DNA of 64,000 nucleotides, taken from the NCBI GenBank assembly GCA_944380395.1, contig CALWHM010000002.1:1526-65525 (forward strand). The letters are read 5' to 3'. Under the pieces are notes generated by a model. That model made no database searches. It was not told the origin of the DNA and saw only the letters and a list, made by a program, of their open reading frames with translations. A program made the translations under genes and the position numbers. The stretch is from an uncultured Clostridia bacterium. Lineage in GTDB: Bacteria > Bacillota > Clostridia > Christensenellales > UBA3700. This document shows positions 1 through 64,000 of this stretch, in pieces; positions within the stretch are counted from its first letter, which is position 1; each line of letters opens with the position of its first letter.

Positions 1-76
1 GAATCCATTTCGGGAACGGAAGCTTTTGCCCTGCAAACGGTTTCTTCTCTTGCGCTTTGATAACTTCTCAACCCCG

Positions 77-107
77 CCCCGAAGCCGCGGCTTCGGGGCT
101 TTTTTTA
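77..107 (+). terminator. Rho-independent terminator-like hairpin
   Basis: 10-bp GC-rich inverted repeat CCCCGAAGCC (77-86) / GGCTTCGGGG (89-98) followed by a T-run at 100-106. It would terminate a + strand transcript entering from the left edge. Confidence 0.5.
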
Positions 108-353
108 TGCCTTGGCGTACTTTGCGCCGGATATGCCCATATACAGCGGATAGGCACATGCCATCATCGCAAATCCCGCAAGGGCGGCGAAAATCCCGCC
201 TATGCATATCCCCGCCGCTGCCGCGGTTGCGGCAAGAGCAATACCCGTCCCCGCCGTCAAGGCGCCCAGCGCCGTTGCCGCCGCGCAAGTGCCTATTGCG
301 GCGGCTTTTTGTTTGCGTTCCAATTTTTCTTTCGTGCTCAAATTCTTTTTCAT
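105..353 (-). CDS. Small Gly/Ala-rich hydrophobic (membrane) protein, 82 aa
   Basis: ORF track 105..362. The ATG at 353 lies 9 nt downstream of AAGGAGG (complement of 363-369). Basic N-terminus, then about 55 aa of G/A/I/L-rich glycine-zipper-like sequence. No family recognised. Confidence 0.5.
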   Translation of the reverse strand: MKKNLSTKEKLERKQKAAAIGTCAAATALGALTAGTGIALAATAAAAGICIGGIFAALAGFAMMACAYPLYMGISGAKYAKA

Positions 354-487
354 TTTTTTCACCTCCTTTGCTTTACGTCCTTAGTATATCCGTTTATCGT
401 AAAAATACGGTTGCGCCGCGGTAAAACCCGGGTTACATTCGTGTAAAAACAATGTGAAGCGCCGCGCTTTTATTTTTTTGCGCATTA

Positions 488-496
488 TGGTATAAT
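488..496 (+). promoter_or_regulatory. Extended -10 promoter element (TGgTATAAT) directly upstream of the HD-domain gene
   Basis: TG at 488-489 and TATAAT at 491-496. The ATG of the downstream CDS is at 503, only 6 nt after the -10, and no Shine-Dalgarno lies between them. Confidence 0.35.
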
Positions 497-502
497 AGAG
501 AT

Positions 503-1696
503 ATGAACGAAAAACAAAAGCGTGAAATACGCGAAAAGATAATAAAAAGCGCTAAGGAAGCGGAGGACAGGCTCTCTCCTTTCGCCGCACGCGAAAAAGA
601 CTGCCTGCGCCGTTCCGATTACGAATACAACTTTTACCGCCGCGGCTTTGTGCGCGACTGCGAAGCGGTGATAAATTTGGCGCAGTACAACCGCTACGGC
701 GGAAAAACGCAGGTGTTTTCCCTGCACGCCAACAACGATATCTCCACGCGCGCTTCTCACGTGGGGCTTGTATCGCGCATAGCCCGCACTATAGGCAGGG
801 CGCTTCAACTCAACTGCGACCTTATAGAGGCGATAGCGTGCGCGCACGACCTGGGTCACGCGCCGTTCGGACACAAGGGGGAAGTGTGGCTGAACGCCGC
901 GACAAAAAAGCACGGCTACACTTTCGCCCATCACGTGCAGTCCGCGCGCTATCTGGACCACATCACCCGCTCGGATATGTCCCTGCCCGTGATAGACGGC
1001 GTTTTGTGCCACAACGGGGAATGCGTGCTGCGCGAGTATGCGCCCAACGCCTGCGCCACCCGCACGTTTAAGGACTTGGACGAAAAACTGGAACTTGCCT
1101 ACCGCGGAGAGATAACGCAAGAGATGTTAATGCCCGCCACTTTGGAAGGCTGCCTTGTGCGCATATGCGACGTTATAGCCTACCTTGGCAAGGACAGGCA
1201 GGACGCCGACCGGCTGGGCGTGCACGGTTTGAACGACTACACGGACTTCGGCGCGGGGATATTGAACCACAAAATAATACGCGCCGCGGGAGAGGACATC
1301 ATCTTCAACAGTTACGGCAAGGGCGCGATCGTCCTTTCCGATGAGATGCATAAGGCGCTTTTGGGCTGTATGCGCGAAAATTACGCCTATATATACAAGA
1401 CGGAGAACACGGGCATAACGGCGGAAAGCTCCTTTGTTATGGAAAAGGCGGTGGCGGAAGTGTACGAGTTTGCCATAGACGACTTGAAAAATGGCGGCAG
1501 GCTGCTAGGCGAGATATATTTCCCCTACATATACGCCAATCCCAAGTTTGTGGAAGAGTACAAAAAGGCGGACGAGCACGCGCCCGAACGGGTGGCGGCG
1601 GACTTTATAGCCTGTATGTGCGACGACTACTTCCTGTCTTTTTATAACAAGTACATAGGCAGGCTGGACCTTAAAAAGACGGACTATTTCGACTGA
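503..1696 (+). CDS. HD-domain phosphohydrolase, dGTP triphosphohydrolase-like
   Basis: 397-aa ORF. Contains the HD motif AHDLGHAPFGH and the upstream segment GGKTQVFSL typical of dGTPase-like (Dgt family) proteins. Confidence 0.8.
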   Translation: MNEKQKREIREKIIKSAKEAEDRLSPFAAREKDCLRRSDYEYNFYRRGFVRDCEAVINLAQYNRYGGKTQVFSLHANNDISTRASHVGLVSRIARTIGRALQLNCDLIEAIACAHDLGHAPFGHKGEVWLNAATKKHGYTFAHHVQSARYLDHITRSDMSLPVIDGVLCHNGECVLREYAPNACATRTFKDLDEKLELAYRGEITQEMLMPATLEGCLVRICDVIAYLGKDRQDADRLGVHGLNDYTDFGAGILNHKIIRAAGEDIIFNSYGKGAIVLSDEMHKALLGCMRENYAYIYKTENTGITAESSFVMEKAVAEVYEFAIDDLKNGGRLLGEIYFPYIYANPKFVEEYKKADEHAPERVAADFIACMCDDYFLSFYNKYIGRLDLKKTDYFD

Positions 1697-1844
1697 CTTT
1701 TCGTAAATATTACTTCCGTTATACGCGCATGCGCACAAAATGTTGCTTACATCGGTTTACACGGCGGAATATTTATGATAAATTATATATGACACACTAA
1801 TCTGCCGCACCTCCCCGCACAGGCGGGCGGCGCAAGGAGTAACT

Positions 1845-4800
1845 ATGGGCAAAGACAAAAATTTCGTGAACAAGGCTTTGGCAAACGGATCTCACGCCTT
1901 GAATCTGATGTCCCTGAAAGGCAAGATCTACAAAAAGATAGCTTCCCTCAAACCGCAGGGCATACTTTCCGACGAACCCATCAAGTGGGAGGACCTGGAC
2001 ACAAGCAAGTTCAAGAATATGCGCTTTATGCAAAAGTGGGCGGACAAATTCGGCTGCGCCTGGTTCCGCTTTACCGGCGCCGTTCCCGCGGAAGCCAAGG
2101 GCAAAAAGGTGGTCGCGCGCATAAAATTGCAAGGCGAAGGACTTGTTTACGATAAAGACGGCAAGATATTGCAGGGGATCACGCAGGTGCTGAGCAAGGG
2201 CGACTTGTTCCACTCTTCCATAGGCAAGCAAATAGTGGACATCTCCGACTGCGCCGAGGGCGGCGAACAGGTGGAACTTTACGTGGACGCAGGCTTTAAC
2301 GGCAAGCTGCGCTTTGAGAATATGTCCGCGCATCTGCGCAGATACGACATAGCCACTATGGACGACGAAGCCAACGGCTACTATTACGACTATATCCAGG
2401 CATACTTTTTGATGTGCAAACTGCTGGGCGATGCGGAAGACTTAAAGGAGACGGACGCGGAAAAAGCGGAAAAGTACACCTCGCGCGCCGCGGCTTTGGA
2501 CGCGGGTATGAAGTCCGCGTGGGCGGTTTATAAGGAGAAAGGAGCGCAAGCGGCGCGCGAAGAGCTCGCACCCGTGCTGTTCGCGCCCATAGACTACCCC
2601 GCAGTCACTCATTACGCGGTGGGTCATGCGCACATAGACTTGGCGTGGCTTTGGCCCATACGCGAAACGCGCCGCAAGGTGGGCAGGACTTTCGCCAACC
2701 AGCTGCGCAACCTTAAACATTACGACAAGTATGTGTTTGCCGAGTCCCAGCCGCAGATGTTCGTATGGCTGAAAGAAGATTACCCTCAGCTGTTTGAAGA
2801 GGTGAAAAAGCAGGTGGAGGAAGGCAGGATAGAACTGCAAGGCGGAATGTGGGTGGAAAGCGACTGCAATCTGCCCCAGGGCGAAAGCTGGATAAGGCAG
2901 TTTATGTACGGCAAGCGCTACTTCAAAGAAGAGTTCGGCAAGGATATGAAGATGTGCTGGCTGCCCGACTGCTTCGGCTTCCCCGCCACCCTGCCCCAGG
3001 TCATCAAAGGCTGCGGTATGGACTACTTTATGACCATAAAGATAATGTCCAACACGGTGAACGAATTCCCCCACTCCACCTTCAAGTGGAAGGGCTTGGA
3101 CGGCAGCGAAGTGCTCGCGCATATGGAGCCTGCCGGCGACTACAATTCGGGCGCGTCCCCTCTTGCCATATTCAAGTCGAACAAGCGCAATAAGGAGAAA
3201 GAAATTATTCCCCAATGTCTGCTTCTGTTCGGCGACGGCGACGGCGGCGGCGGTCCCGGCGAAGGGCATTTGGAATACGTCACGCGTATGGAAAAGGGCG
3301 TGAACGGACTTGCCCCGGTAAAGTTTTCCTCCGCGGTGGACTTTTTCGAGGACTTGGAACAGTTCAACGACGTTATTCCCGAATACGACGGAGAGCTTTA
3401 TTATGAGCGCCATCAGGGCACTTATACCTCTCAAGCCGCCACAAAGCTGTGGAACAGGCGAATGGAAAATATGCTGCACCTTGTGGAACTTTTGGGCGCG
3501 GAAGGCAAGCTGCGCGGCGTAAGCTACGACCGCGAGCTGGTGGAAAAGATATGGAAGGAAGTGCTCCTTTATCAGTTCCACGACCTGCTGCCCGGCTCCT
3601 GCATAAAGCGCGTGTACGACGAAAGCAGGGAGCGCTATAAGGAGATCTACAAGCAGCTGCAAGCCGTGGCGGCAAAGCTCATTGACGATATGTCCAAGGG
3701 CGAAAGCGAAACGTACGTGGCCATAAATCCCGTGGACTTTGCGCGCAAGGAATATATCCGCGTGGAAGACAAGTGGTATTCGGTTGATCTCGCGCCTATG
3801 AGCACGGGCACTCCCGTACCGGTGGAGAACGCGGACATCTCCTCCCTCACCTTCGGAGAAAACAGCATATCCAACGGGCTTATCACCATAACCTTCGGCA
3901 AGGGCGGAGAGATAACCTCACTTATGGACGTGGCAAACGGCAAAGAGCTTGTGGCGGAAGGTCAATATCTGAACAAGCTGACCATATACGAAGATCCCTT
4001 TATGTACTACAACGCCTGGGACATTCGTATGGACTACGACAAGCTGAAAAAGCACTCCCTCAAATTGGAGGGCACGGACACCTATATAGACGGCGTGCGC
4101 GTGGTAAGGCGCAACCGTTACCGCTATATGGATTCGCAGTTTGAACAGACCGTATCCCTCACGCTGGGCGACACGCTCGTGCAGTTCGATATGGACGCGG
4201 ATTGGCACGAGGAGCTGAAAATGCTGCGCGCGGACTTTATCCCCTCCGTGTTCGCGGACAAGGTCAAGTGCGACATTCAATTCGGTCAGCTGGACCGCTC
4301 CACCAAAAACGACACTTCCATAGAGCAGGCGCAGTTTGAAGTGTGCGCGCATAAGTTCGTCAATCTGGACGGGGACGATTACTCCCTGGCGCTGTTCAAT
4401 CGCTGCAAGTACGGGCACAAGGCAAAGGAGGGAATGCTGTCTTTGGCTCTGCTGCGCGCTCCCCGCTTCCCCGACCCCGAATGCGACCGCGGCTCACACC
4501 ACATAAGTTACGCGCTTTATCCGCACAAGGAAAAATTTGAAGAAAGCGACGTAAAGGCGCGCGCGTATTGCTACAACAACGTGGTAATGCTGCGCAAGTC
4601 GGACTTTGAAATGACCTCTCCCGTGACCTGCGTTGCGGACGGCGTTATAACGGAAACCGTAAAGGTGGCGGAAGACGAAGGCGGCATAGTGGTGCGCCTG
4701 TACGAATACAAGGGCAGAAACACCACTGCAAGCGTAAGCGTAAAGGGCGGCACTCAGGCATACGTATGCGATATGCTGGAAAACAAGGGCGAAAAGACGG

Positions 4801-4859
4801 ACGCGTCCGCCCTCACCTTCAAGCCGTTTGAAATAAAGACGCTGTATTTTGAAATATAA
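1845..4859 (+). CDS. Glycoside hydrolase family 38 alpha-mannosidase
   Basis: 1004-aa ORF preceded by AAGGAG. GH38 N-terminal signature GHAHIDLAWLWP and GGMWVESDCNLPQGES. Size is typical of cytosolic bacterial GH38 enzymes. Confidence 0.9.
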   Translation: MGKDKNFVNKALANGSHALNLMSLKGKIYKKIASLKPQGILSDEPIKWEDLDTSKFKNMRFMQKWADKFGCAWFRFTGAVPAEAKGKKVVARIKLQGEGLVYDKDGKILQGITQVLSKGDLFHSSIGKQIVDISDCAEGGEQVELYVDAGFNGKLRFENMSAHLRRYDIATMDDEANGYYYDYIQAYFLMCKLLGDAEDLKETDAEKAEKYTSRAAALDAGMKSAWAVYKEKGAQAAREELAPVLFAPIDYPAVTHYAVGHAHIDLAWLWPIRETRRKVGRTFANQLRNLKHYDKYVFAESQPQMFVWLKEDYPQLFEEVKKQVEEGRIELQGGMWVESDCNLPQGESWIRQFMYGKRYFKEEFGKDMKMCWLPDCFGFPATLPQVIKGCGMDYFMTIKIMSNTVNEFPHSTFKWKGLDGSEVLAHMEPAGDYNSGASPLAIFKSNKRNKEKEIIPQCLLLFGDGDGGGGPGEGHLEYVTRMEKGVNGLAPVKFSSAVDFFEDLEQFNDVIPEYDGELYYERHQGTYTSQAATKLWNRRMENMLHLVELLGAEGKLRGVSYDRELVEKIWKEVLLYQFHDLLPGSCIKRVYDESRERYKEIYKQLQAVAAKLIDDMSKGESETYVAINPVDFARKEYIRVEDKWYSVDLAPMSTGTPVPVENADISSLTFGENSISNGLITITFGKGGEITSLMDVANGKELVAEGQYLNKLTIYEDPFMYYNAWDIRMDYDKLKKHSLKLEGTDTYIDGVRVVRRNRYRYMDSQFEQTVSLTLGDTLVQFDMDADWHEELKMLRADFIPSVFADKVKCDIQFGQLDRSTKNDTSIEQAQFEVCAHKFVNLDGDDYSLALFNRCKYGHKAKEGMLSLALLRAPRFPDPECDRGSHHISYALYPHKEKFEESDVKARAYCYNNVVMLRKSDFEMTSPVTCVADGVITETVKVAEDEGGIVVRLYEYKGRNTTASVSVKGGTQAYVCDMLENKGEKTDASALTFKPFEIKTLYFEI

Positions 4860-4881
4860 TAAAACGCAATAAAAACAAACC

Positions 4882-4913
4882 GCCGTCCGAAATTGTTTTC
4901 GGACGGCTTTTTT
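4882..4913. terminator. Bidirectional rho-independent terminator between the mannosidase gene and luxS
   Basis: 11-bp stem GCCGTCCGAAA (4882-4892) / TTTCGGACGGC (4897-4907) with a 4-nt loop. T-run at 4908-4913 on the + strand and an A-rich run upstream, which reads as a T-run for the minus-strand luxS transcript. Confidence 0.7.
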
Positions 4914-4942
4914 ATGTCGGAAATGCTCGACGCTTTGCGGCG

Positions 4943-5410
4943 TTATGCTTGGTAAGAAAAGCGCCCGAACGTTCTCAATTCGTTCAGATAGCGCGCCGTA
5001 TAATACTTTGCCATATCCAAATTCTGTTCCAGATAATTGCCGCACTCTTCCGGCCTGGCGCCCGGTATATCCCCCGTATACGCGCAGATAAATTCACACA
5101 TTTCTTCCACCGTTCCGCATATATCCTCAGGCTTTAATTCCCCGAACATAAGCAGATAACACCCCGTGCGGCACCCCATAGGACCGAAATAGACTATCTT
5201 ATCCTTATCCCTGCCGTTGCGCAAAAACGTGGCGCCCAAATGTTCTATCGTGTGGAGCGCGGGCATATCCATAACAGGCTCTTTATTCGGAGCGGTAAAT
5301 CTCATATCGAAAGTGGAAACTTTCACGCCGTTGCACTCGTCCACCCTGGAAAGGTACAGCCCCGGCTTTAACTTCAAATGATTTACGGAAAAACTTGCTA
5401 TTCTGTCCAT
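4943..5410 (-). CDS. luxS: S-ribosylhomocysteine lyase (autoinducer-2 synthase)
   Basis: 155 aa. Metal-binding HTIEHL motif and the GCRTGCY catalytic-Cys region. AGGAGGA Shine-Dalgarno upstream. Confidence 0.95.
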   Translation of the reverse strand: MDRIASFSVNHLKLKPGLYLSRVDECNGVKVSTFDMRFTAPNKEPVMDMPALHTIEHLGATFLRNGRDKDKIVYFGPMGCRTGCYLLMFGELKPEDICGTVEEMCEFICAYTGDIPGARPEECGNYLEQNLDMAKYYTARYLNELRTFGRFSYQA

Positions 5411-5466
5411 AATTCCTCCTATTTCACGGCAAACCGCAAAATTCTGCGGCTATTGTCCGCATTTAG

Positions 5467-5475
5467 ATTATATCA
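5467..5475 (-). promoter_or_regulatory. Putative extended -10 promoter of luxS (TGaTATAAT on the minus strand)
   Basis: Complement of 5467-5475 reads TGATATAAT, about 55 nt upstream of the luxS ATG. The -35 is weak. Confidence 0.4.
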
Positions 5476-5556
5476 CATAATAGTTTTTTTGATATACTTT
5501 TTCGCTTTGCAGTGCAAAACCCTTTAAGAAAAATTCCGCGAAAGCCGCGTTCTGCG

Positions 5557-6513
5557 TTATACGGGAAAGACGAGTTTGCCCATACCTATGCCCTCTCTGC
5601 CGCGCAGGGGGTCGGCTATGTCGCGCGCGTTGAAGTATATGCGCACTTCTTTGCCGCTTTGCGCAAGACAGGAAGCGTATACATAGCTGCCCATCCACCC
5701 GCTCCCGGACGGAGATATAAGCGTCCTTTCAAACTCAAACTTCACGCCGTCGGAAGAAGAGAGCAGCTGAATTGCCGAGTGCGTGGCTCCTCCGCCGAGG
5801 TATATCCCGTTTTGAATGCCCGCGTATCCGTCCTTTAATTTATACACTTTCAGACAGCCCGCGCACATATTGAACAATTCGGAATTTTCATCGGGCGCTA
5901 TCACGGGCGCGGAGCTTTTCACAAAGTCCCTGTCGGGGAACTCGCTCTCCGCGCGGAAGATATAAGTAGGCTCGGAAAATTTGCAGTCGGGCAAATACGT
6001 CAGTCCGCAGGAATAGTACAGATAATACCTGCCGCCGTCCTGCATCAAAAACGGATTGGACAGGGAATATCCCCTGCCGTCCACGGCGCTTTCGTATGCG
6101 TTGTCCGCGCCCAGCACCTTATACGGCGGAGAAAATTCCGCAAGATCGCGGCTGCGCATTACGTATATCTCCGACTTCCACCCTCTGCCGGAAAACGCCG
6201 CTGCGCGCGCAAGCAGCGGCTGAACGCGCTCGAAGAACAGATAATAGTATTCGCCCGCGCGCTTTATGTCGGGGCGCATCGCCCGCGCCGCCAGCCTGCG
6301 CACGCGCCTGAACTCCACGCCGTCGTCGGAGATAAATTCGTACACTCCCTGCAGAGAGTGCGCATACAGCCGCCACTTTCCGTCGGGCGTTAGTTCGGGC
6401 GTGAGTACGGACGGATCCGCCGCCACCGTGGACAGTCCGAAATGCTTTATCACGGGATTGCCCGCATAAAGTTCCACCTTTGCCTTGTTCAATTGACTAA
6501 GCGTTATATCCAT
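5557..6513 (-). CDS. Hypothetical protein, possibly a beta-propeller glycoside-hydrolase-like fold (GH43/GH130-like)
   Basis: 318-aa ORF that abuts the downstream ADH gene. Repeated blade-like segments (YYLFFE, YYLYYS, VRIYFNA) resemble 5-bladed propeller glycosidases. No catalytic motif was confidently identified. Confidence 0.4.
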   Translation of the reverse strand: MDITLSQLNKAKVELYAGNPVIKHFGLSTVAADPSVLTPELTPDGKWRLYAHSLQGVYEFISDDGVEFRRVRRLAARAMRPDIKRAGEYYYLFFERVQPLLARAAAFSGRGWKSEIYVMRSRDLAEFSPPYKVLGADNAYESAVDGRGYSLSNPFLMQDGGRYYLYYSCGLTYLPDCKFSEPTYIFRAESEFPDRDFVKSSAPVIAPDENSELFNMCAGCLKVYKLKDGYAGIQNGIYLGGGATHSAIQLLSSSDGVKFEFERTLISPSGSGWMGSYVYASCLAQSGKEVRIYFNARDIADPLRGREGIGMGKLVFPV

Positions 6514-6516
6514 ATC

Positions 6517-7545
6517 TCAATAAGTTATCGCAACTTTCATCACGCCGTCATTGCGCGAAGCAAACAGCTCATACGCCTTATCCATCTGCGCAAAAGCGAA
6601 AGTGTGCGTTATAAGCGGAGTGGTATCCAGCTTTCCCTGCGCGATAAGTTCCAGCGTCTTATCGCACTTACACCCGTCTACGCCGCCCGTTTTGAAGATG
6701 AGATTTTTGCCGTACATATCGGGAAGGGGCAGCACCTGCGGCTTGTCGTACATAGCCACCACCGTGACTATCGCGTTGGGGCGCGCCAGCTTCCACGCCG
6801 TTTGAAAAGTGTCCTCTCCTCCCGCGGCTTCTATCACCCTGTCAGCTCCGCCGCGCGGAAAAGACAGGCATATGCGCTCCGCTTCTTTCGGAGAAACCGT
6901 TCTGATATAAGGGAAATTTTTACGCAAAAATTCACCCCTGCTCCCGCTTTTTTCGCATAAAATGACGTTCGCGCCCATAATGTCCGCGCACAGCGCGCAG
7001 CACACGCCCGTAGGTCCTCCGCCCAAAACAAGCACGTTGTCCCCTCGCCCTGTTTCGGAGATGTCCGCCGCCCAATATCCCGTGGCGAGAATGTCCCCGA
7101 CAAAAAGCGCCTGTCTGTCCGTCACATTGTCCGGAATTTTGCTAAGTCCCGTATCCGCATACGGCACGCGCACGAAAGGCGCCTGCATTCCGTCTATCCT
7201 GCACCCCAGCGCCCAGCCGCCGTTCTTGTCCGTGCAGTTGTTCACCCAGCCGTGCCTGCAAAAATAACACTCTCCGCAAAACGTCTCCACGTTTACCGCA
7301 ACTCTGTCCCCGGGAGAAAGCGTTTTCACCCCCTTCCCGACCTGTTCCACTACTCCCACCGCTTCGTGTCCCAGCGTGACCCCCGTCACCGCGCGCGGCA
7401 CGCTGCCGTGGATTATATGCAGATCGCTCGTGCATATGCTGGAAAGCGTTACGCGCACTATGGCGTCCTTATCGTCGATCATACGCGGCTTTTCCTTCTC
7501 GCAAAACCCCGCTTTGCCCGCCGCCAAGTAAGAATAAGTAAGCAT
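6517..7545 (-). CDS. Zinc-dependent alcohol dehydrogenase family protein (MDR superfamily)
   Basis: GHEAVGVV catalytic-Zn motif, CGECYFCRHG structural-Zn loop, and GGGPTGVC Rossmann motif. Start trimmed from the track ORF (7632) to the ATG at 7545, which is preceded by GGAGG. Confidence 0.85.
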   Translation of the reverse strand: MLTYSYLAAGKAGFCEKEKPRMIDDKDAIVRVTLSSICTSDLHIIHGSVPRAVTGVTLGHEAVGVVEQVGKGVKTLSPGDRVAVNVETFCGECYFCRHGWVNNCTDKNGGWALGCRIDGMQAPFVRVPYADTGLSKIPDNVTDRQALFVGDILATGYWAADISETGRGDNVLVLGGGPTGVCCALCADIMGANVILCEKSGSRGEFLRKNFPYIRTVSPKEAERICLSFPRGGADRVIEAAGGEDTFQTAWKLARPNAIVTVVAMYDKPQVLPLPDMYGKNLIFKTGGVDGCKCDKTLELIAQGKLDTTPLITHTFAFAQMDKAYELFASRNDGVMKVAITY

Positions 7546-7659
7546 AATTACCTCCGCATACATTATACCACCGCAAGACCGCCTAAGCAATACCCGCCGA
7601 AAAAATGTGTGCGGAAATTTCGCCTGCAGCATAAATTTATAAAAATTTTACTACATATG

Positions 7660-7688
7660 TTGAATTATCCGCAAAGATGTGGTATCAT
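7660..7688 (+). promoter_or_regulatory. Putative sigma-A promoter of the permease gene
   Basis: TTGAAT (7660-7665), 17-nt spacer, TGgTATCAT (-10 at 7683-7688). About 30 nt upstream of the ATG. Confidence 0.5.
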
Positions 7689-7719
7689 TTATGTGAAGTA
7701 CACAAGAAAGGAGGCATAT

Positions 7720-9339
7720 ATGTCGGAAGAAGAAAAAATGCAAAACATTGAAGAACAGGCGCTTATCGCGGAAGAAACACCCGACGCGGAAGTATCCAAG
7801 CAGCTGCCCGCGGACGTGAGCGCGGATACGGACGCGGACGTGAACGCGGACGGCACGGCTGCCGCACCCTCTCCCAAAAAAGGATTTTGGGGCAAAGTGG
7901 ACGATTGGTTCGGCATAACCAAAAGCGGTTCCAACTTCAAAACGGAAACGGTGGCGGGCGTCACCACTTTTATGGCGATGGTCTACATACTGATGGTGAA
8001 CGCGGGTATGTTTGAAGGCGTCATAGGCGGAGCCGATCCTTACGGAGCGGCGTATATCGCAACGTCCGTGGGTGCGATAGTGGGCACTTTCTTAATGGCT
8101 TTTTTGGCAAGAATGCCTCTGGCGCAAGCCTCCGGAATGGGCATTAACGCCTTTATAGTGTTTACCCTGCTCAACAAGACGGGTCTGACTTACGCAAACA
8201 GTATGGTGTTCGTGCTCATAGACGGCGTTATTTTCCTCATACTCACCGTTACGGGACTCAGGCGCAAGATTTTCGAAGCCATTCCCGCGGGCGTCAGACA
8301 CGCGATCCCCGTGGGCATAGGTCTGTTTATAGCGTTTATCGGCTTGCAGCAGGCGGGCGTCATAGTGGACGAATCTTCCACTTTGACCACTTTCGTATCC
8401 TTCAACCTGCTCAACGATCCCTCTTTCGTGACCTATGCAAACGGCACCGTGGGCGGCATTCTCCCCGCGATAGTCGCGCTTATCGGCGTGGTTATAATAG
8501 CGGTGCTGTCCAAAAAGAACGTAAAGGGCGCGATATTGTGGGGCTTGCTCGGGTCTGCAGTCCTTTATTATGTCTTTGCGGGCATAGCGGTGGGCGCAGG
8601 TTCGCAAGGCGCGATAGATATGTTCCACGACATTTCCCTGTCCAACCCCATTGACGCGTTCAAAGCCTGGGGCACGGACTCCGTGGGCGTGGTGTTCTAT
8701 GAAGGATTCAACTTCGATCAATACCTCTCCACCGGCACCAACTCCGGCGGTTCGCTGGCGGTGGTGCTGATAACTTCCGCGCTGTCTTTGTGTATGATAG
8801 ATATGTTCGACACCATAGGCACCCTGTACGGCGCGTGCTCCAAGGGCAACCTGCTGGACAAGGACGGCACCCCTATCCGTATGGAAAAGATGATGCTTGC
8901 GGACGCTATTGCCACCTGCACGGGCGCGATAGCGGGCACTTCCACCGTAACCACCTTTGTGGAATCCTCCTCCGGCGTTGTGGCGGGCGGCAGAACGGGC
9001 TTTACTTCCTTTGTCACGGGTATGTGCTTTGTGCTGGCTATGTTCCTCAGCCCCATCGCCCAGCTCATTCCCAGAAGCGCCACCGCTACCGCCCTTATTT
9101 GGGTGGGCGTGCTTATGATGAGCTCCGTCACCAAGGTGGATTGGTCGGACGCGGCGGAAGCCATTGTCGCATTTATGACCTTTATCACCATGCTGCTGGG
9201 CTACTCCATCTCCAAGGGCATAGGTATGGGCATAATCACGTATATCGTAATTCAGGTGTGCACGGGCAATATAAAGAAGATAACCATTCCCACCTGGGTG
9301 ATAGGCGCCATATTCCTGGCAACCTTCCTTTTGACCTAA
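7720..9339 (+). CDS. NCS2/AzgA-family purine (guanine/hypoxanthine/adenine) permease with an acidic N-terminal extension
   Basis: Start set at ATG 7720 (AAAGGAGG 7 nt upstream), in frame with track ORF 7252..9339. The polytopic membrane core (TTFMAMVYILMVN, QASGMGINAF, ESSSGV) is typical of PbuG/AzgA permeases. Confidence 0.85.
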   Translation: MSEEEKMQNIEEQALIAEETPDAEVSKQLPADVSADTDADVNADGTAAAPSPKKGFWGKVDDWFGITKSGSNFKTETVAGVTTFMAMVYILMVNAGMFEGVIGGADPYGAAYIATSVGAIVGTFLMAFLARMPLAQASGMGINAFIVFTLLNKTGLTYANSMVFVLIDGVIFLILTVTGLRRKIFEAIPAGVRHAIPVGIGLFIAFIGLQQAGVIVDESSTLTTFVSFNLLNDPSFVTYANGTVGGILPAIVALIGVVIIAVLSKKNVKGAILWGLLGSAVLYYVFAGIAVGAGSQGAIDMFHDISLSNPIDAFKAWGTDSVGVVFYEGFNFDQYLSTGTNSGGSLAVVLITSALSLCMIDMFDTIGTLYGACSKGNLLDKDGTPIRMEKMMLADAIATCTGAIAGTSTVTTFVESSSGVVAGGRTGFTSFVTGMCFVLAMFLSPIAQLIPRSATATALIWVGVLMMSSVTKVDWSDAAEAIVAFMTFITMLLGYSISKGIGMGIITYIVIQVCTGNIKKITIPTWVIGAIFLATFLLT

Positions 9340-9360
9340 AAGCACATCAAACGGCAAAAA

Positions 9361-9398
9361 CAAATATCCACCCGCTTGGCAGGTGGATATTTTTTTTG
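9361..9398. terminator. Bidirectional rho-independent terminator (end of the permease gene and end of the 11-gene operon)
   Basis: Stem ATATCCACC (9364-9372) / GGTGGATAT (9382-9390). T-run at 9391-9398 on the + strand and an A-rich run upstream for the minus strand. Confidence 0.7.
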
Positions 9399-9459
9399 TA
9401 CTGTTTGACTTTTGACGATTTCAAACGATTTTTTCGCGCGGTTTGGCGCGGGCTTGCCG

Positions 9460-10617
9460 TTATCTGAAATTGTTATACTCGTCCAAAAGCTCCTGCGATA
9501 TGCTGGGAGGGATCTTTTTGAACGCGGATTCAAACATATCTCGCGTGAGCGGTATGGGCGTGGTGGAGCCGCTTGCCTGCAATTTTTCCAAAGCCATACG
9601 GCACGCTTCTTCTATTATACCGCAAAGGTCCGCGGCGGAGTAATACGCCGTCTGCGTGGCTACCATACCGATCTCCGTCTTTTTATACGAAACGCCCTTG
9701 CTCATCTCCAACACGTCCTCCGTGGTGACTCCGTCCAGCTCTATGCCCGAAAGCTTGCCCTCTATTATGGCGCGCTTTGCCTCATCGTCGGGCGGAGTGA
9801 CGTGGATAAGGTGCGAAAAACGCTTATAGCGCAGATATGCCGGGTCTATCACGTCGGGGCGGTTGGTGGCGCCTATCATTATGCGCTTGCTTCCGTCCAC
9901 GCCGAAGCCGTTTATGCGCTGCAAAAGCTCCGTGGTGACCGCCGCCTTATAGTCCTTTGTGTCCTGCGTACGGCGGCTGAATATGGATTCGCATTCGTCC
10001 ACGAATAAGATGGCTCCGTCCGGGCAGGCGTCCAGCTCCTGGAATATCTGCCTTACCGCCTGCTCCGATTCGCCCACATACGATTTGAATATATCCGCGG
10101 GAGTGACGATGAACAGCGGCAGGTTCATTGCGTTTGCTATGGCTTCCGCGAACATCGTCTTACCCGTGCCGGGCGCACCGTACATCAGCATACCCAAGCC
10201 GCCTTCCAGCTTGTAGTGCTTTAATATCTCCGGGTTTTGCGCCATAAACATAAAGCTCTTGACCAGCTTTTTCACGTTGTCAAGTCCTTTGACGTCGTCA
10301 AAAGTGGTGGTGGGCACGCGGCTTTGCATAACGGAGCCGTAACTTGCCGCGCGCTCCGTCAGACGCTTGTAGTAATTTGTATACTTTTCCACTTCGTCGT
10401 CGTTGGTGCAGCGCTGCGAAAGAGTGCGGGCTATTTGCGCTGCGCGCAGATACTCCGTGCGCAGCTTCTTCTTGGTATCTTCCGAAAGCTTGTTCTTATC
10501 CTTGGCTCCGCCGTTCAGCTCCCTTATCTTATCGGTGCTGGCGTTAAATTCCGCCTGCAAGCTTTCAATGGAATCTTCCTGCTTGTCATCCTTTTTAACC
10601 TTACCTATTCCTGCCAT
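9460..10617 (-). CDS. Classic-clade AAA+ ATPase with Vps4-like architecture (helical N-terminal domain plus a single AAA domain)
   Basis: 385 aa. Walker A GAPGTGKT (10156-10179), Walker B ILFVDECESI, pore loop KSYVGESE, and second region of homology GATNRPDVIDPAYLRYKRF. About 130 aa of helical N-terminus (MIT-like by inference). GGAGAG Shine-Dalgarno. Confidence 0.8.
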   Translation of the reverse strand: MAGIGKVKKDDKQEDSIESLQAEFNASTDKIRELNGGAKDKNKLSEDTKKKLRTEYLRAAQIARTLSQRCTNDDEVEKYTNYYKRLTERAASYGSVMQSRVPTTTFDDVKGLDNVKKLVKSFMFMAQNPEILKHYKLEGGLGMLMYGAPGTGKTMFAEAIANAMNLPLFIVTPADIFKSYVGESEQAVRQIFQELDACPDGAILFVDECESIFSRRTQDTKDYKAAVTTELLQRINGFGVDGSKRIMIGATNRPDVIDPAYLRYKRFSHLIHVTPPDDEAKRAIIEGKLSGIELDGVTTEDVLEMSKGVSYKKTEIGMVATQTAYYSAADLCGIIEEACRMALEKLQASGSTTPIPLTRDMFESAFKKIPPSISQELLDEYNNFR

Positions 10618-10630
10618 TGTAACTCTCCGA

Positions 10631-11404
10631 TCAGGCTATATCGTCTATATCCTTTACGCCCTTGCTCTTAAGGTCTTTGCTGGGTCCGGAAACACCGCCG
10701 CCTACGGTACCGCCCGCGCTTGCGCCGTCCGAAGCCGCGGAATCGGGCAGCTTGCCTTCCGCGCGCATCTTTGCCATAGTTTCTTCGATGAGCTTTCTGG
10801 CGGGGCTGGGTCCCAAAGGCTCTCCGCCGTCCTTGCCCCTCTTTTCCGCGCGTTCCTGCCTCTTTTGACGTCTGCGCTTTGCCCTGCGGTTGGAAGCCTG
10901 CATACGCTCCATCGCGTCCTGCAATTCCTCGGATATCTCCTGCGCCAGCTTGGAAAAGCCCATAACTTCGTTGAACGTCATCACTATGGAATTGCGCATA
11001 TTCCTGATGGACTTTCTCATCTTCCTCTTGCGCCTGAAACGCGCCATAAAGCCCATATCCACGGAAAGCAGGTCGGACATCACTTCATCGTTGAATCTGA
11101 GCGATTCCTGAACCACGCCCATCGCCCTTTGAATGGTGCTTATGGCGACTTGCGACATAGTCACCTGCTTTATCGCTTCCTTCATTGCCAACGCCATTTC
11201 AAGGAACATGACCATCATTTCCGTCATATAGTGGTCTTCGCCGTATTCCAAAGTGCACTTGACCGCCTCTTCCGCCAGCTTGGCAACCTGATCGTCAAAC
11301 TGCTTTGTCTTGTTCTTAATGGATATCTCGGTGGCGATGCGGGAGCCTTGGTCCTGCGCTTCTTCCTCCCTGAGATTTTCCTGTTCGTCATGGAATTTTG
11401 ACAT
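10631..11404 (-). CDS. Charged all-helical protein, candidate ESCRT-III/Snf7/PspA-like subunit
   Basis: 257 aa with an AAGGAGG Shine-Dalgarno. Heptad-like helical core, a very basic stretch (RFRRKRKMRKSIRNMRN; RRAKRRRQKRQERAEKRGK), and a flexible G/S-rich tail ending in the acidic KDIDDIA. Located 13 nt upstream of the Vps4-like ATPase. The fold assignment is inference only. Confidence 0.4.
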   Translation of the reverse strand: MSKFHDEQENLREEEAQDQGSRIATEISIKNKTKQFDDQVAKLAEEAVKCTLEYGEDHYMTEMMVMFLEMALAMKEAIKQVTMSQVAISTIQRAMGVVQESLRFNDEVMSDLLSVDMGFMARFRRKRKMRKSIRNMRNSIVMTFNEVMGFSKLAQEISEELQDAMERMQASNRRAKRRRQKRQERAEKRGKDGGEPLGPSPARKLIEETMAKMRAEGKLPDSAASDGASAGGTVGGGVSGPSKDLKSKGVKDIDDIA

Positions 11405-11417
11405 TGTTTATCCTCCT

Positions 11418-14400
11418 TTATTTGGTTACGTATTTGTTTATAACTTCGGCAAGATTGTCTTTTTCTGCCTCCGCATTGTTGACCCATTCGTGCGCGAACA
11501 CCCTGTATAACTTCCAGCCGCGGTCTTTGAGAATATTGTAGTACCGCATATTGTAGTCCAGATAGTCGTAATTATTCTTTGTGGGGGTTTCGCACCATAT
11601 GCCCAGCTGCGCCGTCCTGAAGTCGGGGGAAAGCACGGCTATGGGTATCCTGACCGAACCCTTTGTCACGCCGTACCCCAGAACTATCCTTTCGCGCGCT
11701 ATACCCAGCGACTCTATATGATCCGCCACGCTTGCGATAAAGCCCTTGCCCGGATCTGCGGACAAGAACTGATCCAAGCCGTCCTTGTTGAACTGTTCCG
11801 CCTTTACAAGGTAGTCGTGGATATATGACACGTTCGCGCCCGTTATCTCATAGGCGTGTACGGAGTGCACCAGCGTTACGCTCGACTTGGCGCGCGTGAC
11901 CGCCACGTTGAATATGCACTTGCCCAGCTTGTCGCGGTTGAGCTGACCGAACGCGTTGCTCACCCTGCCTTCCGGCGTTCTGCCGTAAGTAAGGGAGAGT
12001 ATGAGGTGTGAAGTTTCCTGACCCTGCACGGTTTCTATCGTCTTGAAGAAGATGAGTTTTTCGGGCACGTCCTTAAAGTTGCTTATGGCTTTTGTCATCT
12101 TGCCGCTCAGCTCCGCGTCCCTTTCCGTAAGGCGCTTTATCTCGTCTATCTGCTTTTCGCCGAACGCCACCACGCCTACGGACTCCTTCAGCACGCCCTT
12201 GTCTTCATCGTAGTACTTCTCAAAGTGCTCCTTGAGCAGTTCCAGCACTTTTTTGGCTTCTACCTTATTCACGCCGCCGTCGCAGCTGCCGGGCACGAAT
12301 ATATCCCTGAATCCCAGCCCTTCGTCCTTGGGCTGAGGCGCGGGGAAGGTGCGCATATGCGGATAGAACAGCTCCTGAGAATAGGAGATGAGCGATTCCG
12401 TGCGGCTCCTGTAATGGCACAGCAGCTCTTCCGCGTGGAACGCCTGATTGCGCAAAGCCAGCGTGAGCGCGGAAAGTTCGGGTTCCAGCACCAGCGTTTC
12501 CGTGCCGTCCGCCTCCACCACGCGCTTTTCGTACTGCGTCACAAAGTGCTTTATGGGCGGCATCTGCCATTCGTCGCCCACTATCACGCACTGCTTGGAT
12601 CTGAACAGCACGGGCAGCAGATTTACCGGCTCCAATTGGCTTGCTTCATCCACGATGACCACGTCAAAGTCGTTATACTCTTCCGGACGGAAGAGCACGC
12701 TTGCGGTGGACGGCGTGAGTATGAAGCATTTTTTCAGTTTCAAAATGGCGCGCGGATACTTTTTGAACAGTGAGCGCAGCGTGGCTGCGGGATCGCGTTC
12801 CGCGTCCACAAAGGCAAAGTCCGGATCTTCCGGATCTATCCCCTTCATACACTTGCGCTCTATTATGGCGGTGCTTGCCTTTTGCAGTTTTTCGTCCGCC
12901 AGCGCCAGCTCGTTCAGCGCGTTTTCCACCTTTTTGCCCAAGCCGTTGCGGCGCGCGGCGCCCATTTTTCTCATCACGCCCTCCACGGCAAGTCCGTAGA
13001 AGGAATGTTCGAATATTTCGGGAATATCGCCGCTCACCCTGCCCGACTCGAACTCCTCAAAGAAGGGAGCCAGCGGCACGGGGCACAGCTTGTCGTTTAT
13101 TATCTTGCCGTAATCGAACGCGGCGGAGAGCAGATCCCTGTTCTGCGCCTCGTTTGCCAAAATATCCAGATCGCCCAAAGTGACGTAGCGCACGCGGGTA
13201 AAGTGGTTTGCAAAATACTTTTTGCCGAACGCGCGCAGCTTGCCTATAAACGACTGCAACGCCTCTTTCACCTTTATGTCCGCGCTCTGCAGTTTCAAAA
13301 GCAGGGCGTACTTTTCTTCAAGCGTGGAGTATTTGAGCGCGGGAAGCGCGAACATCCTGCGCACGGCAAGCGCGGTGCGCGCGAACAGTTCTTCACCGCC
13401 CTCTCCCGCTATTTCCAGCTTGCGGCGCGTGCTTTCCACCTCGCGTTTGAGTTCGTCAAAGGCAAGTTCCGCCTCGCACGCGCGCCTCAGATCGCGCATG
13501 GTCATAGCGGCGCAGTCCTTTTCATCCAGCTGCGCGGCTTTCACAAGCGCCTGCACGGCAGAGCCGTAACGCGCCGCGTCGCCCGCAATGCTTTCAAAGC
13601 TCACGCCCTTGTCCATCACATTCTTTACTATGAACAGACAGTTGAGGTCCGCGTCGCTTATCTGCTTGCGCAGCAGCCTGTTCAGCAGACTGACTTGCTT
13701 TTCCGAATCGTCGTTGCACTGTTTGGCAAGGCATATCTGCTGCGTGGCGTCCACTATCTCGCGGAAGGATACGTCGCTTAAAAAGCTGAGCTTGCGCATT
13801 TCTTCCACGACTTTTTTACCCTTGAAGTCGAAAGCTCCCGGCTTTTCTCCCTCCTCGGCGTAACGGGAAAGCGCCTGCCCCGCCTCGAATATCTCCGCAA
13901 AGCTGTCATTGCACGCTTCCTGCTTGAACACCTTGCCTGCGTTGAAGATGTGCTCTGCGCGCTTTGCGACGTTCTTGTCTATCTTGTCGAGAAGTTCCAG
14001 CATTCCGTTGATAAGCTCTTGCTGCATAGGCTCGCCGTTTGCGCCCAGCAGTATGCCTATATTATCGTAAAGCGTCTTTATGTCCGCAAGCTTCATATCT
14101 TCCAGCACGCCCGCGTCCATAAGGCTTTCCTGCAAAGAAGCGCGCATTGCGGCAAGGTCGTGCCCGTTCAGCATACGCTTGAAGGGCGCAAACAGCTCGT
14201 AATTGTCAAGGGCGCGCAGCATAGCCGCAAAATCCTCGTTCCTCTCCAACACCTTGGACAGCTCTTCCTTATTCATATTGGAGCGCATAAGCTCGGATAT
14301 ATCGGCGATGTAAAACTCTTTCAACGCCTCACTGCTGCACTCAAACAGCGGAGCGATCATAGGCACAAGCGCCTCGGAATCGCAAGCCAGCGCCGCGTTG

Positions 14401-15947
14401 TCTGCAAAAGCTCCGTCCAGATCCACGCCTTCGTTCACGCCGTACCACGGGCTTTTGTATATCGGATGCGCGCCCGAACGCGTGAGCGCGTTGAAGTGAG
14501 CGCCCGCCTCTTTCACCCTTGTATACAGCGCGTTGTAGTGCTGCACGCTCAACACCCGCGCAACCTCCGGTCTTATGAATTCCACCAAAGGCAAAGGGGT
14601 TTTGAGGAAGATGTTGAGCGCGTCGTAATAGTTGACGCTCACAGCCGCCTCACCCTTGAACATTTCCGAATAATACTCGCTCAAAAGGTTGATGGCGGAA
14701 GCCCTTGCCCCGTTCGCCGCCGCCTTGTCGTGCTCGTTTTTATTGTCAAAGGAGTACTCCTTGCGGCTTTGCACCAGCTTTTTGAACTGCTGGCGCACGG
14801 AAGACGGGGACATCTTGGCGGTCTGCGCCTCCGTTTCAAAGTCCATAAGCATTACGAACTTTCTGAGCGGTTCGGGCAGTTTCGCGTTCACTTCTCCCAG
14901 CGCGGACAGCTTTTGCGAAGCCAGCAACACGCGCTTTCCGCAGGATAAAAGCGCCGCTATCATATTGGCTATGGTCAGCGTTTTACCCGTGCCGGGCGGT
15001 CCCTTTATTATGAGAGATTCGCCGTTCACCACGCGCCCTATCATCTCCTCCTGCGCACTGTCATAGGGCAGGACGAAGTCGGGCACGATTTTCAGCTCCG
15101 CCTTTGCGCCCGGCGTGTTCTCCCTGAATATGCGCTTTACCAAAGGGCTTGCGTATATCTTGTCGCGGTTGCGCTTTATATCGTAATACATACATATATC
15201 GTTATGGTTGTACTGCGCTATAGCCACCACGTTCTTGTCAAAGTCGAACACGGTATCTTCGTTGCGCTTACTGCTCCTGACATATTCGGAAACGGCGGCA
15301 AAGTAATCCGCTCCCTCTCCGAGTTTTTCCAAATCCACGGGATCGTCGAAGAAAGCCCCGCCGTTGGGATGCGGGAAATTCTCCGCCACGCCCGGTTCAA
15401 ACACCTGGCGCAGTTTGTGGATAAGGCAGGGGTTGAAATACACGTCGTCGTCCACAAACTCTATGTAAACGGGCGCGGTGCTGTTGCTCCTTATCAGCCT
15501 TATGGGGAAAATGAGCAGCGGGGAAGACACCTCGCGCACGTTGCCGCGCGATACGCTCACCTTCCACCTCAACGCGCCTATGCTGAGGAACAGCGGATTG
15601 TTGCCCTTCAGATTCAGCTCCTTATAGGCGGTTTCTATGAACTTGTCCAAAGACGCGGCGTCCTTTACGTTATCCCCGGACGCCCAGTCAAAGTCGTTCA
15701 TACGCCTGCCCACCATCTGCTCGTGCTCGGCGCCGGAAACGGCGCTGCCGCGCAGCACGGTGTTGCCCGCCTTTCCGCGCCTTTCCTTTATCACGCGCAA
15801 AGTGTACGCCGCCAAATCTTCGTAGCGCTGCTGCGAAAGATAATAAGTTGCGCCGCTGTCGCCCGCATTGAGGTCTATAAGCTTGTTTTTGCCGCCCTCA
15901 TTTATATGGAGCAGTTCTTCTATAAACGGTTCGAGATATTCCTCCAT
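11418..15947 (-). CDS. DUF4011-type Upf1/DNA2-like superfamily-1 helicase with a C-terminal REase-like (MTES_1575/DUF559-like) domain
   Basis: 1509 aa. N-terminal DUF4011-like segment (NPLFLSIGALRW...SPLLIFPIRL). Helicase motifs: Walker A KGPPGTGKT, motif II VVIVDEASQ, VGDEWQMPP, HYRSR, VETVQGQE, NVAVTRAK. C-terminal segment LGIWCE...DRGWKLYRVFAHEW. Confidence 0.8.
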   Translation of the reverse strand: MEEYLEPFIEELLHINEGGKNKLIDLNAGDSGATYYLSQQRYEDLAAYTLRVIKERRGKAGNTVLRGSAVSGAEHEQMVGRRMNDFDWASGDNVKDAASLDKFIETAYKELNLKGNNPLFLSIGALRWKVSVSRGNVREVSSPLLIFPIRLIRSNSTAPVYIEFVDDDVYFNPCLIHKLRQVFEPGVAENFPHPNGGAFFDDPVDLEKLGEGADYFAAVSEYVRSSKRNEDTVFDFDKNVVAIAQYNHNDICMYYDIKRNRDKIYASPLVKRIFRENTPGAKAELKIVPDFVLPYDSAQEEMIGRVVNGESLIIKGPPGTGKTLTIANMIAALLSCGKRVLLASQKLSALGEVNAKLPEPLRKFVMLMDFETEAQTAKMSPSSVRQQFKKLVQSRKEYSFDNKNEHDKAAANGARASAINLLSEYYSEMFKGEAAVSVNYYDALNIFLKTPLPLVEFIRPEVARVLSVQHYNALYTRVKEAGAHFNALTRSGAHPIYKSPWYGVNEGVDLDGAFADNAALACDSEALVPMIAPLFECSSEALKEFYIADISELMRSNMNKEELSKVLERNEDFAAMLRALDNYELFAPFKRMLNGHDLAAMRASLQESLMDAGVLEDMKLADIKTLYDNIGILLGANGEPMQQELINGMLELLDKIDKNVAKRAEHIFNAGKVFKQEACNDSFAEIFEAGQALSRYAEEGEKPGAFDFKGKKVVEEMRKLSFLSDVSFREIVDATQQICLAKQCNDDSEKQVSLLNRLLRKQISDADLNCLFIVKNVMDKGVSFESIAGDAARYGSAVQALVKAAQLDEKDCAAMTMRDLRRACEAELAFDELKREVESTRRKLEIAGEGGEELFARTALAVRRMFALPALKYSTLEEKYALLLKLQSADIKVKEALQSFIGKLRAFGKKYFANHFTRVRYVTLGDLDILANEAQNRDLLSAAFDYGKIINDKLCPVPLAPFFEEFESGRVSGDIPEIFEHSFYGLAVEGVMRKMGAARRNGLGKKVENALNELALADEKLQKASTAIIERKCMKGIDPEDPDFAFVDAERDPAATLRSLFKKYPRAILKLKKCFILTPSTASVLFRPEEYNDFDVVIVDEASQLEPVNLLPVLFRSKQCVIVGDEWQMPPIKHFVTQYEKRVVEADGTETLVLEPELSALTLALRNQAFHAEELLCHYRSRTESLISYSQELFYPHMRTFPAPQPKDEGLGFRDIFVPGSCDGGVNKVEAKKVLELLKEHFEKYYDEDKGVLKESVGVVAFGEKQIDEIKRLTERDAELSGKMTKAISNFKDVPEKLIFFKTIETVQGQETSHLILSLTYGRTPEGRVSNAFGQLNRDKLGKCIFNVAVTRAKSSVTLVHSVHAYEITGANVSYIHDYLVKAEQFNKDGLDQFLSADPGKGFIASVADHIESLGIARERIVLGYGVTKGSVRIPIAVLSPDFRTAQLGIWCETPTKNNYDYLDYNMRYYNILKDRGWKLYRVFAHEWVNNAEAEKDNLAEVINKYVTK

Positions 15948-15962
15948 ATTCCCTCCTTTTTA

Positions 15963-17861
15963 TCAACTCAAATTCATATAACGCGCGCACTCTTTTGCAA
16001 AAGCGTTTGCGTCCGCTTCCATTATCTGCATGCGGTAGTGCCAATAATCCCCGCCTAAGATATAGTGCGCGGAATTGTAGCTCCAGCTTTCCACCCTGCC
16101 GGCGGTTATGCCCAATTCCTCCCACATCCATTGCTTCCAGCCCGTTTTTTTCGCAGTGAACTGCAATGCGTGCAAGCTCTCGTGTGCGGCTATATCCGTC
16201 ACGTGGTACAATATATCCACGCTGCTGTTTTTGAATAATATCTCCTTTCCGCCGCCGCAGCACACGCCCACGGCAAACGCGTGATCGGGGCCCAAATGGT
16301 CGAAGTTGTCATGGAACTGCACGTCGGGAACAATGCCCGTACCCAGCGCCTGCATTATGAACTTGACAGCGGTGGTTATCGCCTGCTGCTTTTCTTCCTT
16401 TTCCTTCTTCTCCCATATGCTCCGAGAGTTGTCGCAGTCAAATACGTATGCCATAAACTTTGCGCACTTTTCGGCGGTGGTGATGTCCTCGCGCATAAGC
16501 TCTTCCGCATAAGCGCGCTCCTTTTGCGGAATGCAGTCGTAATTGAAAGGTATCTTGCCGCCCAGCTTGCTCTCAACTTCGGAAAAGAAGTCGCCCCAAT
16601 CTTCGGGAATAAATCCTTCCTGCCCTTTTGCCTCTCTCAAAAAGCTGTACGCCAGCGTCTTTCTGCCCTTATCGCACAGCCAATTGAGCACGGCGCGCCA
16701 GCTTTTGCCGCGTTTATGTTCGCGCAGCGCCAAATTCACGCCCTCATACCCCATAAACGCATATTCTTCCGGCACGCTTTCGCCTTCTGCAAGCAAGCCC
16801 TCTTCTTCAAACGCTCTTTGCACGTATTCGCGCGAAGGCAGGGCTATTTTTTCAATCGCCGCCGCGCCTTTTATTGAAGAAAGCAGTTTGTTGCCGCTTT
16901 CGTCCGTGAAGAACGCGCCTCTGCCGCCCGCCGCATAAGAGCAGGCGGCGTTTATTATCTCTCTGGCGTTGCCGCCGCGATAGCTTTCCAAATCCGTCAC
17001 GATAACGGCGCCGCCCTTTACGGCGAATTGTGCGAATATGCCGTTCAGATCCGCCGCATCCTTTCCCGCGAATTTATCCGCGCGCACTTCGTATACGGCG
17101 CAGTCGCAGTTGCACACCACAGCAAGCTCCGCCTCGTCCACGTACGGAGTGTTGAGTATTATCGCGGTACGCCTTTCCCGCCATTCGCTGCGCACGGGAT
17201 AGCGGGAGTAATTCCGCCAATCGGTGGTATATCTCAGCTCGCGCACGCCGTTCACGAAAGCTTCCGCTTCCTTCTTTATTATCTCCTGTTCCAGCTTTCT
17301 TGCAAAGGCGGACACCGTCTTAAAACGGGTGATGATGGCGTCCTTTATATCGGGAAGGTTCACGCCCTTGTTCAAAAGCGGGTCGGGAATGAGCAGAGCG
17401 TTTATCTTCTGCGTTTTTTCCTCGAATATCGCCGCCACCTGCGCGCACTCCGTCTTTGAAGAGGTCATCGGCTGACCGTCCGCAGTCATCACGCGCGCCG
17501 CCTGCATGGCGGAATCGCCCACGATTTCGGATATATCCTGCACCAGCGCCGCCACGTTGTTCAGCGCGATTTCCGTATTGACGTACCCTTTTTCGTGCGA
17601 AAGCGGCGCTTTTTCCTGCGCAAAGTCCTCTATTTCCTCCATTACTTCCACGCTGTAAGAGCTGTCCAGATACTCCAGCAAAAGCCGCTTTGCCGTAATG
17701 CGCCATTTGAGGGACTGCGCGTAACGCTTGTTTTCCTCATATGCGTAAGGGTCTTTCATCACCCCGTCAAGCCTTTTTTCCTTTTCTTCCAACTTGGCGC
17801 GGTCGGTAGAGCGGTAATACACGGCTTTTGCATCGTTCAATATGTCAAGTACGCTTTCCAT
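15963..17861 (-). CDS. HExxH metallopeptidase-like protein, paralog 1 (ImmA/IrrE-like HExxH...ExxAxxFA signature at the C-terminus)
   Basis: 632 aa. HESLH at 16170-16184, followed about 50 aa later by EADANAFA. Collinear similarity to the upstream neighbour over the whole length. GGGAGGG Shine-Dalgarno. Confidence 0.55.
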   Translation of the reverse strand: MESVLDILNDAKAVYYRSTDRAKLEEKEKRLDGVMKDPYAYEENKRYAQSLKWRITAKRLLLEYLDSSYSVEVMEEIEDFAQEKAPLSHEKGYVNTEIALNNVAALVQDISEIVGDSAMQAARVMTADGQPMTSSKTECAQVAAIFEEKTQKINALLIPDPLLNKGVNLPDIKDAIITRFKTVSAFARKLEQEIIKKEAEAFVNGVRELRYTTDWRNYSRYPVRSEWRERRTAIILNTPYVDEAELAVVCNCDCAVYEVRADKFAGKDAADLNGIFAQFAVKGGAVIVTDLESYRGGNAREIINAACSYAAGGRGAFFTDESGNKLLSSIKGAAAIEKIALPSREYVQRAFEEEGLLAEGESVPEEYAFMGYEGVNLALREHKRGKSWRAVLNWLCDKGRKTLAYSFLREAKGQEGFIPEDWGDFFSEVESKLGGKIPFNYDCIPQKERAYAEELMREDITTAEKCAKFMAYVFDCDNSRSIWEKKEKEEKQQAITTAVKFIMQALGTGIVPDVQFHDNFDHLGPDHAFAVGVCCGGGKEILFKNSSVDILYHVTDIAAHESLHALQFTAKKTGWKQWMWEELGITAGRVESWSYNSAHYILGGDYWHYRMQIMEADANAFAKECARYMNLS

Positions 17862-17870
17862 ATTCCCTCC

Positions 17871-19805
17871 CTACCTGAAATTCATCGTGTGCCACACGTC
17901 TTTTATGGCGCGTTCGCAGTCGTATGCGAAAGCCTCCGCGTCCGCTTCCAGTATCTGATTGCGATAGCTGTTATACGGTTCGTCTATTTGATGATCGTAA
18001 TTGAGTATCCACTCTTCAACGCGTGAAGACGTGACGCCCAAATCGTCATAAAGCCACTTGCTCCACCCCGTGTTTTTGGCTTGGAATTGCAGCGCGTGCA
18101 TACATTCGTGCGCCACCGTGTGCACCGTTTGGGAGAAGTCCTTTTTCAGCAAGCCGTTTTTGTACTTTATCACCTGTCCGCCGTTGCAGCACACGCCCTC
18201 CGCGTCGGAAGCGCCGGGTATTCGGTCGTGAAATTCCACCCTGCCCTTTACTTCCACGCCCATCGCGCGCAGCAACAGACGGGTGGCAAGCTCCACCCTT
18301 TCCTGCTTTTCCGTAAGTTCCACGCTCTTCCATTCGGAAGCGTCCGCGCCCGCGCCGCAGCAATACGTGACCAGCATTCCGCACCGTTGATAAAAAGTGA
18401 CGGGCGCGTTCATTATGTTCTTCACGTTCGTTATATCCAGCTGCGACACGTCGTCATAGTTGAACTCCGCCTTAGTGCCCGGCACGCCGCGCACCATCTT
18501 GGAAAAGTCGCCCCAGCCGCTGTCTATAAGCTGACTTTGAGAGGGCAGTTTTTCTATGTAATCGCGCGCCTGTTCGAATCTTCCGCGCACGTGCGCCCTG
18601 ACCGCCGCGCGCCAATCCCTGTCGCGCGAACGCTCCTTTACCGCCAAATTCAGCCCCACATATCCCATAAAAGTAAGGTAGTCGCGCATAAATTTTTCGT
18701 CTTCGGCGCTGTCTTCTATCATTCCGCGCTCGCGCAAAAACTCCTTTACGTCCGTAAAGCCGGGCATTGTGAGATACCTAAAACATATGTCTTCCGCGTT
18801 TACGATAGCCGCCGCTTCCGAATACAGCTCGTGATCGCCGCTTTCGTCTATCACATATACGCGCTGCCCGCCCTTTCCGTACGCCGCCGCCTCAGCATAG
18901 ATTATCTTTTTATTCTCGCCTTCATAACCGTTAAGTCCGGTTATCATCAGCGTGGCGCCCTGCCTTGCGAATATCTCAAAGGACTTTTTCAAGCCCGCTT
19001 CGCTTCTGCCGGCAAGCGCGCTTCTTTCCAGCACATATACGGGAGAGGAACTGTTTTGCACCACGAACAGCTCCGCTTCGTCCATAAACGGAGTGCATAA
19101 AAACACCGTGCCGGGCAGGCGCTGTGACTTGTCTATCTGCGCGGTGAACTCGTAATACTTCCACTCCGTGCTCTCGCGCAGATCGCACACTCCCGATATT
19201 ATGTCCTTATTGTTTTTGCACTCCAGCTCAAAAGCCAGCTTATCGGCGAAATCATCCACCTTTTTCAGTTCGTGCAAAAGCTCCGCCTTGACGTCGGGGA
19301 ACTTCACGCCCTTGTTGAAAAGCGGGTCGGGGAAAGCTATCTTTTCTATCTCCTCCGCCTTTTTTCTGAATACCGCCTGCACCTTGCGGCACTCCTTATC
19401 GGAAGCGGTGGCGGCTTTCCACGAATAAGTGCGCACCTTGCACGCCTGTTCGTCCGCGTCGCGCATCACTTCGTCCACCTGCCTTATAAGCCGCGCCACG
19501 GCGGACAAGACTATCGCGGTTTTGGCGTATCCTTTTTGCTCGGACAGTTTTTGTTTTTGCTCGGCAAAGTCGGCAGCCGCGGCGGCGTCGCCGCTGTCAT
19601 ACCCCTCTTCAAAGTAGATAAGAGCCAGCTTTTTAGCCTGCGTGCGCCAAAGGAGCATTTCCGCTTTTTTCGCATTGTCTTCCGAAAGCCAGCTCTGCTT
19701 TAACAGCGCGGAAAGCTCCGCCTCCGCCTTTTCAAGTTCTGAGCGCGTTACGGAATAATAATATACGAAATTGGCTTTTTCAAGCTGTTCCTTTGCCGTT
19801 GCCAT
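17871..19805 (-). CDS. HExxH metallopeptidase-like protein, paralog 2
   Basis: About 644 aa. Start set at ATG 19805 (GGGGAG 5 nt upstream), whereas the track ORF begins at GTG 19811. HECMH at 18096-18110, followed by EADAEAFA. Confidence 0.55.
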   Translation of the reverse strand: MATAKEQLEKANFVYYYSVTRSELEKAEAELSALLKQSWLSEDNAKKAEMLLWRTQAKKLALIYFEEGYDSGDAAAAADFAEQKQKLSEQKGYAKTAIVLSAVARLIRQVDEVMRDADEQACKVRTYSWKAATASDKECRKVQAVFRKKAEEIEKIAFPDPLFNKGVKFPDVKAELLHELKKVDDFADKLAFELECKNNKDIISGVCDLRESTEWKYYEFTAQIDKSQRLPGTVFLCTPFMDEAELFVVQNSSSPVYVLERSALAGRSEAGLKKSFEIFARQGATLMITGLNGYEGENKKIIYAEAAAYGKGGQRVYVIDESGDHELYSEAAAIVNAEDICFRYLTMPGFTDVKEFLRERGMIEDSAEDEKFMRDYLTFMGYVGLNLAVKERSRDRDWRAAVRAHVRGRFEQARDYIEKLPSQSQLIDSGWGDFSKMVRGVPGTKAEFNYDDVSQLDITNVKNIMNAPVTFYQRCGMLVTYCCGAGADASEWKSVELTEKQERVELATRLLLRAMGVEVKGRVEFHDRIPGASDAEGVCCNGGQVIKYKNGLLKKDFSQTVHTVAHECMHALQFQAKNTGWSKWLYDDLGVTSSRVEEWILNYDHQIDEPYNSYRNQILEADAEAFAYDCERAIKDVWHTMNFR

Positions 19806-19884
19806 TATCACTCCCCATCCGAATTTTTGTCGGGCTTGTCCCTTTTATCTTCCTTTTGTCCTTTTAATGTACTTCCCTCTGCCG

Positions 19885-19912
19885 AAAGCGGTTTCCTAAA
19901 ATATAACCGCTT
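19885..19912 (-). promoter_or_regulatory. Intercistronic stem-loop immediately after the stop codon of the coiled-coil gene
   Basis: On the minus strand, AAAGCGGTT ... AACCGCTTT forms a 9-bp stem with an 11-nt loop, directly 3' of the TAA at 19913-19915 and with no U-tract. It lies in the only long (101-nt) gap of the operon. Confidence 0.35.
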
Positions 19913-21463
19913 TTACATATCGTCGTCGGCAAGAGGTTTGCTGCCGCCGTAACGCAGCCTGTCTTTATCCTCTTCCGTTTCCTCTTCCTGCTCCACGGGA
20001 GTTTCTCCGAACAATTCGGCATCCAAAGTCGCCCTCGCGTCATTTTCTTGTTGTTCGTTTGTAATATCACCATAGAGTTCCTGCTGCGACATTTCTTCCA
20101 TATACATATCGGTCTGTCTTTTACTTTCGTTCATACGTCTAATTTCTTCTTGCTCCTTATTGGCTTGTGCAACAGCCCACGACCTTAGCTGCAAAAGCCC
20201 GTTTTGGAACTCTTCATACTCTTTTTGCGACATGCCGCCCGCTATAAATTGCTGCAATTTATCTATGCCCAGCCTTTTCATTGCCTCAGCGAACACTATG
20301 GGTTGATCCGCATAGCTTTTCAACTCACGCAAAATACTCCCGATATGGAACAGTCTGCTTTCTTTAATTCCTGCTCTTTGTTCAGTGGCGAAAATTTCTC
20401 TTTCCAGCTGGCTGTTTTGCAAACTGACTCTATCGCGCGTGTCCTTCACTCTCTTGGCAAATAAAGTTATCCTTTTATCTTCTGTGGACCCGGGCTTCAC
20501 TTCTCCGTTTCTTACTCGTATTGCCATAGCTCTATATTCCGCCATCATTTTGTCTACTTTGGCGTTATTCTCATCTATTTCAGCCTGCAATGCTTCCGTA
20601 TTGCTCATTGCTGCATTGGTTGCTTTTTCTCTATCGTAAAGCGCTTGCGCCGCCGCCAAACTCTCCTTCAAAGACCTTACGCCGACGATCGTCTTCTTTA
20701 TTCTGTCCACAAGAGGACTCTCTTCAAACGCGATGCTCCTCTTCTCTTCTTCGGTTACTCTATCGGTTTCTGCTTTTTTCCCAAATCCAAAGAGGCTCCT
20801 ATCTTTAGCGGCCTTTTTAAGCGTGCTCCATTCCCTGGCTTTTTCCACAGCTGCCTTAAGCTGTTTTACATGCTCAGATTCGCAAGTTGTTACCAGCCCG
20901 CATTTCATCCATTCATAAATACAATCTTCCACTTCCTCGGCTTTTTTCATTGCCGCCCTAGTGCTGTTGTCCCATACTCCGCTTACCGTCTCTCTAAGTT
21001 CTTTTAGCAGTTCAAGAGATTCGTTAAGCTTTTGATCGCTTATTTCCGTTATATGCATTTCAAGCAATGCTTTGGCGGTGTCCTCCGCCAGGTCTATATA
21101 TTTGAGTACTTCGCTTTTGATATCCATAGTTCCCTCCTTTACTTTGGGGCGTTGTATATTTTTTAAGGCGTCTTCGCGCTTGCCCTTATATTTACTCAAT
21201 TTCTTTTCTTTTTTCGGGTCGTCGAGTTCAACGGCTATGTCCATAAGATCTTTTATGACTTCTTCGTTGGCAAAACCGTCGTTCACGCCCTGTACGACCA
21301 AGCCGTATATATCTTCCACCAGGTTGTCGGAAAGCTCCTGACAGCCGTCTCCGCCGTATCCCCTTTTGATGATATTGGGGAAATCCTTATCAAAGTCTAT
21401 GCCGTTATTGCTTAGCGCGGAGCGTATCTGATTGATTTTTGCCTGCTTTTCCTCTCTATCCAT
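19913..21463 (-). CDS. Long coiled-coil protein with an acidic C-terminal tail (possible Snf7/PspA-like region in the C-terminal half)
   Basis: 516 aa with an AAGGAGG Shine-Dalgarno. E/K/Q-rich heptad sequence. The tail ETPVEQEEETEEDKDRLRYGGSKPLADDDM is strongly acidic. The gene is visibly AT-richer than its neighbours. Confidence 0.35.
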   Translation of the reverse strand: MDREEKQAKINQIRSALSNNGIDFDKDFPNIIKRGYGGDGCQELSDNLVEDIYGLVVQGVNDGFANEEVIKDLMDIAVELDDPKKEKKLSKYKGKREDALKNIQRPKVKEGTMDIKSEVLKYIDLAEDTAKALLEMHITEISDQKLNESLELLKELRETVSGVWDNSTRAAMKKAEEVEDCIYEWMKCGLVTTCESEHVKQLKAAVEKAREWSTLKKAAKDRSLFGFGKKAETDRVTEEEKRSIAFEESPLVDRIKKTIVGVRSLKESLAAAQALYDREKATNAAMSNTEALQAEIDENNAKVDKMMAEYRAMAIRVRNGEVKPGSTEDKRITLFAKRVKDTRDRVSLQNSQLEREIFATEQRAGIKESRLFHIGSILRELKSYADQPIVFAEAMKRLGIDKLQQFIAGGMSQKEYEEFQNGLLQLRSWAVAQANKEQEEIRRMNESKRQTDMYMEEMSQQELYGDITNEQQENDARATLDAELFGETPVEQEEETEEDKDRLRYGGSKPLADDDM

Positions 21464-22589
21464 TGAATCCTCCTTGCCTCACCGCATCCTCCAGCCTGGA
21501 CACGGCGTTCTTTATCGTCGTCTTATCCTTGCACATATATATATCGTCGTCAAGGAAAGTCAGATCTTCCCCCGCCCATGACTCTATAAACGCCGCGACA
21601 AGCTCATAGTCTGCGGCTGTAAGCGCCTTTCTTATTTTATCCAAGGCGAATTTTCCGTAAAAGCGATGCCCGCCCTTTTCATTAAAGAAAAACAGCCAAT
21701 AGTCGTTTTCCTCTTTCACGGAATATTGCAGATATTCGTTAAACGCCCTTTCGTTTTTCAGCGCTTCAAACGTCCCGTCGTCCACCTTTCCGTTTTCGTT
21801 TGCGGGCGCAACGGCAAGGAACACTCCACGCTTTATAAACTTGATGACGCCGTCACCTGCGGACTTGATTGCGGCAAGCGCCTTGAACTCCTCTCCGCTC
21901 AGCTTGAAAATGCCGAACAGCGGCGCCTTCTGACGGGAAAAGCACGAGCGCAATTTATCAAACGCCTGCTGCTGGGCGGAGGGCTTTACCCCGCCCGACT
22001 CTTCAACGGGCGGAATGTCCATATTAAGCTGCTTTTTTACTTTATCTGCATTGTCGTTGTAATTGAATTTTTGGATCTTGGTGAGCTCTTCGGGCGCGGA
22101 GGCAAGCATTTTGAGCATATACCTTGCCGCCCTTTCCCTCAATTTGGCAAAATCGTGCGTTTCCGTCACGTCTTTTTCCGCCTTGAACTTGTTTATATCG
22201 GCAAAGCACACCGCGCTGTAATAGGCATACGCCGCGCGGCAGCGGGATACCTCGCTCTTGTTCACCTCCGTGTAGTCCTTGTCGTAATAGTAGCCCAGGC
22301 GCACCGCTGCCTCCGGATTGCCCGTTGCGGCGGCTTCGCGCGTAAGCTCTATCGCCTTGTTCAGCATAGAGGTGTTTCTGCTCCCTTCACGGGTATGCAC
22401 GGCGGCGTCCAGCCAAGCATAATAACAGCTTTCCGCCAATTGGAATATCTGATCGTTTTCCTTTGTTATCACAAAGTCCGTCATAATATTGCCCATTATC
22501 GTTCTGCAATAGGGGCACGCCCACTCACCGTTATACAGTTCAAGGGGCTGTTCTATCACCTTATTACATTCTTTATTTTCGCAGTTCAT
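21456..22589 (-). CDS. Zn-ribbon plus Sel1/TPR-like repeat protein
   Basis: Start trimmed to ATG 22589 (AAGGAGG upstream). N-terminal CENKEC...CPYC four-Cys ribbon. Sel1-like motif GNPEAAVRLGYYYDKDY. About 200 aa of uncharacterised C-terminus. Overlaps the downstream gene by 8 nt. Confidence 0.5.
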   Translation of the reverse strand: MNCENKECNKVIEQPLELYNGEWACPYCRTIMGNIMTDFVITKENDQIFQLAESCYYAWLDAAVHTREGSRNTSMLNKAIELTREAAATGNPEAAVRLGYYYDKDYTEVNKSEVSRCRAAYAYYSAVCFADINKFKAEKDVTETHDFAKLRERAARYMLKMLASAPEELTKIQKFNYNDNADKVKKQLNMDIPPVEESGGVKPSAQQQAFDKLRSCFSRQKAPLFGIFKLSGEEFKALAAIKSAGDGVIKFIKRGVFLAVAPANENGKVDDGTFEALKNERAFNEYLQYSVKEENDYWLFFFNEKGGHRFYGKFALDKIRKALTAADYELVAAFIESWAGEDLTFLDDDIYMCKDKTTIKNAVSRLEDAVRQGGFNG

Positions 22590-22599
22590 CTGTTCCTCC

Positions 22600-25500
22600 T
22601 TATTCCGCGCCCTGCTCGCTTTCAGGCTGCGTAATGGTGAAGTCTGCGCGCACTTCGTCTGAGCTGTAATTGCCCGTGGCTTGCGCCAGCACATAATAAC
22701 TTCCCGCTTCGGAAGGCTTGCCTTCAAGCAATATATTTCCTTCCTGATTGTAATACTTGTAAGTTATGGTAGCGCTATTATCGCTTGCCGTAACTTCGGG
22801 AGCCTGCGGCGTTCCGTTTGCCGTGAACTCCGCTCCGTTGTTCTTCCAGGTGAGCGTCACCTGTTTTGCGGTTATCTCATACTTGCAGGAAGCCCCGCCT
22901 TCTATGACATAGTTTTTATTGCCCAAAGTCGCCGTGACCGTGTGGCTGCCCGCGTTCGTACCGTAACCGCTGTAAGAGATTTTCAAATCCTCCACATTCA
23001 CGCCGCCCGCGCTTTCCACCTTGGGACCTTGCGCGGAGCCGTTATATGTAAAGGTCTTGCTCTCCCACGTAAGGGTCACGCCCTTTTGCTTTATCGTGTA
23101 ACTCTTGGTCGCGCCGTCCGTTATAGTGTAATCGGAATTACCCAAGCGCGCCGTCACCGTATATTCGCCCGCGTTCGTGCCGTAACCGCTGTAAGAGATG
23201 TTCAAATCGTCCTTACCTTCGCCGTTTACCGTGCCGTTTGCGCTTGTCACCTTGGGATATTGCGCGGAGCCGTTATATGTAAAGGTCGTGCTCTCATCCC
23301 ACGTAAGGGTCACGCCCTTCTTTGCTATCGTGTAACTCTTGGTCGCGCTTGCAAGGTTATAGTTGCCGTTGCTTGTCGACGCGGTGACCGTATGATTTCC
23401 CGCATGAATGCCGCCGGATACGTTGTACGAAAGACTGCTTAACAAATTATCGGATTCTATCGCATTTTCAACTCTTGCCGCCGTAGGATATTGCCGAGAG
23501 CCGCTGTACGTAAAGCTCTCTTCCTCCCAAACCACGGTTGCGGTGCGCTTTGCAATGCTTAACGAAGCCGCTTCGCCATTGGTTATCACATAGTTTTTAT
23601 TGCCCAAAGTCGCCGTAACGGTATAGCTGCCCGCGTTCGTCACGGTGGCGCCGGAATGTGAGAGTATGCTGTAAGTGATACTCAGATCTCCAAGCTCGTG
23701 TCCGGAAGCCAAACCGCTTGCCGAAACCACGGTTATCGTCTTGCCCGTGCCGTCATAGGTGAAGGACTTCTGCGCGCTCCATTCAAGGGACACGCCGCGC
23801 TGAGTTATGGCAAACGAATGCGACGTTGCTTTAAGCGAGTAGTTAGTCATATTCAATGAAGGCGTGACCGTGTAACCGCTGCCTACGTTCGTTTGCTCTC
23901 CGCTGTACGTTATGCTGCTTATAACAAGGTCTTCTTCATCCGCCACCGCGCCGGAAACGCGCACCGCAACGGGGTGCTGAGGCGTATTGTTGTAGATAAA
24001 GCTGCTTGCGTTCCAGCCCGTCACTTCCACTTGCTTCTTGGAAATATTATAGGAATGCGACTGCGCGGAAGCAAAGTAATAGTTGCTGTTTGCCGGAAGA
24101 GTGACGCTCACGCTGCTTCCGCCCGCGTTCACGCCGCCGTTCACGGAGTATATGAGCGAAGCCAGCACGGCGGATTCTTCGCCTGTGACTGCGTCGTTCA
24201 AAGACGTGGCGCGCGGATATTGCTGCGTGCCGTTATAGGTAAATGAAGCGCTCTGCCAGCCGCCCACGGTTATATCGCGCTTGTTTATGGTCACCTGCGC
24301 CGTGGGGTTGGTCAGCACATAGTTGGCGCCCGCAGAAGCCGTGACCGTATAGCTGCCCGCGTTTACGGGGGAACCGCTCATAGTCGCGTCAAACGTGCCG
24401 TCGTCGCCCACTCCGTTCACCTTTGCGGTGGGATATTGCGCCTTTCCGTTATATTCAAAGGCGGTGGTACTGCCCCACTCCACGCTCGCCTCTGCGGGAG
24501 CAATGGTAAAGGCTTTGCTTGCGGAAGCTTCGGACACCCGATAAAGCTCGTCGCTCTCTCCCGTCACGGCTACGTATACCGTATAATTACCGGCGTTTTT
24601 CACATAGTTGCTGCCGTATGACACGGAATACTTTATCTCGTCCTCTCCCACTGCGGCGCCTTCCGCGGGCGTGCATACCGCGCTCTGTTCAACTCCCGTA
24701 TATTCGGAAGGAAGCTCCCAATCAAAGTCTATCGTCTTTTTGTCCACCGCCACTTCCACTTTCTGCGAAGTAACGCTTTTAAGGGAAGTTATCTGCGGCG
24801 CGGCGGCAGTTACCGTCACGGTATAGTTTCCGCTTTGAGCGGGAGTGAGTACGCCCAAATCAAGCGAATCGCCCGTTTCACCGCTCATAACGCCGCCGTC
24901 GTTTGACCACGCGTAAGTGAGAGTAAAGTCTTTTGACGGCGCCACGGCGTTGGAGTTGAGCACTATCTCATCTCCGTACACAAAGGACGTGCCGCCGAGA
25001 GTGGAATCCACGTTCAGCTCCGCCTCATTCACTTCCCATTGAGGATACACTATCACGGAGTTCCTGCTTGAAGCTTCACTGAGCATACTCGTAAGGGACG
25101 TGCGTATGGGTGACACCGCGCCCGTTTCCGTCCAGGAATAATTCCAGCCCGACACGGAAAAGCCCTCCCTTTGGGGAATGGAGCTTAGCAATTCGTTTGC
25201 GGTGCTGGGCACGGCGTAGCGATAGCCCAGCGTGCGCCCTTCCACCACGGTGTTCTTGTAAGAGGCGTCCGTTTCGAATACGTCGTCGTTATCCTCTCCT
25301 ATATATACCTTATATATCTTTTCAAACTGCACCTGCACGGACGCGCCGCCCTCTATCGTCTGTCCTTCTATGGCGCTGCCCGACGCGTCTAAGGGAGCGG
25401 AGAAAATGCGCCCGTCAAAGTTGACGTCGTTCCAATAAAGGTCTTCCGCGGAAGTTTTGTCCGAATGCGCCACATAGGGGAATTCGTCCTCATATGCGCT

Positions 25501-26484
25501 CATCTCGAATTTTTCGCCGTCGTCCCCTATCCAAGTGGGCAAAATTTTGCTCTCCGCCTGCTCATAGGCAGCCGCGTCGTACTTGAACGTGACGTATACC
25601 TCGCCCTTATCCAGATTGCAGGGCACGGCGCCCGCGGTGAGCGCAAACAAGCCGTCGCTTTCTTCTTTGTCCGCCGCCGCGTATGCGGAAGTGCGGAACA
25701 CGTCTATATCCTTTTTATCCACATATATGACGGGGTACGTTCCCGCGTATTCTTCAAGGGCTTCCACGCCCGTGACGGTTATTTCCGGATCCGCTTGCAG
25801 ATACACGCCGCTTATGCCCTCCTGCATAAACAGGGCGGCGTTCACGGCGCTTACGGGTTTGCCGTTGAACTCTTTGGGTATAACCGCCGTTTCGCCATTG
25901 CCTTCAAGCGCGCCGCGCACTTCATATGAATCCGTCTGACTCACATAGCTGTATGTAAGCGTGCGGTTTTCCGAACCGAACTGCTGACCGAAAACGCCGC
26001 GGTCGAAGATGAACGCGGAATAAAACGCCGCCACCAGCAATATTATCACCGTGCACGCCACCGCCGCCGCGAAGGAAATGCCCTTCATTTTGGCTGCGTA
26101 CAGGGAAGATATCACAATGACAGCCACCGTAGCAATATGCAACACCAGCCAAAGCGCCATTGCCGCCGTTGTGAGGGGAGAACCGGAGCCTGCGTCGCGG
26201 CAGAGCACCACGCCCAGCACGGCGCACAGCAGCGCGAGCAGCGCATAGCCTGCAAACAGCGCCGCGGAGTAGCGGAAGCGGAAGTTGGTTATCGCCGTCA
26301 AAGCTATGAACACCGCGTCCAGCGCCAGCAATAGCGCGGGGATCACGAAGTAAACGGGTTCAAAGCCGCCCACTCCCAGCGCGGTTATGACGAATATGTC
26401 CGCCAGCGCGGCGGCAGCCGCGGCAATTATTATCGGCCACTTGCGGCTTTTCAATGTTTTTTCCGTATAAGTGGATGCTCTCAT
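22600..26484 (-). CDS. Polytopic-membrane-anchored giant surface protein with about 10 MBG/Ig-like repeats
   Basis: 1294 aa. Five hydrophobic helices in the first ~165 aa, which predicts an outside C-terminus. Repeated ~80-aa modules follow, with the signature F(T/I)YNG..Q.P ... NAG.YTVTA..GN.NY. The start ATG overlaps the upstream stop (ATGA at 26481-26484). Confidence 0.7.
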   Translation of the reverse strand: MRASTYTEKTLKSRKWPIIIAAAAAALADIFVITALGVGGFEPVYFVIPALLLALDAVFIALTAITNFRFRYSAALFAGYALLALLCAVLGVVLCRDAGSGSPLTTAAMALWLVLHIATVAVIVISSLYAAKMKGISFAAAVACTVIILLVAAFYSAFIFDRGVFGQQFGSENRTLTYSYVSQTDSYEVRGALEGNGETAVIPKEFNGKPVSAVNAALFMQEGISGVYLQADPEITVTGVEALEEYAGTYPVIYVDKKDIDVFRTSAYAAADKEESDGLFALTAGAVPCNLDKGEVYVTFKYDAAAYEQAESKILPTWIGDDGEKFEMSAYEDEFPYVAHSDKTSAEDLYWNDVNFDGRIFSAPLDASGSAIEGQTIEGGASVQVQFEKIYKVYIGEDNDDVFETDASYKNTVVEGRTLGYRYAVPSTANELLSSIPQREGFSVSGWNYSWTETGAVSPIRTSLTSMLSEASSRNSVIVYPQWEVNEAELNVDSTLGGTSFVYGDEIVLNSNAVAPSKDFTLTYAWSNDGGVMSGETGDSLDLGVLTPAQSGNYTVTVTAAAPQITSLKSVTSQKVEVAVDKKTIDFDWELPSEYTGVEQSAVCTPAEGAAVGEDEIKYSVSYGSNYVKNAGNYTVYVAVTGESDELYRVSEASASKAFTIAPAEASVEWGSTTAFEYNGKAQYPTAKVNGVGDDGTFDATMSGSPVNAGSYTVTASAGANYVLTNPTAQVTINKRDITVGGWQSASFTYNGTQQYPRATSLNDAVTGEESAVLASLIYSVNGGVNAGGSSVSVTLPANSNYYFASAQSHSYNISKKQVEVTGWNASSFIYNNTPQHPVAVRVSGAVADEEDLVISSITYSGEQTNVGSGYTVTPSLNMTNYSLKATSHSFAITQRGVSLEWSAQKSFTYDGTGKTITVVSASGLASGHELGDLSITYSILSHSGATVTNAGSYTVTATLGNKNYVITNGEAASLSIAKRTATVVWEEESFTYSGSRQYPTAARVENAIESDNLLSSLSYNVSGGIHAGNHTVTASTSNGNYNLASATKSYTIAKKGVTLTWDESTTFTYNGSAQYPKVTSANGTVNGEGKDDLNISYSGYGTNAGEYTVTARLGNSDYTITDGATKSYTIKQKGVTLTWESKTFTYNGSAQGPKVESAGGVNVEDLKISYSGYGTNAGSHTVTATLGNKNYVIEGGASCKYEITAKQVTLTWKNNGAEFTANGTPQAPEVTASDNSATITYKYYNQEGNILLEGKPSEAGSYYVLAQATGNYSSDEVRADFTITQPESEQGAE
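22630..25000 (-). repeat. Intragenic tandem repeats encoding MBG-like modules
   Basis: About 240-bp units. The youngest copies are near-identical at the DNA level, for example CCGTAACCGCTGTAAGAGAT at ~22960 and ~23180, and ACGTAAGGGTCACGCCCTT at ~23060 and ~23300. Confidence 0.7.
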
Positions 26485-28163
26485 TTGTTACCTCCTTTCC
26501 CCGCGTTGCTGCGCTTGTATTCGCTGCTGAGCACAGGCGCGGGCAGGTATCCTTCTTTTTCCATATTCTTTTTATCGAAGATATACTTATCTCCGCCCAT
26601 AAAGAATATGATGAGTTCGTTGTCTTCATTGCACAGCTTTTTCTTTCCCAAATACCTGAGGCGGGTAAACGGGGAGAACATTCCGCGATATTTGACATAC
26701 CGCTTTCTTGCCTCTTCCGTGCTCTTGGCGGACGCGCACAGTTCGCACCTGCCCGCACTGTCCAGCGCGGCATTTGTGAATATTCTGCCGCAGCAGGAGC
26801 ACGCCTGCGTTTCTTCCTTTACGGTCATAGTCATCTTGTCGCGGGTGAAGCTCATATCCGGGGTAAAGTGAATGCGCCCTTCCGCGTCCTCAAACGCAAC
26901 TTCCGGATAAGGGCAGTCCGTGCATATCCACTTCGGCTCGTCCGGCGTGCCCGCGTTTATCATCTGCGCGTCGCATACACAGCGCTTGCAATCGCGGTTG
27001 ATACGCGGAACGTTTTTGCATTCCTTGCTTTGCAGGTGTTTTCCTATCTGACTGTATTTGATTATCTTTTCTATCTGCTCGGACGTAAGACCCAGATTTT
27101 CCGCGTCGGGATTTATCCTTATATCTTCCTTGTGCACTCTGCCGCCGTTGTCCGTATATCTGCACGATATGACGTTGTTGTCCATCAATTTTACGGTATG
27201 CCCGTTCACGCACATAAGCGTAACACCGCCGTTCATACCCACAAGGGCGCTGAGCGCGGGCTTGCCGTCGTGATACACGAAAAACGCGGAGTTTGTCCAG
27301 CGCACGTGCGATATTCCCAGCACGCTTATATTGCGGCACTCCAGGAAAGCGTCGTCGTGCGAGAGCTTTTCCGTAAGTTCGCCTATTATCTTTTCGTCCG
27401 TCTCCCCGAACCTGACGCATTCGTCAAAGGAATAGCTCATCTTTCCTTTGAGCAGTTTTTCCAAAGCGTTGAGCACGTCGTCTATAAGATGCGAAGACTC
27501 CGTCTTTTCCGCCCTCCCTGCGGCGCTTCTTTCGGGAATCACCTTATAAAGGCTGTCGTATATTCCCCTTGCCTCCGCTTCTATGACGGGTTCGAGTTCC
27601 GCGCTTGCCGCGCGCTTGCGGAAGTACACGCTGCACAACACGGGAACGGACGCGCCCGTGCCGCCGGACATCTCCGCTTTAAGGGAAATGCCGTATATGT
27701 CGTCGGACACGTTTTTGTCTTTCGCGGCGGATATGGCGGAACCTTTGAGCAGCGGGAAGAATATCTCCACCACTTTTTCCAGCACGACGCGGCACTTTTC
27801 CTTATCCGCATCGTTCATTGCCTTTTCCGGCTGTTTGAATTCCAGCAGGGAATACTCGTTATGATACGCCCTTGCCACGCTTTCTATAAAGCTCAGCCAT
27901 TGCGCGGTGCCGTCGCCCGCGCCCGCGTTACCCGTGCGCAGCGTTTCAAACCAGCTTGCGCCCTCGCCTGTGAAGCGCATCGCCCTGCCGCTTTGTTCGG
28001 AAGAAGCGCTTGCCGAATATACAAATTCGTGAGTGGCGGTGACTATGCGTCCGTCCTTCACTTCCCTGACGTTCACCTTGTCAAAGGGCACGCTTTCGCC
28101 GAGCAGTTTACACACGCTCTCAAACGCTTTTTCGTACTCTTTTCCGATCACTATCCTATCCAT
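26481..28163 (-). CDS. Hypothetical protein with C-terminal CxxC zinc-ribbon clusters
   Basis: 560 aa. Cys clusters CKRCVC...CTDCPYP and CSCCGRIF...CELC in the C-terminal third. No family recognised. 5-nt gap to the upstream SNF2 gene. Confidence 0.5.
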   Translation of the reverse strand: MDRIVIGKEYEKAFESVCKLLGESVPFDKVNVREVKDGRIVTATHEFVYSASASSEQSGRAMRFTGEGASWFETLRTGNAGAGDGTAQWLSFIESVARAYHNEYSLLEFKQPEKAMNDADKEKCRVVLEKVVEIFFPLLKGSAISAAKDKNVSDDIYGISLKAEMSGGTGASVPVLCSVYFRKRAASAELEPVIEAEARGIYDSLYKVIPERSAAGRAEKTESSHLIDDVLNALEKLLKGKMSYSFDECVRFGETDEKIIGELTEKLSHDDAFLECRNISVLGISHVRWTNSAFFVYHDGKPALSALVGMNGGVTLMCVNGHTVKLMDNNVISCRYTDNGGRVHKEDIRINPDAENLGLTSEQIEKIIKYSQIGKHLQSKECKNVPRINRDCKRCVCDAQMINAGTPDEPKWICTDCPYPEVAFEDAEGRIHFTPDMSFTRDKMTMTVKEETQACSCCGRIFTNAALDSAGRCELCASAKSTEEARKRYVKYRGMFSPFTRLRYLGKKKLCNEDNELIIFFMGGDKYIFDKKNMEKEGYLPAPVLSSEYKRSNAGKGGNK

Positions 28164-28168
28164 AAGCG

Positions 28169-30958
28169 TTACTCCGTCCTATCGTTTGCCAAGATGGCTT
28201 TAATGTCCGCGACCTTGTTGGCTTCCGCCAGCAGATTGTCGCAGAACGCCTTGCCGCCGTCAAATTCGTACTTCCAAGCCGCGCGAATGTAAGTGGCAAA
28301 GGTGCGCGCCACAATGGGTCTTAACGTGCCTTTCCCGCAGGAAGGGCACTTGGCTTCCCACTTGTCGTTGAACGCAAGCACGTGCGGGCGGGGATAGCAC
28401 TCCGCCTGATCGCACCTTGAACAGCTCTCAATGGCGTCCTTGCCCTGCCCCCATCTGCATTCGTCGGGGCATTCGTAACGGTTGGGGCAGGTGCTGCACA
28501 GCATTCCCAGATCCGCCACGCTGACGGCGGGATTGTCCTTGTATGCGGCAAGCACCGGACACCAGCCCTCCTTTTTTTCTTCCATTTTCTTGAAGAAGCG
28601 GCAGTGCGACATAGCGCACAGTTTGCTGCAATATACGCTCCTGTCCCCCGCTTCCCCGCTGTTGCACATTATGCCGCGCGAGTTGTTGTTTGCGGAGATA
28701 CACATATATCCTTCTTCCGTGACCGAACGGGTAAACACCTTATCGCAGTCACTGCACTTAAAGTCGTATACGCTTATCTCCTCCATAAGCGTGCCCTTGG
28801 GGTCGTCCTCGCGGCAGCGCGGCGTTTCCTTGCAGTAAAGCTCCCCGTTCTTCTTTTTGACTTCATAGTCTTCCAAAGAATACAGTTTTACGCTTCTGCA
28901 CACCGGACAGCGGACGGTGACCATTCGCTCACTGTTACTGCCCGCTATAATGGTGGCGTCCCCGCTGTTGCTGGACATAATGCCTATGCGCAGGAAGTAC
29001 ATCAGCACATAGCCTTCCAGCTTGTTCATATCCGCAAGCGAATATATGTAAACGTTCTTTTCGTCCTGTCCCAGGCGGAACACCCTGCCTATTCGCTGAT
29101 CCATAGACAGCGGGTCCGGGGTCACTTCAAAATTTATTATCGTGCTGGATTTCTGCAGGTTCACGCCCTCTGTAAAGGAAGGGTCCTCCACCACGAGTAT
29201 GGCGTCCTGTTTTTCGTTGAACGCCCTTACCGTTTCGTTCTTTTTGACGGCGCCGCCCGCAAGCAGCCTGCCCTTGAACTCCTTATCCTTTTTCAGTTCC
29301 TCTTCAAAGCGCTTTGCCACGGCGGCAGGGTCTTTCACGTCATAGTCGAAGAACACCAGCACGCGCTTGTCCTTGTGCTTTTTCAATATCTCTTTGACCA
29401 CCGCCATTTTATGCGCAAAGCTGTCCGGTTCGAACTTGAACGGCATAAGCCTGTAATGCGCCTCTTCGGGATTGATGTTGATCATCTGACCGCCGTAGTA
29501 TGTGCCCGAATTTTGCTTGAACATACTCTCCGGCATGCCCACTTTATTCATAATATGCGTGCTTAAAAATTCCGCATAAGCCTGCGCAAAGCCCCTGTTT
29601 CCGCGCACGTCGTCCAGATATTTTTTCAAAGACATCTTGGTGCCGTCGCTTATCTCCACCGCGCCTTCCGCGTAAAGGTTGGCAAGGTCCACCTTTATCT
29701 TGTCCCCCGCCAAACCTTCCGTCTGCAAAATGCCCGGCTCTTTTTCCATAGGGAAGAACAGGTAGTTTTGCAGCACCTTCTTCTTGGCTATGGAATTGGG
29801 CTGACGTATCATAATGGAGCGCAGCACGCCGTTGTGATAAGCGCTTGCCACGCGTTCGAGCACGGCGTTTCTTATCCCTTCGTCACTCTCCAAAAACTGC
29901 TGCACTTTAAGGAACTTTTCGCCCTCCGGCAGGGACTTGAAGTCGGTGCTTTCTTTATTCTTCTTCAAAAAGTTTTTGAAGGCGGGCATATGGTCTTCTT
30001 CCACCACCTTCACCTTTACCCTTTTGATAAACTCCATAACGGTGGTGGCGCCGTAACACACGTGGTTTTTGTAATACTCCTTCTCCTTGCGGTACTGTTC
30101 CGTGCGCTTGGAATCGTCCTTCTCGTCAAAGTCGGACGGATTGCCGCCGCCGCAGCGGATAAAGTACCACAGGCGGAACATATTCTCCAAATTGCCCGTG
30201 TGCGGCGTTGCCGAAAGCAGCAGGCAGTAAGTGGAGTTTTCCTGCTTTTTGGTCTGTATCATAAGTGAGAGCAGCTTCATAGCCTTGGCGTATCTGCCCT
30301 CCTCCGCGCAAAGGTGGTGCGCTTCGTCCACCACTATTACGTCAAACAGCAGTCTTTGCGTGTCCTCATGCCACAGGGCAAAGTCCTCCGCCTTTACTAT
30401 GATGGGCTTGGACGGGCGCAGAATATTGCCGCCCAGCGCCTTGCAGTCCAAATCGGCGATGTCCATATCCGCGCCCGCTTCCAGGAGCGCGTCCTTTCCC
30501 AGACCGAACTGCATTTCCAGCACGCTCTTCCACGTGTCGTACACCTGATCGGGCACGATGAGCAGCAAAGAGCGCAGCTTGCCCCTTGCGGCAAGTTCGC
30601 TCAAAACCACGCACGCTTCATAAGTCTTGCCGCTGCCCACCACGTCCGCAAGCAGTCCGAAGCCGCGCAGATCTCTCAAAAACGAGAGCGCCGCCACGCG
30701 CTGATGACTCAAAATGACGTCATCGTTAAAGCCCAGCCTGACGGGCACGCCGTATTGGGAATCCGCCTGCTTTTTATAAGTGAGCGGGTCTATTTTGAAA
30801 AAGCCGAAGTCGTCGTATCTGTCCAGCTCTTCCACGGACTTGTTGGCGTCGTACACCTGCCTGTCAAACGACTTTTTGGTCGTGGCGATATTCGACCTTT
30901 GCACATCTCTGTCAAAGGCGTGATCGTCCACTTTTATTTTGAAATTCCTATCTGCCAT
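28169..30958 (-). CDS. SNF2-family (SF2) helicase/translocase with a multi-zinc-ribbon C-terminal region
   Basis: Motif I ADVVGSGKT, motif II VVDEAHHL, SATPHTGN, and helicase-C QRIGRVFRLGQ. The last ~260 aa contain more than 25 Cys in CxxC-type pairs. Start set at ATG 30958, since the track ORF starts at a TTG at 30985 inside the upstream gene. Confidence 0.8.
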   Translation of the reverse strand: MADRNFKIKVDDHAFDRDVQRSNIATTKKSFDRQVYDANKSVEELDRYDDFGFFKIDPLTYKKQADSQYGVPVRLGFNDDVILSHQRVAALSFLRDLRGFGLLADVVGSGKTYEACVVLSELAARGKLRSLLLIVPDQVYDTWKSVLEMQFGLGKDALLEAGADMDIADLDCKALGGNILRPSKPIIVKAEDFALWHEDTQRLLFDVIVVDEAHHLCAEEGRYAKAMKLLSLMIQTKKQENSTYCLLLSATPHTGNLENMFRLWYFIRCGGGNPSDFDEKDDSKRTEQYRKEKEYYKNHVCYGATTVMEFIKRVKVKVVEEDHMPAFKNFLKKNKESTDFKSLPEGEKFLKVQQFLESDEGIRNAVLERVASAYHNGVLRSIMIRQPNSIAKKKVLQNYLFFPMEKEPGILQTEGLAGDKIKVDLANLYAEGAVEISDGTKMSLKKYLDDVRGNRGFAQAYAEFLSTHIMNKVGMPESMFKQNSGTYYGGQMININPEEAHYRLMPFKFEPDSFAHKMAVVKEILKKHKDKRVLVFFDYDVKDPAAVAKRFEEELKKDKEFKGRLLAGGAVKKNETVRAFNEKQDAILVVEDPSFTEGVNLQKSSTIINFEVTPDPLSMDQRIGRVFRLGQDEKNVYIYSLADMNKLEGYVLMYFLRIGIMSSNSGDATIIAGSNSERMVTVRCPVCRSVKLYSLEDYEVKKKNGELYCKETPRCREDDPKGTLMEEISVYDFKCSDCDKVFTRSVTEEGYMCISANNNSRGIMCNSGEAGDRSVYCSKLCAMSHCRFFKKMEEKKEGWCPVLAAYKDNPAVSVADLGMLCSTCPNRYECPDECRWGQGKDAIESCSRCDQAECYPRPHVLAFNDKWEAKCPSCGKGTLRPIVARTFATYIRAAWKYEFDGGKAFCDNLLAEANKVADIKAILANDRTE

Positions 30959-30965
30959 CGTCCTC

Positions 30966-33107
30966 TCACTCTCCCGATATATCAAAGTCTTCCATTCCCA
31001 CGAACTTAAGTTCTATGTCCGTGGCAGGCACCTCTTCCGTTTTGCCCCATATCTCCGGGGATTCGGATATAAGTTTTGCTATTCTCACCTTTTTTCTTTC
31101 GCTCGCCTTCTCCAGATTCCCGATGATGGGAGTGGCGCAGCCGTCCTTATCCACTATTACGCCTTCTTCGTAAGCAACCTGGCTGTGTATAAGCTTTACT
31201 CTCGTGCCCTTGTAATAATAGTAGATCACGGAATCCCTGCCGCCCGACACCACTTTCAAGCCCGCGCGCTCCGCCAAATGCTTTCTGCGCGCCGCCGCAA
31301 TGACCTGGTTTTTCGAATGCTCGAGAAACACATGCCAAGCGTTGTATCTTTTGAAACTTTGCTTTTTGAGTACCGGATCGTTCTGCGCAAGATAGTCCAG
31401 CTGCTGTTTGGATATGGGCAGGGAGAATATCTCATCTCCTACGGTCCTTGGAGAGTCTTCGTTTTCAAGCCCCACGTTGCCTTTCGCGGTAAGCGCTTCG
31501 CCTTCCTTTATCACCTGCCCTTTGTCCGCTATCCATTCCAATACTTTATGCCCGAACATATCGTGCTCTTCTTGGCTGTTGCGATTGTAACGAGGGTAGA
31601 ACCAGGTGGCGTAGGACAGAGAAAGGCGGGTCTTTACCTCTATATCATCCATAGCGACTATCGCCGCGCCCACGGCGGCGGCATATGTGGAATCCTCATA
31701 AGAGGCTATGGTAAAGCCGTCCTTATCCGTCTTTTCGTCGTCAAAGGTTATTATCTCTATTTTTTTCGAAAACGCCTTTTTTAAGGCGGTATCTATGTAT
31801 TGAAGCAGACCGTAAGTTTCGGCAAGTCCGCCCGATATTATTATCTTATGCACGTCGGAGTTTATCTGCAGGGAAAGCTCGTTTATTATGTAGTCGGCTA
31901 TCTCCTTGGCTACGCCCTGCACCCTTTGGGTTATGCCTATGCTGGCAACAAAGTCCTCGCGCGTGAGCTTGCGCTGTATGCGCAGGTCCCTGACCATATT
32001 CACGGGCACGCCTTCGGGGAAGATGTCCTTGCTTTCGGGCATACTGTGCAGTATTTTCGCCTTCTTTATGTCCTTCATAAAAAGGTACTGCTTTTCCCTG
32101 AGTCCCCTTTCCACTATATGTCCCAGCTGACCGGAAGAAGGCGTTCCCACCGTTTCCCTGTCACTTATCGTGCCTTCCATAAAATCGGCTACCGCCCTGT
32201 CCACGTCGTTGCCGCCCACTTTGCAGGGGGCGCTGTGACCGTCCGCGCCGTCTATCACCAGCTCTCCGTCCGTCTCCACGTTGGCGCGGGTGACGGAAAT
32301 GTCCGTTTCTCCCAAGTCGAACACGAGTGCGGAATCCCCGTCGGAGATCACTTTGCGGTACTTGGCGTAAATGCTCAGCGCCCTTGTGGAACTGAGCGAC
32401 TTGTCGGGAGTAATGCCGAACGCCTTTTCAGTGAGGCGGGACAGCTCCGTCTGATAGTCCTTGCTTGCGCCGGAGGGATACACCACCGCTATTTTCATAT
32501 TGTCGGAAAACTCCGCCTCGCCCGCGCCGCGCAGACCGTTGCGCACAAGCTCGCTTCCCTTCTTCTGAAGTTCCGCCACGTCCTTGCGCATCTTCTTTTC
32601 CAGCTCGCGAATGCGGCTCTTTATAAGTTTGGCGGCGTATTCGAAAAACATCTCACACACGCGGCGAGGAGTGTCGTCCGCGTCGAAAGTCATCTTTCCG
32701 TCCACCATCTCATTGAAATCGGCGAGCATCTCCCTGCTCACGGGGAAGTAGAATTTGGGAAATTTTTTGCCTTCGCGGTAAAAACGCATATTGCGCGCGC
32801 GAATGGAAACAGCCTGCTTTCTGCCGCCGTTTTCCGACTGCACCGCGGCAAGAAGGTTGAGCAAAGATTTGATCTTTACAACCGTGGCGAAAGAAGCGTT
32901 GTTCCCCTTGTCCACATCGTAGCCGAACTTCCACGTTCTGCGCTGTTCGTCAAAATGGGCTATTGCGGGAATAGCGACCTCCGTGGGCAGCAATTTGCGC
33001 GCTATCTTACCGTAAAAAACCGCGCCCGTCTGCGCTACGTCAAAAGCGTAAGCCACTTTCAAAGTGTCGCTGCCAAGGTCCAAAGCTATGTTCAAATCAA
33101 TGGTCAT
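30966..33107 (-). CDS. Hsp70/actin-fold ATPase (divergent DnaK-like) with an uncharacterised C-terminal domain
   Basis: 713 aa. Phosphate-1 LDLGSDTLKVAY, phosphate-2 VFDLGETDISVT, VGGNDVD, and adenosine motif IIISGGLAE. GGGGG Shine-Dalgarno. First gene of the operon. Confidence 0.75.
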   Translation of the reverse strand: MTIDLNIALDLGSDTLKVAYAFDVAQTGAVFYGKIARKLLPTEVAIPAIAHFDEQRRTWKFGYDVDKGNNASFATVVKIKSLLNLLAAVQSENGGRKQAVSIRARNMRFYREGKKFPKFYFPVSREMLADFNEMVDGKMTFDADDTPRRVCEMFFEYAAKLIKSRIRELEKKMRKDVAELQKKGSELVRNGLRGAGEAEFSDNMKIAVVYPSGASKDYQTELSRLTEKAFGITPDKSLSSTRALSIYAKYRKVISDGDSALVFDLGETDISVTRANVETDGELVIDGADGHSAPCKVGGNDVDRAVADFMEGTISDRETVGTPSSGQLGHIVERGLREKQYLFMKDIKKAKILHSMPESKDIFPEGVPVNMVRDLRIQRKLTREDFVASIGITQRVQGVAKEIADYIINELSLQINSDVHKIIISGGLAETYGLLQYIDTALKKAFSKKIEIITFDDEKTDKDGFTIASYEDSTYAAAVGAAIVAMDDIEVKTRLSLSYATWFYPRYNRNSQEEHDMFGHKVLEWIADKGQVIKEGEALTAKGNVGLENEDSPRTVGDEIFSLPISKQQLDYLAQNDPVLKKQSFKRYNAWHVFLEHSKNQVIAAARRKHLAERAGLKVVSGGRDSVIYYYYKGTRVKLIHSQVAYEEGVIVDKDGCATPIIGNLEKASERKKVRIAKLISESPEIWGKTEEVPATDIELKFVGMEDFDISGE

Positions 33108-33138
33108 ATCGTCCCCCTAATATTTTTATACATATGAT

Positions 33139-33167
33139 ATTCTAACACGATTCGACAATTAAGTCAA
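33139..33167 (-). promoter_or_regulatory. Near-consensus sigma-A promoter of the 11-gene operon
   Basis: The minus strand reads TTGACT (33162-33167), 17-nt spacer, TGtTAGAAT (-10 at 33139-33144). An A/T-rich UP-like tract lies upstream. About 30 nt from the ATG at 33107. Confidence 0.6.
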
Positions 33168-33269
33168 CGTTTTTCTTAAAAATAAAAGTAAAATTAAAAA
33201 CCTCGTTTTTTTAACTTTATTTTTCCGCTCCGTCCGCCGAACAGAAAAGTTGTTTTGCAAATTTTACCG

Positions 33270-33310
33270 ACAAAAAAGCTCCGACAGACACCTGCCGAAG
33301 CTTTTTTGTT
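33270..33310. terminator. Rho-independent terminator downstream of carB-dapF
   Basis: Stem GCTCCGACAG / CTGCCGAAGC (with G-U pairs), flanked by AAAAAA (33272-33277) and TTTTTT (33302-33307). This insulates carAB from the operon promoter. Confidence 0.65.
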
Positions 33311-33331
33311 TATTTTCTCCTTGCCGCGCGG

Positions 33332-36300
33332 TTAAATTTCCACGGTGCCTTCAAACACTTTTACCGCGTCGCCCGTCATATACACGGCTGCGTCCGTATA
33401 GTTGACTATCAAATCTCCGCCCAGCAGACGCACGGTGATGTCCTCACCCTTCTTGCAGTAGCCGTTCAGGCAAGCCGCGACCGCCGTGGCGCACGCGCCC
33501 GTGCCGCAGGCGTAAGTTTCGCCGCTGCCGCGCTCCCACACGCGCATTTTCAGCGTATGGTCGTCCAAGACCTTGACAAATTCCACGTTCACGCCCTCGG
33601 GGAACAGCTCGCTCTCTTCAAAAGCGGGACCTATCTTGGCTATATCCAGGTTGTCCACGGCGGGCAGGAACACCACGCAGTGGGGGTTGCCCATAGAAAG
33701 GCAGGTCACGTTGTACTCCCTGCCGTCCACGGTCACGGTGCGGTCTATAACGTTCTTTCCGTCCAGCTTTACGGGAACGGCGGCGGGGGCGAACTCCGCC
33801 TTGCCCATATCCACGCGCACCTGAATGACCTCTCCCGCGCGGGTGATGACTTTCACGTTCTTAATGCCGGAAAGCGTTTCCACGGTAAATTCCTTCTTGT
33901 TCACCTTGTGCGTATCGTACAGGTATTTGGCAACGCAGCGAATGCCGTTGCCGCACATCTTGCCCTCGGAACCGTCCAGATTGAACATACGCATTTTCGC
34001 GTCCGCGACAGAAGAATCGCATATCAGGATAACGCCGTCGCCGCCTATTCCGAAGTGTCTTTCGGAAAGCCTGACCGCCAAGCCCTCGGGATTGTCCAGG
34101 TCGTTGCCGTTTGTGCAGTCGAAGTAGATATAGTCGTTGCCGCAGCCCTGCATTTTGACAAACTCTCTCTTCTCCCTGCCCGTGCGCAGTTTGTTGATGT
34201 CCACAAGCTCCGTGTTGTATTCGGAGTAACGGCTCATCAGGCTGTTGACCACCGCCTCCGCCGTGTCTATGGACGTAAGGCAGGGAATGGCGCGCTCTAT
34301 CGCCTTGCGGCGTATCTTCACGCTGTCGCGCGTGGGCAGCTTGCCCTTTGCGGAAGTGGAGATGATGTAATTGACCTTTCCGCTTTCTATCAGAGTAAGG
34401 TTGTTGTCGAACTGATTCTGATGTATCTTTGCCACCACTATGACGTCGTTCATACCCGCCTTTTTGAGCACGTTCGCGGTGCCCTCCGTGGCGTAGATGG
34501 TGTATCCCAAATCGTCGAACTTCTGCGCTATCTCCGCTATCTCTCCCTTGTCCTGATCGCGGACGGTGATGAACACGCCGCCCTTCTTGCGCATCTTGTA
34601 GCCCGCCGCCACAAGTCCTTTGAACAGCGCCTCTTCCAGCGTGGAAGCTATGCCCAGCACCTCGCCGGTGGACTTCATTTCGGGACCCAGCTGCGTGTCC
34701 ACGTTGCTCAGTTTTTCAAAGCTGAACACGGGCACCTTTACGGCTACGTAAGGGGAATTGCGGTAAAGTCCCGTGCCAAAGCCCATATCTTTCAGCTTCT
34801 CGCCCAAAATGGCGCGCGTGGCAAGGTCCACCATAGGTATGCCCGTGACTTTGCTTATGTAAGGCACGGTGCGCGACGAACGGGGATTGACTTCTATAAC
34901 GTAAAGCTCTCCGTGATAGATAAGGTATTGGATGTTCACAAGCCCCACCGTGTGCAGGGAAAGCGCCAGCCTGCGCGAGCAGTCCACTATTCTTTCTATC
35001 ATCTCGTCGCTTATGTTCCAGGAAGGATAAACAGCGATGGAGTCGCCCGAGTGGATACCCGTGCGCTCTATGTGTTCCATAACGCCGGGAATGAGTATGT
35101 CCTCTCCGTCGCAGATGGCGTCCACTTCTATCTCCGTGCCCATCAGATATTTATCCACAAGCACGGGGTTTTCTATCTTCTGCGCCAAGATGACGTCCAT
35201 ATATTGGGATACGTCCGCTTCGGAGTAGCATATCTCCATATTCTGACCGCCCAGCACGTAAGAAGGGCGCAGCAGCGCGGGATAACCTATCTCTCCCGCC
35301 ACCTTTATCGCCTCTTCCTTGGTCATAACGGTGTAGCCGCGAGGGCGCTTTATCTCCAACTCTTCCAAAAGCTCGTCAAAGCGTTCTCTGTCCTCCGCCA
35401 TATCGATGTATTCCGCCTGCGTGCCCAAGATGGGTATGTTCTTCTTGCGCAGCATTTTGGTCAGCTTGATGGCCGTCTGACCGCCGAACGCCACCACCAC
35501 GCCGTCCGGCTTTTCCGTGTTGATTATGGACAGCACGTCCTCGTTTGACAGCGGCTCGAAGTAAAGTCTGTCGGCGGTATCGAAGTCCGTGGACACGGTT
35601 TCGGGGTTGTTGTTGACTATCACCACTTCATAGCCCCTGGCTTTGAGCGCCCACACGCAGTGCACGGAAGCGTAGTCGAACTCTATGCCCTGTCCTATCC
35701 TTATGGGACCGGAACCGAACACTATCACTTTTTTCTTCTTGCTCTTCAAGTTGTCTATGAACTCGCGCGCTTCGTTTTCGTCGTCGTAAGTGGAGTAGAA
35801 GTAAGGCGTCTGCGCGGCGAACTCTGCGGCGCAGGTGTCCACCATTTTATAAGAAGCGTAACGGGGATTTTTCACCTTCTCTCCGCTTATGTTTTCTATC
35901 GTGGAATCCAGATATCCCATCTTCTTGGCGCGCAGATACAGCTCGTCCGTGAGCGGTTTTGAAGCCAGCTCCTTGTCCATTTCCGTCAGATTTTTCAGCT
36001 TGGCGATAAACCACGGGTCTATCTTTGTTATCATATTGATGGCGGATATCTCCACGCCTCTCTTCAGCGCCTCGTATATCACGAATATCCTTTCGTCGTC
36101 GCAGTCGTGCAGTTTGTCCCACACCTGCGCGTCCGTCCAGCTTGCGTACTTTTTGTCCGTAAGGCTGTCCTTGGATATCTCCGCGCCGCGCACCGCCTTC
36201 ATTATCGCCTGCTCAAAAGTGGTGCCTATTGCCATCACTTCGCCCGTGGCTTTCATCTGCGTGCCCAGCTTGCGGTTCGCGTAATAGAACTTATCGAACG

Positions 36301-37381
36301 GCCACTTGGGGAATTTGACGACTATGTAGTCTATGGAAGGTTCAAAGCAGGCATACGTCTTGCCCGTGACTTTGTTGAGTATTTCGTCCAGCGTATAGCC
36401 TATCGCTATTTTGGTAGCCACCCTGGCAATGGGATAACCCGTGGCTTTACTTGCCAACGCGGAAGAACGGCTGACGCGGGGATTTACCTCTATGACCGCA
36501 TACTCGAAGGAGTCGGGCTTTAAGGCGAACTGCACGTTGCAGCCGCCGTTCACGCGCAGCTTGTTGACTATGCGCAGCGCCGCGGTGCGCAGCATTTCGT
36601 ACTCCTTGTCCGCCAGCGTTACGGCGGGAGCCGCGACTATACTGTCGCCGGTGTGCACGCCCACGGGGTCGAAGTTTTCCATCGAGCATATGGCTATGGC
36701 GTTGCCCTTGGAGTCGCGCATCACCTCAAACTCTATCTCCTTCCAGCCGCTTATGCACTTTTCCACGAGTATCTGATGTATGGGCGAAACGCGCAGACCG
36801 CCGGAAGCTATCTCTATGAACTGAGCTTCGTCGTCCGCTATGCCGCCGCCGCTGCCGCCCAGCGTGAATGCGGGGCGCACTATCACGGGATAGCCTATCC
36901 TTCTTGCCACGGCAATGGCGGTGTCTATATCCTCGGCGATGTCGGAGGGAATGACCGGCTCGTTTATCTCCGCAAGCGTTTCCTTAAAACGTTCCCTGTC
37001 CTCCGCCCTGTCTATGGTCTCGGGATCCGCGCCCAGCAGTGTGACGTTCATCTTGTCCAAAAAGCCTTCCTTGGCAAGCTGCATTGAAAGCGTAAGACCC
37101 GTCTGTCCTCCCAGCGTGGACAAAAGGCTGTCGGGACGCTCTTTTTCTATAACTCTTTTGACGGTGGTAAGCGTGAGCGGCTCTATATATATCCTGTCCG
37201 CCACGGCGTTATCCGTCATAATGGTGGCGGGGTTGGAGTTGACAAGCACCACTTCCAAGCCGTCCTCTTTAAGCGCGCGGCACGCCTGCGTTCCCGCATA
37301 GTCGAATTCCGCTGCCTGACCTATCACGATAGGACCGGAGCCTATCACCATTACTTTATGCAAATTCTTGTTGAGCGGCAT
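33332..37381 (-). CDS. carB: Carbamoyl-phosphate synthase large subunit fused in frame to diaminopimelate epimerase
   Basis: 1349-aa uninterrupted ORF. Residues 1 to ~1070 are canonical CarB: two ATP-grasp halves plus an MGS-like domain ending ...LVDINKLRTG. Residues ~1075-1349 are a complete DapF. Confidence 0.9.
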   Translation of the reverse strand: MPLNKNLHKVMVIGSGPIVIGQAAEFDYAGTQACRALKEDGLEVVLVNSNPATIMTDNAVADRIYIEPLTLTTVKRVIEKERPDSLLSTLGGQTGLTLSMQLAKEGFLDKMNVTLLGADPETIDRAEDRERFKETLAEINEPVIPSDIAEDIDTAIAVARRIGYPVIVRPAFTLGGSGGGIADDEAQFIEIASGGLRVSPIHQILVEKCISGWKEIEFEVMRDSKGNAIAICSMENFDPVGVHTGDSIVAAPAVTLADKEYEMLRTAALRIVNKLRVNGGCNVQFALKPDSFEYAVIEVNPRVSRSSALASKATGYPIARVATKIAIGYTLDEILNKVTGKTYACFEPSIDYIVVKFPKWPFDKFYYANRKLGTQMKATGEVMAIGTTFEQAIMKAVRGAEISKDSLTDKKYASWTDAQVWDKLHDCDDERIFVIYEALKRGVEISAINMITKIDPWFIAKLKNLTEMDKELASKPLTDELYLRAKKMGYLDSTIENISGEKVKNPRYASYKMVDTCAAEFAAQTPYFYSTYDDENEAREFIDNLKSKKKKVIVFGSGPIRIGQGIEFDYASVHCVWALKARGYEVVIVNNNPETVSTDFDTADRLYFEPLSNEDVLSIINTEKPDGVVVAFGGQTAIKLTKMLRKKNIPILGTQAEYIDMAEDRERFDELLEELEIKRPRGYTVMTKEEAIKVAGEIGYPALLRPSYVLGGQNMEICYSEADVSQYMDVILAQKIENPVLVDKYLMGTEIEVDAICDGEDILIPGVMEHIERTGIHSGDSIAVYPSWNISDEMIERIVDCSRRLALSLHTVGLVNIQYLIYHGELYVIEVNPRSSRTVPYISKVTGIPMVDLATRAILGEKLKDMGFGTGLYRNSPYVAVKVPVFSFEKLSNVDTQLGPEMKSTGEVLGIASTLEEALFKGLVAAGYKMRKKGGVFITVRDQDKGEIAEIAQKFDDLGYTIYATEGTANVLKKAGMNDVIVVAKIHQNQFDNNLTLIESGKVNYIISTSAKGKLPTRDSVKIRRKAIERAIPCLTSIDTAEAVVNSLMSRYSEYNTELVDINKLRTGREKREFVKMQGCGNDYIYFDCTNGNDLDNPEGLAVRLSERHFGIGGDGVILICDSSVADAKMRMFNLDGSEGKMCGNGIRCVAKYLYDTHKVNKKEFTVETLSGIKNVKVITRAGEVIQVRVDMGKAEFAPAAVPVKLDGKNVIDRTVTVDGREYNVTCLSMGNPHCVVFLPAVDNLDIAKIGPAFEESELFPEGVNVEFVKVLDDHTLKMRVWERGSGETYACGTGACATAVAACLNGYCKKGEDITVRLLGGDLIVNYTDAAVYMTGDAVKVFEGTVEI
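33335..34165 (-). other. dapF: DapF (diaminopimelate epimerase) domain of the carB ORF
   Basis: FVKMQGCGNDYIYF N-terminal signature. Both catalytic Cys motifs are present (MCGNGIRC and YACGTGACA), plus GNPHCVVF. An in-frame ATG at 34153 could allow separate translation. Confidence 0.8.
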
Positions 37382-38461
37382 TTACTTTACCTCCATCATA
37401 TTTATAAATCTGTCGAATAAGAAGCGGGTATCCAGCGGACCTGCGCACGCTTCGGGGTGGAACTGCACGGAAAACGCGTTCGCCTTGGTGTAATTCACGC
37501 CCTCGCAGGTGCCGTCGTTCACGTTGACAAAGCTCACGTAGCCCTTGTCCGCGGGAAGGGTGGCTCCGTCCACGGCGTAACCGTGGTTTTGGGAAGTGAC
37601 GTATATCCTGCCCGTATCCGTCTCCTTGGCGGGCTGATTGCCGCCACGGTGTCCGTACTTGAGCTTCATCGTCTTTGCGCCCTGCGAAAGCGCCATAAGC
37701 TGATGCCCCAGGCATATGCCGAACACGGGCAAGCCGCCGTCCATAAGTTTGCGCACCTGCTCTATTTCGTACACGTTCTCCGCGGGATCGCCGGGGCCGT
37801 TTGTGAGCATTATGCCGTCGTATTCACCGCCGAGTATCTCTTCTGCGGGGGTGGAGCAAGGGAACACGGTGACTTCGCAGCCGCGCCCGGTAAGTTCGCG
37901 CTCGATGTTCGACTTGCTGCCGTAGTCCACAAGCGCCACGGAATACTTCTTCTCTCCGTGTGCGGGGATAATACTCTTTTTCTTGCAGGAAGTCGCCTGC
38001 ACGGCGCCCTTTACGGCGTACTCTTTCAGCGCCTTCTTCTGCGCGCGTGTGAGTTCGGGAGAAGAGGTGATGATACCGTTCATAACGCCCCTTTCACGCA
38101 CTATCTTGGTGAGGTGGCGGGTATCTATCCCCTGTATGCCGATTATTCCGTGCTCCTTCAAAAAGTCGCCCAATCTGCCCTTGCAGCGGAAGTTGGAGGG
38201 ATATTCGCACAAATCGCGCACTATGTAGCCTTTAAGCCTTATACCGTCGCTTTCAAAGTCCTCGGGGATAACGCCCACATTGCCGATGAGGGGAAATGTC
38301 TGCACCACTATCTGCCCGTAGTAGCTGGGGTCTGTGATGGTTTCCAGGTAGCCCGTCATTGCGGTGGTAAACACCACTTCGCCCACGGCTTCTCCCTGCG
38401 CGCCCATCGAAGTGCCTTCGAAAACGTCGCCGCTTTCCAAAATCAGATAAACCTTGTCCAT
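37382..38461 (-). CDS. carA: Carbamoyl-phosphate synthase small (glutaminase) subunit
   Basis: 359 aa. Class I amidotransferase motif GICLGHQL and the HRGGNQP/NHG region. The stop TAA abuts the carB ATG (TAAATG). Confidence 0.95.
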   Translation of the reverse strand: MDKVYLILESGDVFEGTSMGAQGEAVGEVVFTTAMTGYLETITDPSYYGQIVVQTFPLIGNVGVIPEDFESDGIRLKGYIVRDLCEYPSNFRCKGRLGDFLKEHGIIGIQGIDTRHLTKIVRERGVMNGIITSSPELTRAQKKALKEYAVKGAVQATSCKKKSIIPAHGEKKYSVALVDYGSKSNIERELTGRGCEVTVFPCSTPAEEILGGEYDGIMLTNGPGDPAENVYEIEQVRKLMDGGLPVFGICLGHQLMALSQGAKTMKLKYGHRGGNQPAKETDTGRIYVTSQNHGYAVDGATLPADKGYVSFVNVNDGTCEGVNYTKANAFSVQFHPEACAGPLDTRFLFDRFINMMEVK

Positions 38462-38552
38462 AAGCCCGTCCTTATTCGTTTATTTCTTCTGCTAAGAAGT
38501 TTGTTTACTTTTGTTTCCGCCGCCCTTCGATACGGACGCAATGTCCCGCGTT

Positions 38553-38583
38553 GTAAAAAACCTTGGCGGAAAAGCCAAGGTTT
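38553..38583 (-). promoter_or_regulatory. Intrinsic-terminator-like hairpin inside the carA 5' leader (candidate attenuator)
   Basis: The minus strand reads AACCTTGGC-TTTTCC-GCCAAGGTT followed by TTTTTT, about 95 nt upstream of the carA ATG. An additional 8-bp hairpin, GTTCCGAA-GTATAT-TTCGGAAC, lies at ~38629-38650. Confidence 0.5.
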
Positions 38584-38724
38584 AATAATTGCGACTGCCG
38601 GCAGATATTTTGAGAAAAAGACCGCAAAGTTCCGAATATACTTCGGAACGGGTGAAGAGCTTGGCGGTTGCTGTTTGCTGCAAAATCTTCCTTCTCACGG
38701 CGTTTCCCTCGCGGTATTTTATAT

Positions 38725-38753
38725 AGTATAGCACAACGAATCCGATTCTTCAA
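38725..38753 (-). promoter_or_regulatory. Putative carA promoter
   Basis: The minus strand reads TTGAAG (38748-38753), 17-nt spacer, TGcTATACT (-10 at 38725-38730). This predicts a leader of about 255 nt. Confidence 0.45.
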
Positions 38754-38820
38754 TTATTTTGAGCTTTTCAAACGGATTTTTTTTCGCGTAAATAATTTTG
38801 TGCGCAAAGGCGCAATTTTC

Positions 38821-38849
38821 TTTACTTTTTCACGCAAAAATTTTATACT
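38821..38849 (+). promoter_or_regulatory. Putative glnN promoter
   Basis: TTTACT (38821-38826), 17-nt spacer, TATACT (38844-38849). AAAGGAG Shine-Dalgarno 8 nt before the ATG at 38892. Confidence 0.35.
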
Positions 38850-38891
38850 GATTCTGTATTTATTTTTTTGCGCGCACAAAGGAGATAGGCT

Positions 38892-40988
38892 ATGATGGAT
38901 ATGAACGAAATTTTCGGAACGCTGGTTTTCAACGACGCGGTCATGCAAGAGCGTCTGCCCAACGCCACTTATAAGGAGTTGAACAAATGCATCAAAGAAG
39001 ATCGCTCCCTCACCTTGGAAGTTGCCAACGTGGTGGCTAACGCTATGAAGGATTGGGCGATAGAAAAGGGCTGCACCCACTTTACGCATTGGTTCCAGCC
39101 TATGACGGGCGTCACGGCGGAAAAGCACGACTCGTTCATCTCCCGCGCGAAAAACGGCAAGGTGATAATGGAGTTTTCCGGCGCGGAACTCATAAAGGGC
39201 GAACCGGACGCCTCCTCCTTCCCTTCCGGCGGACTGCGCGCCACGTTCGAAGCGCGCGGCTACACGGCGTGGGACCCCACCTCTTATGCGTTTATAAAGG
39301 ACGGCACGCTGTGCATTCCCACCGCGTTCTGCTCCTACGGCGGTCAGGCGCTGGACAAAAAAACGCCTCTGCTGCGTTCAATGGCTGCGATAAACCGCCA
39401 GGCGCTGCGCATTCTCCGCTTTTTCGGCAAGGACGCGGAACACGTGGACACCACCGTGGGACCCGAGCAGGAATATTTCCTTATAGACAGAAAGGTATAC
39501 GAAAAGCGCAAGGACCTGGTGTATACGGGCAGGACCATTCTGGGCGCCCCCGCACCCAAGGGTCAGGAGCTTGAAGACCACTATTTCGGCGCGATCAAAA
39601 CGCGCGTCAGCGAATTTATGAAGGATCTGGACCGCGAGCTGTGGAAGCTGGGCATACTGTCCAAGACCAAACATAACGAAGTGGCTCCCGCTCAGCACGA
39701 ACTTGCACCCATATTCACTTCTACGAACATCGCCACCGACCACAATCAGCTGACGATGGAAACTATGAAGAAAGTGGCTGCGCGCCACGGTATGGCGTGC
39801 CTGCTGCACGAAAAGCCGTTTGCCGGCGTGAACGGAAGCGGCAAGCATAACAATTGGTCTATGAGCACGGACAAGGGCGAAAATCTGCTGGATCCCGGCA
39901 GCACTCCGGAGGACAACGCGCAGTTTCTGCTCTTCCTCTCCGCCGTTATAAAGGCGGTGGACGAATATCAGGACCTGCTCCGCCTTTCCGTGGCAAGCGC
40001 GGGCAACGACCACAGGCTGGGCGCGAACGAAGCGCCGCCCGCCATCGTGTCTATGTATTTGGGCGAAGAGCTGGACGGCATTTTAAGCGCGATAGCGGAA
40101 GACAGACCTTACTCCAAACGCGCCAAGTGCGAAGTGGAAGTGGGCGTCAAAGTGCTCCCGCACTTCCCCAAGGATTCCACAGACCGCAACCGCACTTCCC
40201 CGCTTGCGTTCACGGGCAATAAGTTCGAGTTCCGTATGCTCGGCTCCACCTTCTCCATAGCCGGTCCCAACATCGTGCTCAACACGATAGTGGCGGATTC
40301 GCTGGACAAGTTCGCAGACAGGCTGGACGCCGCCAAGGGCGATATTATGGACGAAGTGACCGCCATAATAAAGGATACCTTCCTCAAACACCGCCGCATA
40401 ATCTTCAACGGCAACAACTATTCCGACGAATGGGTGAAAGAAGCGGAACGCCGCGGACTGCTCAACCTGCGCACCACCCCCGAAGCCATGCCGCTGTTCA
40501 AGTCGCGCAAGAATATAGACCTGTTCGTGCGCCACGGCGTGTTCACGGAAGAAGAAGTTATCACCCGTACGGAAATTTTCCTGGATAATTACTGCAAAGT
40601 CCTGCATATAGAGTCGCTCACAATGCAGGAAATGCTCATACGCGATATTATCCCCGCCGTGAATAAGTATATTAACGACCTTTCACGCTGCATAATCCAT
40701 TCCGTGGAAGCCTGCCCCGCCGCAAATATGACCGCTCAGGCAGATATGGTAAACAAGCTGTCTTCCCTCATCGCGGAAGCATATAAGCAGGTGGGCAATC
40801 TGAAAGCCGCCACGGAAAAGACGGAGAAAATAGCCGACGTGGAGAAAAAGTCAATGACTTATAAGGATAAGGTCCTGCCCGTTATGACCAAGATCCGCGC
40901 CTGCGCGGACAGTATGGAGCAGCTCACCTCCGCCGAATACTGGCCTATGCCCACTTACGGCGAAATCCTCTTCTCCGTCAACGAGTAG
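38892..40988 (+). CDS. glnN: Glutamine synthetase type III
   Basis: 698 aa. N-terminal region [17 protein letters not shown] and the core [14 protein letters not shown] / [10 protein letters not shown] are typical of GSIII. Confidence 0.9.
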
Positions 40989-40992
40989 CAGC

Positions 40993-41064
40993 GCGTGGCG
41001 GCAGCGAGCCGGGAGCGTGTGACGACAGCGAGCCGGGAGCGCGTGGCGGCAGCGAGCCGCTGCA
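40993..41064. repeat. 3 x 24-bp GC-rich tandem repeat directly after the glnN stop codon
   Basis: Units are GCGTGGCGGCAGCGAGCCGGGAGC (40993-41016), GTGTGACGACAGCGAGCCGGGAGC (41017-41040) and GCGTGGCGGCAGCGAGCCGCTGCA (41041-41064). Confidence 0.8.
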
Positions 41065-41141
41065 CCCTTAACCGCCTTGAAGCGGCTTTGCAAAACGGCG
41101 CAAAACAACTCCCTGCAAAAGTTTTTCTGTTATTAAAAATT

Positions 41142-41176
41142 ATGCCTTGAAGACGGTCTTCAAGGCATATTTGATT
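41142..41176 (+). terminator. Terminator-like palindrome downstream of glnN
   Basis: Perfect 13-nt arms ATGCCTTGAAGAC (41142-41154) / GTCTTCAAGGCAT (41156-41168), followed by a T-rich ATTTGATT. An A-run precedes it, serving the opposite strand. Confidence 0.55.
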
Positions 41177-41268
41177 AGATTATTTGCGCCTGTACACAAC
41201 TGTCACATATCTTTATGGACAGTGTCTGGCGAATATTATAGAGGAGAAATTGGTCCGCTTCTCTCCAC

Positions 41269-42198
41269 TCAGTAACCTGCGTCATAATCCACGTTGGCGA
41301 CCTGTCCTCCGTCACAGAAAACGGAAAGCTTTTCAGCTATATCCTCAACGGCGACGTTTTCGGCTTCAGAAGCGTGTATTGCGCAATGAGGTGACATCAC
41401 GACGTTTTTGAATTTCCAGAAAGGATATTTTGAAACGCTCCTTGCCGCCTCTTTTTCAGATCTTCCCTGCGCCACCGACCAGACGTCCGAAGCGAAGCCG
41501 GCAAGACTCCCTCTCTCAAGCAGCCCAAATATCTTTTCTTCTTTGAGCGTCTCCGCCCTACCGACGTTTATTATGAATTTGCCGCTCAACAGAGAATAAT
41601 CATCATCAGACAACAGTTTTATGCTGTCGTCTGTTTTTGGCAGCGCGAACAACAAAACGTCGCTCTCCGTCAAAAGCGCATGCACTGACTTCTTCTTTAC
41701 GCCCTGAGGTACTTTTTTCCCTCTATCTGGGACCAGGACAACGCAACCGAAGGACGTAAGCAATTTTGCGTATTCTCTGCCAACAGCTCCGAATCCGATT
41801 ATCCCGACAGTCTTGTTTCTCAAAGCGCTCCAGCTTGATCTTCCTGCGTTCCAATTCCCCTCCAGAAGATCGCCATGAAGTTCAATTACCCTGTGAAGAA
41901 GCGCCAAGGTCAACGCAAACGCATGCTCCGCAACATAAGGCGCGCAAGCATGAGAGACCGTGAGAGCAATTCCGCGGTCTCTCATCTCGACAAGAGGGAA
42001 TTTGTCCGCACCCGCCTTTGGAGCGAAAACTGCCTTCAGATGCCTCATGGCATTCAGCTTTTCGCTGTCGAGCGAAGTGCCAACATACGCCTCGCACTCC
42101 GTCTCACATTCGCAGAAGACATTGCCCTTTTCTTCAAGAGATTTTTTTATTGTTTCGGGAAAACGCGCCACATATTTTTTTTCAATGAATATTTTCAA
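41269..42198 (-). CDS. D-isomer-specific 2-hydroxyacid dehydrogenase family protein
   Basis: 309 aa. NAD-binding motif GIIGFGAVGREYAKLL and the C-terminal SPHCA catalytic His region. Confidence 0.75.
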   Translation of the reverse strand: MKIFIEKKYVARFPETIKKSLEEKGNVFCECETECEAYVGTSLDSEKLNAMRHLKAVFAPKAGADKFPLVEMRDRGIALTVSHACAPYVAEHAFALTLALLHRVIELHGDLLEGNWNAGRSSWSALRNKTVGIIGFGAVGREYAKLLTSFGCVVLVPDRGKKVPQGVKKKSVHALLTESDVLLFALPKTDDSIKLLSDDDYSLLSGKFIINVGRAETLKEEKIFGLLERGSLAGFASDVWSVAQGRSEKEAARSVSKYPFWKFKNVVMSPHCAIHASEAENVAVEDIAEKLSVFCDGGQVANVDYDAGY

Positions 42199-42210
42199 TA
42201 CAGACCCCCA

Positions 42211-43332
42211 TCATTTTACGATTTTTCTGACCACAACACCCGTTATGATCGTAAGAAGGAATATTCCCAGTATTGATTCCGCATATGCGGCATAAAGCAT
42301 CGCAGACGGCAAATCTCCGTAAACCACGTCCAAATTGAAGAAATACTTTAGAGAGTTCATAAAAGAGTCAACAATTACGCCCTTGACCGTATCCGTGTCG
42401 GATAATGCGATGTATATGCTTGAAAATGCAAATATCGAAACGAGCATTGAAATTAAGTTGTTTGTTATGCGTATTCCCCAACCAAAACACTTCCCGATCG
42501 TAAAGTATGCTACAGCATACAGCATTTTCACCAGCCATATCAGCGGCTTCGCTATTGTCCCGAATTTATTGAGTTTCTTCCCCGTCTGTTTGATCCTGAG
42601 ATACATATTGACGTCTCTCAATATGTACAGACACTGATCACTTTCGCTGAACATATTACGTTCGATATATGAAGAATACAGCGCAAGCACAAGCATTGAC
42701 AGCCTTTTCAATCCGGCAACACCTTCTTTCTTTTCCAGACGATACCTTTTCCACAATTCTTTAAATCTCACAGTCTGAATCTGAAGTTTTTGAATAATAG
42801 CACCGCTTTTTATATCGAATTCCGGCATATTGTCAGAGACCAAAGTGTCTATTTTCGACATTCCGACTGCAATTTTGTCCACGCCAGCGCCGTAGTCGAA
42901 TTTGATTTCGCCTATTTCCGACATGCTTATTATTTCAACAAGTTTCAAAATACTATTAAATACGTCGATCCTTCCGCACCGGGAATCGAGGATTCTGACG
43001 TTTTTTACTTCCTTGCTCTTGTTAAAAATAACATTGTCCACTGCACATCTCTCGAAAACTAGCGCGTCCACTCCGCTGTTGTAATATTCGAAATTGCCTA
43101 TCTTGCAATTGATGAAATGTACGTTCCTGCCGAGAACTTTTTTGAGAGAAAGCTTCCTGAACTCACAATTGTCAAACACAAGCTTTTCCTGATCTCCCGA
43201 AAGAATAATGTCCTGTATGCAGAGAGGGTCTTCAAAGACGAGATCTTTATACTCGCCCGAGATCGCTTCCCTGACCACTTTTTCGCCTAAATTAGACGAC
43301 TTTTTAATCCCCAGAGAATTTAAATCTTCCAT
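42211..43332 (-). CDS. Membrane protein: N-terminal pentapeptide-repeat-like beta-helix plus a C-terminal 2-TM ion-channel-like pore module
   Basis: 373 aa from low-GC DNA. The N-terminal ~170 aa are a repetitive pattern (FDNCEFRKLSL..., FINCKIGNFEY, FERCAVDNVIF, ILDSRCGRIDVF). The C-terminus has hydrophobic helices flanking SLKYFFNLDVVYGDLP, which resembles a degenerate K+-channel pore/filter (TxGYGD). Confidence 0.45.
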   Translation of the reverse strand: MEDLNSLGIKKSSNLGEKVVREAISGEYKDLVFEDPLCIQDIILSGDQEKLVFDNCEFRKLSLKKVLGRNVHFINCKIGNFEYYNSGVDALVFERCAVDNVIFNKSKEVKNVRILDSRCGRIDVFNSILKLVEIISMSEIGEIKFDYGAGVDKIAVGMSKIDTLVSDNMPEFDIKSGAIIQKLQIQTVRFKELWKRYRLEKKEGVAGLKRLSMLVLALYSSYIERNMFSESDQCLYILRDVNMYLRIKQTGKKLNKFGTIAKPLIWLVKMLYAVAYFTIGKCFGWGIRITNNLISMLVSIFAFSSIYIALSDTDTVKGVIVDSFMNSLKYFFNLDVVYGDLPSAMLYAAYAESILGIFLLTIITGVVVRKIVK

Positions 43333-43333
43333 A

Positions 43334-43972
43334 TTAGCCTTTTCCCTCTATATAGTCCAGCAACACGGAGTAACCGTCTCCTTCGCCGTCTGTTTTACCT
43401 TCGCTCACAAATCGTATAATCTCTTTCATAGACTTGTCGGAATCGGAATTGCATATCACCAGTCCGTAAGGCTTCTTCCCGTTTTCAAGCGCGGACGCTA
43501 TGTCCGCAAACTCCTCCTTTGCGGCAGAATATCGTGCCTTTCGCTGATCTTCCAGTTTTTCTCTGGAATTCAATCTTTGCCTTATCTGTTCAAGCGGCGA
43601 CCATATCAGAATATGACAAAATGGTATGCAATTTTCCAGCAAAAATTTTTCCAACACGTAATAATTCTCTAGTTTCCCTACGTGGATGACTGGGCATTTT
43701 CCGTGTGATAAGTAATACTTCAATCTCTTGCCATCTATGCCGTAAAACCTGCCGTACCGCCTGTGATACTGAATGAAATCACCCCTCCGTGCTTTTTTCA
43801 TGAACCTATCTAAAGTTATGTTGGAATACCCTGGTTTGCGTTCTGTTTCGTCCGGTATACCTCTGTGTTTCTTGAACATGATAAACGAGGGGTCTGCGTC
43901 GCAAAGCAGTCTCGTGATGGTATCTTTTCCGCTCGCCGGGGGACCGGAAAGCAAAATCACTTTTGAATCCAT
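43334..43972 (-). CDS. P-loop kinase, guanylate-kinase/PhnN-like
   Basis: 212 aa. Walker A LSGPPASGKDT. A GK-like substrate segment (KPGYSNITLDRFMKKARRGDFIQYHRRYGRFYGI). Abuts the downstream gene. Confidence 0.55.
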   Translation of the reverse strand: MDSKVILLSGPPASGKDTITRLLCDADPSFIMFKKHRGIPDETERKPGYSNITLDRFMKKARRGDFIQYHRRYGRFYGIDGKRLKYYLSHGKCPVIHVGKLENYYVLEKFLLENCIPFCHILIWSPLEQIRQRLNSREKLEDQRKARYSAAKEEFADIASALENGKKPYGLVICNSDSDKSMKEIIRFVSEGKTDGEGDGYSVLLDYIEGKG

Positions 43973-44559
43973 TTTATCAACTTGTCAACCTCCTCGTTCA
44001 AATTTCTGTCCACTTCGTTGTAAAAAATATATGCGCAGAAAGCGTTGTCTGGAGCTATATCTGCAATCAATGAACTATATTCATACCAGTTTGCAAGCTT
44101 ATAGCGATCCCTGGAAGCGTTGCGCCTTGAGACTCTGGCATATTCCAGATTTTCATCGTGATTAATCCATACGAATTTGACGACAACACCAATTCTGTCA
44201 AGATACGGCTTGTTTATCATTTCCGAAAACTTATTGAAATCCTGCACTACAGCAATCATTGGGATAGTCAACACAACGCTGTTGCCGAGTTCCAGGTTTT
44301 CACGACAAAGCTTCAACGTCACGTCATATTCAATTGGTCTGATCTTTTCGCAGTAAAATTCTGATTCTCTGTCACCTTCGTTGGATCCGCTAGCGCAAAG
44401 AATGAAATCGGTGTATTGTCTCGTCACCGTGTCCTTATCAATATAAGTCCATTTCATCTTTTCCGAAACAGCCTTTCCAACAGTCGTTTTTCCCGCTCCA
44501 GCGCATCCTGCAATGATAACAAACGTTGTTCTCTCTGCTTTTTTTAATCTTCCGAGCAT
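43957..44559 (-). CDS. P-loop NTPase/kinase (AAA_33 / zeta-toxin-like fold)
   Basis: 200 aa. Walker A AGCAGAGKTT followed by the YIDKD motif. GGGGGAGG Shine-Dalgarno. Overlaps the downstream kinase gene by 16 nt. Confidence 0.5.
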   Translation of the reverse strand: MLGRLKKAERTTFVIIAGCAGAGKTTVGKAVSEKMKWTYIDKDTVTRQYTDFILCASGSNEGDRESEFYCEKIRPIEYDVTLKLCRENLELGNSVVLTIPMIAVVQDFNKFSEMINKPYLDRIGVVVKFVWINHDENLEYARVSRRNASRDRYKLANWYEYSSLIADIAPDNAFCAYIFYNEVDRNLNEEVDKLIKWIQK

Positions 44560-44592
44560 AAAATAACCTCCCCCGTATTATTGAATATTATA

Positions 44593-44867
44593 TCATGTTA
44601 TTACGCGAACGACGTCGAATTGCTTTTTTCGATGTCTTTGATCATGCGCTGGGGGCGATGACTGTCCGCGCAGAACACGCCCTGTCGATATACGTTCCTA
44701 CTATCTCCATATCGTTGTACTTGGTGTATTCGGTGCACTGCTTGATCTGCCCTCGATGCTCTCTTCCGGTTGTCGCTCGAATACAAGCGCAAATGACATA
44801 AGAATAGCATCTACATATCCCGAATGTGCATTTCAACTCCGTTTTGTACAATTGCTATGCGATACAT
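44593..44867 (-). pseudogene. Decayed, truncated serine recombinase (resolvase/invertase N-terminal domain) remnant
   Basis: AGGAG plus ATG at 44867, then a stop after 18 codons. Recombinase-like peptides are spread over three frames: ESIEGQIKQCTEYTKYNDMEIVGTYIDRA.SA, then RPQ.RMIKDIEK, then KQFDVVRV. The remainder of the gene is absent. Confidence 0.7.
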
Positions 44868-45471
44868 TTTTCTCCTTATATTCAGACCCATTGCCTTTTA
44901 TGTAATGCTTTACTATCCCACCAATCGACTACCGTATTATCATTTAGAATTTTCGCATTTGCGTCTTACTATGAAAATTTATTTACTGTTTATATATCGG
45001 TAATGCCATATGGCGGAATATGTTTATCTATAAGCACCTCAAAATCTTATTTATATTTATTATAGCATAGTTTTTCTATGCAGTCAATGCTTACATTTGC
45101 CTTTTTCGGCAGGCTTAGGTTAGCATAATCTTTGCGTAAGTCAATGGAACAAACGAAATAAAGTCCGCAAAACGACGTTGCAATCTCTTAAAGTCTACGC
45201 TTATAAGCGCGGATATCAATACTCTTCAGATGAATGTTGCTGCTTGGTTGCATATGACCTAACACATTGCTGCGTGCATTCTTTTTTCCTTGAAAAAATA
45301 GAGCATCCCTATCTGCTTGATAAAAAGTTCTCTCCGCCTCAGATTGTTACGGATACTTTGTCCGAATATTGCGATAATCCTAAGCACGATATATTTGATA
45401 CTATATATATTGACAAACAAGAAATCGAATAAATATCAATAAGAGTCGCTGCGCCTAAAACTTTATTTATT

Positions 45472-45499
45472 CAAAAAAGAGGAAGTCTCCCTTCCTCTT
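45472..45499 (-). terminator. Rho-independent terminator of the 45514..46353 gene
   Basis: The minus strand reads AGAGGAAG-GGAGA-CTTCCTCT followed by TTTTTT (the plus-strand A-run at 45473-45478). Confidence 0.6.
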
Positions 45500-45513
45500 T
45501 CTGCCCTTACTTT

Positions 45514-46353
45514 TTATATGTGCATTATTATTTCCCCCGAATTTATGTCCTGATACATCACCCAATAGCCCGCGCCCTCTTCTTCCACGGGCAGCCAGCC
45601 GCGGCACTCGGGGCGCACCGACGGCGGGCGGGAATTATCCTTGTCGGGCACTCCGTAACACAGATAGCGCGCCTTCCCGTCCTCGTCGGCGATAACGCCC
45701 ACCACGTACTCTCCGCCCTCGCCCGTAACGCTCACCCACGCGGAGTTGGGAATTATCTTTTCCAAATTCTCCTGCTTGGGATAAGCGGCGAAAAGCTCTT
45801 CCAAATTCTCCTTTATCTCGTCCAAAAAGCCGGCTTTTCCGTCCCTGCCCCTGTTTTTTGTCTTTTTTCCGCCCGACTTTTTAGCGGCGGGCGCGGCGTT
45901 TTCCTGCTTTGCCTCTTCTTTTTCTGCTTGCTCTTTCTCCGCTTTTGCTTGCTCTTTTTCTTGCTCTTTCTCCGCGCTTTCTTCTTCCTTTTCTTCGAGC
46001 GCGCTTACGCTTGCTTCGTCACGCTCTTCTTGCGCGCTTTCTTCAAACGCGTCCTCTCCCGTCTGAGCCTCGTCGAATACGGGAGCGGGGGAAGAGAGCG
46101 CGATTATCGCCCCGCCTTTTACTATGCGCGCCGCCACGCGGCTTTCGCTCGTGAGCGGATAAGGCAGATTGAATCTGCTTGCGGCGGGCGCGGAAAAATA
46201 TCTGCCGTCCACCATCAATTCCGCAATGGCGCCCTCGGGGCAATGCGTCTTTACCTCTCCCGTGGTCCTGCCGCCGAAGTATTCCAATTTGATAAGCCCG
46301 GGCGCGCCGCCGTCCGTGCGCGCAAGCACTATGTTTTTCTTGACAACGAACAT
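45514..46353 (-). CDS. Hypothetical protein with a central E/K-rich low-complexity linker
   Basis: 279 aa with a GGAGG Shine-Dalgarno. Two globular ends are joined by EEKEEESAEKEQEKEQAKAEKEQAEKEEAKQE. No family recognised. Confidence 0.5.
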   Translation of the reverse strand: MFVVKKNIVLARTDGGAPGLIKLEYFGGRTTGEVKTHCPEGAIAELMVDGRYFSAPAASRFNLPYPLTSESRVAARIVKGGAIIALSSPAPVFDEAQTGEDAFEESAQEERDEASVSALEEKEEESAEKEQEKEQAKAEKEQAEKEEAKQENAAPAAKKSGGKKTKNRGRDGKAGFLDEIKENLEELFAAYPKQENLEKIIPNSAWVSVTGEGGEYVVGVIADEDGKARYLCYGVPDKDNSRPPSVRPECRGWLPVEEEGAGYWVMYQDINSGEIIMHI

Positions 46354-46447
46354 AAAAAACCTCCGAAGGTATCGGAAGTTATCTTGGCAGCGCCGCTTTC
46401 CGATACTGTTTAAGCATATGCCGCGAAGGTTTGCAAAATACCGAATA

Positions 46448-47272
46448 TTACTGCTTTTTCAAATTTTCCGCAAGTTTTATAAAGTCTTCCACGCCCAGCT
46501 TTTCCCCGCGCACGCGCACGTCGAAGCCGCAGCTTGTCAGCAGTCCTTCCGCTTCCCCGCGCGTAAGGGAAAACGCCGCGCACAGGTTGTTTGCCAAAGT
46601 CTTGCGCCTCATTGCAAACGCCGCCCTGATGATTTTTTTCACAAGCTGTTTGTCCGCTCCGTCATACTTGTCGTGCATATCTATGCGCACGACGCAGCTG
46701 TCCACATTGGGGCGCGGAGTAAACATAGTGCGCGGCACTATGCGCGTTATGCGCGCCGTTCCTTCCAGCGCCACCGCGGCGGTTATCGCGCCGTAGTCTG
46801 CGGTGCCGGGCGCTGCGATAAGCCGCTCTCCCACTTCCTTCTGCACCATTACGGAGACGCTTTCGGGCTTGTGTTCCCTCTCCAAAAAGCGCATTATAAC
46901 GGGAGTCGTGATGTAATAAGGCAGATTGGCGACCAGCTTGTATGCTCCGCCCAAAATGCCGTCCAGCTCCTCATCGCTCTCCTTCATAATGTCGCGGAAT
47001 ATTACTTCCGCTTTGTCGTCCAGCCCAGCCAGTGTTTGTGAGAGTACGGGCGCCAAATTTTTGTCTATCTCATAGCTTATCACCCTGTCCGCCTTGGCGG
47101 CAAGCGCGGCGGTGAGCGTGCCTGCGCCCGCGCCTATTTCCAGCACGGTGCCGCCCGTCACGCCCGCTTCGTCCACTATCGCGGCAAGCAGGTTTTTATC
47201 CGTGATAAAATTTTGTCCGAACTTTTTTTCAAAGGAAAAATTCGCCCCTGCAAGTATGTCCGCTATGCTCAT
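46448..47272 (-). CDS. rsmA: 16S rRNA (adenine1518/1519-N6)-dimethyltransferase
   Basis: Start trimmed to ATG 47272 (ATGA overlap with the upstream gene). KKFGQNFI N-terminal signature and the SAM motif VLEIGAGAGTLT. Confidence 0.9.
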   Translation of the reverse strand: MSIADILAGANFSFEKKFGQNFITDKNLLAAIVDEAGVTGGTVLEIGAGAGTLTAALAAKADRVISYEIDKNLAPVLSQTLAGLDDKAEVIFRDIMKESDEELDGILGGAYKLVANLPYYITTPVIMRFLEREHKPESVSVMVQKEVGERLIAAPGTADYGAITAAVALEGTARITRIVPRTMFTPRPNVDSCVVRIDMHDKYDGADKQLVKKIIRAAFAMRRKTLANNLCAAFSLTRGEAEGLLTSCGFDVRVRGEKLGVEDFIKLAENLKKQ

Positions 47273-47895
47273 ATGAGTTTCCTCACCCTGAGTTTTGCGC
47301 CTATCCCGCGCGCTATCTCCGCCGCCTTTTGCAGCTGTTCGGCGGGTACGCAGTCCACTATGCTCAAAACCACGTTTCCGCCGCACGCCACGCACCTTTT
47401 GGCAAAGTCAAGCATAATATCGAACGCCTTCAAGCCGAAGCGGCTGTGACAGAGCTTGTCGTAAGACTGCGCGTCCGTGGCGTTGAGGGATACGTTGATG
47501 GTGTCTATGCACTTTGCCATGCGCGGCGCTATATCCCTGCCCAAAATGGCGCTGCCCTGTCCGTTTGTGTTTATCCTGGTCTTTATGCCCCTGTCGTGGG
47601 CGTAGCCTGCCAGCATCTCCACCAAATCAAAGCGGGCGCTCGGCTCCCCGTAGCCGCAAAATACCATCTCCTTATAACGGCTGAAATCCATCTTATCCAA
47701 AATTTCCGTAACGTCGGAGTAGGAAGGCTCCCTGTCCAGCCAAAGGTCGTAGTCTCCCTCCCCTTTATGACTGCCGAATTCCCTGCCGTCCATCACAGAC
47801 TCGTGATTGCGCAGGCAGAATTCGCAGGCGTTGGAACAATAATTGGTGAGATTTATATATATGTTTCCGTAAATGGTGTAGACGTAAGTATTCAT
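47269..47895 (-). CDS. Radical SAM protein (TatD-associated type)
   Basis: 208 aa. The CSNACEFC motif (CxxxCxxC) is near the N-terminus. Located between tatD and rsmA. Confidence 0.75.
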   Translation of the reverse strand: MNTYVYTIYGNIYINLTNYCSNACEFCLRNHESVMDGREFGSHKGEGDYDLWLDREPSYSDVTEILDKMDFSRYKEMVFCGYGEPSARFDLVEMLAGYAHDRGIKTRINTNGQGSAILGRDIAPRMAKCIDTINVSLNATDAQSYDKLCHSRFGLKAFDIMLDFAKRCVACGGNVVLSIVDCVPAEQLQKAAEIARGIGAKLRVRKLI

Positions 47896-47907
47896 TTCCG
47901 CCTCCGA

Positions 47908-48666
47908 TCAAAAACCGTAGTACCGCCGCGCGTTTTCCGCCGTCAGTTTTGCCGCCTCTTCGGCGCTTATGCCCAATATTTCCGCCATCTTTTCCACAAC
48001 GTATCTGACATACGCGGGGCGGTTCACCTGCCCGCGGAAGGGCACGGGCGTCATATAGGGGCAGTCCGTTTCCGCAAGCAGTCTGTCCTTGGGAACGGCG
48101 CGGACTATCTCGTCCTTTTTGGCGTTTTTGAACGTTATCACTCCGCCGAAGGCAAAGTACGCGTCAAATTCCCCGAACCGCTCGACCATCTCGCGGCTGC
48201 CGCCGTAACAATGCATCAAAACCCCGTTTTTCAGCAGCTGCCTGCACTCGCTCAAAATGGCAAACGCGTCGCCGTAAGCGTCGCGTATATGTAAATTGAC
48301 GGGCTTTTTCGCCCTGTGCGCCATTTCCAGCTGCGCTATAAACACATCTTTCTGCACGTTTCGGGGAGCTATCTCATAGCAATAATCCAGACCTATCTCC
48401 CCCACCGCCACCGTTTTGGGCAGGGCGGCAAGCGCCAGATATTCGTCGATATGCCCCTTCTCGAACCCTGCCGCCTCCTCCGGGTGACAGCCCACGGCGC
48501 AATATACGCCCTCGTGCCCCTCCGCCAGGGCGGAAGCGCGGTAAGAAGAGGCAAGGTCAAAGCCGTTTTCCACCACGGCAAACAACCCGTCCTGCGGCAT
48601 ACGCGCTATCTCTTCCTCCGCGTTCAGCCGCTCGTCCAGCAGATGGCAATGACTGTCTATCAGCAT
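47908..48666 (-). CDS. tatD: TatD-family metal-dependent hydrolase/DNase
   Basis: 252 aa. IDSHCHL N-terminal metal motif, plus the EIGLDY and LHIRDA motifs. Confidence 0.9.
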   Translation of the reverse strand: MLIDSHCHLLDERLNAEEEIARMPQDGLFAVVENGFDLASSYRASALAEGHEGVYCAVGCHPEEAAGFEKGHIDEYLALAALPKTVAVGEIGLDYCYEIAPRNVQKDVFIAQLEMAHRAKKPVNLHIRDAYGDAFAILSECRQLLKNGVLMHCYGGSREMVERFGEFDAYFAFGGVITFKNAKKDEIVRAVPKDRLLAETDCPYMTPVPFRGQVNRPAYVRYVVEKMAEILGISAEEAAKLTAENARRYYGF

Positions 48667-48667
48667 A

Positions 48668-50629
48668 TTATGAAATATCGCTGCCCGCGGGCATATCCGC
48701 GTCGGGTCTGAGCAAAGTCAACTTTCCTTCGGGAGAAGAAGCGCAAAGCAGCATTCCCTGAGAGAGTATGCCGCGCAGTTTGACAGGCTTTAAGTTGGCT
48801 ACCACCACCACTTTTCTGCCCACCATATCCTCCGGCGCATAATACTTTGCTATGCCGCTGACTATCGTGCGCGGTTTTTCCTCGCCCAGATCCACGGTTG
48901 AGCACAAGAGTTTATCCGCTTTTTCCACCTTTTTGCAGTCGAGTACAATGCCCACTTTCAGCTGCACTTTGTCAAAGTCTTCTATGCCTATCTCTTGCTT
49001 TTCTTCACTGTTTTCCGCGGTTTTTTCCGCCCCTGCCCCCGCTTTTTGCTCCTTTTCTTCGGAAAGCGCTTGGGCTATTTTTTCAAGCTCTTTCAATTCT
49101 TTGTCTATATCCAGCCTGTTGAAAAGATTTGCGCCCTTGTCCACCTTTGTGCCGAAGCTCATAGGCTTTGATAAGGACTCAAACGTGCGCTCGCTCTGCG
49201 CAACGCCCAGCTTGTTCAAAATCTTTTCCGCCGTTTCCGGCAAAAACGCCTGCAACACTACGGCGCAAGCGCGTATGGCTTCCGCCAAATTGAACAGCAC
49301 GCTTGAAAGGCGGACCTTGCCCTCTTCACTGCCGCCCAGCGTCCAGGGTGCGGTTTCGTCAATATACTTGTTCGCGCGGCGCAGCACTTCCCACACGGCG
49401 TCCATAGCGGTGGTGACGTTGGGCTTTTTCAGCTCCTTCCTCACCTTGTCCAAAAGCCCCGCCGTGAGCGCTTTGAGTTCTCCGTCCGCATTTTCGTCGT
49501 CGCCTACGGGCTGAGGCACGGCGCCGAAATACTTGTCTATCATCGCCGTGGTGCGCGAAACCAGATTGCCCAGCGTGTTGGCAAGGTCGGAGTTATAAGC
49601 GCGCACAAGCATTTCGTTGCTGTACTCCCCGTCCTCTCCGAAAGGCACGATGTGCAGGATATAATAACGCAGGGTGTCCACCCCGTATCTGTCGCTCAAA
49701 ATAAAGGGATCCACCACGTTGCCCTTGGACTTGCTCATCTTGCCGCCGTCGAACATTATCCATCCGTGTCCGAACACCTTTTCGGGAAGAGGCAGATCCA
49801 GTGCCGTAAGGAACGCAGGCCATATGACGGAGTGGAATCTCACTATCTCCTTTGCCATCATATGCACGTTTGCCGGCCAATACTTTTTGAACAGTTCCTC
49901 GTCGTCGCTCGCGTACCCGAGCGCGGTGATATAGTTGAAGAGCGCGTCCAGCCACACATATATGACGTGCTTTTGATCAAAGGGCACCTTTACGCCCCAA
50001 TCAAAGGAAGTGCGCGATACGCACAGATCCTGCAAGCCCGGCTTTACGAAGTTGTTCAGCATCTCCTTGCGGCGGGACGCAGGCATAAGAAAATCTCCTT
50101 CCGAAAGCAGTTTTTCTATCACGCCCTGATACTTGCTCAGGCGGAAGAAGTAGCTCTCCTCGCGCGCGGTCTGCACCTCTCTGCCGCAGTCGGGGCACTT
50201 GCCGTCAACAAGCTGACTTTTCGTCCAGAAGGATTCGCAGGGCACGCAGTACATTCCCTCGTACTCGCTCTTGTATATGTCGCCCTTTTCATAGAGCTTT
50301 TCGAATATCTTCTGAACGGCTTTTTCGTGATATTCGTCCGTGGTGCGTATAAACTTATCGTAAGTGATGTCCAAGCGCTTCCACAGTCTTTTCAGATCGT
50401 CCACAAGCTTGTCCACATACTGCTTGGGCGTCACCCCCGCCGCCTCGGCGGCGCGCTGTATCTTCTGCCCGTGCTCATCCGTGCCCGTCAGGAAAAACAC
50501 GTCCTTTCCGTCCAGGCGGTTGAACCGCGCAAGCGCGTCGCAGACAACGGTGGTGTAGCACGTGCCGATGTGCCACTTGCCGCTGGGATAGTATATGGGA
50601 GTTGTGATATAATACTTTTCTCTTTCCAT
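48668..50629 (-). CDS. metG: Methionine--tRNA ligase with a C-terminal tRNA-binding (Trbp111/EMAP-like) domain
   Basis: 653 aa. YYPSGKWHIGT (HIGH-type), KMSKSKGN (KMSKS), a CPDCG zinc knuckle, and the C-terminal LKVGIVLDCKKVEKADKLL. Confidence 0.95.
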   Translation of the reverse strand: MEREKYYITTPIYYPSGKWHIGTCYTTVVCDALARFNRLDGKDVFFLTGTDEHGQKIQRAAEAAGVTPKQYVDKLVDDLKRLWKRLDITYDKFIRTTDEYHEKAVQKIFEKLYEKGDIYKSEYEGMYCVPCESFWTKSQLVDGKCPDCGREVQTAREESYFFRLSKYQGVIEKLLSEGDFLMPASRRKEMLNNFVKPGLQDLCVSRTSFDWGVKVPFDQKHVIYVWLDALFNYITALGYASDDEELFKKYWPANVHMMAKEIVRFHSVIWPAFLTALDLPLPEKVFGHGWIMFDGGKMSKSKGNVVDPFILSDRYGVDTLRYYILHIVPFGEDGEYSNEMLVRAYNSDLANTLGNLVSRTTAMIDKYFGAVPQPVGDDENADGELKALTAGLLDKVRKELKKPNVTTAMDAVWEVLRRANKYIDETAPWTLGGSEEGKVRLSSVLFNLAEAIRACAVVLQAFLPETAEKILNKLGVAQSERTFESLSKPMSFGTKVDKGANLFNRLDIDKELKELEKIAQALSEEKEQKAGAGAEKTAENSEEKQEIGIEDFDKVQLKVGIVLDCKKVEKADKLLCSTVDLGEEKPRTIVSGIAKYYAPEDMVGRKVVVVANLKPVKLRGILSQGMLLCASSPEGKLTLLRPDADMPAGSDIS

Positions 50630-50630
50630 A

Positions 50631-52325
50631 TTATGCTGCCTTAAAGGCGGTTATATAGGTGCTCAGTCCGCTAGATTCCATAAACTTGGGCAGGGGCTTG
50701 GTGATCACCGTGGTCTTGGTGCTGTCTTCGGGGTCGGTGACGGTATACGTCTTTTCGTTTTCGTCGTAAGCGTATTTGGAGTCCGTGCAGCCCTCTTCTC
50801 CCACTTCCCAATAACCGGAAGCCACAACGCCAGCTATCATCCATTCGCCGCCGTCCTTGGCGTAATCAAGGGAGCTGAGCGCCGCCACGGAAGTATAGTT
50901 GCCCGTGATGGAGTTGATATAGAAGTAGAACGTCACTTCCGCGCCGTCCACGGTGCGCGTGATGACGGAAGAGGAGATGTAGTCCACATACACGGTGTCC
51001 GTGGTGTTGTCCATCACCTTGCCCAGCGCGTATTCTTCGTCCAGATTGAACTTGTAAAGCGCATTGGAAACCGTATAGTACAGATACTTGCCCGCAACGT
51101 TGTTGTTGGTGGCGTTCGCCGCTTCGTCCCTCACCGCTATAATGGTGGGAGCGCCTTCCAGCGCCTGCTGCGTGCCCTCGTCGTCCTTGCCGATATTCAC
51201 GGTGCGGGGCGTGCCGTTGTCGTTATAGTAACGGTTGATATTGGAGCTGCTCACGGAAAGCACGCCGTAATCGTAGCTCACCGCCTCCACGGAAGAGAGC
51301 GCGGAGTTGGCTATCACCCTCTCCTTTGACATATCGAGCACTGCGCTTTCACCGCCGAACGCGTCCTTGCTCACCAAATATTGAGCGGTCACGGTTTTGG
51401 CGTTGGACGTGGAAGAAGAGCCGGGAGTGCGCGAATATACCAGCGCCACGCCGCCTTCTTCTACACTGTAATCAAGCAGGGAAACCGTGAATTGATACTG
51501 CACCGCCACGCTTGCGCCCTCGGGCACAAATGTGGTGTGGTCTATAAGCAGAGTGCTTGCGCCCGCATAGTCGCACACGTACACCCTGTTGCCGTAAAGC
51601 ACGGCGCTGTTTTCCGTATCCGCGGCTTTGGTGTAGAAGAACATATCGCTTGCCCTGTCCTTGCCGTAGGAATATTCCCCGTCCTTGACAAACATCGCGT
51701 CAGTGACTTCTTCCGCCACTACGGTCTTTTCACCCACTTCGCTATCGCTGTAAGCCACTTTGACTATCTGCGCGTTGGTCGAATCGTAATAGAACAGCGC
51801 TTCGTCCGTCCAGATATACTCATAGGTGTTCGCCGCGGTCGCAGCCACCTGCTGAGTTTCCGTGCCGTCCGTTTTGGTGCGGTAGAAGTCCATACGGGAA
51901 GTGAGCACGGTGCCGTCGGACTGCGTTTCCGTGGACGGAGAAGTGTAGTATATCCAATTGCCGAACACGTAAAGTCCGCCTTCCGCCTGTCCGTTGTAGA
52001 ACATTTTGGGAACGACTACCTGCACGTCCTTTACGCTGCCGTCCTTGGCAAGAGTGCCTTTCATTATGCTGCCCTGATAGCCCGCCTGACCGAACCAGTT
52101 GTTCTCAGGCTCCGTTATCGTGGCAAGGTCGCCTTTGCCGTTCACGAAATAAACGGTGTTGCCCTGAGCCACTGCCACGCTGCCGTTGCCCGAAACCTGA
52201 GCTTCGGGATCGGTAGAGCCTACGGGTCCCCAGGTATAGTCCTGGCACGCGGCAAGCACGCCTACGGCGGCTACTGCCACCACCAGAACGATAAGTGCGA
52301 GTTTTGCGATTTTTTTCATATTCAA
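50631..52325 (-). CDS. Secreted lipoprotein, probably beta-propeller (DUF5050-like)
   Basis: 564 aa. Signal peptide with lipobox-like LAAC. Repeated Y/F-Y-x-x blade-like motifs (VYFVN, IYYTS, LFYYDS, MFFYTK, LYYTVS). Confidence 0.55.
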   Translation of the reverse strand: MNMKKIAKLALIVLVVAVAAVGVLAACQDYTWGPVGSTDPEAQVSGNGSVAVAQGNTVYFVNGKGDLATITEPENNWFGQAGYQGSIMKGTLAKDGSVKDVQVVVPKMFYNGQAEGGLYVFGNWIYYTSPSTETQSDGTVLTSRMDFYRTKTDGTETQQVAATAANTYEYIWTDEALFYYDSTNAQIVKVAYSDSEVGEKTVVAEEVTDAMFVKDGEYSYGKDRASDMFFYTKAADTENSAVLYGNRVYVCDYAGASTLLIDHTTFVPEGASVAVQYQFTVSLLDYSVEEGGVALVYSRTPGSSSTSNAKTVTAQYLVSKDAFGGESAVLDMSKERVIANSALSSVEAVSYDYGVLSVSSSNINRYYNDNGTPRTVNIGKDDEGTQQALEGAPTIIAVRDEAANATNNNVAGKYLYYTVSNALYKFNLDEEYALGKVMDNTTDTVYVDYISSSVITRTVDGAEVTFYFYINSITGNYTSVAALSSLDYAKDGGEWMIAGVVASGYWEVGEEGCTDSKYAYDENEKTYTVTDPEDSTKTTVITKPLPKFMESSGLSTYITAFKAA

Positions 52326-52377
52326 CTCCTATGTTTTAGGTCGTTTTGCTATGCCTGTTCGGAATAACGCATATAAT

Positions 52378-52406
52378 ATTATAATATAATCGTCCGCATA
52401 TTGCAA
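52378..52406 (-). promoter_or_regulatory. Putative promoter of the lipoprotein-metG-tatD-rsmA operon
   Basis: The minus strand reads TTGCAA (52401-52406), 17-nt spacer, TATAAT (52378-52383). About 50 nt upstream of the ATG at 52325. Confidence 0.5.
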
Positions 52407-52629
52407 ACACTTTTTGCCCGTCAAAGAAGCGCGCGTTAAAATATACTTATATTTTACCCGAGCCCTTGTCTTCGCCTGCACCGAATTTTGAGCAAACCCC
52501 GCGCCGCTTTTTGCCGCAGTGCAAATGGCGCCCGCCCTAGCAATAATAAAATTCGCATTCTTCGCAAAATGCGTTAAAAAACCGTACTCCTTCAAACAAC
52601 TTTTTTCGCCGATGATTTTTCTTCTTCGC

Positions 52630-52660
52630 AAAAAAATACGCGCCCGAATACGGCGCGCGC
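52630..52660 (-). terminator. Rho-independent terminator after the 52688..53188 gene
   Basis: GC stem CGCGCC (52639-52644) / GGCGCG (52652-52657), followed on the minus strand by a T-run (the plus-strand A-run at 52630-52636). Confidence 0.55.
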
Positions 52661-52687
52661 CCTTGTTTTGCCGAATATAACAAGCTT

Positions 52688-53188
52688 TTACTCAAGCACC
52701 CCCAGCTTGGACGGCACGTGGAAGGTTTCGCACAGCGTGGGGAACACCGCATACAGAAGATACGGCTTGTTTGCGCCTTCACGCTCTATTCTGAACGCGT
52801 TGAAGCGCGACTTTCCCGCCGTATACTTTACGGGTATGAACGCCTCGACAAAATAGTTCTTCCCATCTTTTTTCACCGTGTGCGGTATTGACGGGTCTGT
52901 CATCTGTGTTATTCGCTCCCCGCTTTCGTGCCTTATCTTCCCCGCCCAAACAAGTCCGTTCGGGGAAAATTCGTACTCGTAATATTCGTTTGCATTGCCG
53001 TCCGGGGAAAAGAATATCTCCACCGCGCAGCCGTCGTATATCGGGTCGTTGTCCTTAGTGAACGGGGAGTAAAAACAGCTGTCATACGCGGAGTAAAAAA
53101 GACGCAGCCCGCCCTCTTCTTTTTTTATTTCAAGCGCGGTTATTCTGTCGGCTTTTTCGCCGTTATTGGCTTTTAGCGTATATTTCAT
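52688..53188 (-). CDS. Hypothetical protein (possible CBM9/DOMON-like carbohydrate-binding fold)
   Basis: 166-aa ORF with a 4-nt overlap with the upstream capD-like gene. The segment DGCAVEIFFSPDGNANEYYEYEFSPNG is reminiscent of CBM9-like domains. Weak call. Confidence 0.35.
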   Translation of the reverse strand: MKYTLKANNGEKADRITALEIKKEEGGLRLFYSAYDSCFYSPFTKDNDPIYDGCAVEIFFSPDGNANEYYEYEFSPNGLVWAGKIRHESGERITQMTDPSIPHTVKKDGKNYFVEAFIPVKYTAGKSRFNAFRIEREGANKPYLLYAVFPTLCETFHVPSKLGVLE

Positions 53189-55341
53189 TTGTTCTCCGAC
53201 TTTTTAACGGACTTTTTGTCCGCTTTTTTCTCTGCTTTTTTCTCGGCTTTTTTCTCGGCTTTTTTAACGGACTTTTCGGGCTTTTCTTCCGATTTTGCTT
53301 TTTTATCGCTTTTCTTTGTCTCTTTTTTCGCTTGCTCCGGCTGTTCCGCCGCCACCTTCTTGCTGCCGATAACGCCCTGTACGGCGCCCTCTCCGGACGC
53401 GGCGACCTTGCCCGTGCCGCTTATGGCGCGCAGATAAGATTTGTCGTGCACAAAGGTGGGCACAAGCACTTTCAGCTGTTCCACCACCGCCTCTTTATCG
53501 TTGGTGGCGCATATCGCGCGCATCTTTTCCAACTGCGCCATAAGCCAAGGCTTATCAATGGTCACCTGCTTGCCGATGAATATCTTTTCGTTGGGCGTTT
53601 TCTGCAAGCCCTCTTCCTTCATCAGCAGCTCTTCAAACAGCTTCTCTCCCGGGCGCAGTCCCGTGAATTTTATCTCTATGTCCTTATAAGGCGTATATCC
53701 CATCATTACTATGAGATTTTCCGCAAGCGTGAGTATCTTGACCGGCTCCCCCATATTCAAAATGAATATCTCTCCGCCCTTTGCGAACGTTCCCGCCTGC
53801 AACACCAAACTGACCGCTTCGGGTATGGTCATAAAGTAACGTATGATGTCCGGGTGCGTGACCGTTACGGGTCCGCCGTTCTTTATCTGCTCTTTGAACA
53901 GAGGTATTACCGAGCCGTTAGAGCCGAGCACGTTTCCGAAGCGCACCGCCGCAAACTCCGTCTTGCTGCCCGACTGCGCCATCATCTGCACTATCTCCTC
54001 GCAGCAGCGCTTTGTGGCGCCCATAACGTTGGTGGGGTTGACCGCCTTGTCCGTGGAGATCATAACGAACTTCTCCACGCCGTGCTTATCCGCCATCTGC
54101 GCCACGTTCAGCGTGCCGAAGATGTTGTTCTTGCACGCTTCTTCCGGGTTGGTTTCCATCAGAGGAACGTGCTTGTGCGCCGCCGCATGGAAGACTATTT
54201 TAGGCTGATGTTCGGTGAAAAGTTCGTCCATCTTATCCCTGTCCGTGATGGAGGCTATCTCCACCCGTATGGGATAATCAGCGCCGTATGTGCGCAATAT
54301 CTCCTGCTGTATCTCATACGCAGAATTCTCGTATATATCCACGATAACCACTTTGGCGGGCTTATACTTGACTATCTGCCTTACAAGTTCCGAGCCTATG
54401 GAACCGCCTCCGCCCGTTATCATACAGACTTTGCCTTCTATATACGCCGCCACGCCCTTATCCGTAAAGGCTATCTGCGGTCTTCCAAGCAAGTCGCCTA
54501 TATTTATGTCACGTATCTGGCTGACCATATCCGCCGTGCCCACAAGTTCGCTGATGTAAGGCAGCACCTTCACCTGACAGCCCGTGGACATACACGTAGC
54601 CAGCATACTCTTGCGCGCCTGCGCGCTTATGGACGGTATTGCGAATATTATGGTGGATATGGAATACTTGGTCACAAGGCGCGGTATCTCCTGCGTGGAG
54701 CCTACTATCGGCACGTTGTCTATCGTCCTGCCCTGCTTTTCCAAGTCGTCGTCCACAAGACAGATGGGGATATATATGCTGTTTTTGCGGCTGAGTTCTT
54801 CCACCACCGTGCTGCCCGTACTGCCCGCGCCCACTATCATTGTGCGCTTGCGCTCCACCGTCTTTATCTTGGGCGTCCAATAAGAATAGAGCATCTCGTA
54901 TATCAGATGCATCACCGCCACGGACATAGACGTGGAAAACGCCATTATGATATATACGGGGAAGCCGCGGTATACGTCGCCGACTATAAATTCGTTGGAA
55001 GACACAAAGTGGGCGAGCTGATCCACGCCCGTAAACAGCAGAGTGCCGCATATGCAGGCAAGGATTATGCGCATATACTCCTTTACGCGCGCAAAGCGCC
55101 ACACCACTTTGAATACTTTGAACAGTACGAAGAACAGGAAAAAGCATGCCACGACTATCGGCGTGCTTATCAGCACGGAGATAACATATTCGCTGCCGTG
55201 CGTATCTATGACATAAGACTGCGTAAGCAGTGCGGTGGCGAAAAACATCGCCGCGACCATGAACATATCCGCCACGGCAAGCACCCACTCGCGCAGCGTA
55301 CGCATGGAAAAAGACTTTATGTCTATCTTCTTTTTGCCCAT
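53185..55341 (-). CDS. CapD/PglF/WbpM-type membrane-anchored NDP-sugar 4,6-dehydratase (polysaccharide biosynthesis)
   Basis: 718 aa. N-terminal TM helices, two Rossmann motifs (IVGAGSTGS; ITGGGGSIGSEL), and STDKAVNPTNVMGATKR. Unusual C-terminal K/A/E-rich tail (KKAEKKAEKKAEKKADKK). Confidence 0.9.
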   Translation of the reverse strand: MGKKKIDIKSFSMRTLREWVLAVADMFMVAAMFFATALLTQSYVIDTHGSEYVISVLISTPIVVACFFLFFVLFKVFKVVWRFARVKEYMRIILACICGTLLFTGVDQLAHFVSSNEFIVGDVYRGFPVYIIMAFSTSMSVAVMHLIYEMLYSYWTPKIKTVERKRTMIVGAGSTGSTVVEELSRKNSIYIPICLVDDDLEKQGRTIDNVPIVGSTQEIPRLVTKYSISTIIFAIPSISAQARKSMLATCMSTGCQVKVLPYISELVGTADMVSQIRDINIGDLLGRPQIAFTDKGVAAYIEGKVCMITGGGGSIGSELVRQIVKYKPAKVVIVDIYENSAYEIQQEILRTYGADYPIRVEIASITDRDKMDELFTEHQPKIVFHAAAHKHVPLMETNPEEACKNNIFGTLNVAQMADKHGVEKFVMISTDKAVNPTNVMGATKRCCEEIVQMMAQSGSKTEFAAVRFGNVLGSNGSVIPLFKEQIKNGGPVTVTHPDIIRYFMTIPEAVSLVLQAGTFAKGGEIFILNMGEPVKILTLAENLIVMMGYTPYKDIEIKFTGLRPGEKLFEELLMKEEGLQKTPNEKIFIGKQVTIDKPWLMAQLEKMRAICATNDKEAVVEQLKVLVPTFVHDKSYLRAISGTGKVAASGEGAVQGVIGSKKVAAEQPEQAKKETKKSDKKAKSEEKPEKSVKKAEKKAEKKAEKKADKKSVKKSENK

Positions 55342-55346
55342 TTCTC

Positions 55347-56609
55347 CTACTTACTCGCTTTACGAGCGTTCTTCTTGCGCAGAATAACTCCCTCTATTTT
55401 GCGTCCGCGCTCGTTGTATTTTTCTTCCGTTTCTATAAGCTTTTTAATGGAATATCCCTCTTCCACCACCAGCGCCGTATCCGAAGCAAACGCCGCCAGC
55501 AGTTCGCTGCGCACGTCCGCGCCCGAATATCCGCTGATTATCATTCTGGGATATTTCTCCCTGACTTTGGTCAAAAGGTTTGCTATCTCTTCGCGTCTGC
55601 CGTATATATCCAAGCCCGCGCCCGCGCTCAGCTTGCCGTCTGCTATCACTTCGTCCAATTCTACTCCGTTCAACGCCCCGGCTATGCCTTTTCCGCTCTC
55701 ATCGTCAAAGTCCACAAAAACGGCGTTGCCGGACTGCTTTTCGCGCTCCGCCCATGCGGCGGCTATGTCCGCGGCGCTCTTTGTCATGCCCATAACGTAA
55801 GTGGTGCTGTCTTTCTCGCCCCTGAGCATGGCGCTCTTTATCACGGCTTCGCCCAAATTATTCTCGCCCGCGTATATGGTCGCAAGCACGGTGTATTCCG
55901 TCTGAGAGGATATATCTTCGGGGTATGTGACGCGCATAAACACCGCGCTCCAAATAAGAAGCAGTACCACCGCCGCCACAAAGCCTATTGCCACGCCTTC
56001 GACTATAACTATAATAACAGATAACACGCCACCATCATCCGCCGAAAACATAGCGTTCAAATCTTCTTCGCTGTTCTTATATGAAAGCTGTACGGTAAAT
56101 CCCTCCGTTTCTCCGCTGCCGATGGATTCCTTTACCTGCTTTTCCAAATCGTCCAGCATAAACACGGCGTCTTTCGCACTGTTTGCTTTTACCGTAATTG
56201 TTAACGATGTATTGTCGTTATCCAACTTCAATTCTATATTCGACTTTAATGTGTTGATTCCGTACGAAATATCTGCCTCTTGCAACGCTTTATGCAGATT
56301 TATATATGCGGTGTTAGTCAGCGTATTGACTACTTGCGCAATTTTTCTTCTCTGCTCCTGCAACATCAAATTTAGTATCTCCGCTATTTCGGCGGAAGAA
56401 CTTCCGCTGTCGGGAGTATATGATAAGGTAGGATAGGAAATAACAAAGCCCTCCGTTGCCTCATAAGACATCTCCGAAGTTCCCGTTATGGAAATCACGC
56501 AAAACACCACCGCAACCAACAGTGTGATAACGATAAGCGCCTTCCACTTGGAAAACACTTCCAGCGCCAGCTTTTTGGCGTCATATCTCACGCTTTTTTT
56601 CTCTTCCAT
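55347..56609 (-). CDS. Wzz/CpsC-like chain-length determinant with a C-terminal BY-kinase-like domain lacking an obvious Walker A
   Basis: 420 aa. Two TM helices bracket a helical periplasmic-type segment. The C-terminal ~170 aa resemble a CpsD-like domain, but no GxxGxGKS/T motif was seen. Confidence 0.4.
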   Translation of the reverse strand: MEEKKSVRYDAKKLALEVFSKWKALIVITLLVAVVFCVISITGTSEMSYEATEGFVISYPTLSYTPDSGSSSAEIAEILNLMLQEQRRKIAQVVNTLTNTAYINLHKALQEADISYGINTLKSNIELKLDNDNTSLTITVKANSAKDAVFMLDDLEKQVKESIGSGETEGFTVQLSYKNSEEDLNAMFSADDGGVLSVIIVIVEGVAIGFVAAVVLLLIWSAVFMRVTYPEDISSQTEYTVLATIYAGENNLGEAVIKSAMLRGEKDSTTYVMGMTKSAADIAAAWAEREKQSGNAVFVDFDDESGKGIAGALNGVELDEVIADGKLSAGAGLDIYGRREEIANLLTKVREKYPRMIISGYSGADVRSELLAAFASDTALVVEEGYSIKKLIETEEKYNERGRKIEGVILRKKNARKASK

Positions 56610-58072
56610 TTTTTACTCCCGGCGGCGGCAAGCTCTTTCAGCGTGCAGCCAAGTTTTATTTGCCCCTTATCAAGCTGTCTTTCCAACTCCATAACAGCCA
56701 AAAACATATATATCGTCGTCATAAACGGCAGCCCTTCAAACGTAGCCGTATCTATTATCGCATAGCCTTCCACGCCCAGCATACCCACAAAGAAGAATAT
56801 GTGCCATGCCTTGCGCGCGGACAGAACCGTGTAGTAGCGCGAGATATAAAGCCATATCATCGCCGCCGTCCCCGCAAGTCCCATACTGCCCAGCGTTTGA
56901 AAGACGGTGGAGTGGAAGGGATATACTCCGCTTGCCATCTGCAATTTGGAATTGTACCCCAAATACCCCATACCCGCTCCGAAGAGAGGGTTTTGCAGGA
57001 ACTTGTCCATAGCTTCTATATAAAGGTAGTCCCTGCCCGACGTCTGCATTTTATCCGAAAAAGTATTGCCTATTATAAGCGTTATCTTTTCCCAATAAAA
57101 CGTCAAAGTCAAAATCAGCACTGCGGCAAGCGCCGCCGCCACCGCCCAGTAAAGCGGATTTTTTCTGTTATATACCGTGAGCGCAATAACTCCCGCCGCC
57201 AGCACTATTATCGTGAATATCAGCGCTCCGCGCGAATGCGCATACAGCATGCACGCGAACTGCACGCCCGTAAGCAGCGCGAACGGCAGCAAGAACTTCC
57301 ACGATTTGCTCATATAGTAGAAGTTGAACGCTATGCACAGCATCAAAGCCGTGGTGAACACGTTGCTGCCCGCCCAGCCCAGCTCCGGCATATAGTCGTT
57401 GGAGCTTATGTCTATGCCTTCCGCAGCCGCCTGCACGTAGAGCGTTATCGCCTGCGCCGCTATCAGCACGCCCCAGATGACCACGCTTGCCGCGGCATAG
57501 TCGCCGTATGCGCACTTATCCTCTCCGTAAAGCTTGATGAACAGATATACCATCAAGGGCAGAACGCCCACATACAGCATTGCGGTAAGCCCTTTTGCCT
57601 TGTCCTGCACCGCGGAAGAAAACAGTCCGCTTAGCAGCATTGCCGCGACCAGCGCCGCCATAGGCAGCAGATTAAAGGAGCTTTTGTCCAGCTTATTGCG
57701 CCTGTACACGGCAATGTGCACCGCAAGTCCGACCACCGCAGGCACCGCCGCCAGCGCATACTGCCACAGCTCGCCCGGCATTTCGTCGATATGCACCACG
57801 CACGGCGCGATGAGTACAAGCGGCAATATGCTTACTCCGTCGCGCACCAGTATAAGCGTCAGGCACGCCAGCGCGGCGAACACCGCTATGGCTGCAAGCA
57901 GATTTTCGCTCTGCCACAGCAGGTAAGCCGCTATCGCCAAAAATGCGATATAGAACTTTGAGTGCACAAAAGAGTCTGCCGCTTCACGCGTTTTCAGCCA
58001 AATAGCGGCGGCTGTCTTCAATTTCCGTACCCGTCGGGATTCGTGCTCTGCCAGCGCCAGCTGTCCTCGCAC
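56588..58072 (-). CDS. O-antigen ligase/polymerase-family (Wzy_C-like) polytopic membrane protein
   Basis: 494-aa ORF with more than 10 hydrophobic helices and a large loop containing HSRGAL. The annotated start overlaps galE by 55 nt, so the true start is uncertain. Confidence 0.55.
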   Translation of the reverse strand: MRGQLALAEHESRRVRKLKTAAAIWLKTREAADSFVHSKFYIAFLAIAAYLLWQSENLLAAIAVFAALACLTLILVRDGVSILPLVLIAPCVVHIDEMPGELWQYALAAVPAVVGLAVHIAVYRRNKLDKSSFNLLPMAALVAAMLLSGLFSSAVQDKAKGLTAMLYVGVLPLMVYLFIKLYGEDKCAYGDYAAASVVIWGVLIAAQAITLYVQAAAEGIDISSNDYMPELGWAGSNVFTTALMLCIAFNFYYMSKSWKFLLPFALLTGVQFACMLYAHSRGALIFTIIVLAAGVIALTVYNRKNPLYWAVAAALAAVLILTLTFYWEKITLIIGNTFSDKMQTSGRDYLYIEAMDKFLQNPLFGAGMGYLGYNSKLQMASGVYPFHSTVFQTLGSMGLAGTAAMIWLYISRYYTVLSARKAWHIFFFVGMLGVEGYAIIDTATFEGLPFMTTIYMFLAVMELERQLDKGQIKLGCTLKELAAAGSKKWKRKKA

Positions 58073-59031
58073 ATATCCTCCAAATCATACTTGCACTTGA
58101 AGCCCATCTCTTTTTCCGCAAGCGAAGCGTCCGCATAGCATTCGGCAATATCGCCCGCCCTGCGGGGAGCGATGACGTAAGGTATCTTTCTGCCGCTGGC
58201 TTTTTCAAACGCCTTTACTATGTCAAGCACGCTGTATCCGTGTCCCGTACCCAAATTATAGGTGACAAGTCCGGGCTTTTCTTCCAGCTTTTTCACCGCC
58301 AAAGAATGCGCGTGCGCCAAATCCAACACGTGTATATAATCTCTCACGCCCGTACCGTCATGCGTGGGATAATCGTTGCCGAACACGCTGAGCTGCTTTA
58401 ATTTGCCTATCGCCACCTGCGTGATATAGGGCATCAGATTGTTGGGTATGCCGTGAGGATCCTCCCCTATCATTCCGCTCTTGTGCGCGCCGATGGGGTT
58501 AAAGTAGCGCAAAAGCGCGATGTTCATACTGCCGTCCGCCTTGAAGATGTAGCGGAGCATATCCTCTATCATCAGCTTGGTATGTCCGTAAGGATTGGTG
58601 ACCGAAAGGGGAAAATCCTCCTTGATGGGCACGCTCTTGGGCTGACCGTATACCGTTGCGGAAGAGGAGAACACGAAGTTCTTGCAGTTAAACTCCCTCA
58701 TCACTTTGAGCAGATTCAACGTGTTCGTGAGGTTGTTTATATAGTATTCCAGCGGCTTGGCGCAAGATTCGCCCACCGCTTTAAGTCCCGCGAAGTGAAT
58801 GACGCAGTCTATCTTTTCCTTTTGGAAAATGTCGCGCACCTTGTCTATATCGCAAAGGTCGTATTCGTAAAACTTAACGTCCTTTCCGCACAGCTTGCGC
58901 ACGCGCTTGACCGCCTCATACTTGCTGTTGCACAAATTGTCCGCTATGATGGGATCGTAACCGTTCTCCACCAAGTCTATAACTGTGTGACTTCCGATAT
59001 ATCCGGCTCCGCCGGTGACCAAAACGCTCAT
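58018..59031 (-). CDS. galE: UDP-glucose 4-epimerase
   Basis: 337 aa. VLVTGGAGYIGSH Rossmann motif and PYGHTK (YxxxK) catalytic motif. Confidence 0.9.
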   Translation of the reverse strand: MSVLVTGGAGYIGSHTVIDLVENGYDPIIADNLCNSKYEAVKRVRKLCGKDVKFYEYDLCDIDKVRDIFQKEKIDCVIHFAGLKAVGESCAKPLEYYINNLTNTLNLLKVMREFNCKNFVFSSSATVYGQPKSVPIKEDFPLSVTNPYGHTKLMIEDMLRYIFKADGSMNIALLRYFNPIGAHKSGMIGEDPHGIPNNLMPYITQVAIGKLKQLSVFGNDYPTHDGTGVRDYIHVLDLAHAHSLAVKKLEEKPGLVTYNLGTGHGYSVLDIVKAFEKASGRKIPYVIAPRRAGDIAECYADASLAEKEMGFKCKYDLEDMCEDSWRWQSTNPDGYGN

Positions 59032-59060
59032 TTGCCGCCTCCTTACAATTATATTATCTT

Positions 59061-60164
59061 CTATTTTGATTCGGTGTACACCTTCTGCACCGTTTCACGC
59101 ATAAACGGAAGGGCTTTTTCCAGCTCCTCCACCATTTTGAACTGAGTGCGGCACCTGACCAAATTGTGTTCGGGATACGCAATTTTGAAATAGACGTCCC
59201 CTTCCAGATAGTCGGTGAGAAATCTCATTCCGCACTCGAACGTCATAAGTATCGCCCCAACGGGCAGTAACTCGCGCTCTTTTTGCGTTATGCTGTCGCC
59301 CAAACCGCGCATAAAACCGCGCGTGAATGCAACGAAATTTTCCCTGTCGAAATGTACCTTGCTCAAATCCTTTTCGTCCTCTTCCGCCGTGGAACAGCCC
59401 ACCCTGATGGCGTCCCCGAAGTCGTAGAGCAAACTGCCGGGCATTACCGTGTCCAAATCTATCACGCAGACGGCTTTTTTCGTTGCGGTATCTATGAGCA
59501 CGTTGTTGAGCTTGGTATCGTTATGCGTAACTCGCAGCGGGATCTCGCCCTTTTCAAGGGCTTGCACTATTATACCCGTCTTATCCTTGCGCGCACGCGC
59601 AAATTCAATGAGGTCGGAAACGCCCGCCGCCCTGGACATCTTGTCCTCGGCTACGGCTTTTTCCAAATTCTCATATCTTTTGACCGTATTGTGAAAATCG
59701 GGGATAACCTCCACCAATGTGGAAGCGTCGAAGCCTTCCAGCCTCTTGATAAAAAGACCGAACGCCCTGCCCGCATCCTCGAACATTCCCCTGTTCTCCG
59801 CAATAAGGTATGCGTCCGTATTCTCGATAAGCTGCGTCATTCTCCACACTTCGCCCTGCTTGTCCACATAATAAGCGGCGCCGTTCACGGTGGGAATAAT
59901 GCGCAGACATTCCCTGTCCGCGTCCCCGCCCTCGCTTTTCACTATGGGGCGCAAATAAGCACACACCGCTTCAAAGTTGTTCATAAGAGCGGTGGGATGG
60001 GGAAATACGCGGGAATTCAGCTTTTGCAGAATATACCTGCGCACGCCGCCCTCGCTTGCGCAAGTGACGGCGTATGTGTCGTTGATGTGTCCGTTTCCGA
60101 ACGGTTTCACATCAAGGCAATTCCCCATTACGGAGAATTGCCCTGCGATGTCAAATAAATTCAT
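59061..60164 (-). CDS. N-acetylhexosamine 1-kinase-like phosphotransferase (APH fold)
   Basis: 367 aa. Catalytic loop HNDTKLNNVLID and metal-binding VIDLDTVMPG. The size and motifs match NahK-type kinases. Confidence 0.6.
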   Translation of the reverse strand: MNLFDIAGQFSVMGNCLDVKPFGNGHINDTYAVTCASEGGVRRYILQKLNSRVFPHPTALMNNFEAVCAYLRPIVKSEGGDADRECLRIIPTVNGAAYYVDKQGEVWRMTQLIENTDAYLIAENRGMFEDAGRAFGLFIKRLEGFDASTLVEVIPDFHNTVKRYENLEKAVAEDKMSRAAGVSDLIEFARARKDKTGIIVQALEKGEIPLRVTHNDTKLNNVLIDTATKKAVCVIDLDTVMPGSLLYDFGDAIRVGCSTAEEDEKDLSKVHFDRENFVAFTRGFMRGLGDSITQKERELLPVGAILMTFECGMRFLTDYLEGDVYFKIAYPEHNLVRCRTQFKMVEELEKALPFMRETVQKVYTESK

Positions 60165-60213
60165 TTGTCAACCTTTTCGGAAGAATACTCTTCCTTGCCC
60201 GAATTATTGCGGT

Positions 60214-61827
60214 TTATTCTTTGCTTTCGACGTCGGAGCTATCGACTACGTCTTCCGCCTCGCCTTCCGCTGCTGGAGCCTTATTCTTCTTCTTGCCGAT
60301 AATGCCCTTCTTTGCAAGTACGACCAGCGTCACGATAAGCACTATGATAACCGCTGCGCCAACGCCTACGCCGATACCCAAAGCTACCCACTTGTCAAGA
60401 GCGCCCGCTCCGAAGGAGTACATAGACGAATCGCTGACATCGAGCGCGTCCCCGCTGTAAGCATATTCGATTATCTGGTTATTGGTGGCATGACCCCAAG
60501 CGTAAGAGGAACCTTTCAACACGGATATCATCTTACCCTCATCTTTAGCGGCGCCTTCCACGCTTTCCACGGAGTACTGCTTGAACACACGGCGGATAAC
60601 GCCGGTATCCCAAACTTCATACCTCACGGTCAGCTCATCGCTGAACAGGGAGTCGACTTTGGAGAATCCGATAAAGTCAACTATTCCGCCCTGCAGAGCG
60701 CCGAACTCACCGGAAGTGATCAGATCCCAGCTGTATGCGTCGGTAGCCTGCAATTTTACGTCTATCACATAGAGCGTATGACCGTCCACGGTCTCCTTGG
60801 TGATCTTGCTGTTGACCTTATCAAAGGTCTGATCGTTTACCAAATAGTTGGAGATGCCGTCGCCGCGGTTGGGCAGAGCGGTATACCATCTGTCGTAATC
60901 AAAACCTACATAGCTGCCTTCCGTATTGCCGTCCTGATCGTCCCAAACGTACCAAGTGCCGTCGCTCCAGCTGCCGTCGGAGCCCTTGAACTGTACCTTT
61001 ATGACTCTGTTGCCTTTTTCGTCCCAGTTGGAAGCATTCTTTTCATTCTTTTTGGAATCGCGGTAGTTGCCGAGTTCTTTATCATCGTTGGTAAACACCC
61101 TATAAGTATCGGCAGTCACATTCTCCGTCACACGTTTTTCCACATCGAACCCGGAGGTATCATATGTAACGCCCGTACCTTCTGTGATTACGGGATCTCC
61201 TTTCCACTGCGCGGTAACGCCTGCGGGATACTCGGCATCAAAGGTGCGAGTGCCGGGGTTGCCTGATTGAGAATAGTTAACGTTGTCAATGGTAGCGCTC
61301 TTGGTCCATACGCCGAAGTTCTCCTGAATGCCGAACGCGTCGAGTGTAGGCAGCAATTTATCCATCTGGCTTACGGTCTGAGTATACTTATTGCCCTGAC
61401 CGTCATAAGCGACCATATAGCTTGCATACTGCGTGATAGGATTGCCGAAGGTGTTCGTGCCGGGTTTCACAACGCCGTACAACCTCTTTTCAAGCTGTAT
61501 TTCGATTTGCGACAAGGTGTTGTTCACCTGCGCATAAGCGCTGACCTTGCTTTGGTTTTCACGCATGGTCTGATATGCGGTCCAAGCATCCATATCAGCC
61601 GTTATGGGAGTAAGAGTCTCGCCGTCTTTCAATACGATTTGATCTGCTGCGGTATAGCCGCTGTATCCGGGCGACACCGTATCATCGTTGGGGTAAGGGT
61701 AGTCACCGGAACTTGCCCAAACATCACCTACGCCTTCCGCAACGGCGGTCAAGCCGCAAGCGGAGAATGCGATGACGCTGATAAGCGCAATGGCTATGAT
61801 AAGCGTCAGCGTAAACTTTTTGTTCAT
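60214..61827 (-). CDS. Surface-anchored hypothetical protein (N-terminal signal/lipobox-like, C-terminal TM anchor)
   Basis: 537 aa. N-terminal hydrophobic segment ending AFSAC. C-terminal helix VALGIGVGVGAAVIIVLIVTLVVLA, followed by a basic then acidic tail. Confidence 0.5.
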   Translation of the reverse strand: MNKKFTLTLIIAIALISVIAFSACGLTAVAEGVGDVWASSGDYPYPNDDTVSPGYSGYTAADQIVLKDGETLTPITADMDAWTAYQTMRENQSKVSAYAQVNNTLSQIEIQLEKRLYGVVKPGTNTFGNPITQYASYMVAYDGQGNKYTQTVSQMDKLLPTLDAFGIQENFGVWTKSATIDNVNYSQSGNPGTRTFDAEYPAGVTAQWKGDPVITEGTGVTYDTSGFDVEKRVTENVTADTYRVFTNDDKELGNYRDSKKNEKNASNWDEKGNRVIKVQFKGSDGSWSDGTWYVWDDQDGNTEGSYVGFDYDRWYTALPNRGDGISNYLVNDQTFDKVNSKITKETVDGHTLYVIDVKLQATDAYSWDLITSGEFGALQGGIVDFIGFSKVDSLFSDELTVRYEVWDTGVIRRVFKQYSVESVEGAAKDEGKMISVLKGSSYAWGHATNNQIIEYAYSGDALDVSDSSMYSFGAGALDKWVALGIGVGVGAAVIIVLIVTLVVLAKKGIIGKKKNKAPAAEGEAEDVVDSSDVESKE

Positions 61828-62117
61828 AATCCACCTCTTTTTTTCTTTTACGTCCTATCGGCCGCATAGTAATTTTACTATATTTCTTGCGCGTTGTAAA
61901 GCATTAATTATTAAAATCTGCCTTATTCGCGCCGCTTTCCCCGCACTTTATATACCGATGGTTATAAAAACGACGCAAAACAGCCCTTTAATGTCAAAGT
62001 TGTGTAAATGCTTTTGCCTTATTCGGCGGAATTGTGCGCCTCTTTTGCAATAAGTTCTTGCAATTAAATTGCGGCGGATATATAATAATATTGTAATAAC
62101 TGTTCAAAGGCGGAAAG

Positions 62118-63692
62118 ATGTTAAATATAATACCTTATCCCAATAGAGTGCGCGTGCGCGAAGGCGAGCTGGAATTAAAGGGCACGATATGCGTGCGCTG
62201 CCCGGAGCGCTACTCCGCGATCGCGGAAAAATTCACCGCGGATATACACAGGAGCCTGCCTTCCGTGCATGTGGAAGACGAAGGCGACATTGTGATAGAC
62301 TTCAATCCCGTCACGGATTACGGGCAGGAGGAGTATTCCTTGGAAGTGAGCGCAAAGGGCATAGACGTGCGCGCTTCAAAAGCTCCCGGTTTTATCTACG
62401 CCTGCCAAACGCTGTATCAGATGATGGAGCTGCACAAATTCCACGCTGCGGGGGTCAAACTCCCCTATTGCAACATTTCGGACAAGCCGCGCTTCCGCTG
62501 GCGCGGACTTTTGCTGGACGAAGCGCGTCACTTCTTCGGCAAAGAAGCGGTGCTCCGCCTTTTGGAGATAATGGCGATGCACAAGCTGAACGCGCTGTGC
62601 TGGCATCTTGCCGACGATCAGGGCTGGAGGATAGAGAGCAAGCGCTATCCGCTGCTGCACGAGATAGGCTCGCGCAGGTCTGACACGCAAATCGGCGGCA
62701 CGCGTTCGGAAAAATTCTGCGGTCAGGGGCATGAGGGCTATTACAGGCAGGAAGACATAAAAGAGATAGTGGAAAAGGCGCACTCTATGGGCATATTGGT
62801 CATGCCGGAGATATCCCTGCCCACGCATGTGGGCGCCATGGCTGCGGCTTATCCGCAGATAACCTGTTCGGGCAAGACCATGCCGGTCGCCACTTCTTTC
62901 GGGGACAAAGGCACGCTGCTTTGCGGGAGCAAGAGCGAAACGCGCGTTTTTATAGAAGGTTTGATGGACGAGATATGCGAGCTGTTCCCCTCTCCGTACA
63001 TCTCCGTGCGCGCGGCGAATCTGAATGCGGAAGCGTGGCTGCAATGCGACGCCTGCCGCAAATATATGCAGGAAAAGTTTATGCACGATCCCAAGCAGCT
63101 GCAGGCGGCTTTTTTGAACGACGTATCCGAATACTTAAAGAAAAAAGGCAGGCGTATGCTGTGCGAAAACACCGCCATGGCGGACGGTATGAGCCAAGAT
63201 ATAATAGGCATTTACGCTTCCAATGAGATTGACAGAACCATTCCCGACCAATTGCGCTGGGGCAGAAGTTACATTATCTCCAAGCCGGCATATCTGGACT
63301 TCGATCTCCCCTACTGCGCCCTGCCGCTGATGAAGACGTACTCCTTCGATCCGGACAAGGAATTGAAGGGCTGCCGCTATCTGCACGGCAAAGTGATGGG
63401 CATTCAGGCAAACTTGTGGTCGGAGTGGATATACGACAGGGAAAAAGCGGATATGTGCCTGTTCCCGCGCATGGCGGCGCTGGCGGAGATAGGCTGGACG
63501 GAACCTAGTGAAAAGAGCAAGTCGGACTTTATAAGGCGGCTTAATTCTTACCGCGAACTGCTGGACGGCAGCGACATATATTACGCCAAGGACAAGATAT
63601 GTATGCCGCACAATCTCATTTCGCGGTTCAGAAAATTGTATTACTATAACCTGATGGATCAATATATAGAGGTTAGGGAGAACAGAAAATGA
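62118..63692 (+). CDS. GH20 beta-N-acetylhexosaminidase homolog (catalytic Asp-Glu apparently substituted)
   Basis: 524 aa. GH20 motifs RWRGLLLDEARHFF and NALCWHLADDQGWRIE are present, and EISLPTH replaces EIDxPGH. YISVRAAN (62997-63020) sits where HIGGDE is expected. Confidence 0.75.
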   Translation: MLNIIPYPNRVRVREGELELKGTICVRCPERYSAIAEKFTADIHRSLPSVHVEDEGDIVIDFNPVTDYGQEEYSLEVSAKGIDVRASKAPGFIYACQTLYQMMELHKFHAAGVKLPYCNISDKPRFRWRGLLLDEARHFFGKEAVLRLLEIMAMHKLNALCWHLADDQGWRIESKRYPLLHEIGSRRSDTQIGGTRSEKFCGQGHEGYYRQEDIKEIVEKAHSMGILVMPEISLPTHVGAMAAAYPQITCSGKTMPVATSFGDKGTLLCGSKSETRVFIEGLMDEICELFPSPYISVRAANLNAEAWLQCDACRKYMQEKFMHDPKQLQAAFLNDVSEYLKKKGRRMLCENTAMADGMSQDIIGIYASNEIDRTIPDQLRWGRSYIISKPAYLDFDLPYCALPLMKTYSFDPDKELKGCRYLHGKVMGIQANLWSEWIYDREKADMCLFPRMAALAEIGWTEPSEKSKSDFIRRLNSYRELLDGSDIYYAKDKICMPHNLISRFRKLYYYNLMDQYIEVRENRK

Positions 63693-64000
63693 AAAAAACC
63701 ATCATGAACGTACGCCCTTTTTCCGAGGGCAGGATCAAACCTCAATGCAGCATTGTGGTGGAAGACGGCAAAATAATTTCAATGGGCAACGTGCTTGCCG
63801 GCGAAGTGATAGACGGCAAAGGTATGATAGCCTGCGCGGGATACATAGATATCCACACCCACGGCGGCTGGGGCAAGGACTGTATGGAGCCTACCCGGGA
63901 AGCCATAGACACCGTGGCAAAGTACCACCTTTCCACGGGCATAACTTCCTTCTGCCCCACCACAATGACGGCGGACATCGCGGACATAGAAGCCGCGCTT
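63689..64000 (+). CDS. nagA: N-acetylglucosamine-6-phosphate deacetylase (5' partial, runs off the window)
   Basis: The ATG at 63689 overlaps the GH20 stop (ATGA). The translation MKKTIMNVRPF...GYIDIHTHGGWGKD carries the amidohydrolase HxH motif typical of NagA. Confidence 0.75.
   Translation, partial: MKKTIMNVRPFSEGRIKPQCSIVVEDGKIISMGNVLAGEVIDGKGMIACAGYIDIHTHGGWGKDCMEPTREAIDTVAKYHLSTGITSFCPTTMTADIADIEAAL

Follow-up and report, generated by a model that had tools for sequence, protein, structure and literature searches.

Two adjacent genes in the 64,000-nucleotide stretch of DNA that was analysed (referred to as the window) encode proteins A and B, which belong to an unannotated family and represent a protein type that had not been described before. 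Their product would be a three-domain zinc-metalloprotease subunit, carried as a fixed part of a conserved operon, and this operon is probably a new anti-phage or anti-mobile-element system.

Identification of the tandem gene pair

The two genes lie on the minus strand, 9 nt apart (17862-17870), and are collinear as the original prediction had described. BLASTP gave one collinear full-length alignment of A and B with 227 of 640 identities (35%), 52% positives and an E-value of 3e-124, a similarity far beyond chance that marks them as paralogs at the sequence level. The recomputed HExxH codons fell exactly on the predicted positions (Table 1), and the shared central blocks are present in both proteins, although “GWGDFS” is the version of B and A reads “DWGDFF” instead. 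The ORF of B spans 17871..19811, but its start is likely the ATG at 19805, because a GGGGAG ribosome-binding site accompanies this codon. Before A, a GGGAGG ribosome-binding site overlaps the stop codon of B.

Table 1. Coordinates of the cassette and of the domains and motifs of A and B in the window
Feature	Position	Strand	Size or residues	Remarks
Promoter-like site	33167..33139			upstream of gene 0
Gene 0	30966..33107	-	713 aa	first cassette gene; weak Hsp70/BcrAD (ASKHA)-like matches
Gene 1	28169..30985	-		SNF2-family helicase, DrmD/BrxHI/DpdE-like
Gene 2	26481..28163	-	560 aa	no recognisable domain
Gene 3	22600..26484	-	1294 aa	internally repeated MBG/Ig-like modules
Gene 4	21456..22589	-	~377 aa	N-terminal CxxC...CxxC zinc ribbon; weak Sel1/TPR signal
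Gene 5	19913..21463	-	516 aa	helical, acidic-tailed; swapped or hypervariable segment
Paralog B	17871..19805	-	644 aa	upstream copy; AF2 pLDDT 94.1
B N-terminal all-helical domain	19191..19805	-	1-205	DSSP of model
B AAA+-like alpha/beta domain and helical lid	18546..19133	-	225-420	no Walker A/B
B zincin-like metallopeptidase domain	17874..18443	-	455-644	AF2 model, profile and fold matches
B HECMH	18096..18110	-	566-570	followed by invariant Q573
B EADAEAFA	17925..17948	-	620-627	invariant Y614 just upstream of E620
Paralog A	15963..17861	-	632 aa	downstream copy; ATG start
A pseudo-AAA+ domain	16629..17189	-	~225-411	collinear with B; motif table
A zincin-like domain	15966..16517	-	~449-632	AF2 model of A 416-632, pLDDT 91.9
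A HESLH	16170..16184	-	560-564	
A EADANAFA	15996..16019	-	615-622	
Gene 8	11418..15947	-		DUF4011, SF1 helicase (AAA_11/AAA_12) and MTES_1575 nuclease; Hhe/ProA/PDC-S37-like
Gene 9	10631..11404	-	257 aa	helical; basic stretch, G/S/A-rich linker, C-terminal IDDI[LIA]
Gene 10	9460..10617	-		Cdc48/VCP-like AAA+ ATPase; intact Walker A (GAPGTGKT) and Walker B (DECES)
Strong terminator	9392..9362			after gene 10

Domain architecture of A and B

AlphaFold predicted for B (pLDDT 94) an N-terminal helical bundle, followed by an AAA+ fold and a C-terminal minimal zincin. The large N-terminal regions, formerly called unassigned, can be assigned by the models, the fold matches and a motif table to this helical bundle and a degenerate AAA+ domain. 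Vps4 MIT matches came up when the full-length profile was searched and were not reproduced with the N-terminal profile only. For the full model, nearly all top Foldseek matches in PDB are classic-clade AAA ATPases, including FIGNL1, katanin, spastin, Msp1, Vps4, p97, Rpt and AFG3L2, with probabilities up to 1.00 and modest E-values of about 1e-2. According to the motif table, no family member examined has a P-loop or Walker B: L[CN]TPFx[DE]EAxL occupies the P-loop position, and DE is missing from the Walker-B strand. Since the AAA+ fold lacks both Walker A and Walker B, the module is a pseudo-ATPase. Its alignment by hhalign with the real AAA of the cassette has a consistent register but is weak (E 0.039, prob 1.3%).

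The C-terminal module is composed of three helices, a three-stranded sheet, the HExxH helix and a later helix with an invariant Glu (pLDDT 92-94), which in the models corresponds to a minimal zincin/gluzincin topology. We aligned 109 family members, which are 16-70% identical to B. In B numbering, H566, E567, H570, Q573, Y614 and E620 do not vary among them, and conservation of A623 and F626 is at least 97%. Because these six residues are invariant across the 109 members, the HExxH is not a chance motif. It would contribute the catalytic base for proteolysis and two of the ligands for zinc binding, and E620, located 50 residues after HExxH, is likely the third zinc ligand. The invariant Q573 and Y614 would line the predicted active site.

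The original prediction found the C-terminal pattern reminiscent of ImmA/IrrE-type peptidases and named M78, SprT/Wss1 and DUF4157 for comparison. In the profile search of 42 family C-terminal domains, SprT-like was matched by 19, DUF3920 by 11, DUF6782 by 6 and WLM by 2 (best E 5.4e-6), whereas Peptidase_M78 and DUF4157 were matched by none, even at E<=1, so membership of ImmA/IrrE (M78) fails. The best sequence matches of the C-terminal profile among solved structures are Wss1p (E 0.0047) and Spartan (E 0.0064), and all sequence matches of the domain fall below the curated family thresholds. The stretch which matches SprT/WLM comprises HExxH and, ahead of the active-site helix, a strand-turn-strand (agGlCcdGGk.I.y ... 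lHE..Ha). For the fold of this domain, small metallopeptidases are strongly enriched among the weak Foldseek matches, and the top ones include ten phage SprT-like models, one IrrE-like and one M48. The phage “IrrE N-terminal-like” model superposes best (prob 1.00, TM 0.63 of target, E 0.11, rmsd 4.8 over 148 columns). Foldseek retrieved no significant solved structure for the isolated domain, the best one being deuterolysin (E 0.26).

Duplication and divergence of the pair

A single copy of the protease gene is present in 36 of the 40 species-level genomes found, and the tandem pair in four. In the tree, the A clade and the B clade are sister groups with mirrored topology, indicating that the pair arose once, in the lineage of the window. 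The B orthologues in three loci (L010, L013 and L014) are 63-70% identical and the A orthologues 51-55%; B is the slower-evolving copy and A the faster. B retains the family C-terminal WHTxxF tail, which A lacks in all four pair-carrying genomes. R503, present in 98% of family members, is lost from A in three of the four, including the window, and D451 likewise in three of four, while Y606 is lost from B.

All six invariant residues are kept in both copies in all four genomes. Compared with a 98%-identical contig, synonymous and non-synonymous codon differences number 32 and 7 for B and 26 and 9 for A, ratios similar to those of neighbouring genes, and both copies are under purifying selection. 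The retained residues and this selection confirm the earlier view that neither copy is a dead duplicate. Because the copies have lost different conserved residues, an A/B hetero-oligomer is probable in the lineage of the window. A heteromeric sensor/protease, as proposed before, is therefore plausible here but lineage-specific: most genomes hold one copy, thus a heteromer is not needed for the basic function.

The conserved cassette

The operon contains 10 genes, with the protease duplicated in the window, and extends over about 23 kb (9460..33107). It encodes in order an Hsp70-like protein, an SNF2 helicase, four unknowns, the protease, an Hhe/ProA-like helicase-nuclease, a small helical protein and a Cdc48-like AAA+ ATPase. 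Its gene junctions are tight and ribosome-binding-site-coupled, and it lies between one promoter-like site and one strong terminator. The gene order is identical in about 50 related loci examined (40 species-level genomes plus metagenome contigs); the protease is strictly linked to the cassette, always as its sixth or seventh gene. The protein family comprises 269 cluster representatives at E<=1e-3 and 118 at E<=1e-30, and even its most divergent relatives (570-609 aa) sit in the same kind of cassette. Gene 0 is also first in a distant locus (L053), and gene 4 was called at 377 aa in locus L008. We found the cassette only in MAGs of gut Clostridia, all uncultured, and most of the named carriers are Christensenellaceae or Borkfalkiaceae. 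The flanking genes and the chromosomal sites vary among genomes, suggesting that in gut Clostridia the operon moves from one chromosomal site to another.

For 7 of the 11 window cassette genes there is no PADLOC model, and neither the cassette nor its flanks encode an Xre/HTH repressor partner. In every case gene 8 follows the protease gene directly, with gaps of 9-90 nt. It shares DUF4011, the SF1 helicase and the C-terminal nuclease with PDC-S37 (5.9e-112), ProA (6e-113) and Hhe. Hhe is annotated as a single-gene system, as is PDC-S37 judging by its PADLOC name, whereas gene 8 forms part of a fixed cassette of 10 genes and scores 378 against an equivalog cut-off of 1500. Gene 10 is the best-conserved cassette gene (55-86% identity) and matches Cdc48/VCP (3e-74) better than PADLOC IetA (1.2e-32) or NCBIfam IteA (4.6e-29; score 101.7, far under the cut-off of 510). 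The likeness of genes 1, 8 and 10 to known defence genes argues for a defence role of the cassette. Besides, the extreme C-terminal tails of three cassette proteins are conserved and resemble docking peptides, and the IDDI[LIA] at the extreme C-terminus of the gene 9 product is conserved.

Comparison with known systems and possible mechanisms

At the sequence level, SprT/WLM proteases (Wss1, Spartan/SPRTN; PF10263, PF08325) are the best and only relatives of the C-terminal domain, with a small zincin fold common to both. In eukaryotes, Cdc48/p97 partners Wss1/SPRTN, and the operon likewise encodes a Cdc48-like ATPase. A DNA-dependent protease of this type could strip tightly or covalently bound proteins (phage terminal proteins, DNA-protecting proteins or stalled enzymes) off DNA and clear the way for the SF1 helicase-nuclease and the SNF2 motor, which would suit the constant position of the protease gene immediately upstream of gene 8. 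However, the SprT/WLM signature HExxHx(5-14)H with its third-ligand His is missing, and what is conserved in its place is a Glu 50 residues further on, in a later helix; the matches stay under the Pfam gathering cut-offs, and A and B join the domain to a helical domain and a pseudo-AAA+ module, without a recognisable DNA-binding domain in our domain and profile searches. We consider this explanation unlikely. A switch protease of the ImmA/IrrE type (M78, COG2856), which would cleave a repressor or another operon product upon stress or phage infection, is supported only in part and is very unlikely. HExxH and the downstream ExDAxAF presumably resemble the M78 signature, in which a later-helix Glu is followed by A..FA, and the phage model superposes well. 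IrrE-like CapP proteases reportedly regulate CBASS (bioRxiv 10.1101/2022.04.27.489752). But besides the lacking M78 match and HTH partner, the A/B protein is four times larger, differs in architecture by its pseudo-AAA domain, and has three helices within the 50 residues between HExxH and Glu.

IetAS is an anti-phage system, reportedly described by Gao et al. in 2020. By analogy, the metalloprotease would be a toxic abortive-infection effector, restrained until infection by the Cdc48/IetA-like AAA and perhaps the SNF2 protein. The toxin of IetAS is its protease, with the ATPase as antitoxin, and in ietHAS, a validated system of a protease, a DrmD-like SNF2 helicase and the IetA AAA ATPase, the helicase is essential and also restrains toxicity (PMC13069673). 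The window cassette holds the same three ingredients, and its classic-clade AAA matches IetA and IteA; yet IetS is an S8 serine protease (subtilase) and A and B are predicted zincins, the AAA match is generic, two genes separate the protease gene from the AAA gene, and seven further conserved cassette genes have no counterpart in a system of 2-3 genes. Such a toxin-antitoxin role is possible but rather unlikely. It is very unlikely that the zincin-like domain is not a protease at all, serving as another zinc-dependent hydrolase or as a structural or peptide-binding part of a protein that mainly scaffolds the helicases and the ATPase or acts as their adaptor. No solved peptidase fold was significantly matched, the AAA module is already a pseudoenzyme, and the docking-peptide-like tails would fit a scaffold, but H-E-H and Q, Y and E are invariant in sequences down to 16% identity, both paralogs included, and invariance of the full set fits an active catalytic site rather than a scaffold.

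The module order of A and B, with an AAA+ fold preceding a zinc peptidase in one polypeptide, is that of the FtsH family (M41 HExxH in FtsH), whose member AFG3L2 aligned over about 480 columns. In contrast to FtsH, the AAA+ module of A and B has no Walker motifs and a separate gene supplies an intact AAA+ ATPase; no M41 match was found in the family C-terminal domains and no transmembrane segments in the A/B proteins, which would be cytoplasmic.

In conclusion, we tentatively favour, at a little short of even probability, a metalloprotease subunit coupled to the AAA+ unfoldase of the cassette within a probable new defence system. We infer the coupling, and the partner of the protease may instead be the adjacent helicase-nuclease. 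The dead AAA+ module would dock onto, or intercalate into, the ring of the Cdc48-like ATPase, which would unfold substrates and deliver them to the zincin site. Such a complex might correspond to an FtsH-like AAA protease whose parts are encoded by two genes, or to a prokaryotic counterpart of Cdc48-Wss1 and p97-SPRTN, and the protease-ATPase unit would act beside the SNF2 protein and the Hhe-like helicase-nuclease.

Gene pair A and B and their protein family

The two paralogous genes, A (632-aa product) and B (644-aa product), are separated by 9 nt, and the B stop codon is overlapped by the GGGAGG ribosome-binding site of A; 15 nt lie between A and the next gene, which has its own AGGAGG site. 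The start chosen for B is the most likely one, since a GGGGAG ribosome-binding site precedes it. BLASTP aligned the two products end to end with 35% identity and 52% positives (E 3e-124), confirming the original prediction of two collinear adjacent genes, and the positions it gave for the HExxH codons, like its placing of the E-A-D-A-x-A-F-A block, turned out to be exact in both genes. Upstream of B, the gap to gene 5 (516 aa; cassette genes are numbered 0-10 in order) is 107 nt, against 4-40 nt at the same junction in single-copy relatives, and contains a hairpin GCGGTT...AACCGC lacking a T-run.

We searched A and B against Pfam, NCBIfam and PADLOC, and the sole signal was a sub-threshold SprT-like match for B; a single-sequence search of solved structures returned only noise. 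The word-indexed search found eight homologue clusters (with the C-terminal profile, one uninformative match), and the exhaustive profile search over 1.84 billion cluster representatives found 269 representatives at E<=1e-3 and 118 at E<=1e-30, among them about 100 full-length members (625-690 aa) and more distant members, 570-610 aa long, in which part of the N-terminus is missing. In an alignment of 109 sequences spanning 16-70% identity to B, the residues H566, E567, H570, Q573, Y614 and E620 (B numbering) are invariant, and conservation is 90% or more at P239, E243, P348, G381, G384, W431, Y450, D451, R503, G537, C539, G543, W599, A623 and F626. Judged by sequence, this is a real, conserved and unannotated family outside every curated family.

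A predicted zincin domain at the C-terminus

In the AlphaFold2 model of B, built from the family alignment (pLDDT 94.1, pTM 0.84), residues from about 455 to 644 form helices, three strands, the long HExxH helix, three short helices and a long helix starting at E620. The C-terminal 217 residues of A, modelled separately (pLDDT 91.9), have the same topology, and the order of secondary structures expected of a zincin (mixed sheet, HExxH on the active-site helix, third ligand on a later helix) is thus present in two independent models. It goes together with the invariant motif residues and an enrichment of metallopeptidases among the fold matches.

A profile of 42 C-terminal domains was run against all PDB sequences, and it matched Wss1p (E 0.0047) and the SprT domain of Spartan (E 0.0064) over the strands preceding the active-site helix and the HExxH, besides another WLM protease and oligopeptidase A. 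When the 42 domains were scanned individually against Pfam, the matches were SprT-like (19 of 42), DUF3920 (11 of 42), DUF6782, a putative metallopeptidase (6 of 42), WLM (2 of 42) and M48 (2 of 42), with best E-values of 5.5e-5 for SprT-like (sub-threshold) and 5.4e-6 for WLM. Foldseek found no significant PDB match for the isolated domain. Among predicted viral structures, small metallopeptidases dominate the top fold matches (ten SprT-like, one M48, one IrrE N-terminal-like), and the IrrE N-terminal-like phage model superposes best (probability 1.00, TM 0.63 of target, E 0.11). On the basis of the topology and these weak profile and fold matches, the C-terminal domain is therefore predicted to be a minimal zincin, by sequence closest to SprT/WLM.

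SprT/WLM proteases bind zinc through HExxHx(5-14)H, in which the third ligand is a histidine. No conserved histidine follows the HExxH in our alignment; position 574 is H in the family consensus and F in both window proteins. The kinship with SprT/Wss1 (PF10263, PF08325), which the original prediction had named for comparison, therefore stands only in part: matches exist, but they miss the gathering threshold (for B, 14.3 bits against a cut-off of 25.6), and the third histidine is missing. For DUF4157, named likewise, none of the 42 domains matched the Pfam model. The invariant E620 is followed by A623 and F626 and lies 50 residues from the HExxH, with three helices intervening. In the models, this Glu sits on a later helix, an arrangement reminiscent of gluzincins, M78 for example, and unlike that of SprT/WLM with its third histidine; the geometry of the zinc site is a predicted one.

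AAA+-like middle domain

Among the 50 best PDB matches that Foldseek gave for the B model, 47 are classic-clade AAA+ ATPases, including FIGNL1, katanin, spastin, Msp1, Vps4, p97, proteasomal Rpt subunits and AFG3L2, an FtsH-family protease. Their probabilities reach 1.00, yet the E-values are only about 1e-2, and the best superpositions cover 176-192 columns with rmsd 5.2-5.8. The model contains both the AAA+ alpha/beta fold and the helical lid. Neither Walker A (GxxGxGK[ST]) nor Walker B (hhhhDE) is present in any of the 24 sequences that were inspected, the P-loop position reading L[CN]TPFx[DE]EAxL and the Walker-B strand ending in G/D/A-L/A/F instead of Asp-Glu. The middle domain is thus an AAA+ fold predicted to be unable to bind or hydrolyse ATP canonically. 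A profile-profile comparison of the family with the cassette AAA ATPase gave the right register at a statistically weak probability of 1.3%, unusable as stand-alone evidence.

Unlike FtsH/M41, A and B have no Walker motifs, no Peptidase_M41 match and no transmembrane helix, since the maximum 19-residue hydropathy is 1.26 for A and 1.04 for B. A MIT domain at the N-terminus was also considered, because a search with the full-length profile brought up the Vps4B MIT and full-length Vps4B at E about 0.003-0.016; these matches stood among designed helical bundles and were gone with an N-terminal-only profile, so the MIT domain is unsupported.

Duplication and divergence of the two genes

Two copies occur only in the lineage of the window, namely in the window itself and the contigs L008 and L009 (98% identical), L010, L013 (Ca. 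Alloclostridium intestinigallinarum) and L014. By neighbour joining, the A sequences form the sister clade of the B sequences, both clades branch internally in the same way, and branches are longer in A. Such sister clades with matching branching indicate, at the level of sequence, a single duplication after the split from Borkfalkia-type single-copy genes.

No A and no B has lost any of the six invariant residues, and the view that both copies retain the putative metal ligands holds. Besides, A has lost R503 (Ala in 3/4) and D451 (Ala or Gly in 3/4) and lacks the extreme C-terminal W-[HN]-x-[IL]-[DE]-[FL]-[ED] tail of the family, whereas B has lost Y606, which A keeps. Complementary loss is expected when a homo-oligomer turns into a hetero-oligomer, so these losses support the heteromer that had been proposed, but only in the lineage of the window. 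Compared with L008, synonymous and non-synonymous codon differences number 32/7 for B and 26/9 for A (helicase 59/15, ATPase 24/6), so both genes are under purifying selection.

The cassette and its distribution

The window is part of a bacterial chromosome, and the region is flanked by the housekeeping genes carA, carB, glnA type III, metG, tatD and ksgA. Both A and B belong to a block of genes that all run in one direction; the genes and boundaries of this block are summarized in the table.

Features of the A/B locus, its cassette and neighbouring sequence (window positions unless residues are given)
Feature	Position	Strand	Size	Description
Promoter-like site	33167..33139			good; brackets cassette start
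Co-directional block	33107 -> 9460			contains A and B
Cassette 1st			713 aa	weak Hsp70/BcrAD (ASKHA)-like signals
Cassette 2nd				SNF2 helicase resembling DrmD/BrxHI/DpdE
Cassette 3rd			560 aa
Cassette 4th (gene 3)			1294 aa	MBG/Ig-like repeats
Cassette 5th			roughly 377 aa	zinc-ribbon protein
Cassette 6th (gene 5)	19913..21463		516 aa	helical protein
Cassette 7th, B ORF	17871..19811	minus	644 aa	likely start ATG at 19805
Cassette 8th, A ORF	15963..17861	minus	632 aa
Next after A			1509 aa	DUF4011/SF1-helicase/MTES_1575-nuclease; related to PDC-S37, ProA, Hhe
Then (gene 9)			257 aa	helical protein
Last			385 aa	Cdc48/VCP-like AAA+ ATPase, Walker motifs intact
Terminator	9392..9362			14-bp stem; brackets cassette end
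B helical bundle	residues 1-200			AlphaFold2 model
B alpha/beta domain	residues 230-345			AlphaFold2 model; five-stranded
B helical lid	residues 350-420			AlphaFold2 model; after alpha/beta domain
Gap gene 5-B	19806..19912		107 nt	hairpin
Gene 5 segment	20009..20774		about 766 nt	residues 230-485
Gene 3 repeats	22948..23348		about 180 nt	internal DNA repeats
B tail	17874..17897			W[HN]x[IL][DE][FL][ED]
Gene 5 tail	19913..19930			[LS]xDDD[KM]
Gene 9 tail	10631..10645			IDDI[LIA] after G/S/A-rich linker
Rejected ORF	8092..9363		423 aa	beyond terminator
Overlapping ORF	7252..9339	plus
Apparently fused ORF	33332..37381		1349 aa	carbamoyl-phosphate synthase large subunit, diaminopimelate epimerase domain
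Low-GC stretch	42001..46000			includes pentapeptide-repeat protein gene

It turned out that the gene order is identical in every related locus examined, that is, in the contigs of the first homologues, in 40 species-level genomes (scanned with a 9-sequence family alignment) and in the most divergent short relatives; the Hsp70-like gene also heads the cassette of a distant Coproplasma genome. Every carrier is a MAG of gut Clostridia, and those with names fall mostly into Christensenella/Christensenellaceae, Borkfalkia/Borkfalkiaceae, Coproplasma, Alloclostridium or Limadaptatus. In the loci examined the protease family was never seen outside the cassette, and the genes flanking the cassette vary between genomes, as expected for a mobile island. 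The conserved cassette comprises ten genes, and eleven in the window. For seven of these eleven, Pfam, PADLOC and NCBIfam gave no match; the helicases and the ATPase are the only ones known to PADLOC and NCBIfam. Relaxed Pfam scans of genes 2, 4 and 5 gave only noise.

Two candidates were rejected. Gene 9 as an ESCRT-III-like protein found no supporting PDB match. The 423-aa ORF, considered as an extra cassette gene, is situated past the terminator and overlaps a plus-strand ORF on the opposite strand, where the near-identical contig L008 encodes, at the equivalent position, a xanthine/uracil permease.

Several further observations concern individual genes. A segment of gene 5 with GC down to 0.46 cannot be aligned to L008, which is otherwise 97.4-97.9% identical; the gene 5 protein is 63% identical compared with 97-100% for its neighbours, and the segment looks like a swapped or hypervariable module. 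Gene 3 contains repeats that are 82-83% identical, and in tblastn it matches itself at several offsets, as would be expected of tandem Ig/MBG-like modules. Conserved short acidic/hydrophobic tails end B, gene 5 and gene 9, and they may be docking peptides. In the metagenome contig L010, interruptions affect the large repeat protein and the helicase-nuclease (3563..7352 and 13847..18222) while A, B and the other genes are intact, reflecting either a decaying copy or an assembly error; in L014, a close relative, nothing is interrupted. Elsewhere in the window, a carbamoyl-phosphate synthase large subunit is apparently fused to a diaminopimelate epimerase domain, and a stretch with GC 0.42 against about 0.53 may be foreign DNA.

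Proposed mechanism and alternatives

The catalytic-looking zincin and the dead AAA+ domain are conserved, and the protease is obligatorily linked to two helicases, a nuclease and a live Cdc48-like AAA+ ATPase. We propose that the dead domain would be the interface to the live ATPase, through docking or a mixed ring, and that protease and ATPase would form a two-gene AAA protease, either an FtsH in trans or one like Cdc48-Wss1/p97-SPRTN, serving a nucleic-acid-targeting defence machine. In its fullest form, which we consider rather improbable, this would be a hitherto undescribed immune machine of ten genes in gut Clostridia, in which a SprT-like protease fused to a pseudo-AAA module joins a Cdc48-like unfoldase as the prokaryotic Cdc48-Wss1/p97-SPRTN counterpart and, with two helicases and a nuclease, the two destroy invading DNA-protein complexes, A and B capturing the passage from a homo- to an obligate hetero-oligomeric protease ring.

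Of the systems validated by experiment, ietHAS comes closest. Its activity against phage needs the protease, the IetA AAA ATPase and also a DrmD-like SNF2 helicase, and its ATPase acts as antitoxin (PMC13069673). By analogy, the main rival explanation is that the cassette ATPase would be the antitoxin of the protease. The cassette too encodes a DrmD-like SNF2 helicase, and its AAA gene matches IetA models at 1.2e-32, but with a score of 101.7 against a cut-off of 510; no cassette protein matches IetS or an S8 serine protease. Next comes a DNA-dependent protease that removes roadblocks. Behind both stands the ImmA/IrrE repressor switch of the original prediction, suggested by the HExxH with a downstream Glu in an E..A..FA-like pattern, to which the one phage IrrE-like fold match can be added. 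Against this assignment, none of the 42 C-terminal domains matches Peptidase M78 (PF06114 / COG2856) at E<=1 and the full-length proteins do not match either, and the switch lacks a partner: no significant HTH domain, such as that of an Xre-type repressor, occurs in any cassette gene or flank, the only hint being a sub-threshold DUF2250 match of gene 5 (E 0.039).

Conclusion

In conclusion, the protease is an AAA-associated zincin, a kind already known, and the searchable literature (topics DUF4011, SprT, ProA, Cdc48 and inactive AAA) describes neither the family nor the cassette. Among the few AAA-associated proteases, the combination of a helical domain, a dead AAA+ and a SprT/IrrE-like zincin is a new domain arrangement, and it occurs solely as a fixed part of one large unannotated operon. 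This operon joins parts seen separately in DISARM/BREX/Dpd (SNF2), Hhe/ProA (SF1 helicase-nuclease) and IetAS (AAA and protease); since it combines components of known systems, it is a concrete candidate multi-gene defence system, and from its genomic context it may be a new one. Its hosts, Christensenellaceae/Borkfalkiaceae-type Clostridia, are abundant in the gut, and their immunity is almost unstudied by experiment. The A/B duplication with its complementary losses offers a natural test of the interdependence of paralogous oligomers, and if the protease cooperates with the Cdc48-like ATPase, it would be a counterpart in bacteria of the protease module that acts on DNA-protein crosslinks in eukaryotes.

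Follow-up and report, generated by a model that had tools for sequence, protein, structure and literature searches.

In Zorya, a membrane ZorAB complex signals to the SNF2-type protein ZorD. Predicted immune operons that encode a lid-poor Hsp70 unit of nucleotide-binding and substrate-binding domains (NBD/SBD), a UPF1-like/Vsr-like helicase, coiled coils and a Cdc48-like ATPase have been described (PMC11090510). In type III CoCoNuT systems, CnuD carries the Hsp70-like NBD/SBD, CnuH joins a UPF1-like helicase to a Vsr-like domain, CnuA is a coiled-coil protein and a Cdc48/SpoVK-like ATPase is optional (PMC11090510). The defining core of CoCoNuT is a McrB-like GTPase, with an NxD motif, together with a McrC/DUF2357 partner (PMC11090510).

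The window analysed here, a 64,000-nucleotide stretch of DNA from an uncultured Clostridia bacterium, contains an operon that opens with an Hsp70-like gene and an SNF2 gene. A preliminary description of this DNA could not assign the pairing to any known pathway, and the searches agree: no described pathway with an Hsp70-SNF2 pairing was found in the literature, where CnuD of CoCoNuT is the sole precedent found, and PADLOC, NCBIfam and Pfam gave no system-level match for the operon. The Hsp70-like, 560-aa, membrane, Sel1, coiled-coil and HExxH proteins match no PADLOC model, and the searches turned up neither a methyltransferase nor any other self/non-self marker in the operon.

Operon layout, distribution and divergence

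Ten protein families, represented by 11 proteins, are encoded in a single minus-strand transcription unit of ~24 kb (9362-33167). Its 5' end is the Hsp70-like gene, followed by the SNF2 gene with its metal-binding tail (Table 1). The promoter-like site fits the consensus at 10 of 12 positions (~0.7 such matches expected by chance), and is a consensus match alone. The sequence GGGGGA precedes the ATG of the Hsp70-like gene at 33107, and a hairpin with a T-run lies between the carB-dapF stop codon and the promoter-like site. The terminator-like hairpin between the AAA gene and a convergent permease gene forms the 3' end of the unit. The widest gap within the operon is ~100 nt, and the other junctions lie between an overlap of 8 nt and a gap of 15 nt; the membrane-protein gene, for example, has a start codon that overlaps the stop codon before it. 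The SNF2 ATG at 30958 lies exactly 7 nt past the Hsp70-like stop codon (30966-30968), as described previously. These tight junctions, and the presence of a single promoter-like site and a single strong terminator, argue for one unit. The GC content of the operon is like that of its flanks except for a drop to 46% at 20-22 kb.

Table 1 Features of the operon, in the order of transcription.
Feature	Position	Strand	Basis or remark
Promoter-like site	33139..33167	-	TTGACT, 17 nt spacer, TAGAAT, extended TG; upstream of Hsp70-like gene
Hsp70-derived protein, 713 aa	30966..33107	-	Translation, AlphaFold2 model, PDB structure matches
SNF2-family ATPase, 929 aa	28169..30958	-	Pfam SNF2-rel_dom, ResIII, Helicase_C
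Cys-rich C-terminal module of SNF2 protein	28169..28966	-	22 Cys and one His, all conserved
Cys-rich protein, 560 aa	26481..28163	-	Conserved Cys, CxxC pairs
Membrane protein, 1294 aa	22600..26484	-	Pfam MBG_3, hydropathy
Zinc-ribbon/Sel1 protein, 377 aa	21456..22589	-	Conserved Cys, PDB Sel1-repeat matches
Coiled-coil protein (probable), 516 aa	19913..21463	-	Charged-residue composition; sixth in conserved first block
HExxH protein, first of two tandem paralogues, 644 aa	17871..19805	-	Alignment
HExxH paralogue, second, 632 aa	15963..17861	-	35% identical to first
UPF1-like SF1 helicase, 1509 aa	11418..15947	-	Pfam; DUF4011 region and MTES_1575/Vsr-like domain
Coiled-coil protein (probable), 257 aa	10631..11404	-	Charged-residue composition; gene always directly precedes AAA gene
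Classic-clade AAA ATPase, 385 aa	9460..10617	-	Pfam AAA, AAA_lid_3
Terminator-like hairpin	9362..9392	-	14-bp stem then T-run

The order of the six genes from the Hsp70-like gene onward is identical in 79 of 79 loci with enough sequence, from ~75 species genomes; all distribution counts cover operon-carrying genomes and contigs only. A further 15 contigs (L080-L082, L084-L087, L093-L095, L098, L102, L104, L106 and L116) show the second half of the operon joined to the first. The block is retained in the most distant members (L088, L089 and L111), and the SNF2 gene adjoins the Hsp70-like gene in every context with enough sequence, at identities down to 26-27%. The HExxH and SF1-helicase genes are missing in L101 and L112 and form an optional module, and in L111 the coiled-coil/AAA pair is relocated upstream of the Hsp70-like gene. 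L113, which has an AAA orthologue without the other operon genes, is the sole such case among the loci examined. The always-kept core comprises the Hsp70-like, SNF2, 560-aa, membrane and Sel1 proteins, two coiled-coil proteins and the AAA protein, and contains no recognisable nuclease. The earlier characterization as an operon of helicases is therefore too narrow, since the core includes a membrane protein and a Cdc48-like AAA protein and the SF1 helicase is optional.

The carriers form a single clade of gut and anaerobic Clostridia, largely uncultured, which includes distant anaerobic-digester lineages. The operon is single-copy and chromosomal, and its neighbours are housekeeping genes (carAB, rnc-smc-ftsY, rpoBC and tRNA synthetases). 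No integrase or transposase was found near it, and no copies were found in collections of phages, plasmids and viral contigs. The Hsp70-like, SNF2 and 560-aa proteins diverge in step, with pairwise identities correlated at r 0.93-0.95 over 2211 pairs, as expected under vertical inheritance. Compared with congeners, the sampled operon proteins are 50-75% identical whereas flanking glnA and carB are 96% and carA 86-88% identical. As an argument for defence this rate contrast is weak: the flanking permease is just 61% identical in a congener, yet the AAA protein is 83-87% identical.

An Hsp70 derivative and an SNF2 ATPase with a cysteine-rich tail

A Foldseek comparison of the AlphaFold2 model of the Hsp70-like protein (pLDDT 89.8, pTM 0.89) with the PDB placed full-length Hsp110, DnaK, BiP and Hsc70 on top (E values 3.6e-19 to 1e-14, probability 1.00). 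As modeled, the protein belongs to the Hsp70 superfamily at the level of fold, with an ASKHA nucleotide-binding domain and Hsp70 topology. The divergent Hsp70-fold ATPase of the preliminary description is thereby supported, and the four motifs quoted for it are all present. The nucleotide-binding domain spans residues 1 to ~485. The family keeps the ASKHA motif residues D10, G12, D14, K17, K78, D264, G298, G299, D303, G426, G427 and E430, and conservation extends over its phosphate-1, phosphate-2 and adenosine motifs. In an alignment made by eye, the residue that matches DnaK E171 is Ser (Ser/Thr in the family) and the hydrophobic interdomain linker of Hsp70s is not kept.

The C-terminal domain (residues 486-713, 228 aa) is β-rich, with insertions in a β-sandwich. 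Modeled in isolation (pLDDT 92.6), it has no significant match in the PDB; the best E value is 0.11, and DnaK SBDs recur with E values of 0.5-1.5 and a TM score of ~0.3. A comparison of this domain of the window protein with the DnaK SBD by hhalign yielded nothing. The helical lid is absent from the model, in which the C-terminus consists of β-strands, and searches with the window protein gave neither a Pfam family at E ≤ 0.01 nor a PDB sequence match at E ≤ 10. Distant family members score above the Pfam HSP70 cut-off of 20.6 bits (P0367, 68; P0368, 48; P0371, 22), and BLASTP aligns distant members with DnaK through residue 483, i.e. in the substrate-binding domain. The C-terminal region is therefore likely a much-altered, lidless β-sandwich that descends from SBDβ. 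An 'EPTA' motif is kept in distant members. It had been stated that the protein has no recognisable DnaK substrate-binding domain and carries instead ~270 aa of unknown C-terminal sequence. This view has to be revised in light of the alignments of the distant members and of the domain landmarks that the window protein keeps.

The Hsp70-like family is small and stands apart. Among 1.84 billion proteins its profile retrieves no more than 224 clusters (50% identity) and, at E ≤ 0.001, no ordinary Hsp70. All of the genomic contexts of the family that were examined contain the operon. The operon proteins contain no J-domain HPD motif and no DnaJ or GrpE match in Pfam. By its Pfam HSP70 score, its missing lid and the absence of encoded J-protein/GrpE partners, the window protein is not a canonical DnaK-type chaperone.

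The motor motifs of the SNF2 protein are intact (GSGKT, DEAHH, SATP and QRIGR), three of them having been named previously. Its best family matches are DrmD (1e-32), DpdE (4.5e-29) and BrxHI/II (2.9e-26), in a range to 1e-23, with scores far under the family cut-offs (113 versus 610 bits for DrmD, 101 versus 500 bits for DpdE). The protein contains 28 Cys, of which 22 lie within the last ~245 residues, at positions 684/687, 709/715, 735/738, 753, 765, 777/781/786, 800, 821/824/830/834, 846/849/854, 871/874 and 906 (numbered from the ATG at 30958). Each of the 22 is kept in 93-100% of 75 SNF2 orthologues while the mean column identity of the tail is only 49%, a conservation far beyond chance, and L088 and L089, the most distant members, still have the module. 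The count of more than 25 tail cysteines given previously is slightly too high, whereas the Cys-rich nature of the tail and the conservation of its Cys spacing among homologs are borne out.

Spacing and conservation are as expected of the zinc ribbons that had been proposed, whereas the family matches cover parts of the tail only and do not reach the Pfam gathering thresholds. Zn_ribbon_8 matches 15 of 31 members (0.0091 at best), and Zn_ribbon_3 matches with an E value of 2.5e-4. The tail as a whole has no PDB sequence relative and no Pfam family above threshold. A zinc-ribbon identity is thus weakly indicated for parts of it, and ligation of an Fe-S cluster by the central Cys clusters is possible.

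The other operon proteins

The 560-aa protein has 12 conserved Cys, nine of which are invariant, as is His376, in a 30-sequence alignment. CxxC pairs occur in its C-terminal region at 414/417, 455/458 and 473/476, with a weak likeness to an eL43-type zinc ribbon (E value 0.0085), and the protein has no match in Pfam, PADLOC or NCBIfam. The 1294-aa protein is the only membrane protein of the operon. Hydropathy indicates about five transmembrane helices near the N-terminus (residues 15-166), followed by a large, predicted external part with adhesin-type Ig-like and MBG repeats. Each of the four segments tested has orthologues at ~30% identity, in 66-69 loci or, for the repeat region, in 47. The ATG at 22589 is the start codon of the Sel1 protein. 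Four cysteines near its N-terminus (C3, C8, C25 and C28) form a motif that is invariant in a 27-sequence alignment and kept in 92% of 48 orthologues. Four-Cys motifs that are conserved hence recur in three operon proteins (SNF2, 560-aa and Sel1), in accord with the initial reading. A profile of 27 Sel1-protein orthologues matches Sel1-repeat proteins of the PDB (E values 7e-5 to 8e-3, residues 58-124), which identifies the 377-aa protein by sequence as a Sel1-repeat protein; it has only one or two Sel1-like repeats, at about residues 70-124, before a conserved C-terminal region. The 516-aa protein has no family match, and both it and the 257-aa protein, rich in charged residues, are probably coiled coils.

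The HExxH proteins have a C-terminal, zincin-like HExxHxxQ motif and an ExDA motif, both invariant in 9 sequences. Their matches to peptidase families are all below the cut-offs (SprT-like, E values 0.014-0.038; M90; M48, to 0.1), and the tandem duplication is confined to close relatives of the window. In the SF1 helicase ~780 aa are inserted between Walker A, at 316, and Walker B, at 1100. It matches NCBIfam ProA (6e-113) and Hhe (6.5e-80) and PADLOC PDC-S37 (5.9e-112), and reaches neither of the curated cut-offs (379 of 1500 bits for ProA, 269 of 2000 bits for Hhe). Inspection by eye reveals no canonical nuclease motif. The AAA protein is a single Cdc48/VAT D2-like domain with Walker A, Walker B and a YVG pore loop, which matches VAT (8.5e-67) and p97 (1e-58) in the PDB and IetA (1.2e-32) among defence models. 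No other operon protein is as well conserved. Its orthologues are 54-87% identical (70-87% in one of the comparisons), followed by a sharp fall to ≤37%, so this AAA clade is tied to the operon. The Walker and motor motifs of the SNF2, SF1 and AAA proteins are all intact, and the three are predicted to be active motors.

Function and comparison with known systems

From the folds, motifs, conservation, gene order, boundaries and taxonomic range described above, we infer that the operon encodes a membrane-anchored multi-ATPase machine inherited as a block. The nearest relatives of both nucleic-acid motors, SNF2 and SF1, are defence proteins. Our best explanation, plausible if short of probable, is a new immune-type (conflict) system placed at the cell envelope to detect foreign nucleic acid or act on it. 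Also in its favour are the dedicated Hsp70, the intact motor motifs, the IetA match of the AAA protein, the precedent of predicted immune operons with similar parts, and the divergence of the operon proteins relative to glnA, carB and carA. For its workings we infer the following order of events. The five-helix membrane protein would anchor the complex at the envelope and may sense events there, with the zinc-ribbon/Sel1, 560-aa Cys-rich and coiled-coil proteins as putative scaffolds. The SNF2 motor would translocate on double-stranded nucleic acid, docked by its metal-binding tail to nucleic acid or partner proteins. The Hsp70 derivative would serve as a dedicated ATP-controlled clamp rather than a general chaperone; its β-sandwich would grip a stretch of protein, from a partner or an invader, and gate the SNF2 motor. 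The Cdc48-like AAA unfoldase and its coiled-coil partner may reset or dismantle the complex, and where present the HExxH protein and the UPF1-like/Vsr-like helicase may act as an effector arm.

Against a role in defence stand the untypical distribution, which is single-copy and clade-wide between housekeeping flanks with no mobile-element copies, and the optional status of the most defence-like part, the SF1 helicase with its Vsr-like domain, in which no canonical nuclease motif is seen by eye. The lack of a system-level match and of any self/non-self marker found in the operon, and the weakness of the rate contrast, count against it too. It is only slightly less plausible that the operon is a lineage-specific housekeeping machine that links the envelope to one of the cell's own nucleic-acid transactions, such as DNA uptake or export, cell-to-cell DNA exchange via the external repeats, or membrane-associated remodelling of chromosome or transcription, with the Hsp70 derivative and the Cdc48-like AAA protein as assembly or disassembly factors. 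This would fit a chromosomal block kept between housekeeping genes in ~75 species genomes and in anaerobic-digester lineages, its co-diverging components, the lack of phage, plasmid and viral copies, a base composition like that of the flanks apart from the GC dip, the core without a recognisable nuclease and the highly conserved AAA protein. However, the motors are closest to defence proteins, the non-motor proteins diverge fast, and Pfam and NCBIfam find no ComEC, FtsK, VirB4, VirD4 or relaxase and no known competence, conjugation, segregation or secretion component.

The genes may instead be independent modules that are merely adjacent, namely an Hsp70/SNF2/Cys-rich/membrane unit, a Hhe-like helicase plus HExxH protein, and the AAA protein with its coiled coil. 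The dispensable HExxH/helicase pair, the moved coiled-coil/AAA pair and the solitary AAA orthologue of L113 point this way, and Hhe-type helicases are single-gene defence systems, going by NCBIfam/PADLOC family names. We regard such independence as unlikely: after rearrangement the AAA/coiled-coil pair is still linked to the Hsp70-SNF2 block in all loci examined but L113, gaps of 5-15 nt or overlaps separate the genes inside one promoter-to-terminator span, and AAA orthologue identity drops from ≥54% to ≤37%. It is least credible, and already contradicted, that the Hsp70-like protein is an ordinary DnaK/HscA/HscC/YegD-type paralogue beside an unrelated helicase gene. The Hsp70 fold and the HSP70 scores of distant members would allow it, but the family profile, the window protein's lack of Pfam and PDB sequence matches, the constant SNF2 neighbour, the missing lid and the absence of an operon-encoded J-protein speak against grouping it with ordinary paralogues.

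Like CoCoNuT, the operon has a dedicated Hsp70-derived NBD/SBD member with degenerate catalytic motifs (likened to CnuD by description only). Both encode a UPF1-like SF1 helicase in which Walker A is followed by a large helical insertion and the C-terminus is a Vsr-like domain, and both have zinc-ribbon and coiled-coil proteins and, in the case of some CoCoNuT variants, a Cdc48-like AAA ATPase. Unlike CoCoNuT, it lacks McrB, an AAA_5-type GTPase and McrC/DUF2357 (Pfam, all operon proteins), as well as a HEPN domain, a cold-shock domain and a TerY-P module, and neither its SNF2 motor with the multi-metal tail nor its membrane protein has a counterpart in CoCoNuT. With DnaK, Hsp110, HscC and YegD the Hsp70-like protein shares the NBD fold, the order of NBD then β-sandwich and the phosphate/adenosine motifs; it differs in having no α-helical lid and no J-protein or GrpE encoded nearby. 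Zorya is similar in logic, with a membrane component co-encoded with a cytoplasmic SNF2 motor. However, the ZorD models match weakly (PADLOC 3.1e-10, NCBIfam 0.0015), there are no MotAB/ZorAB-like proteins and no fused Mrr nuclease, and the membrane protein is a five-helix anchor with external repeats.

The top-scoring relatives of the SNF2 core, DISARM DrmD, BREX BrxHI/BrxHII and Dpd DpdE, are motors of large multi-gene anti-phage operons. None of the 11 operon proteins matches a DrmB, DrmC or methyltransferase model, and the lone DrmA match (6e-17) is to the SNF2 protein. The BrxHI/II models match the SNF2 protein only, and the remaining BREX models, PglX, PglZ and BrxC among them, match nothing. 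Of Dpd (7-deazaguanine DNA modification and restriction), the DpdE models alone match, with no DpdA/B. Hhe, ProA and PDC-S37 have the same DUF4011 SF1 and MTES_1575/Vsr-like architecture, with strong similarity over the helicase and the C-terminal domain; unlike these stand-alone proteins, the helicase here is an optional gene within a ten-family operon. The operon lies outside the definitions of DISARM, BREX, Dpd, CoCoNuT and Hhe/ProA, and is an undescribed multi-ATPase system whose parts resemble those of DISARM, BREX, Dpd, Hhe and CoCoNuT.

The Hsp70-derived protein of the first gene

The first gene of the operon encodes a protein of 713 residues, the translation of which contains all four Hsp70 motifs cited in the preliminary description. 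The protein has no sequence match in Pfam, PADLOC or the PDB, and its sole NCBIfam match, anhydro-MurNAc kinase (E = 0.0046), an enzyme of the ASKHA fold, is treated as fold-level, chance-level noise. A profile of 50 homologues matched DnaK only at E = 0.012, in the region of the phosphate-2 motif, and hhalign, run with the family profile and a hand-entered E. coli DnaK sequence, matched the fold's two halves incorrectly. The AlphaFold2 model (pLDDT 89.8, pTM 0.89) retrieved full-length Hsp110, DnaK, BiP and Hsc70 as the top Foldseek matches (E values 3.6e-19 to 1e-14). Nucleotide-binding residues conserved throughout the family are D10, G12, D14, K17, K78, D264, G298, G299, D303, G426, G427 and E430, with D264 replaced by Asn in 14% of the members. 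Alignment by eye places Ser/Thr at the position of DnaK E171 (LSSTKAL versus INEPTAA) and indicates that the hydrophobic interdomain linker is lost.

A separate model of residues 486–713 shows, with high confidence (pLDDT 92.6), a domain rich in β-strands. The Foldseek search with this domain that the preliminary description had proposed gave no significant PDB match (best E = 0.11); among the weak matches, DnaK/Hsp70 substrate-binding domains recur with the highest probabilities, at TM scores of ~0.3. No alignment was obtained with hhalign between the C-terminal domain and DnaK (hand-entered sequence). Distant family members were recovered by exhaustive profile search, and three of these, P0367, P0368 and P0371 (520–557 residues), score above the Pfam HSP70 gathering threshold. 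P0367 aligns with E. coli DnaK (hand-entered sequence) at 25% identity over 367 residues, up to DnaK residue 483, and retains SEPTA, including the E171 equivalent. Such short members lie within the same operon at two other loci, L088 (525–2198) and L089 (10001–11563, encoding P0367). By sequence, they appear to link canonical Hsp70 to the highly altered protein of the window. The latter keeps landmarks of the β-subdomain of the substrate-binding domain (SBDβ), recognized by eye as VKTxLSLSY versus DVTPLSLG and EGxxVDxxGxAxP versus VTFDIDADGIL. Because the distant members align through DnaK SBDβ and these landmarks are retained, the C-terminus is assigned as a putative, much-altered SBDβ with insertions and without the helical lid, contrary to the preliminary view that the protein has no recognizable DnaK substrate-binding domain. 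The product of the first operon gene is thus a genuine, though extremely diverged, Hsp70 derivative. The graded set of family members, short and DnaK-like at one end and long and highly altered at the other, offers a natural path for the study of rewired Hsp70 allostery.

Operon organization and conserved cysteine sets

The genes are separated by 5–15 nt or overlap, with the exception of one gap of ~100 nt, and the first six genes are followed by five more in the window (see table). The SNF2 gene starts with an ATG at 30958, 7 nt past the Hsp70 stop codon, and its 929-residue product carries the motor motifs GSGKT, DEAHH and QRIGR, in agreement with the spacing and motifs first described, as well as SATP and the Pfam domains SNF2-rel_dom, ResIII and Helicase_C. 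The protein contains 28 cysteines, 22 of them within the last ~245 residues, so that the cysteine-rich tail holds although the original count of more than 25 was slightly high. Among 75 SNF2 orthologues each of the 22 tail cysteines is retained in 93–100% of the sequences, as is one histidine, and in a 31-sequence alignment of the tail the cysteine columns are invariant or nearly so against a mean column identity of 49%. With every cysteine position conserved, the tail represents a new putative metal-binding module on an SNF2 enzyme. The 560-residue protein has 12 conserved cysteines; across 30 aligned sequences, nine of them and also His376 are invariant. In the Sel1 protein, with its actual start at 22589, the N-terminal C3/C8/C25/C28 motif is conserved in 92% of 48 orthologues, and all four cysteines are invariant in a 27-sequence alignment. 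The initial observation, with its cysteine sets in three proteins, is real and far beyond chance.

The only membrane protein of the operon, 1294 residues long, has a positively charged N-terminus, ~5 N-terminal hydrophobic helices (residues 15–166) and a large, presumably extracellular C-terminal region with Ig-like and MBG repeats. At ~30% identity throughout, orthologous sequence is present in 66–69 loci for the membrane domain and the two proximal external segments, and in 47 loci for the MBG-repeat region. The two HExxH proteins have only weak SprT-like, M90 and M48 matches. Their duplication is confined to close relatives of the window (L084, L092), and the gene is single in the more distant genomes L080, L082 and L085–L087. 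The second half of the operon is linked to the first in 15 further contigs (L080–L082, L084–L087, L093–L095, L098, L102, L104, L106 and L116). Identity among AAA orthologues drops sharply from ≥54% to ≤37%, and thus an AAA clade is tied to the operon. A Vps4/ESCRT-III pairing of the AAA and small coiled-coil proteins was considered and rejected, as the AAA is closest to Cdc48/VAT D2 and the coiled coils have no Snf7 or PspA match.

Features of the window, in order of position
Feature	Position	Strand	Description
HD + HD_assoc protein	503–1696	+	dGTP triphosphohydrolase-like; left window edge
Xanthine/uracil permease gene	7252–9339	+	convergent with operon
Rejected ORF	8092–9363	−	423 aa; His/Gly/Arg-rich, low complexity
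Terminator-like hairpin	9362–9392	−	14-bp stem; 3' end of unit
Classic AAA ATPase	9460–10617	−	385 aa; closest to D2 domain of VAT/p97 (8.5e-67)
Charged-residue-rich protein (small coiled-coil)	10631–11404	−	257 aa; between SF1 helicase and AAA genes
UPF1-like SF1 helicase	11418–15947	−	1509 aa; DUF4011; ~780-aa insertion between Walker A and B; C-terminal MTES_1575/Vsr-like domain
HExxH paralogues, tandem	15963–19805	−	644 + 632 aa, 35% identical; invariant HExxHxxQ...ExDA
~500-aa coiled-coil protein	19913–21463	−	
Sel1 protein	21456–22589	−	
Membrane protein	22600–26484	−	
560-aa protein	26481–28163	−	
SNF2 protein	28169–30958	−	
Hsp70-like protein	30966–33107	−	
Promoter-like site	33139–33167	−	5' end of unit
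carB-dapF	33332–37381	−	in-frame fusion; 1349-aa product
Pentapeptide-repeat gene	42211–43332		low GC
Guanylate-kinase-like gene	43334–43972		low GC
AAA_33/zeta-toxin-like kinase gene	43957–44559		low GC

Distribution, variants and genomic setting

A search of 1.84 billion proteins with the Hsp70-like profile yielded only 224 clusters (50% identity), 202 of them at E ≤ 1e-10, and no ordinary Hsp70 scored. Its members are few, stand apart from other Hsp70s and keep constant gene neighbors throughout the contexts examined. In GTDB, sampled at one genome per species, 75 loci encode a relative, all from uncultured Clostridia of animal guts, including Borkfalkia, Coproplasma, Alloclostridium, Protoclostridium, Limadaptatus, Pumilibacteraceae and bins labelled Christensenella. 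Wherever the sequence extends far enough, five genes in a fixed order, all on its strand, come after the Hsp70 gene; they encode the SNF2, 560-residue cysteine-rich, large membrane, Sel1 (putative zinc-ribbon) and ~500-residue coiled-coil proteins. The same neighbors are kept even by the farthest relatives, at L088 and L089, where the Hsp70-like proteins are 26–27% identical to that of the window and the SNF2 proteins retain the cysteine-rich tail (29–31 cysteines in the whole protein); L089 derives from a non-gut metagenome and lies beside rnc-smc-ftsY.

Three variants, the HExxH duplication noted above and the next two arrangements, define an invariant core of eight families, to which the HExxH protein and the helicase are an optional module. 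In two metagenome lineages (L101, 7713–9976; L112, 5166–7434) the HExxH and DUF4011 SF1-helicase genes are absent, and the small coiled-coil and AAA genes come immediately after the ~500-residue coiled-coil gene; thus the helicase arm is optional. In L111 (236–15177) the operon is rearranged and enlarged, in the order FtsK, small coiled-coil, AAA, CvpA-like, Hsp70-like, RNA-ligase-family, SNF2, 560-residue and membrane protein genes, so that the coiled-coil/AAA pair precedes the Hsp70 gene and the CvpA-like and RNA-ligase genes are inserted. The location of the RNA-ligase gene, with Hsp70-like on one side and SNF2 on the other, is a possible hint of a function connected with RNA. As a separate case, L113 (10013–11020) encodes an AAA orthologue (63% identical) without the remaining operon genes, among an LRR_5/Flg_new surface protein, a double-zinc-ribbon protein, SbcCD and an AAA_13 ATPase. 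The ~190-residue gene that follows AAA in L080 and L082 was discarded as a system component, because the products at the two loci are membrane proteins unrelated to each other and the window lacks any counterpart.

The operon sits between carA/carB-dapF and the permease gene, and the remainder of the window holds housekeeping and polysaccharide genes. No integrase, transposase, tRNA or Rfam element was found in the window beyond the operon, and Rfam and tRNA scans revealed neither a riboswitch nor a tRNA integration site. Other genera have different flanks, again housekeeping, and no relative was found in viral contigs, phage genomes or plasmids. Compared with two congeners at the same locus, the glnA and carB-dapF flanks are 96% and the carA flank 86–88% identical, versus 71–75% for SNF2, 58% for the Hsp70-like protein, 56–59% for the 560-residue protein and 51% for the membrane protein. 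In the more distant L084, the permease is only 61% identical whereas the AAA is 83% identical (86–87% in other relatives), and because of this the signal of fast operon evolution is modest. With a neighboring permease that has diverged to the same extent as the products of the operon, a faster rate in the operon than in its surroundings was rejected as strong evidence of conflict.

Several further observations concern the window. The low-complexity ORF on the strand opposite the permease gene is almost certainly spurious. The carB product is fused to a complete diaminopimelate epimerase (DapF) domain; two congeners, L005 and L006, retain the whole fusion (96% identity), and the L073 homologue aligns to residues 1–1048 only, the carB part. 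GC content falls to 42–43% at ~42000–46000, versus ~52–55% elsewhere in the window, and this segment may be a small acquired island. It also dips to 46% at 20001–22000, a stretch that covers the coiled-coil gene and the last part of the Sel1 gene, versus ~52–55% in the rest of the operon; these two are the fastest-diverging operon genes. Members of the HD/HD_assoc family at the left edge can be either housekeeping or anti-phage enzymes.

Interpretation and comparison with known systems

The block is one co-inherited operon. It combines motors of four types, all with their motifs intact (Hsp70-derived, SNF2, SF1 and AAA), with three proteins bearing conserved putative metal-binding cysteine sets, a Sel1 adaptor, coiled coils and a single membrane anchor that carries an array of presumably external repeats. 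For the three cytoplasmic proteins, pairwise identities rise and fall together (r = 0.93–0.95, 2211 pairs), therefore the block is inherited as a unit; that three co-located modules merely lie side by side is unlikely. An ordinary chaperone beside an unrelated helicase is contradicted and highly improbable: grouping of the Hsp70-like protein with ordinary chaperones outside this neighborhood, which the preliminary description named as evidence against its proposal, was not seen, the family of 224 clusters excluding ordinary Hsp70s.

Our judgement is evenly balanced on whether the operon encodes an undescribed ancient machine, vertically inherited in one Clostridia clade, that serves either in immunity of a new class, triggered at the envelope, or as a new envelope-to-nucleic-acid transaction system. 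In such a machine an Hsp70 descendant, its lid and chaperone partners lost, would have been co-opted to work as the ATP switch in a complex anchored to the membrane. The complex would join an external adhesin-like sensor to the SNF2 DNA translocase, with its 22-cysteine zinc or Fe-S module, and to a Cdc48-like unfoldase. The narrower proposal of a membrane-anchored, immune-type machine for nucleic-acid surveillance, in which the Hsp70 derivative would act not as a chaperone but as a clamp gated by ATP, is plausible but tentative; it is favored because the nearest relatives of both nucleic-acid motors are defence proteins and because of the CnuD precedent described below. The clade-wide, single-copy, chromosomal distribution and the optional helicase-nuclease arm point instead to a lineage-specific housekeeping machine, the main alternative, which we consider possible though somewhat less likely. 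If the products of the block do act together as a single machine, they would provide a clear natural example of an Hsp70 repurposed from general folding to a dedicated part of a nucleic-acid motor complex, and a new design among large bacterial multi-ATPase systems, with four motor types and an external sensor-like protein. Such a machine, encoded by an operon that occupies >1% of the probably small genomes of abundant uncultured animal-gut bacteria, would probably be important to these organisms.

The operon does not satisfy the definition of DISARM, BREX, Dpd, CoCoNuT, Zorya or Hhe/ProA, and within the literature and models searched the initial statement that the pairing could not be assigned to a known pathway stands. 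No PADLOC or NCBIfam model matches the 560-residue, membrane, Sel1, coiled-coil or HExxH proteins. The nearest relatives of the SNF2 protein are the defence proteins DrmD, BrxH and DpdE, and those of the SF1 helicase are ProA, Hhe and PDC-S37. In the literature searched on Hsp70 with SNF2, DUF4011 or defense and on ProA/ProB, the sole relevant precedent is the description of CoCoNuTs (PMC11090510), where CnuD of the type III systems is a dedicated Hsp70 NBD/SBD unit within the operon. The partners of CnuD are coiled coils and a fusion of a UPF1-like helicase with a Vsr-like domain, joined in some variants by a Cdc48-like ATPase (PMC11090510). The parts of the present operon are known folds in an assembly not described in the literature and databases searched, and we rate them as a new kind of system, the function of which we infer.
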